Source of the DNA: Archangiaceae bacterium
Lineage (GTDB): Bacteria; Myxococcota; Myxococcia; Myxococcales; Myxococcaceae
NCBI GenBank assembly: GCA_043750125.1
Contig: JAYVCD010000141.1
Span: forward strand, 1 to 20,163
Direction of reading: 5' to 3'
DNA: 20,163 nucleotides
Positions 1 through 20,163 of this stretch are shown one piece after another. Made by a program: the position numbers and the translations under genes. The notes under the pieces were generated by a model. The model ran no database searches. It had not been told where the DNA came from and worked only from the letters and a program-made list of their open reading frames with translations. How positions within the stretch are numbered: the first letter of the stretch is position 1; every line of letters starts with the position of its first letter.

Positions 1-1
1 T

Positions 2-724
2 CGCCTCGGCCTCGACATCCAGTCCGAGTACGCCCAGTTGGCGGCGATTTCCAAGTACGTCGATGACACCCGGGTGCAGCGCAAAAACACCCCTGAAGAC
101 GAGAAGGCCTTCCTCGAGAAAGTCAGCTTCGAGCGCAAGGCCCTCGACGCCGTTCAGCTCGAGCTGGACAAGACCCGTCAGTTGTTGGCCGACCAGAAGA
201 ACAACGCCGAGAACGCCGTCGGCGGCGATGAAGCCCTCAAGCGCGAGTTCGACCTGGCGCTCAAGGCGCAGCGCGCCACCTATGAGCAGGTGCGCGGACA
301 GCTTCCTCCCGAAAGCGCGCAGGTGATGTTGCGCGCCGACGTGGTACGGGCCGATGCCCAGGGGGTCAAAGAGCGCATCGCGACTGCGAAAAACACGCTT
401 CGAGATCGCGTCGTGCGGCGGGCAGAGAAGCTGCGGGAACAAGTGTTGGTGGAACAAGCCCAGCTCGAAGGCTACGGCCGCGAGGTCACCGGGATCAGCA
501 CCGACGCCCGCGACCTGGTCGGTCGGATCGCTTTCGACAGCTTCAAGCGCGTGCGTCAGAGCTTCTACGACCTGGTGCTGAAGGCCGACGTGGGCGTGGT
601 GGACGTGGCCTTCACCCGAAAACAGGACAAGACCGCTCAGATCCAAAAGCTCTCAGCGCAAAAAGACCGCGAGCTGCGACAGCTCGACGATGAATTTAAA
701 GAAGTCCTCAAGGACGTGGATTGA
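2..724 (+). CDS. 5'-partial helical/coiled-coil protein, probably the C-terminus of the GltC/NfsC-like TPR gene of a Glt-paralogue cluster
   Basis: The frame is open from base 2 to TGA at 722-724, so the ORF-track start at 38 is internal. The C-terminus is a charged coiled coil (..LVLKADVGVVDVAFTRKQ..). Its stop overlaps the ATG of the GltD-like gene (TGATG). The GltC-like identity is inferred from position. Confidence 0.6.
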   Translation, partial: RLGLDIQSEYAQLAAISKYVDDTRVQRKNTPEDEKAFLEKVSFERKALDAVQLELDKTRQLLADQKNNAENAVGGDEALKREFDLALKAQRATYEQVRGQLPPESAQVMLRADVVRADAQGVKERIATAKNTLRDRVVRRAEKLREQVLVEQAQLEGYGREVTGISTDARDLVGRIAFDSFKRVRQSFYDLVLKADVGVVDVAFTRKQDKTAQIQKLSAQKDRELRQLDDEFKEVLKDVD

Positions 725-3700
725 TGGGTCGCCTGCTCACGACGTCGCTGGTCGTCTGTTCCATCTTCGCTCTGGCACAGCTGGGCAACGGCGCCGCAGC
801 CGCACCCGCCCAGGCCCCCGCACCCGCGAAGAAGGCGGACAAGAAGAAGGCCGACGCCGGACTCTCTTCCGAAGCAGCCCGGGGTCCCCGCCCGGCTCCC
901 TCTCCGTCAGGGGCGATCGAGCCCACCGTCGACGGCGGAACCAAGGCCGACGCAACCCCTGCCGAGAAGGTGAAGACCCGCTATTTCGAAGGCATGGGCC
1001 GCAGCCCCGCCGAGGTCGCCCAGCTCGAAGAGCTGTCGAAGACCCTGCTGGAATACGAGTCCGAGTCCAAAGAGTTCAAGCGCGAAGTCCAGCTGCTGGT
1101 CGAGCGGAAGTACGAAGAGAAGCGAAATACCCTCGCCAACAGCTACGAGCGCGCGATTCGCGACCTCGAAGTGCTCGAGCGCCGCGAGCGCCTCGATGCC
1201 ATCGCCCAATTCGAAGAGTTCCTCCAGCGCTACCCGGACGACCCTAAGTACACGCCCGACGTGACGTTCCGGCTGGCTGAGCTCTATTACGAAAAGACCA
1301 GCGACGATCATTCGTTGGCGATGCGCGATTACGAAGAGCGGATCAAGAAGATGGATCCCGAGAAGAACGTCACGCCACCGCCCGAGCCGAAGGTCGACTT
1401 CAGCAAGTCGATCGCACTTTATCAGCGGCTGATCGCCCAATTCCCAACTTACCGGCTCAACGACGCTTCGTATTACCTGCTGGGCTACTGCCTCGAAAAA
1501 CAAGAGAGCTTCGATGCCAGTCGGTCGGCCTACGCGGACCTGATCGCCAAATACCCCAAGTCGAAGTTCACCACCGAAGCGTGGGTGCGCATCGGCGAAT
1601 ACTACTTCGATGCGTACGACGTGAAGAACGCGCTCGCGCTCTCGGCCGAAGCCTATGAGCACGCGATCGTCGACACCAAGCACGCGCTCTACGACAAAGC
1701 CCTCTACAAGCTGGGCTGGGTCTATTACCGAATGGATCGCTTCGACGAAGCGGTCGATCGCTTCATCGCGCTGGTCGACTTCTACCAGGAGCAGGCCAAA
1801 GCCAAGGGCGAGGAAGAAGTTGGAGGCGATCTGCGCAGTGAGGCCCTGCAGTACACGGCCGTCAGCTTCGTCGACGAGAAGTGGGGCAGCCTCGCCAAGG
1901 CCCAGGAAAAATTCAGCAAGATCGGCGGCCGGGCCTGGGAATCGGAAATTTATCGCCGCATGGCCGACATCTACTTCGACCAGACCAAGCACCCTGAGGC
2001 GATCGAGGCCTACCGGTTGGTGCTGTCGAAGAACCCGCTGGTCAAAGACGCTCCGCAGATTCAGCAGAAAATTGTGCAGGCCTATGAGCGCGACCGGAAG
2101 CTCGATGAAGCTTTTGCCGAATCGTCCAAGCTCTCGAACATGTTCGGCCCCGGCACTCCCTGGCACGAGAAGTGGAGAAGGGATCCCGACATCATCACCG
2201 CCGCCGCCGAAATGGCTGAGAAGAGCCTCTATTCGACGGCGATCTACCATCACCAGCAGGCGCTGGTGTTCAAGCAGGAAGGCAAGTTCGAGCTGGCGAA
2301 GACGACCTTCGAAAGCGCCGCCAAGGCTTACGACACGTACCTCAAGCGTTTCCCGCGCAGCAAGAACGCCTACGAGATGGAATTCTACCTCGCCGACTGT
2401 CTATACAACTCGCTCCAGTTCGCCGAGGCCGCCAAGCACTACAACGCGGTGCGCGATTCCAGCCAGGACGTGCGCTACCTGTCTGAATCTGCTTTCTCCG
2501 CCGTCTTGTCGCTGCAGAAACAACTCGAGCTCGACGTCATCCGGGCAGTCGCCCCCAACCTTCCCGTCCTCACCAGCGCCAAGCGCCCTGAGAACGAGAA
2601 GATTGCGATCATCCCGATGGTCGATTCAGAGAAGGCGTTGGTCGCCGCTTCCGACGCCTACGTGGCGAAAGTGAAGGCCGACGAGAAGTCGCCCGGCATC
2701 GCCTACAAAGCTGCCGAGCTCTTCTACGTTCACAACGACTTCGAAGAGGCCCGCAAGCGGTTCAAGAACATCATCTCGACCTACCCCAAGTCCGAGGTCG
2801 CCAAATACGCCGCGAACCTCACCGTCGAGACGTACCTCATCGACAAGAACTGGGTGATGGTCGAAAAAGTGGCCCAGGAGCTTTCGGCGAACAAAGACGT
2901 AATTGACCCGAAAAGCGATCTGGCCAAGGACCTCAACAAGTTCAAGTTGGGCGGCCGGTTCAAGTTGGCCGAGCAGCTGATGGCTGAAGGAAAGTTCGAC
3001 GACGCGGCCAAGAAATACCTCGAACTGGTCGACGAAGATCCCAAGCACGAGTTTGCGGACAAGGCCCTGAACAACGCCGCCGTTTGCTACGAGAACACCC
3101 GGCGGTTCGACTCGGCGCTCCGGTTGTACGAGCGCATCACCCACGACTATCCCCAGTCGAAGCTCGCCGGGGCCGCGCTCTTCCGCGTCGCCGTCAACGC
3201 CGAGAACAGCTACGACTTCGACAAGGCCGTCGTCAGCTACCAGAAGCTGGTGAAAGACTACGACAAGAGCAAGGACCGCGAGGCGGCGCTCTTCAACACT
3301 GCCCGTCTGCTCGAAGGACTGCAGCGCTACAACGAAGCGGCCACCGCGTATCTGCGCTACGCAGACCTGTATCCGAAGAGCGAAGATGCTCCGAAGAACC
3401 AGTTCCGAGCCGCGCTCATCTACGAGAAGCAGGCCGACTACCCGAAGGAAATCAGCGCGCTCAACGAGTTCGTCCAGAAGTTCAGCAACGACAAGAACCA
3501 GGTCGAGCTGGTCGTCGACGCCAAGAAGCGAATCGCCGAGTCGTGGCAGAAGCTGAACAAGGAAGTCGAAGCGAAGAAGGCGTTCGCCGCGGCTGCTGAC
3601 GAGTTTGATCGCCGGGGTCTGAAGCCAGAGACCAATCCGGTCGCCGCCGACGCTGCAGCGATTTCGCGTTTTCAGCTCGCCGAGTACGACTTCAAAGAGT

Positions 3701-4224
3701 TCGACCGGCTGAAAATCGGCGGTTCCGGCAAGGCGCTCGAGAAGAGCTTCACCGCCAAGAAGGAATCGGTGAAGACGGTGTCTGCCAGCTACGACAAGGT
3801 CATCAAGTACAAGCGAATCGAGTGGACCCTGGCCGCCTTCTACCGAAAGGGCTACCTGCTCGAGCGCTTCGGCGCGACCATTCTCGAGACGCCGGTGCCC
3901 CCGGAAGTCAAACGAGCGGGCGAAGAGACAGTCGCCACCTATCAAGATCTGCTGGCCCAGCAGACGGTCGCCCTCGAGGACAAAGCCGTCGAGAACTACA
4001 CCCGCACGCTCGAAGAGGCGCGCAAGCAGCACATCTCGAATGAGTGGACCAAGCGAACACTCGAGTCGCTCAATCGCTTTCGTCCCAAAGAATTTCCGGT
4101 GCTCAAAGAGCCGAAGCTGCTGTTGGCGGGCGATGCGGTCTACCCCGATGGCGTCGTGGCGGGCGTCGAAGGCCCGGTGCGCACGGTCGATGCTCCACAG
4201 AAGCTCAAGGGTGACGAAAAATGA
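724..4224 (+). CDS. Large periplasmic TPR-repeat protein, GltD/AgmU/NfsD family (~1166 aa)
   Basis: Signal peptide MGRLLTTSLVVCSIFALA. Many Tol-Pal/BamD-like TPR units (AWVRIGEYYF, ALYKLGWVYY, YLKRFPRS, FADKALNNAAVCYE, ALFNTARLLE). C-terminal ..ALEDKAVENYTRTLEEARKQHISNEWTKRTLESLNRFRPKEFP resembles GltD-family ends. ATG 724 is preferred over TTG 721 because of the TGATG overlap. Confidence 0.8.
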   Translation: MGRLLTTSLVVCSIFALAQLGNGAAAAPAQAPAPAKKADKKKADAGLSSEAARGPRPAPSPSGAIEPTVDGGTKADATPAEKVKTRYFEGMGRSPAEVAQLEELSKTLLEYESESKEFKREVQLLVERKYEEKRNTLANSYERAIRDLEVLERRERLDAIAQFEEFLQRYPDDPKYTPDVTFRLAELYYEKTSDDHSLAMRDYEERIKKMDPEKNVTPPPEPKVDFSKSIALYQRLIAQFPTYRLNDASYYLLGYCLEKQESFDASRSAYADLIAKYPKSKFTTEAWVRIGEYYFDAYDVKNALALSAEAYEHAIVDTKHALYDKALYKLGWVYYRMDRFDEAVDRFIALVDFYQEQAKAKGEEEVGGDLRSEALQYTAVSFVDEKWGSLAKAQEKFSKIGGRAWESEIYRRMADIYFDQTKHPEAIEAYRLVLSKNPLVKDAPQIQQKIVQAYERDRKLDEAFAESSKLSNMFGPGTPWHEKWRRDPDIITAAAEMAEKSLYSTAIYHHQQALVFKQEGKFELAKTTFESAAKAYDTYLKRFPRSKNAYEMEFYLADCLYNSLQFAEAAKHYNAVRDSSQDVRYLSESAFSAVLSLQKQLELDVIRAVAPNLPVLTSAKRPENEKIAIIPMVDSEKALVAASDAYVAKVKADEKSPGIAYKAAELFYVHNDFEEARKRFKNIISTYPKSEVAKYAANLTVETYLIDKNWVMVEKVAQELSANKDVIDPKSDLAKDLNKFKLGGRFKLAEQLMAEGKFDDAAKKYLELVDEDPKHEFADKALNNAAVCYENTRRFDSALRLYERITHDYPQSKLAGAALFRVAVNAENSYDFDKAVVSYQKLVKDYDKSKDREAALFNTARLLEGLQRYNEAATAYLRYADLYPKSEDAPKNQFRAALIYEKQADYPKEISALNEFVQKFSNDKNQVELVVDAKKRIAESWQKLNKEVEAKKAFAAAADEFDRRGLKPETNPVAADAAAISRFQLAEYDFKEFDRLKIGGSGKALEKSFTAKKESVKTVSASYDKVIKYKRIEWTLAAFYRKGYLLERFGATILETPVPPEVKRAGEETVATYQDLLAQQTVALEDKAVENYTRTLEEARKQHISNEWTKRTLESLNRFRPKEFPVLKEPKLLLAGDAVYPDGVVAGVEGPVRTVDAPQKLKGDEK

Positions 4225-5987
4225 AGCGCGCTCTCGTTGTGCTGTGGGCGCTCTGTGCTTCGTGTGCCACGACTCCCCCGCCGAAGCCGACTGCCGTCCG
4301 CGCGGGCGGTGAGACTCCCGAAGTTCCCTATCAACCTCAACCGGTGGCCGGCAAACCCGCCGAGCCCACTGCGAGCGCGGCGGCGCCGGCAACGGGCGGC
4401 GAGGTCAAGCCGGTGGCCGCCGAACCCCCGGCGCCAACCAAGCCCACGTTCGATTCGCAGACTCAGAACACGTTCAAGGAAGGCGTCGAAGCCGCTTCGC
4501 GAGGCGATCTCGATGCTGCCGAACGTTCGTTCAAGTCGGTGATCAACCAGAACAGCAAAGCCGACTACGCCTACACCAACCTGGGAATGATTTACGAACG
4601 GCGCGGGGACGTTTCAGGCGCAGAGACCGCCTACCGAAAAGCGCTCGAGATTCGGCCGGATCAAGACGTGGCCTGGGACTCCCTGGCGCGCCTGTATTGC
4701 CGAACCAAGCGCTGCAACGGTTTCGAGAACGAAGTGCGGCAGAAGATCGCCGAACAACCCGCGGCGCTCGGACTGCGCACGGCCCTCGTCTACACCTTGA
4801 TGCAGCAAAACAAGTTTGAACCGGGCGCGGCGGAAGCCAAGAAAGTGCTCAAGGCCGATGAGCGTGACGTTCGAGCGATGCAGTTGCTCGCGCAGATCTA
4901 CGCCCGTGAAGGGAAGAACGAATTGGCGAAGATGGTTCTCGAAAACGCCCGCGCCATCGACGGCAACGACGCGGGCACCCACAACGCGCTTGGAATGATC
5001 TACCTCGCGCTGAAGCAGAAGCCGCAGGCGCTCGAGTCCTTCCGCAAGGCGTCCTCGCTGAAGCCAGACTTCGCCGAGGCGAACAACAATTACGGCGCGC
5101 TGCTCAACGAATCGCAGGACTACGACGCGGCGATCCTCGTCCTCGAAATGGCGGTCAAGAGCGCGCCCCAGTTCGTCGCTGCCCGCTTGAATCTGGGCAA
5201 CGCCTACCGGGGGAAGCAAGATCTGCCCAAGGCCATCGAGCAGTACAAGCAGGTGATGAACTTGAAGCCGGAACTGGCCGACACCTACTTCAATCTGGCG
5301 ATCCTCCACCTCGACTCCGAGATTCCGAACCTCGACACCCTCGATCGCTTCAAGACTTCGATCGCCTACTTCCAGCAATACCGGGAAAAGGGGGGCAGAG
5401 ACGATCGCGTCGACCAGTACCTGAAGGACGCGGCGAAGGGCGGCGAGAAGGAAGAGAAGCGCCGCGAACGCGAGAAAAAAGACGTGCTCAAGAAGGCCCA
5501 ACGCGAAGTCGACGCCAAGAAGCAGGCGGAAGACGACGCGAATAAAGCCAAGGCCGATTCGGCCGCTGCGGCGAAGAAGGCCGATGCGGACGCTGCCAAA
5601 AAGAAATCTGATGACGAAGCCCTGGCCAAGAAGACGGAGCTCGATGCGGCCAAGCACAAAGCGAGCGCCGATGCGGCGGCGGCAAAACAAAGCGAGGCGA
5701 GCAAGAAGAAGCAGGCGATCGCCGATGCCGCGGCGGCCAAGCAGGCGGCCCTCGATGCGAAAAAGGCTGAAGCGGAAGGAAAGAAGAAAGCCGCCGCGGA
5801 CGCGATCGCCGCGAAGAAGCAGGCCGCGGCCGACGCAATCGCGACCCGGAAAGCGGAGTCCGAAGCAAAGAAGAAGGAAGCCGCGAATTCCACAGCTTCA
5901 AAGAAGAACGGGGCCAAGCTCAAAGACCCGGATGACGAACCGCCCGCCGCGCCTGCCTCGCGTAAGCTGCAGTCCGACGACAAGTAA
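4221..5987 (+). CDS. TPR lipoprotein, GltE/AglT/NfsE family, with a long Lys/Ala-rich C-terminal tail
   Basis: Lipoprotein signal MKRALVVLWALCASC. Pro/Ala linker, then tandem TPRs (AYTNLGMIYE, THNALGMIYL, ANNNYGALL, ARLNLGNAYRG, TYFNLAILHL). ATGA overlap with the GltD-like gene. Confidence 0.8.
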   Translation: MKRALVVLWALCASCATTPPPKPTAVRAGGETPEVPYQPQPVAGKPAEPTASAAAPATGGEVKPVAAEPPAPTKPTFDSQTQNTFKEGVEAASRGDLDAAERSFKSVINQNSKADYAYTNLGMIYERRGDVSGAETAYRKALEIRPDQDVAWDSLARLYCRTKRCNGFENEVRQKIAEQPAALGLRTALVYTLMQQNKFEPGAAEAKKVLKADERDVRAMQLLAQIYAREGKNELAKMVLENARAIDGNDAGTHNALGMIYLALKQKPQALESFRKASSLKPDFAEANNNYGALLNESQDYDAAILVLEMAVKSAPQFVAARLNLGNAYRGKQDLPKAIEQYKQVMNLKPELADTYFNLAILHLDSEIPNLDTLDRFKTSIAYFQQYREKGGRDDRVDQYLKDAAKGGEKEEKRREREKKDVLKKAQREVDAKKQAEDDANKAKADSAAAAKKADADAAKKKSDDEALAKKTELDAAKHKASADAAAAKQSEASKKKQAIADAAAAKQAALDAKKAEAEGKKKAAADAIAAKKQAAADAIATRKAESEAKKKEAANSTASKKNGAKLKDPDDEPPAAPASRKLQSDDK

Positions 5988-5998
5988 GGATTTCGACC

Positions 5999-6241
5999 AT
6001 GCGCTGGCTTGCAATTTTCACGTTCCTTTTGACCTCTTCAGCCTCGCTGGCGCAGGCTCCTGCCCCTACGGCCAAAAAGAAAAAAGTGATCCGCCTCGAC
6101 GCGCTCACGGTTGAAGGGCGCATCCAGAAACCCCAGGCGTTCTACATTCTGCAGCGCAGCACGTTGAACTTCGACGAGCTCAACCGGGCTGAGTCGTTCA
6201 TCCCCAAGGTCGAGAAGAGCGTCGAGAAAGATGTGTTTTGA
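5999..6241 (+). CDS. Small secreted GltF/CglF/NfsF-like protein (80 aa)
   Basis: RBS-like AAGGA upstream. Signal peptide ending ASLA. Core VIRLDALTVEGRIQKPQAFYILQR. Size and position between gltE- and gltG-like genes match GltF. Confidence 0.7.
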   Translation: MRWLAIFTFLLTSSASLAQAPAPTAKKKKVIRLDALTVEGRIQKPQAFYILQRSTLNFDELNRAESFIPKVEKSVEKDVF

Positions 6242-6311
6242 GCAAATTGAGATAGTTAAGGAGTCTGGCCGTTCGGAACCTGAATCGGTCAGTTGAGGTC
6301 TGAGGAATCAA

Positions 6312-7631
6312 ATGCCCCCCGCGCCCGCCCCTGGTCACAAGAATCTGCGTGTTGCGCTGATTCAAGGAAGCAAGATCACCGAAGATCGCTCGCTCAAGCG
6401 ACGCGGTCCGATCACGTTAGGTACCGACTCGAGAAACACGTTCGTGGTCCCGGTGAGCAACCTCCCGCCCGCGTACACGCTCTTCGAATACATCAACAAC
6501 CAGTACACGCTCGTTTTTACCGAGCAGATGGACGGCAAGGTGAAGGTGGGCGACGCCGACCTCAGCTTTGCGGCGCTCAAGCAGCAGGGCCTGGCGAAGA
6601 AGCGCGGCAGCCACTACGCGCTGCCGCTCAATGAGAACATGAAGGGCCGCGTCTCGGTGGGCGAGGTCTCGCTCCTCTTCCAATTCGTCACCCCTCCTCC
6701 CGAGCCCCCCCGTCCCGAGCTGCCGCCCGGGGTGAAAGGCAGCTTTTTCGCGGGGCTGGATCAGTTCTTTTTCACCATTCTCGCGGTGAGTCTGTTCATT
6801 CATTTTTCAGGTGCCAGCTACATCGCGTGCCAGCCGATGCCTGAAGAGCGCGAGTTGTCGCTCGATGAGCTTCCCGACCGATTCGCGAAAATAATGATGC
6901 CGGTGCAGATCGACAAGCCACCGCCGCCGAAGGTCGTCGAGAAGGGTCCGGAGAAGAAAGAGGACGCCAAAGAAGAGAAGAAGGAAGAAGCCAAGGTCGC
7001 AAGCCCTGCGGACAAGAAAGCAGCCATGGAAAAGAGGGTCGCGAGCAAGGGCCTGCTGAAGATCCTTGGCTCCGCCGGCGGTGCGGGGGCCCTCGAAGAC
7101 GTTTTGGGCAACAGCACCGGAGGCGCGGCGATCTCGGACGCGCTCAATGGAGCAGGCGGAGTGGGCGTTGCGACCGCCGATTCTCTTGCGGCCGGCGGTC
7201 CCAAGGGCGGGGGGGCGGGCGCTGCAGCTGGCATCGGCGACCTCGGCACCTCGGGCGCAGGAAACGTGAACATCGGCTCCAAGGGCGACACGGTGATTCG
7301 GGGTCGCGTGGCTGATGCGGCACCCGAAGTAGAGAGCAAGGACGTCGATCGCGAGGCGCTGGCTCGCTACGTCCGATCGCGCAAAGCGGCAATCCAGGGT
7401 TGCTACGAGAAAGAGCTGAAGCGAAACCCGTCGCTGAAAGGCAAGGTCGTCGTCCGCTTCACCATCACCAAGATGGGGCGCGCCAGCGAGATTGGAATCG
7501 AAGAAGACACGATGGGCAACGAGGCGGTCGGCAGTTGCATCAAAGCGATCATCCGGGGCTGGGTGTTCCCCTTCAAGCCCGAGGACGACGTGCCAGTCGC
7601 GTATCCGTTTGTGTTCTCTCCTGCGAGCTGA
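6312..7631 (+). CDS. GltG/PglI/NfsG-like inner-membrane TonB/TolA-type energy transducer (N-terminal FHA-like beta domain, single TM, AgmX/PglI TonB-C-like domain)
   Basis: RBS GAGGA. Beta-rich cytoplasmic N-terminus. TM FFTILAVSLFIHFSG contains S-x3-H. Pro/Lys linker and Gly-rich stretch. C-terminal YVRSRKAAIQGCYEKELKRNPSLKGKVVVRFTI...CIKAIIRGWVFP...VAYPFVF. Confidence 0.82.
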   Translation: MPPAPAPGHKNLRVALIQGSKITEDRSLKRRGPITLGTDSRNTFVVPVSNLPPAYTLFEYINNQYTLVFTEQMDGKVKVGDADLSFAALKQQGLAKKRGSHYALPLNENMKGRVSVGEVSLLFQFVTPPPEPPRPELPPGVKGSFFAGLDQFFFTILAVSLFIHFSGASYIACQPMPEERELSLDELPDRFAKIMMPVQIDKPPPPKVVEKGPEKKEDAKEEKKEEAKVASPADKKAAMEKRVASKGLLKILGSAGGAGALEDVLGNSTGGAAISDALNGAGGVGVATADSLAAGGPKGGGAGAAAGIGDLGTSGAGNVNIGSKGDTVIRGRVADAAPEVESKDVDREALARYVRSRKAAIQGCYEKELKRNPSLKGKVVVRFTITKMGRASEIGIEEDTMGNEAVGSCIKAIIRGWVFPFKPEDDVPVAYPFVFSPAS

Positions 7632-7672
7632 AGGCTGTCTAAAATGCCCCCCGGGGTCCCAACCGGGGTGAC

Positions 7673-8629
7673 ATGAAGCAAAAGCGGCTCAATGAAGTGC
7701 GGGCGCTCATCTCCTCGGCTGACTTTCAAGCCTGGTGGAGTCAGCTGAACGACAACCGCGAAGGGCTGCGCGGGTTGGAAGAGCGTTACGAAGAGCTGCT
7801 GGGTCAATGCACGCTGACTGAGTTTCGAGCCGAGCTCACTCAGAAAAACGCGATCGACACGCTGTACCGCGCGGGCGAACACGAAGACACTGCCGCCAAC
7901 ATGTTGTTCGAGGCCACCGAGCTCGAGAACAAGAGCTTCAAGGGAGTGGCCGAATTTGAAGAGCAGCGAATCCGGGCTTCAGAAACCTGGTACCGCCTGG
8001 GCGCGGCCGAGAAGCATCTGGAAGAAGCCCGTGAGAAAAAGCACAGTGCAGGTGAAGTGCTGGCCCTGGAAAAGGGGCTGAAGCAGCTGGCCGACGACTA
8101 CGCGCGAGAGGAAGGCAGGAAAGCGCGGTCGTGGGACGAGGTCGAACGCCTCTGGGCCCGGAGCGCCGAGGTCAATCTGCGGGTCGCTGAGCAACGCGCA
8201 CTGGGCAAGAAGGTGCGTCGAAATGCCGAAAAGTTTTTTGGCCTCGCCGATGAGCGCAAGCAGAAGGCCAGGGAGCTCAAGGTCGACACGGAATTCGCCG
8301 CTCGAGCTTTGGAAACCGCGAAGGCACGTCGATCGGGAGTGCTGGAAGAAGCACGAGAGAAGTTCGGCTGCTCGGCGGGCACGGACTTTCTCTATTTTCG
8401 GCACCGCGACGACCAGCAAATGGCCTACTGCATAGCTCTGCTCGAAGATCGCGACGGTTACAATCTGGAGGTCAGGCCATTGGCGGTGTACCAAGTCGAT
8501 CGCACCCGTGGGGTCGCCTTTCTCGAGCCGGCACGGGTCGCTTCATTGTCCCAGGAAGAAGGCGATCTTCGGTTTGAAGAATATTTCTTGAGAGGGCGCA
8601 AAGGCGAAGTCGGCGCCGGTGGAGGGTGA
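7673..8629 (+). CDS. Hypothetical cytoplasmic coiled-coil protein with a small C-terminal beta domain (318 aa)
   Basis: Long ORF co-oriented with its neighbours. E/R/K/A-rich helical body, no signal peptide or TM segment. Ends 3 nt before the cNMP gene. Confidence 0.7.
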   Translation: MKQKRLNEVRALISSADFQAWWSQLNDNREGLRGLEERYEELLGQCTLTEFRAELTQKNAIDTLYRAGEHEDTAANMLFEATELENKSFKGVAEFEEQRIRASETWYRLGAAEKHLEEAREKKHSAGEVLALEKGLKQLADDYAREEGRKARSWDEVERLWARSAEVNLRVAEQRALGKKVRRNAEKFFGLADERKQKARELKVDTEFAARALETAKARRSGVLEEAREKFGCSAGTDFLYFRHRDDQQMAYCIALLEDRDGYNLEVRPLAVYQVDRTRGVAFLEPARVASLSQEEGDLRFEEYFLRGRKGEVGAGGG

Positions 8630-8632
8630 ACG

Positions 8633-9079
8633 ATGGAAAAACTATCCGTTCTTTCCAGTTCGCCACTCTTCGAGATGCTCTCGAAACAAGAGCTCGAGGC
8701 GATTGCCGAGCTCTCGCGGCCTCGACGCTTTTCCGCGGGCCAGACGATTTTCGAGGAAGGCGAGTTGGGTGACAGTCTGTTCGTCATCGGCTCAGGAGAA
8801 ATCGAGGTCGTGCGGCGAGACGCGACAGGAGAGCAAAAGGTGATTGCGGTGCTCCTCGCGCCGCAATTCTTCGGGGAGATGAGCTTGATCGACAAAGAAT
8901 ATCGATCGGCCACCGTTCGAGCGCGCAGCGAGGCCGAGTTGCTTCACTTGACCGCAGAAAACCTCACTACGTTTCGCAAGCAGCACCGCGACGGCTTCAC
9001 TTTCGTGGTGATTAACATCGCGCGCGTCCTGTCGGGCCGCCTGCGAGAAGCCAACACCCGTTTGGCCGCCCGACTGTGA
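8633..9079 (+). CDS. Stand-alone cyclic-nucleotide-binding domain protein (CAP_ED, no HTH)
   Basis: FSAGQTIFEEGELGDSLFVIGSGEIEV and phosphate-binding cassette FFGEMSLIDKEYRSATVRA. Ends after the C-helix (LSGRLREAN). RBS GGAGG. Confidence 0.88.
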   Translation: MEKLSVLSSSPLFEMLSKQELEAIAELSRPRRFSAGQTIFEEGELGDSLFVIGSGEIEVVRRDATGEQKVIAVLLAPQFFGEMSLIDKEYRSATVRARSEAELLHLTAENLTTFRKQHRDGFTFVVINIARVLSGRLREANTRLAARL

Positions 9080-9263
9080 ACTTTCGCCCCGGTGTAGAAA
9101 TATGCGCTCCCGCCAAAGTTTCGCAGCCCGGAGGACCCCTGCGAGGCAGGCCGTCAGCAACTTGTCTCTCGACTGGCTCGGGACTTGAACTCGGCTTGGG
9201 GTCTGAATGGCAGTCGCAGGCTGGGACACCAACAAGAGAATGAAGCAGTTTGGCAAGCTTGCG

Positions 9264-9293
9264 TTGACACATCGCGCAATAGATCTTTAGAGT
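9264..9293 (+). promoter_or_regulatory. Putative sigma70-type promoter for the secreted protein/beta-barrel/OPX unit
   Basis: Perfect TTGACA (9264-9269), 18-nt spacer, TAGAGT (9288-9293) in a ~257-nt intergenic region. Confidence 0.55.
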
Positions 9294-9336
9294 ATCTCCC
9301 CGATTGCAACTCGGGATTCGGGAAGGGGTAGGTTCT

Positions 9337-9915
9337 ATGCACACTCGCAAACTCACGGCGTTGGCAATTCTGATCGGTGGCGTGGCGATCGCCCAGGGCG
9401 CAGCCCAGCCCGAGGACAAAGGCACAGTTCCCCCTCCGGCTCAGTCAGAAAAAGCGATCGAAAGCTCGAACCTTTCTGATCCAGAAAAGATCCGTCGCAG
9501 TGCGGACGCGGTCACCAAAATGCGCGGAGCCTTGAAGAGCGTGTTGGTGAAGCTGGAAGAGGCCCGAAATAGTAAAGACGTGGTCAAGCTCAACTGCGTC
9601 AACGAGAAGCTGACACAGATTAAAGGGCTGCTCCGGATCTCTGAGCAGAGCGACATCGCGCTGCAGGAGTCCGTCGCGAAGAAAGAGTCTGCGACCGCCG
9701 AGCACGAATACACCAAGGTCAGCATCGCGGTGGTGAAGGTCAATCAGCTGAGCGCCGAAGCTGAGGAATGCATCGGGCAGCTCGCCTTTCGCACGGACGA
9801 GAACGCGACGACTGAGGTTGAAGAGCCGGACGATTTGCCAAAAGGTGACCCGACGTTGCTGTTGCCGTTGCCGCGGCTTGGGTACCGCAACCCACCTGCC
9901 AGTCCATCGCTGTAG
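9337..9915 (+). CDS. Secreted helical hypothetical protein with two Cys (~192 aa)
   Basis: ATG at 9337 after purine-rich GGAAGGGG, preferred to TTG 9304. Signal peptide MHTRKLTALAILIGGVAIA. Amphipathic helices with LNCVNEKL and AEECIG. Pro-rich C-terminus ending PPASPSL. Confidence 0.75.
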   Translation: MHTRKLTALAILIGGVAIAQGAAQPEDKGTVPPPAQSEKAIESSNLSDPEKIRRSADAVTKMRGALKSVLVKLEEARNSKDVVKLNCVNEKLTQIKGLLRISEQSDIALQESVAKKESATAEHEYTKVSIAVVKVNQLSAEAEECIGQLAFRTDENATTEVEEPDDLPKGDPTLLLPLPRLGYRNPPASPSL

Positions 9916-9992
9916 TTCCACAAAAATTTTTAGCCTTGAGCTCCTCCACCTTGTGGTAGGAGCCCGCCACACCAATGCAGTCGGGAGGGGAA

Positions 9993-11216
9993 ATGCCGCG
10001 TCGTATCATCGCGATAATCGCGCTCCTCGCGTCTTGTGTCGCTTTGGGGCAGGTCGAGAAGCCGATTGGGATCAAAATTGGCGACGGCCGCTTGCATCCC
10101 TATCTGGATCTTGAAGGTCGCTACGACAGCGCCGTGGTCGGAACGGTGCCTCTGCTTCAGCCGGATATCGCGGTTCGGTTTCGCCCAGGGCTTCGATTTG
10201 AGTTGCTCGGAAACGACAACGTCGTCAACTTCAACGGAAACGCCGAGTACGTGCTGTACACCGGGGCACTGAGCCCAGCGGCTCGCGGTGTTTCACATTT
10301 TCAGACCGACATTGCGCTGGATGCGGCCCTGAACAAGACCGGGGCGATTGAATTTCAGTTTGGAGACCAATTGGTCCGGAGCGATAGGAATAACAACCCC
10401 GTCTTCACGATCGGCGTCCTCTCTCTGTACAACAATTTGCGGGTCGCAGTTCCGATTCACCCCGGTGGCGGGGCTCTGGAGTTTTCCCCCAAGGCGGCTT
10501 GGTCGGTCGAGCTCTTCGAACCGTTGATTGCGGGAAATCCGGGCGGGTGTCCGGTTGGAAACCCCGCTTGCCAGTCGAGTCTCGCGTCGACGTTGAACTA
10601 CAGCAATTTGAACGTCGGTCTCGGCGCGCGCTGGCGATTCCTTCCGAAAACCGCCGTGGTGTTCGACGGGGGTGTCGACTACCGCACCTACTTCAACGGC
10701 AATGCGGCGACCCGTCCGGCCACCCTGATGAAGCTGCAGGCGGGACTCGCTGGTCTCATTTCCTCGAAAATTTCAGTCTTGTTGCTCGCAGGCTATGGAC
10801 GCGATTTCATTAGCAGCGGCCAGACATTTATCGCTCAGGCCGAGCTTGGCGTCCTTCTGTCGGAAGCCACCACTTTCAAGGTCGGCTACGTCCGAACCCT
10901 TCAGCCGGTTCCGGTCTACGGCATTTTCGGAGACGACCGTGGATATCTGGAAGCCAAGACGGCCTTCGGCCGATTCTCGCTGACAGGCAGCGCGGCGTTC
11001 GACTACCTGACTTTCTATGGGGGCGGGACCGCAGCAACGCCTCAACGCCAAGACTCAATCTTTACGCTCGGCGTCCGGCCCGCAGTGGCGATCTTCTCTT
11101 GGTTCTCAGTGTCCCTCGCCTACAACTTGAACTTGCGCCTTTCGAACGCGACGACGTTGCCGGGTTCCAGCTTTACCCGCCACGAAGTCATTCTGGGCCT
11201 CAGCTTCACTTACTGA
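9993..11216 (+). CDS. Outer-membrane beta-barrel, putative polysaccharide secretion porin (EpsX/ExoB/Wzp-like)
   Basis: RBS GGGAGGGG then ATG 9993. Signal peptide. Alternating amphipathic beta strands throughout and a C-terminal aromatic BAM signal (VILGLSFTY). Ends 1 nt before the OPX gene. Confidence 0.75.
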
Positions 11217-11217
11217 C

Positions 11218-11826
11218 ATGCGCTGGGGCTTGATGCCGGTGCTGGCTGTTCTTGCGCTGGGTGGGTGCAGGACGCCGAAGCCCAGTGGGGGTGGCGGAAC
11301 CATCCTCACCGACGAGGCCAACGCTCTCAAGCCCTCTTCGAGCACCTTGGGCCCTGGGGACATGCTCGAGGTCCGGGTTTTTCAAGAGGCTGAGCTGTCC
11401 GGTGTGTGGCGAGTGTCCTCAGAGGGCAACATCGACTTTCCACTGTGTGGCCGGGTTTCGGTGCTCGGGAAAACGTCGAGCGAGGCCGCGGACGCTTTGA
11501 CCCAGTGTCTTCAGAATGGCTTTCTCAAACGCCCTTCGGTGTCGGTGCTGATCCGCGAGTACAACTCAAAGAAGATTTTCATCTTCGGTGAAGTCTCGAA
11601 GCCGGGAACCTTTCCCTACGAAGAGAAGATGAACATCATCCAGGCTGTCCTACTGGCTGGCGGATTCACAAAGGCGGCTGCGAAGAACAGCGCCAACGTC
11701 ACCCGAATCATTGACGGTCAGGAACGCAAGATCAAAGTCGCGGTTCAGGACATTGGCGTAGGCATCGAAAAGAACTTCCTGCTCCAGCCCGGGGACATCA
11801 TCTTCATCCCCGAGAGCCTGTTCTAG
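11218..11826 (+). CDS. wza: Short OPX/Wza-family polysaccharide export lipoprotein (Poly_export + one SLBB, no C-terminal OM helix)
   Basis: Lipobox LALGGC. Poly_export motif [60 protein letters not shown]...AVLLAGGF. Terminates at [14 protein letters not shown] (202 aa). Confidence 0.9.
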
Positions 11827-12665
11827 GTTGACGGCTTCCAGCCGAGGGTCTTGAGGAAGTCCGAGCACTCGGCCGTCAGGGCATCGAATATGGCCGGGGA
11901 TGTTCCCATGATGTCTGAAGTGCGGGCGTTGAACGGCCGGTCGTCGAAAGGTCCGCCGTCGATGCGGCGCATTCGTCCCCCAGCCTCTTCAATCAACAGG
12001 GAGCCCGCTGCTACGTCCCACGGCTTGAGCCCCACCTCGAAGTACCCGTCGAGTCGGCCGCTCGCGACGTAGGCGAGGTCCAGCGCTGCGCTGCCCATGC
12101 GCCGAACGCCTCGCACCTTCTGAACAATCTTGTTGAAGAGGCCCAGGGGGACGTCGGGATTCAAGTGAACGTCGGTTGGGAATCCGGTCGAGAGCAGCGT
12201 CTGGCCCAACTCGGTCGTCTGGCTGCAGCGAATGGGGCGGCCGTTGAGGAAGGCGCCATTTCCACGAGAGGCGGTAAACAGCTCATTGCGTACCGGGTCG
12301 AACACCACCCCGGCCAGAAGCATGTGGGTCGACGTTTCTTCGACCGCCAGCGTGGTGCAGTAGTGCGGAATCCGGTGGGCGTAATTCACCGTGCCGTCGA
12401 GCGGATCGACAAACCAGACGTATTTCTTTTCGAGGCGAGACGCGCCCGACTCTTCGGCGAGGATGCCGTGGTCGGGGACGCGAGCGTTGAGGATTTTCAA
12501 CACTGCCGCCTCTGCTGCTTTGTCTGCGTCGGTCACCAGATCCATGCGGTCTTTGTCTTTGAAATTGATGACCCGCTCTTCGGAAAGCTTTTGGTGGAGC
12601 ACGGCGCCGGCTGCACGCGCGGCAGCAACGGCGACCTCGAGCAGCTCGGCTGAAGTCATGGTCAT
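11823..12665 (-). CDS. suhB: Inositol monophosphatase family protein (SuhB-like)
   Basis: [53 protein letters not shown]. True start ATG 12665 (ATGA overlap with TlpA stop) or 12659, not 13040. Confidence 0.92.
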
Positions 12666-13183
12666 TTTTCCACCAGCAGCGCTTCGATTTCGGTGACGTA
12701 CTTTTGGAGGAACTCTTCGGCAAACCCTTCGTGCACGTGGCGCAGGTTGCCTTTGCGGTCGATGATGAAAGCCGTGGGCATGACCTTCACCTGCAGTGCT
12801 CCTTCCGAGATGCTTGCGCCGGGGTCCAGAAGCACCGGCACTTCGACTTTGAGGTTCTTGAGGAAGGGGATCACGACCTTCGAGTCGGCATCGACGTTGA
12901 TCCCGTAGACCTTGAGTCCCTGCGCGCCGTACTGCTTGAGAAGGTCGTGGTACATCGGCAACGAGTCGGCGCAGGGCTCGCACCACGTCGCCCAGACATC
13001 GAGCAACACCACGCTGCCCAGATCCTGGCTGAGCTTCCACGGTTCACCGCCCAGCTGCCGCTTGAGCACCATCTGCTGCAACCCAGGGCGACCCGGCTCA
13101 GGCGTGCCGGTGAGGGCGGGCGCCGGATCAGATCGCAGACAGCTGGTCGCGCAGAGCAGAGCAGACAGAACGAACAATCGCAT
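12662..13183 (-). CDS. TlpA/ResA-like thiol-disulfide oxidoreductase, probable lipoprotein
   Basis: VVLLDVWATWCEPC, GINVD, cis-Pro motif MPTAFIIDRKG. N-terminal signal ending CATSC. Confidence 0.9.
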   Translation of the reverse strand: MRLFVLSALLCATSCLRSDPAPALTGTPEPGRPGLQQMVLKRQLGGEPWKLSQDLGSVVLLDVWATWCEPCADSLPMYHDLLKQYGAQGLKVYGINVDADSKVVIPFLKNLKVEVPVLLDPGASISEGALQVKVMPTAFIIDRKGNLRHVHEGFAEEFLQKYVTEIEALLVEK

Positions 13184-13204
13184 GGGCAGGTTGTGCCGCC
13201 TTGA

Positions 13205-14644
13205 TCACAGGCGTGCAAGCAGCTTGTCGAGGAACCCTCCAAAGTTGCCATTGCTCATCACCAGCAGCACATCGCCTGCCTTTGCACCGTCGACCACCTC
13301 GTCAACCAGAACATCGACCGAAGGGGCGGAAAACGCAGGGATCCCTTGTGCGGTGAGGGCGGCCACCAGCTTCGGAACATCGAGGCCCTCGCCGGCTGGA
13401 ATCTTGTCGTGCGGGTCGGCCACTTTGATGCTGGCGCGGTCGGCTTCGATGAAGGCGCGTGCGTAGTCTTCCTGGTGAATGTTGCGACGGCTGGTGTTGC
13501 TGCGCGGCTCGAAGATCGCCCACAGCCTTCGACCGGGGTTGTGGCCCTTGACCGCCAGAATCGTTTCGCGGACTGCTGTCGGGTGGTGGGCAAAATCGTC
13601 GACGACGCGAATTCCGTGAGTATCGGCCCTCACTTCCTGGCGGCGCTTCACGCCTGAGAAGGTCGCCAGGCCGGTAGCGATCTCGCTGAACGACAGACCG
13701 AGGCTGCGGGCGCAGGCGGTGACCGCGAGCGCATTTTCGACGTTGTGAGCGCCGCCCATCGGCAAGAGCACCCGTCCGAGCACGACGCCCCGTTCGACGA
13801 CGCTGAAGGCTGCTCCTTGCTCGGAAAATCGCAGGTCCCGGGGGGTGTAATCGGCGATCGCTCCGTCCTCGGCCCGATAGGTGACAACCTTCGCTGCGCA
13901 AGCTTTCGCAAGGACCAGCGCATTTGGGTAAGCGGTGCTCACGACGAGCAGTCCGTCACCGGGGATGATCTGAATCAGCTTCTGAAAGCTCGATTCGTAG
14001 TGGGCGAGGTCGCGGTAGATGTCGGCGTGGTCAAACTCGACACTGGTGAGGATGACCGTGCGGGGCTGGTAGTGAAGAAACTTGGGCCCCTTGTCGAAGT
14101 AGGCCGTGTCGTACTCGTCGCCCTCGACGACGAAGTGGGGACCTTTGCCGAGGCGGTAATTGCCGGCGTAATTCTGGGTGACACCGCCGACGAGAAAGCT
14201 CGGGTCTTTCCCAGCAGAAGTCAGGACGTGGCCCATCAACGAAGAGGTGGTGGTCTTGCCGTGCGTTCCAGCGACGACGATCGAATGTCGCTGCTTGAGA
14301 AACAGAGAGCCGAGGGCCGCGGGAAAGCTCATCTGCTTCAGACCGGCTTCGCGGACCGCGGTGGCCTCGATGTTCACCCGCCGGATGACGTTCCCGATGA
14401 TGACCAGGTCGGGCGCAGCCTGGACGAGGTTGTGCGGTGAGTACGGAGTCAGCGCGGGAATCCCCCAGGTCTTGAGCATCTCGCTCATCGGTGGGTAGAC
14501 GTTCTCATCGCTGCCCGTGACCTCATAGCCCGCGGCCTTCAGCATGCCTGCGAAGCTGCCCATGCCGGTGCCCGCGACCCCGACCAGGTGAATGCGGCGA
14601 ACGCTGTTCGGATCGAGGGTGGCGAGAATGTTGCCGTCGGACAT
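13205..14644 (-). CDS. mpl: Murein peptide ligase (UDP-MurNAc:L-Ala-gamma-D-Glu-mDAP ligase)
   Basis: IHLVGVAGTGMGSFAG, GSDENVYPPMS, AGTHGKTTTS, EGDEYDTAYFDKGPKFLHY, DDFAHHPTA, FEPRSNT, MSNGNFGG; these are Mpl-type rather than MurC-type signatures. Start is ATG 14644, not 14860. Confidence 0.9.
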   Translation of the reverse strand: MSDGNILATLDPNSVRRIHLVGVAGTGMGSFAGMLKAAGYEVTGSDENVYPPMSEMLKTWGIPALTPYSPHNLVQAAPDLVIIGNVIRRVNIEATAVREAGLKQMSFPAALGSLFLKQRHSIVVAGTHGKTTTSSLMGHVLTSAGKDPSFLVGGVTQNYAGNYRLGKGPHFVVEGDEYDTAYFDKGPKFLHYQPRTVILTSVEFDHADIYRDLAHYESSFQKLIQIIPGDGLLVVSTAYPNALVLAKACAAKVVTYRAEDGAIADYTPRDLRFSEQGAAFSVVERGVVLGRVLLPMGGAHNVENALAVTACARSLGLSFSEIATGLATFSGVKRRQEVRADTHGIRVVDDFAHHPTAVRETILAVKGHNPGRRLWAIFEPRSNTSRRNIHQEDYARAFIEADRASIKVADPHDKIPAGEGLDVPKLVAALTAQGIPAFSAPSVDVLVDEVVDGAKAGDVLLVMSNGNFGGFLDKLLARL

Positions 14645-14655
14645 GGTCAGTGGGC

Positions 14656-15741
14656 TCAAGGGGCGAGGGCGTCGATCACAGCGTCGTGGAAGCGGGGTCG
14701 AAAGTCTCGAATCGCGAGGTTCGCGCGCCCCAGCGCGACCCGATTGGTGCACAGGGCTACGACCACCTGTCGGTCCAGATCGACCCACAGGCTGGTGCCG
14801 GTGAAGCCCAGGTGGCCGAGGGCGCCGCGGGGGCCGCTGCGGCCGAAGCGTGGGCCACACGAAGCGCCTTCGAGCGACGGAGTGTCAAAGCCCAGCGCTC
14901 GCGTGCTGCCGGGGGTGATGGAATCGATGCGCCAGGAAACGTTGCGGGCCACCTTCCCCTCGAGAACTGCCAGTCCAAATCGACCCACGTCGAGGGCGGT
15001 CGCGAACACGCCGGCATGGCCTGAGACTCCGTCGAGGGACCAGGCGTTGTCGTCATCGACTTCGCCGGGTCGGGTAACGCGCGCAGGAATGTTCCAGAGG
15101 CCTTCTTGCCCGGGGGCAGGCTCGCGGGGGCGGCTGTTGCCGGTCGGGGCCAACGACGGCGGAAGTGCGGGGCTCGCAGAGACGCGTCGGAATTGCGCGG
15201 CCAGCCTCAGCGGCCCGGCGACGCGCTGGCTGAAGAGTGAATCCAGCGGGGTCCCTGAGGCGGCGGCGAGGGCTTCTCCGAGCAGAATGAAGCCCAGATC
15301 GCTGTACACGCTGGCCTCCCCCACTTTGCGAATCGGTGCGGTGGCGAGGACCTGCTCGAGGGTGCGCTGCCGGGCGATCGTGCGGAGCCGGGGCGGGCAA
15401 TCGTCGTCAAACAGCTGAGGGATTTCGGCCATCGGTCGGGCAAAAAAAGGAAGAAAAGCTGGGAGCCCCGAGCGGTGGAAGAGCAGATCTTCCAGCGTGG
15501 CGTCCCCTGCCGCGGCAGTGGGAAGAAAGCGTTTGAGCGGGGCTTCAAGCTCGAGGCCGAGCTCGAACACCAGCGCGGTGGTGGCGATGACCTTGGTGAG
15601 CGAGGCGAGATCAAAGACGGTGTCGCCGGGGGTATTTCCTCCTTCCCAGACCAGGTGCCCGCGCGCGAAGACGCACCCACGCGCGAGGGGGAAGACGTGG
15701 CTGCGAGCCCCTTCCTCGATCAGCACGTCGAGCTTCCCCAT
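14656..15741 (-). CDS. Beta-lactamase-related serine hydrolase (class C/AmpH/esterase fold), no signal peptide
   Basis: FDLASLTK (SxxK), LLFHRSGL, YSDLGFILLG, GHAGVF, GHLGFTGTSLWVD. ATG 15741 overlaps the LD-carboxypeptidase stop (TGATG). Confidence 0.88.
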   Translation of the reverse strand: MGKLDVLIEEGARSHVFPLARGCVFARGHLVWEGGNTPGDTVFDLASLTKVIATTALVFELGLELEAPLKRFLPTAAAGDATLEDLLFHRSGLPAFLPFFARPMAEIPQLFDDDCPPRLRTIARQRTLEQVLATAPIRKVGEASVYSDLGFILLGEALAAASGTPLDSLFSQRVAGPLRLAAQFRRVSASPALPPSLAPTGNSRPREPAPGQEGLWNIPARVTRPGEVDDDNAWSLDGVSGHAGVFATALDVGRFGLAVLEGKVARNVSWRIDSITPGSTRALGFDTPSLEGASCGPRFGRSGPRGALGHLGFTGTSLWVDLDRQVVVALCTNRVALGRANLAIRDFRPRFHDAVIDALAP

Positions 15742-16631
15742 CAAGAGACCAGCGGCTCGAGAAACTCGAGTCGTCCAGAAGTGGCGTCGAGGCGAACACG
15801 GGCGCCGAGTGGGACGGGCAAGTTGATGGGTCCGTGGCCGACTGCGAAACCGCCGGCGCAGGGAAGCCCGGTTTGTTGGGCGAGCTCGATGAGAACCTCG
15901 CCGCTGCCGTAGTCGGCGTTGCGTTCCTCGCAGCCGGTGAAATCACCCAGGACGATTCCGGCGAGTCCGTCGAAGGCGCCGGCGAGGGTCAGATGGGTCC
16001 ACATTCGATCGAGCCGGTAGGGCCGTTCACCCACGTCCTCGAGGAGCAAGACGGATCCCCGGGTGGGGGGCATGAAACGGGTGCCAATCAGCCGGGACAG
16101 GACAGAGAGGTTGCCGCCGACCAGAGGGCCTTCAGCGATGCCGGGGACGACGGTGCGACCGTTCTGAAATGGCCCGGGAGGAACTGTGGATTCGAGCAGG
16201 CTGAAGAATCGTTCGACGGCTCCTGGGGGCTGGTTGCCGAGTTGGGTGAGGACCGGGCCGTGAAGGCTGCGCACTCCGTGGGCCTGCAGCGCGCCGTGGA
16301 GCGCGGTTGCGTCTGAGAAACCGGCGAAGATTCGGGGAGCTCCAAGCTGCAAGCTCGCGAGCAGTCGCATCGCGCCGTAGCCCCCGCGTGCGGCAAAGAC
16401 CGCTTTGATATCGGCGGCAGCGAACGCGAGGTTGAGCTCTGCGGCGCGGCGCTCGTCACTTCCGGCGAGGTAGCGACGCTGAGAAAAAATCTCGTCGGTG
16501 AAGACCGGTCGGTAACGGCCCTTCACCAGGGCAAGCCCCGCTTCGAAGCTCTCGCGATCGAAGGGCCCGGAAGGAGCGACGATGGCGACGGAGTCTCCGG
16601 GGCGCAGGGCGGGCGGGGCGACAAAGGGCAT
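15741..16631 (-). CDS. ldcA: LD-carboxypeptidase (peptidase S66, LdcA-like)
   Basis: LRPGDSVAIVAPSG, ARGGYG, GFSD (catalytic Ser), GGNL, LLEDVGE (Glu), GHG (His). Cytoplasmic, in the same operon as mpl. Confidence 0.88.
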   Translation of the reverse strand: MPFVAPPALRPGDSVAIVAPSGPFDRESFEAGLALVKGRYRPVFTDEIFSQRRYLAGSDERRAAELNLAFAAADIKAVFAARGGYGAMRLLASLQLGAPRIFAGFSDATALHGALQAHGVRSLHGPVLTQLGNQPPGAVERFFSLLESTVPPGPFQNGRTVVPGIAEGPLVGGNLSVLSRLIGTRFMPPTRGSVLLLEDVGERPYRLDRMWTHLTLAGAFDGLAGIVLGDFTGCEERNADYGSGEVLIELAQQTGLPCAGGFAVGHGPINLPVPLGARVRLDATSGRLEFLEPLVS

Positions 16632-16663
16632 GGGTCCGCTTTAGCAGTAGTGTCGACCGACCG

Positions 16664-17335
16664 ATGAGCATCGCAGCAGCGAAGGTGAACCCCGCCCGAC
16701 AGCGATTTCCGATTCCGTGGGGGCTGTTGCTCGCGTTGGCGGGCTACAGCCTGATGGTGGGGCTGTACGTCTACGGGACGTACTGGAATTCTCCCGGCTA
16801 CCAGGCGGCGCGGCACTGGGACGAAGCGCAAGCGTTGTTGGGGCTGGACGAGGGGCGAAGCTGCTCACGGGCCAAGCTGGAGGAAGCGTTCGTTCACCTG
16901 CTCGAGGTGGGTCGACTGGTTCCGGAAGAGCGTTGGATTCACGAGCGAATCGAAGCGGTGCGGTGGCGGTTCGAGGAACGAAAGTTCAAGTTGGCTGAAG
17001 ACCTGAAGATGCGCGCCGAAGCGGTCTCTGGCCTGCACGAGCGAATCAGACAAAACCGGGAAGCGTTGCTGGTGGTTGGAATGCGCGATCGCGGCTGGGC
17101 CCCGGAGCAGCTGGGGGTCGGCCCCTCGAGGGCAGTGATGTACGCGATACCGGGGGCGGTGCTGATTTGCCTCGTCTGGGCGTGGTGGCGCTTTGGGCCG
17201 AACCGGATCAGAGCGCAGGAGCACGAAGCGCAGTTGTTGAAACAGGAAGCCGAGATCGAAGAGCTGGGCAAATTTCGAAAGCGTCCGGCCCCGCCGCAAC
17301 CCCGCCCTAAAGGTGGAGCGAAAGGCCGGCGCTGA
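16664..17335 (+). CDS. Hypothetical membrane protein with two predicted TM helices (223 aa)
   Basis: Hydrophobic segments WGLLLALAGYSLMVGLYVYG and AVMYAIPGAVLICLVWAWW flank a helical domain. Basic C-terminus. Divergent from ldcA. Confidence 0.65.
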   Translation: MSIAAAKVNPARQRFPIPWGLLLALAGYSLMVGLYVYGTYWNSPGYQAARHWDEAQALLGLDEGRSCSRAKLEEAFVHLLEVGRLVPEERWIHERIEAVRWRFEERKFKLAEDLKMRAEAVSGLHERIRQNREALLVVGMRDRGWAPEQLGVGPSRAVMYAIPGAVLICLVWAWWRFGPNRIRAQEHEAQLLKQEAEIEELGKFRKRPAPPQPRPKGGAKGRR

Positions 17336-18020
17336 GCCCGATCATCGGTTGGCCGTCGAAGGTGTACAGGCGGCTGCCGAGCCGCACGGACAAAACCTCG
17401 AGGACGGGCAGAAGCACCGCAAGGTCTACGCTTACGTCGACGGTCTTCTGGGTGGTGAGGAACACTCCTGGGCGCAGCTCGATTTGAAGCAGGCGACCGC
17501 GCTCTCGCCACAGAGTGTATTGGTGAGGAAGCCCGACCTCGAACCCTTCGCGCATCGAATTGCCCAGATAGGCGCGCTTGTAACCGAGCGCGAGGCCGCC
17601 CTCGATGTGCTCTTTCGGAGGCGGTCGAAGCACGGCGTGCATTGAAAAGGACCCCACCCCGGAAGGTGACGCGTCGAGCTGAATGTCGCTGGCGATGTAC
17701 TTGAAGCCCATTCGGATGCGGGCTGCCGCGATCCCCGCCCATGGAGCGGCGCCGCCGCCTTCGGCTCCGCCCCACGAATCGAATGCGAAACTCGGGCAGT
17801 CGAAGCGGCGCATCACGCTCGGGGACGGATGGCTGTCGACCGCATAGATGATGATTGGGAACGCAGCGATGGCGACAACCGCGAGCACCAACAGTCCCTG
17901 GGCGCTTCCGGCGGCGCTTCCCATTGAGCTGACCGGACTCAGGGGCGGAGTCGAAGGTGCGCCGGGGGTGGGGACCGCGATCGTTTCTACGGGCGGGGGC
18001 ATAGAATAGTAGCCGCCCAC
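17307..18020 (-). CDS. Hypothetical protein with a hydrophobic segment and beta-barrel-like C-terminal half; start uncertain, possibly 5'-eroded
   Basis: Pro-rich linker, LLVLAVVAIAAFPIIIYAV, then alternating beta strands ending IGLSAGLSLHL. The frame stays open upstream to 18155 with no ATG/GTG/TTG. 29-nt convergent overlap with 16664-17335. Confidence 0.5.
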   Translation of the reverse strand: MGGYYSMPPPVETIAVPTPGAPSTPPLSPVSSMGSAAGSAQGLLVLAVVAIAAFPIIIYAVDSHPSPSVMRRFDCPSFAFDSWGGAEGGGAAPWAGIAAARIRMGFKYIASDIQLDASPSGVGSFSMHAVLRPPPKEHIEGGLALGYKRAYLGNSMREGFEVGLPHQYTLWRERGRLLQIELRPGVFLTTQKTVDVSVDLAVLLPVLEVLSVRLGSRLYTFDGQPMIGLSAGLSLHL

Positions 18021-18155
18021 GACGAGGTATTGAGGTTGGTTCTCGAACGCGCCATAGCAACGGTCCCAGGCGCTCTCAGAGCTGAGCTGCTGTTGGGCGA
18101 ATGAAGCGCTGTTGCCCCTCGAGCGCTTCGATTGAAGACAGTCGTGTTCTAAGTT

Positions 18156-19331
18156 TTAGAGCCAATCGTTAGATTTCATAGATGAATAGACTGCGGCAAA
18201 AAAAGCATCGGTGCCGTGCCGATGGGGCCAGCAGCGCAAGTAGCCCTGGGGGTCGAGCAGCTGGGGATCAAGCTGGGGGCGCACCCGGAGAAGCTCAGGG
18301 TGATCGCGCTCGAAGTGGCTGACGAGGTCCTCGTTCTCTTCCGGCCGAAAAGTGCAGGTGGCGTAGACGAGCCGGCCTCCGGGCGCGAGGTGCACAAGCG
18401 CAGTCTCGAGCAAAGCGCGCTGAGTGGTGGCCAGGGCGGGGAAGGTCGCAGGGTCGAGGCGCCAACGCAGGTCGGGCCCACGTCGCAGCGCGCCGAGCTC
18501 GGAGCAGGGGGCGTCGACGAGGACGCGGGCGACACGAAGAGCGGGAGGCAGCGTCCTGCCGTGGATGTAGATGCAGGTGGCTCCGGCGCGGGTGGCGCGG
18601 GTCCGAAGCCGTTCGAGGCGAGCGAGATCTGTATCCGCGGCGTGCACCCTGCCCCGGTTTCGCAGCTGAGCGGCGAGCTGCAGGGTCTTGCCCCCGGCAC
18701 CTGCGCAGAGGTCGAGGACTTCGTCATCGGGTTGGGCGGCGACGAGCTCGCCCAGCAGCTGGCTTCCTTCGTCTTGCACTTCGAAGAGCGCTTCGTTCCA
18801 GGCTCGCAGGCCGTAGAGGTTGGGGCGATGGGAGGTGATGACCAGGCAGTCGGCGGCAAACTTTCCGGCAACGGTTTGAACCCCTTCGTCGGCGAGCCGC
18901 GCCGCCAGGGCATCGCGGGTGATGCGGGGGGTGTTGGCGCGCAAACAGATGGGGCCTGGGACGTTGAGCGCGTCGCTGAAGGCTTCGGCGTCGTCGCCGG
19001 TGGTGCGAAGAACGATTTCCGCGAGCCAATCGGGAAGCGAGAAGCGGTCGGCAAAAGCTTCCGGTTCGGGGTGGCCGGCAATCAGTCGGTGCAGTCGCTG
19101 GAGTCCGCTTCCCGTTCCGAGTCGTCGACGCCAGAGGCCGACTCCGAAAATGGCCTCGGCGATCGCGGCGCGTTGATCTGCGGTCGCGTCGCGGTGCTTG
19201 CGCAAGAGCTTGTCGAGGACGCGGTCGGCGGGTTTGCCTGCGAGCACATCGTCGAGTGCGGGGCCCAGCGCGTCCTCGAAGCCGACCAGCGCGGACCAGG
19301 GGACGGAATGGAGGCGCTCGAGGCTCTTCAC
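18156..19331 (-). CDS. RsmB/NOP2-family SAM-dependent RNA (cytosine-C5) methyltransferase
   Basis: LRAN, EVQDEGSQL, VLDLCAGAGGKT, VLVDAPCS, LVYATCT..EENE, GTDAFFAA. Confidence 0.92.
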   Translation of the reverse strand: MKSLERLHSVPWSALVGFEDALGPALDDVLAGKPADRVLDKLLRKHRDATADQRAAIAEAIFGVGLWRRRLGTGSGLQRLHRLIAGHPEPEAFADRFSLPDWLAEIVLRTTGDDAEAFSDALNVPGPICLRANTPRITRDALAARLADEGVQTVAGKFAADCLVITSHRPNLYGLRAWNEALFEVQDEGSQLLGELVAAQPDDEVLDLCAGAGGKTLQLAAQLRNRGRVHAADTDLARLERLRTRATRAGATCIYIHGRTLPPALRVARVLVDAPCSELGALRRGPDLRWRLDPATFPALATTQRALLETALVHLAPGGRLVYATCTFRPEENEDLVSHFERDHPELLRVRPQLDPQLLDPQGYLRCWPHRHGTDAFFAAVYSSMKSNDWL

Positions 19332-19921
19332 GTGGGCTCGAGGGCGCGAGAGACGTTGGCGCGGGCCGCAGCCTCGAGGCGGGTTCGGAAGAAGTCGCTG
19401 AGGAAAATCGTGGGGGACGCGAGAAGTCGGCTGAGGAAGCCTCGGCGCCCGAGCGCGTAGAGGTTGGACTCGACGTGGGCGTACTCTTCGCGAATGGCCG
19501 AGTGGTAGCGATCGAAAACTTCGGGAGCTGCACCGAGGATTGCCATGTCGCAGTCGAGGAAGAGCGCGGCCTCGGGGTCGACCTCAGAGGGCGTCAGCGA
19601 GCCGTGACGGGCGGTGAGGAGAATCAGCTCGGCGATGCGTGCGGTGTCGAGCTGCTGCCGGGGAAGGTGCTGGTCCAGCAGGTTCAGCGCCAGCTGGGCG
19701 CTCTTCTCTTCATTGTCTTTGTGACCCGGGACGCAGATTGCATCGTGAAAGAGAATGGCGATGAAGACCTCGCGGGGTTTCTTCCAGCCCGGGCCCTTCA
19801 CGACTTCCTGGTACCACTGCTCGACGTCTTCGACGTGGCTCCACGCGTGGTAAGCGCGAGGCGGATTGCGGTAGGCCAGATGAATGGCAGCAAGCAGCGA
19901 CGCAGGAAAGTCGAAGACCAT
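19328..19921 (-). CDS. Predicted metal-dependent HD-superfamily phosphohydrolase (COG4339-like)
   Basis: RAYHAWSHV, FHDAIC...NEEKSA, FLDCDMAILG, IREEYAHV, ARANV. 4-nt overlap (GTGA) with the RsmB-like gene. Confidence 0.85.
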   Translation of the reverse strand: MVFDFPASLLAAIHLAYRNPPRAYHAWSHVEDVEQWYQEVVKGPGWKKPREVFIAILFHDAICVPGHKDNEEKSAQLALNLLDQHLPRQQLDTARIAELILLTARHGSLTPSEVDPEAALFLDCDMAILGAAPEVFDRYHSAIREEYAHVESNLYALGRRGFLSRLLASPTIFLSDFFRTRLEAAARANVSRALEPT

Positions 19922-19960
19922 GGAGGCGAGGGATGGGTGATGATCCGATGCGGCGGATCA

Positions 19961-19996
19961 TTGACTTTATTTCAGGCACGCCTTATCTGCCGCGCT
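19961..19996 (+). promoter_or_regulatory. Putative sigma70 promoter of tRNA-Asn with GC-rich discriminator
   Basis: TTGACT (19961-19966), 17-nt spacer, TATCTG (19984-19989), then CCGCGC, just upstream of the tRNA. Confidence 0.55.
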
Positions 19997-20000
19997 TCAT

Positions 20001-20073
20001 TCCCTGATAGCTCAGCTGGTAGAGCGGGTGACTGTTAATCACCATGTCCGTGGTTCGAGTCCACGTCAGGGAG
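20001..20073 (+). tRNA. tRNA-Asn (GTT), CCA not encoded
   Basis: Acceptor TCCCTGA/TCAGGGA, D arm GCTC/GAGC, anticodon stem GGTGA/TCACC with loop CT-GTT-AA (anticodon 20034-20036), T arm CGTGG-TTCGAGT-CCACG, discriminator G. Confidence 0.98.
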
Positions 20074-20080
20074 CAGACAG

Positions 20081-20134
20081 GGGTCGGAAGTAAGAACCAC
20101 GGTTTCGTGGCCTGCTTCCGACCCTTTTCCTTCT
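20081..20134 (+). terminator. Rho-independent terminator-like hairpin after tRNA-Asn
   Basis: GGGTCGGAAG (20081-20090) pairs with CTTCCGACCC (20115-20124). Inner stem CCACG/CGTGG. Followed by TTTTCCTTCT. Confidence 0.75.
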
Positions 20135-20163
20135 CCAGCCGCCATCAGTGACGCCACGCTCGA

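Follow-up and report, generated by a model that had tools for sequence, protein, structure and literature searches.

Does a Glt-like trans-envelope gene set encoded beside a polysaccharide export pore act on the polymer that leaves this pore, or do two separate machines share one neighbourhood? The initial annotation favoured the former, i.e., a motor-coupled system next to an orphan pore. The window, meaning the whole stretch of DNA analyzed (20,163 nucleotides, from an uncultured Myxococcaceae/Archangiaceae-like bacterium), was compared with related loci fetched with its GltG-like protein as query, of which 57 had room upstream and 65 could be assessed downstream.

Gene content of the locus

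All genes listed in Table 1 lie on the same strand, and open reading frames, family matches and measured gaps bear out the reported run of Glt-like genes with overlapping or tight junctions, as well as the accessory pair, secreted protein, outer-membrane barrel and OPX protein that follow it. The C/D and D/E junctions overlap by 4 bp each, and the next genes are spaced by 11 bp (E/F), 70 bp (F/G), 41 bp (gltG-like gene to 318-aa gene) and 3 bp (318-aa gene to the cyclic-nucleotide-binding, cNMP, gene). The sole large gap, of 224-257 bp, separates the cNMP gene from that of the secreted protein, which is followed by gaps of 59 bp to the barrel gene and 1 bp from barrel to OPX. As initially described, no gltH/I/J-like gene was found downstream of the gltG-like gene; none of gltA/B/H/I/J/K was identified in the window, and no motor genes near the cluster. 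Within 5 kb further downstream, on the opposite strand, lie the peptidoglycan-recycling genes mpl, an AmpH/PBP4B-like gene and ldcA.

Table 1. Features of the locus, with window positions and the basis of each assignment.
Feature	Positions	Strand	Basis or remark
GltC4, 3' end (240 codons), GltC-like TPR/coiled-coil periplasmic protein	2..724	+	ORF open at window start
GltD4, GltD-like periplasmic TPR scaffold, 1167 aa, signal peptide	721..4224	+	TPR families; position and size
GltE4, GltE-like TPR lipoprotein, 588 aa, Ala/Lys-rich tail	4221..5987	+	NF033758 GltE, E 4.9e-25, 88 bits (cut-off 225)
GltF4, GltF-like small secreted protein, 80 aa	5999..6241	+	NF033764 CglF, E 3e-5, 24 bits (cut-off 90)
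GltG4, GltG-like inner-membrane transducer, 439 aa	6312..7631	+	NF033760 GltG, E 8e-46
Accessory cytoplasmic protein, 318 aa	7673..8629	+	neither signal peptide nor TM segment
Stand-alone cyclic-nucleotide-binding domain protein, 148 aa	8633..9079	+	PF00027, 83.2 bits
Sigma-70-like promoter candidate, TTGACA-18 nt-TAGAGT, before the secreted-protein gene	9264..9293	+	pattern match, predicted
Secreted protein, 192 aa from ATG (ORF opens at TTG 9304), signal peptide	9337..9915	+	alignment, model
WzpB-like predicted outer-membrane beta-barrel porin, 413 aa	9975..11216	+	signal peptide, motifs, position
WzaB-like Class-3 OPX lipoprotein, 202 aa	11218..11826	+	Poly_export and SLBB only; N-terminus L-G-G-C

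Because the Glt-like proteins miss the NCBIfam cut-offs for the gliding proteins, they are, judging by sequence, a Glt paralogue distinct from the gliding machine, in agreement with the initial annotation. GltG4 covers model positions 224-648 of NF033760 at 157 bits (cut-off 650), a cut-off that none of 20 representatives sampled from its best 150 relatives reaches, and GltE4 and GltF4 likewise score far below theirs (Table 1). The GltC4 fragment itself has no match in family searches, and its full-length orthologues at two related loci (L003:2147-4498, 783 aa; L078:2470-4881, 803 aa) score 69 and 74 bits, respectively, against NF033756 GltC (cut-off 450) and match TPR families too; in the alignment of this protein, conservation is strong over the C-terminal 70 residues. 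GltD4 is 59-92% identical to its counterparts at the related loci, GltE-like orthologues with a correctly picked start have an N-terminal Cys followed by [AV]TTP, and about 55 mature residues of the GltF-like protein are near-invariant in 17 aligned sequences.

The predicted plan of GltG4 comprises an FHA-like domain (residues 11-126), a TM helix (151-173), a disordered linker and a TonB-CTD-like domain (332-436). Its AlphaFold model (mean pLDDT 78.6) was matched by Foldseek to FHA domains (TMt 0.57-0.68) and to TonB-CTD structures (6sly, 5lw8, 7zc8), a profile search of the PDB matched 13 TonB sequences, and the protein scores 100 bits against the AgmX/PglI C-terminal domain (NF033768, cut-off 40). 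If the published model of Agl-Glt is taken as a guide, the five proteins would make up a transducer that spans the periplasm in the manner of Tol/Ton systems and belongs to the "core complex plus GltF" type: GltG4 would reside in the inner membrane, its FHA-like domain facing the cytoplasm, and extend a single TM helix and a long linker that wraps the TPR scaffold GltD4; the TonB-CTD-like domain would be complemented by a beta-strand from GltF4, which would also bridge to GltC4, while the lipoprotein GltE4 may anchor the assembly to the outer membrane. A proton-driven motor, either AglRQS-type or a paralogue, would be encoded elsewhere, and the function of the machine is not gliding.

The same predicted TolA/TonB-like topology could also serve Tol-Pal/CpoB-like envelope maintenance, i.e., proton-motive force coupled to peptidoglycan or outer-membrane remodelling. 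GltD4 exceeds the YbgF/CpoB cut-off (TIGR02795, 158.5 against 90.1 bits, in 7 stretches), although these matches may stem from its TPR repeats alone; the available text on the Agl-Glt model likens AglR5QS-GltG to TolQ5R2-TolA; and the ancestral core complex is found in non-gliding bacteria, where it has no known function. The recycling genes nearby also fit such a role, but they lie on the opposite strand and their evolutionary rates covary with one another, not with those of G4 (mean r -0.18). Since, in addition, Tol-Pal proper is encoded elsewhere in M. xanthus (MXAN_5754-5757, according to the source text available), we regard a maintenance function as improbable.

A probable counterpart of the M. 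xanthus G4 and BPS translocon block

The OPX protein matches the WzaB crystal structure (PDB 9N9A, E 3.3e-73) over residues 31-202, with 112 of the 172 aligned positions identical. It falls short of the EpsY equivalog (68.7 bits against the NF041843 cut-off of 320). The protein encoded immediately upstream has no family match; that it is a beta-barrel is supported by its signal peptide, about 19 predicted stretches of period-2 beta-amphipathicity, an invariant C-terminal Tyr and adjacency to the WzaB orthologue, and the alignment also reveals an invariant N-terminal G-x-K-x-G-x-G-R-x-H motif. In M. xanthus, the gene adjoining wzaB, MXAN_1916, encodes a 421-aa, 18-stranded barrel.

The resemblance to the wzaB/wzpB region of M. 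xanthus, noted in the initial annotation, was correct. That genome carries a Glt-paralogue cluster without assigned function, G4, whose gltD homologue is MXAN_1922 (Luciano et al. 2011, PMC3169522). Counting genes from mglA as MXAN_1925, which fits the arrangement lacking the 318-aa gene (e.g., L078), places the GltD-like protein at MXAN_1922, the barrel at MXAN_1916 and the OPX protein at MXAN_1915; orthology to individual MXAN numbers thus follows from gene counting and order, joined for WzaB by the sequence match to the PDB entry. We consider it probable that the window corresponds to the M. xanthus block mglB-mglA-MXAN_1924-G4 (MXAN_1923 to 1919)-cNMP-binding protein-MXAN_1917-wzpB-wzaB (MXAN_1926 to MXAN_1915), and that this block holds two neighbouring, most likely separately acting machines. 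Because the gene order matches, the pore is not an orphan as initially annotated, but the translocon for biosurfactant polysaccharide (BPS): in the available text of the relevant studies, WzaB/WzpB have been shown to be where the BPS pathway ends at the outer membrane, and together with WzcB they form a complex described as a complete tripartite machinery (PMC12819527, PMC9603273, PMC9601211). The same text does not describe the three-helix secreted protein as part of the WzaB/WzpB system.

By position, the secreted protein is the counterpart of MXAN_1917, its gene being directly 5' of the barrel gene in 64 of 65 assessable loci. It is modelled as a three-helix bundle (pLDDT >90 over residues 48-147) with two invariant Cys and a conserved disordered tail, without a PDB fold match at E <= 0.001 or a family match. 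There are 1261 homologues, and the 120 listed are all named "hypothetical protein", except for one called "aspartate oxidase" (jgi). The promoter candidate before this gene is the sole promoter-like match within positions 5900-12100; at the related loci, the pattern recurs in upstream regions (strict form in 29/78, relaxed in 64/78) at about 90-100 times the loci background. These data suggest that wzpB and wzaB are transcribed as a separate unit together with the secreted-protein gene, although read-through from G4 is possible because a terminator-like site was not detected in the large gap. This unit would supply the outer-membrane end of a Wzx/Wzy pathway for BPS, a lipid-anchored Class-3 OPX ring beneath a gated beta-barrel.

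Two neighbouring machines or one

Gene order recurs in the related loci, with D-E-F upstream of gltG4 in 55/57 and barrel plus OPX downstream in 64/65, so that the arrangement is not due to chance. The linkage to the wzp-wza pair is therefore conserved; however, unrelated junctions nearby are kept almost as often (OPX-to-mpl in 50/54, mpl-to-ldcA in 29/29), and the G4-pore junction is not distinguished from them.

The proposed coupling, in which G4 is the Nfs-equivalent for BPS and an Agl-type motor drives extraction, gating or distribution of polymer leaving WzpB, could work through contact of GltC4 or GltG4 opening the surface gate of the barrel, or with the secreted three-helix protein as an adaptor. 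G4 and the pore genes remain adjacent and co-oriented through three accessory-gene arrangements, abutting directly in the 10 of 65 loci where the secreted-protein gene follows gltG4, and a single locus on a MAG contig (L031), in which D-E-F are replaced, retains gltG4 beside the pore genes. The G4 set itself encodes no outer-membrane barrel, the only one nearby being WzpB, and there is a precedent for polymer handling, in that Agl-Nfs acts with the Exo/MASC spore-coat polymer and Glt binds slime. Moreover, the available text of the WzaB study leaves open what gives the impetus for Wzp gate opening, which the rigid OPX cannot transmit. Rates of G4 and pore-operon proteins covary weakly (mean r 0.20 over 15 pairs), close to the known barrel-OPX pair (0.23) and above G4 with housekeeping genes (mean r -0.18), but below the unrelated pair of IMPase and a beta-lactamase-like protein (0.60).

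Against coupling, in addition to the separate promoter-like site, BPS is released and not retained on the cell, so that a surface-winding machine would have no obvious substrate. In the Agl-Glt model, as far as its available text goes, GltD and GltF, and not the barrel, are the partners bound by the GltG TonB-CTD; the barrel is contacted through a free N-terminal strand of GltB, whereas such an N-terminal extension is almost absent from mature WzpB. Published data also weigh against obligatory coupling. In Sandaracinus amylolyticus wzaB is contiguous with BPS synthesis genes (source available in part), and a polar MXAN_1922 mutant of M. xanthus had no defect in motility "at any appreciable level" (PMC3169522; the legend of Fig. 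S5 names gliding and twitching, and the pictures are qualitative), although, according to the available text, T4P-dependent swarm spreading is impaired in strains that lack BPS. The idea of motor-coupled polysaccharide handling thus gained no specific support, nothing found here shows joint action of G4 and the pore, and we consider coupling unlikely.

Upstream of gltC4, a MglB (Roadblock) gene, a MglA-like GTPase gene and an uncharacterised gene (about 265 aa; L003, L078) are co-oriented with the cluster in 44 of the 47 loci with enough flank. G4 might therefore be the output of the MglA/MglB polarity switch, a polarity-controlled envelope machine with cargo other than BPS, in which the predicted cytoplasmic FHA-like domain of GltG4 and the cNMP-binding neighbour (after gltG4 in 53/65 loci) would receive signals; indeed, it is MglA-GTP that drives the paralogous Agl-Glt machinery to assemble, acting through GltJ (PMC11135422, available text). 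However, synteny extends over the entire region as a single block, so that adjacency to mglBA weighs as little as adjacency to wzpB; mglBA and gltC4 are absent upstream in three loci (L033, L037, L047), and the ZnR and GYF modules named for GltJ are missing from GltG4. Control by polarity hence appears rather improbable, and two separately acting machines remain the preferred reading.

Comparison with known systems

Like Tol-Pal with CpoB/YbgF and TonB-ExbBD, G4 combines an inner-membrane protein, whose long linker leads to a C-terminal domain of the TonB/TolA type, with TPR partners and an outer-membrane lipoprotein; in contrast, no TolQ/R, ExbB/D, TolB or Pal genes and no TonB-dependent receptor occur here, and the TPR partners are far larger. 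Agl-Glt (GltA-K, CglB, AglRQS) shares homologous C, D, E, F and G proteins and the FHA-TM-linker-TonB-CTD plan of GltG, but its GltG has two FHA domains and a TonB-CTD at 584-674 (available text), as opposed to one FHA-like domain in the 439 residues of GltG4, and the present locus has neither the outer-membrane platform, GltI/J nor a nearby motor. Agl-Nfs (nfsA-H) is likewise a Glt paralogue, one that serves a purpose other than motility, its polymer being exported via a Class-3 OPX/Wzp pair (ExoA/ExoB); it is set apart by gene content, A, B and H being part of one contiguous A-H cluster and absent from G4, and by a cargo that is retained on the spore, in contrast to the released BPS. The pore agrees with WzaB/WzpB in an OPX protein of about 200 aa with Poly_export and SLBB only, a lipobox Cys and the barrel gene immediately upstream, and differs in Lys-Arg for Arg106-Arg107, C-terminal Leu-Phe for Phe-Phe, and a barrel-OPX gap of 1 bp instead of 23 bp. 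Finally, M. xanthus G4 (PMC3169522) shares the C-D-E-F-G order, the position between mglBA and wzpB/wzaB, the lack of A/B/H/I/J/K and the character of a paralogue unable to replace Glt, while the present locus belongs to another host, with 51-56% GltG-like identity to named Myxococcaceae genera among the loci, and carries the additional 318-aa gene, without family match and present in 23/65 loci, between gltG4 and the cNMP-binding gene.

The ten-gene run and its neighbours

Ten consecutive genes on the + strand span positions 2-11826 of the window (G+C 58-67%), with families assigned by Pfam and NCBIfam searches. The initial annotation described a tightly packed run of Glt-like genes followed by two accessory genes, a secreted protein, a barrel and an outer-membrane polysaccharide export protein (OPX), and this description holds: all of these genes are present, the C/D and D/E pairs overlap by 4 bp, and the other gaps are of 1 to 70 bp, the sole large one (224-257 bp) lying 5' of the secreted-protein gene. 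The same searches agree with its observation that gltH, gltI and gltJ do not follow the gltG-like gene in the window, where the 318-aa, cNMP-binding, secreted, barrel and OPX genes are found instead. The outer-membrane module gltK-B-A was not found in the window or in the 10-kb flanks of the loci described below.

Features of the window, with the family evidence for each
Feature	Position	Strand	Evidence or remark
Coiled-coil protein, 5'-truncated	2-724	+	open at window start
TPR protein with signal peptide, 1167 aa	721-4224	+	YbgF model, 158.5 bits
TPR lipoprotein, 588 aa	4221-5987	+	GltE model, E 4.9e-25
Secreted protein, 80 aa	5999-6241	+	CglF/GltF model, E 3e-5
GltG-like protein, 439 aa	6312-7631	+	GltG model, E 8e-46; AgmX/PglI C-terminal-domain model passed, 100 bits against a cut-off of 40
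318-aa protein	7673-8629	+	without family
cNMP-binding protein, 148 aa	8633-9079	+	Pfam/NCBIfam
Secreted protein	9337-9915	+	without family
413-aa protein (candidate barrel)	9975-11216	+	without family
OPX, 202 aa	11218-11826	+	Poly_export and SLBB
Mpl	13205-14860	-	peptidoglycan recycling
AmpH/PBP4B-like	14656-15744	-	peptidoglycan recycling
LdcA	15741-16631	-	peptidoglycan recycling
ORF	16664-17335	+	no family match; kept at 41-54% identity in loci
ORF	16939-18060	-	no family match; overlaps the preceding ORF on the opposite strand
RsmB-like 16S rRNA cytosine-C5 methyltransferase	18156-19331	-	229 against 540 bits, under equivalog cut-offs
tRNA-Asn (anticodon GTT)	20001-20074	+

Downstream, a gene of the inositol-monophosphatase family on the - strand converges on the OPX stop, in an ORF whose long N-terminal extension is probably untranslated. 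Synteny of the - strand genes of 11823-16631 extends to most loci, and these genes covary in rate with one another. An Rfam search over the window returned the tRNA alone, with no riboswitch in the 5' leader.

Gene order in related genomes and the M. xanthus counterpart

Related loci were fetched by alignment to the GltG-like protein and comprise the best 80 of 276 relatives, from the named genera Hyalangium, Archangium, Vitiosangium and Citreicoccus and from metagenome-assembled genomes labelled Myxococcaceae, Archangiaceae, Archangium or more broadly (Myxococcales, Myxococcota, delta proteobacterium, Proteobacteria). The D, E and F genes are present in 55 of the 57 loci with upstream room (the exceptions being loci L031 and L044), and of the 65 loci that extend 5.5 kb or more downstream, 64 have the barrel and OPX genes on the same strand (L043 being the exception); the secreted protein precedes the barrel in 64 of the 65 assessable loci. 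Among these best 80 of 276 relatives, the Glt-like cluster stands beside wzpB/wzaB-type genes in nearly every related genome. Of the fifteen loci too short for this count, 13 retain the secreted-protein and barrel genes, and in 10 the OPX gene is present as well. Between the gltG-like gene and the pore genes, 31 loci have the cNMP gene alone, 22 have both accessory genes, 10 have neither and one has only the 318-aa gene.

Upstream, the truncated first gene is the C-terminal end of a GltC-like TPR protein, which measures 783-803 aa in the orthologues of loci L003 and L078. It is preceded on the same strand by genes for MglB (Roadblock), an MglA-like GTPase and a protein of about 265 aa of no known role in 44 of the 47 loci with enough flank (L003:281-2118, L078:496-2457). 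In M. xanthus, mglA is MXAN_1925 and mglB MXAN_1926, wzpB is MXAN_1916 and wzaB MXAN_1915, and the gltD homologue of the Glt-paralogue cluster G4 is MXAN_1922 (Luciano et al. 2011, PMC3169522). In arrangements without the 318-aa gene, such as that of L078, the order mglB, mglA, 265-aa gene, C, D, E, F, G, cNMP, secreted protein, barrel, OPX matches MXAN_1926 to MXAN_1915 at one gene per number, and the gltD homologue falls between mglBA and wzpB/wzaB, three genes from mglA. Because the gene count fits exactly, the window appears to be the counterpart of the mglBA-proximal G4 cluster together with MXAN_1917-wzpB-wzaB; the likeness to the M. xanthus wzaB/wzpB region, noted in the initial annotation, is borne out by this count and by the match of the OPX to WzaB. 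From gene counting we infer the gene-by-gene MXAN assignment of the window genes, and MXAN_1919-1923 and MXAN_1327 are not named in the text supplements of Luciano et al. (PMC3169522). Neither gene set is new; what the window contributes is an orthologous copy from an uncultured relative.

Several loci depart from this order. In Hyalangium versicolor (L043:11354-21312), genes for a large Ser/Thr kinase-GAF-histidine kinase protein and for a cNMP-domain protein take the place of the pore genes after the Glt-like cluster, and on a MAG contig (L031:1-9300) D-E-F are replaced by sigma-54 activators and an ASH/PD40 protein. The upstream mglBA and GltC-like genes are missing from L033, L037 and L047, and the GltD-like ORF of L037 (2309-7792) measures 1827 aa, possibly a fused or extended form. 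In four Archangium/Vitiosangium loci (L063, L071, L075 and L076), the matches to the GltC-like C-terminus and to the GltD-like protein lie about 1.1-2.0 kb apart, which suggests an extra gene or a longer GltC-like C-terminus.

The Glt-like proteins and the export pore

The Glt-like proteins score well below the equivalog cut-offs of the gliding proteins (GltG 156.8 against 650, GltE 88.3 against 225, CglF 23.9 against 90), in line with the earlier proposal that they form a Glt paralogue and not the gliding locus, and GltC-like orthologues score 69.3 and 74 against an NCBIfam cut-off of 450. An exhaustive search for relatives of the G4 protein GltG4 recovered 486 representative proteins at E <= 1e-30. 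Among 20 representatives sampled none reached the GltG cut-off; the best 120 and best 150 listed are all G4-type or unnamed, and the best 150 are mostly 408-498 aa, the others being fragments or longer, fused forms. Judged by sequence, GltG4 belongs to a large separate family, distinct from gliding GltG. Four relatives (P0140, P0161, P0180 and P0196) are fused or extended, one of 1806 aa in which YbgF-type TPR repeats precede the GltG-like portion and three of about 925 aa with 475 N-terminal residues without family.

The AlphaFold model of GltG4 (mean pLDDT 78.6) predicts a beta-sandwich (11-126), a helix that would serve as transmembrane anchor (151-173), a disordered, low-confidence linker (195-330) and a compact C-terminal domain (332-436), which is the plan of a TonB/TolA-type transducer. 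Foldseek pairs the N-terminal domain with FHA domains (TMt 0.57-0.68) and the C-terminal domain with those of TonB (6sly, 5lw8, 7zc8), all at E-values from 3e-3 to 3e-2 that reflect the multi-domain query; the family profile matches 13 TonB sequences in the PDB, and TonB_C is carried by 46 of 50 family members. No motor partner gene of ExbBD/TolQR/AglRQS type was found in the window with Pfam and NCBIfam, and since no TolQ/ExbB-type gene lies there, the motor of G4 would be encoded elsewhere.

In the published structural model of Agl-Glt, GltG carries two FHA domains and a linker that wraps around GltD; its TonB C-terminal domain is seated on GltD and takes a beta-strand from GltF, which bridges to GltC, while GltC holds the outer-membrane barrels via the free N-terminal strand of GltB. 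By analogy, the G4 proteins C-D-E-F-G would form a periplasmic shaft, anchored in the inner membrane by GltG4 and with the lipoprotein GltE4 at the outer membrane. In alignments, GltF4 is nearly invariant across about 55 residues, and GltC4 shows strong conservation over its final 70. The GltE-like protein ends in a 170-residue Ala/Lys-rich low-complexity tail (residues about 420-588, window 5478-5987; 56 Ala and 39 Lys) that varies among orthologues. Docking of the GltG4 TonB domain to a TonB box on the barrel was considered and rejected, as in the Agl-Glt model this domain binds GltD and GltF and mature WzpB is nearly devoid of a free N-terminus.

The OPX matches the WzaB crystal structure (PDB 9N9A) over residues 31-202 (E 3.3e-73, 112 of 172 aligned positions identical), aligning end to end with sWzaB, and scores 68.7 bits against the EpsY equivalog cut-off of 320. 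It has the domain layout of a Class-3 OPX: 202 aa, Poly_export at 39-112, SLBB at 118-197, and an end at residue 202 without a C-terminal membrane-spanning helix. Its N-terminus reads ...LALGGC, with Cys17 predicted from the motif to be lipidated. According to the WzcB-WzaB-WzpB papers (PMC12819527, PMC9603273, PMC9601211), WzaB is a lipid-anchored Class-3 OPX, acylated at Cys19, whose C-terminal Phe-Phe binds WzpB and whose Arg106-Arg107 binds WzcB; the residues that align with these in the OPX are Leu-Phe and Lys-Arg, conservative changes. WzaB and WzpB belong to the biosurfactant polysaccharide (BPS) pathway and wzaB mutants behave as other BPS mutants, so the pore is not the orphan that the initial annotation took it for.

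The candidate barrel ends 1 bp before the OPX gene and has a predicted signal peptide and about 19 stretches of beta-amphipathic character; in its alignment, a motif at the start of the mature protein and two Cys are invariant, and the protein ends in Tyr. In translocons of the WzaB/WzpB type, the neighbour of the OPX gene encodes an 18-stranded beta-barrel. A PDB sequence search gave no match for the barrel or the secreted protein. The latter has 1261 homologues, and among the 120 listed all are named 'hypothetical protein' save one 'aspartate oxidase'. It is modelled with confidence as a three-helix bundle (48-147); two of its Cys are invariant, and its conserved, probably disordered tail bears the motifs LPxGDPT and RPPPASPT; a fold search returned generic helical bundles, with no match at E <= 0.001. 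This three-helix protein, heading the wzpB-wzaB unit, is not mentioned in the OPX literature examined; it had not figured in descriptions of the system and, separately, offers a modest lead for BPS research.

G4 and the BPS translocon

No function has been assigned to G4 since 2011 (Luciano et al., PMC3169522), and a term search of a 2025 review found no passage on G4 or G5. Discussion of its adjacency to wzpB/wzaB was not found in the literature searched: 'glt' and 'tonb' have no occurrences in two WzaB/WzpB papers, and in a further OPX paper 'glt' appears for a gltB control strain alone. The idea that G4 acts on the BPS translocon is thus unpublished as far as these searches reach. In its fullest form, which we regard as unlikely, G4 would be a third proton-motive-force-driven Agl-type transducer dedicated to polysaccharide, engaging the translocon directly or via the conserved three-helix protein and so providing the mechanical input, otherwise lacking, that opens the WzpB surface gate or pulls BPS out. 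On this view a separate Glt-like partner would serve each of the three Wzx/Wzy polymers or surface functions in M. xanthus. The WzaB study describes as open both what powers Class-3 OPX/Wzp translocons and what opens the Wzp gate.

In favour of such a coupling, the adjacency of G4 and pore survives three accessory-gene arrangements, no terminator-like site was found in the 224-257-bp gap, L031 keeps gltG4 with the pore genes though its D-E-F are replaced, and Nfs, the Glt paralogue of M. xanthus that handles the spore-coat polymer, offers a precedent. The open question of the Wzp gate counts on the same side. The initial annotation proposed conservation of linkage as a test. The linkage itself stands (64 of 65 loci), but among loci labelled Myxococcaceae/Archangiaceae or more broadly the unrelated OPX-to-mpl and mpl-to-ldcA junctions are kept in 50 of 54 and 29 of 29; since the whole block is syntenic and unrelated junctions are kept likewise, the G4-pore linkage carries no specific signal.

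The gap also contains the only predicted sigma-70-like site in 6.2 kb, which argues against coupling. The same pattern precedes the secreted-protein gene in 29 (strict) or 64 (relaxed) of 78 regions, some of them imprecisely bounded because of a rough choice of start codon; its density there is 2.3 (strict) and 5.2 (relaxed) matches per kb, compared with 0.02 and 0.06 across the loci as a whole. Three points from the literature also speak against it: wzaB is contiguous with BPS synthesis genes in Sandaracinus amylolyticus; BPS is released from the cell; and a polar MXAN_1922 insertion leaves M. xanthus without a motility defect (Luciano et al. 2011, PMC3169522, whose Fig. S5 legend names gliding and twitching assays), while loss of BPS impairs T4P-dependent swarm spreading. 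Rate covariation across 23 taxa and nine proteins is 0.49 for GltG with the barrel and 0.50 for GltD with the secreted protein, and 0.60 for the inositol monophosphatase with the beta-lactamase-like protein; across 32 taxa and 12 proteins, G4 and the pore operon average 0.20 and housekeeping genes among themselves 0.51. Because the method barely picks up even the known barrel-OPX pair (0.23), these values tip the balance neither way.

Taken together, we lean towards G4 and the pore being independent neighbours and give a coupling of G4 to the BPS translocon, which is unsupported, only a minor share of the probability. What remains falls to a link of G4 with MglA/MglB, or to a Tol-like role in the envelope; mglBA adjoins G4 in 44 of 47 loci, so this polarity GTPase module is linked to G4 as tightly as the pore genes are. 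Should G4 have no role in BPS, as we expect, the window amounts to an unremarkable orthologue of two gene sets already described. The Nfs system also differs from G4 in layout: nfsA-H are contiguous, with the A and B barrels upstream of C and H after G, whereas G4 has mglB, mglA and a gene of no known role upstream and no H-like gene downstream in the window.
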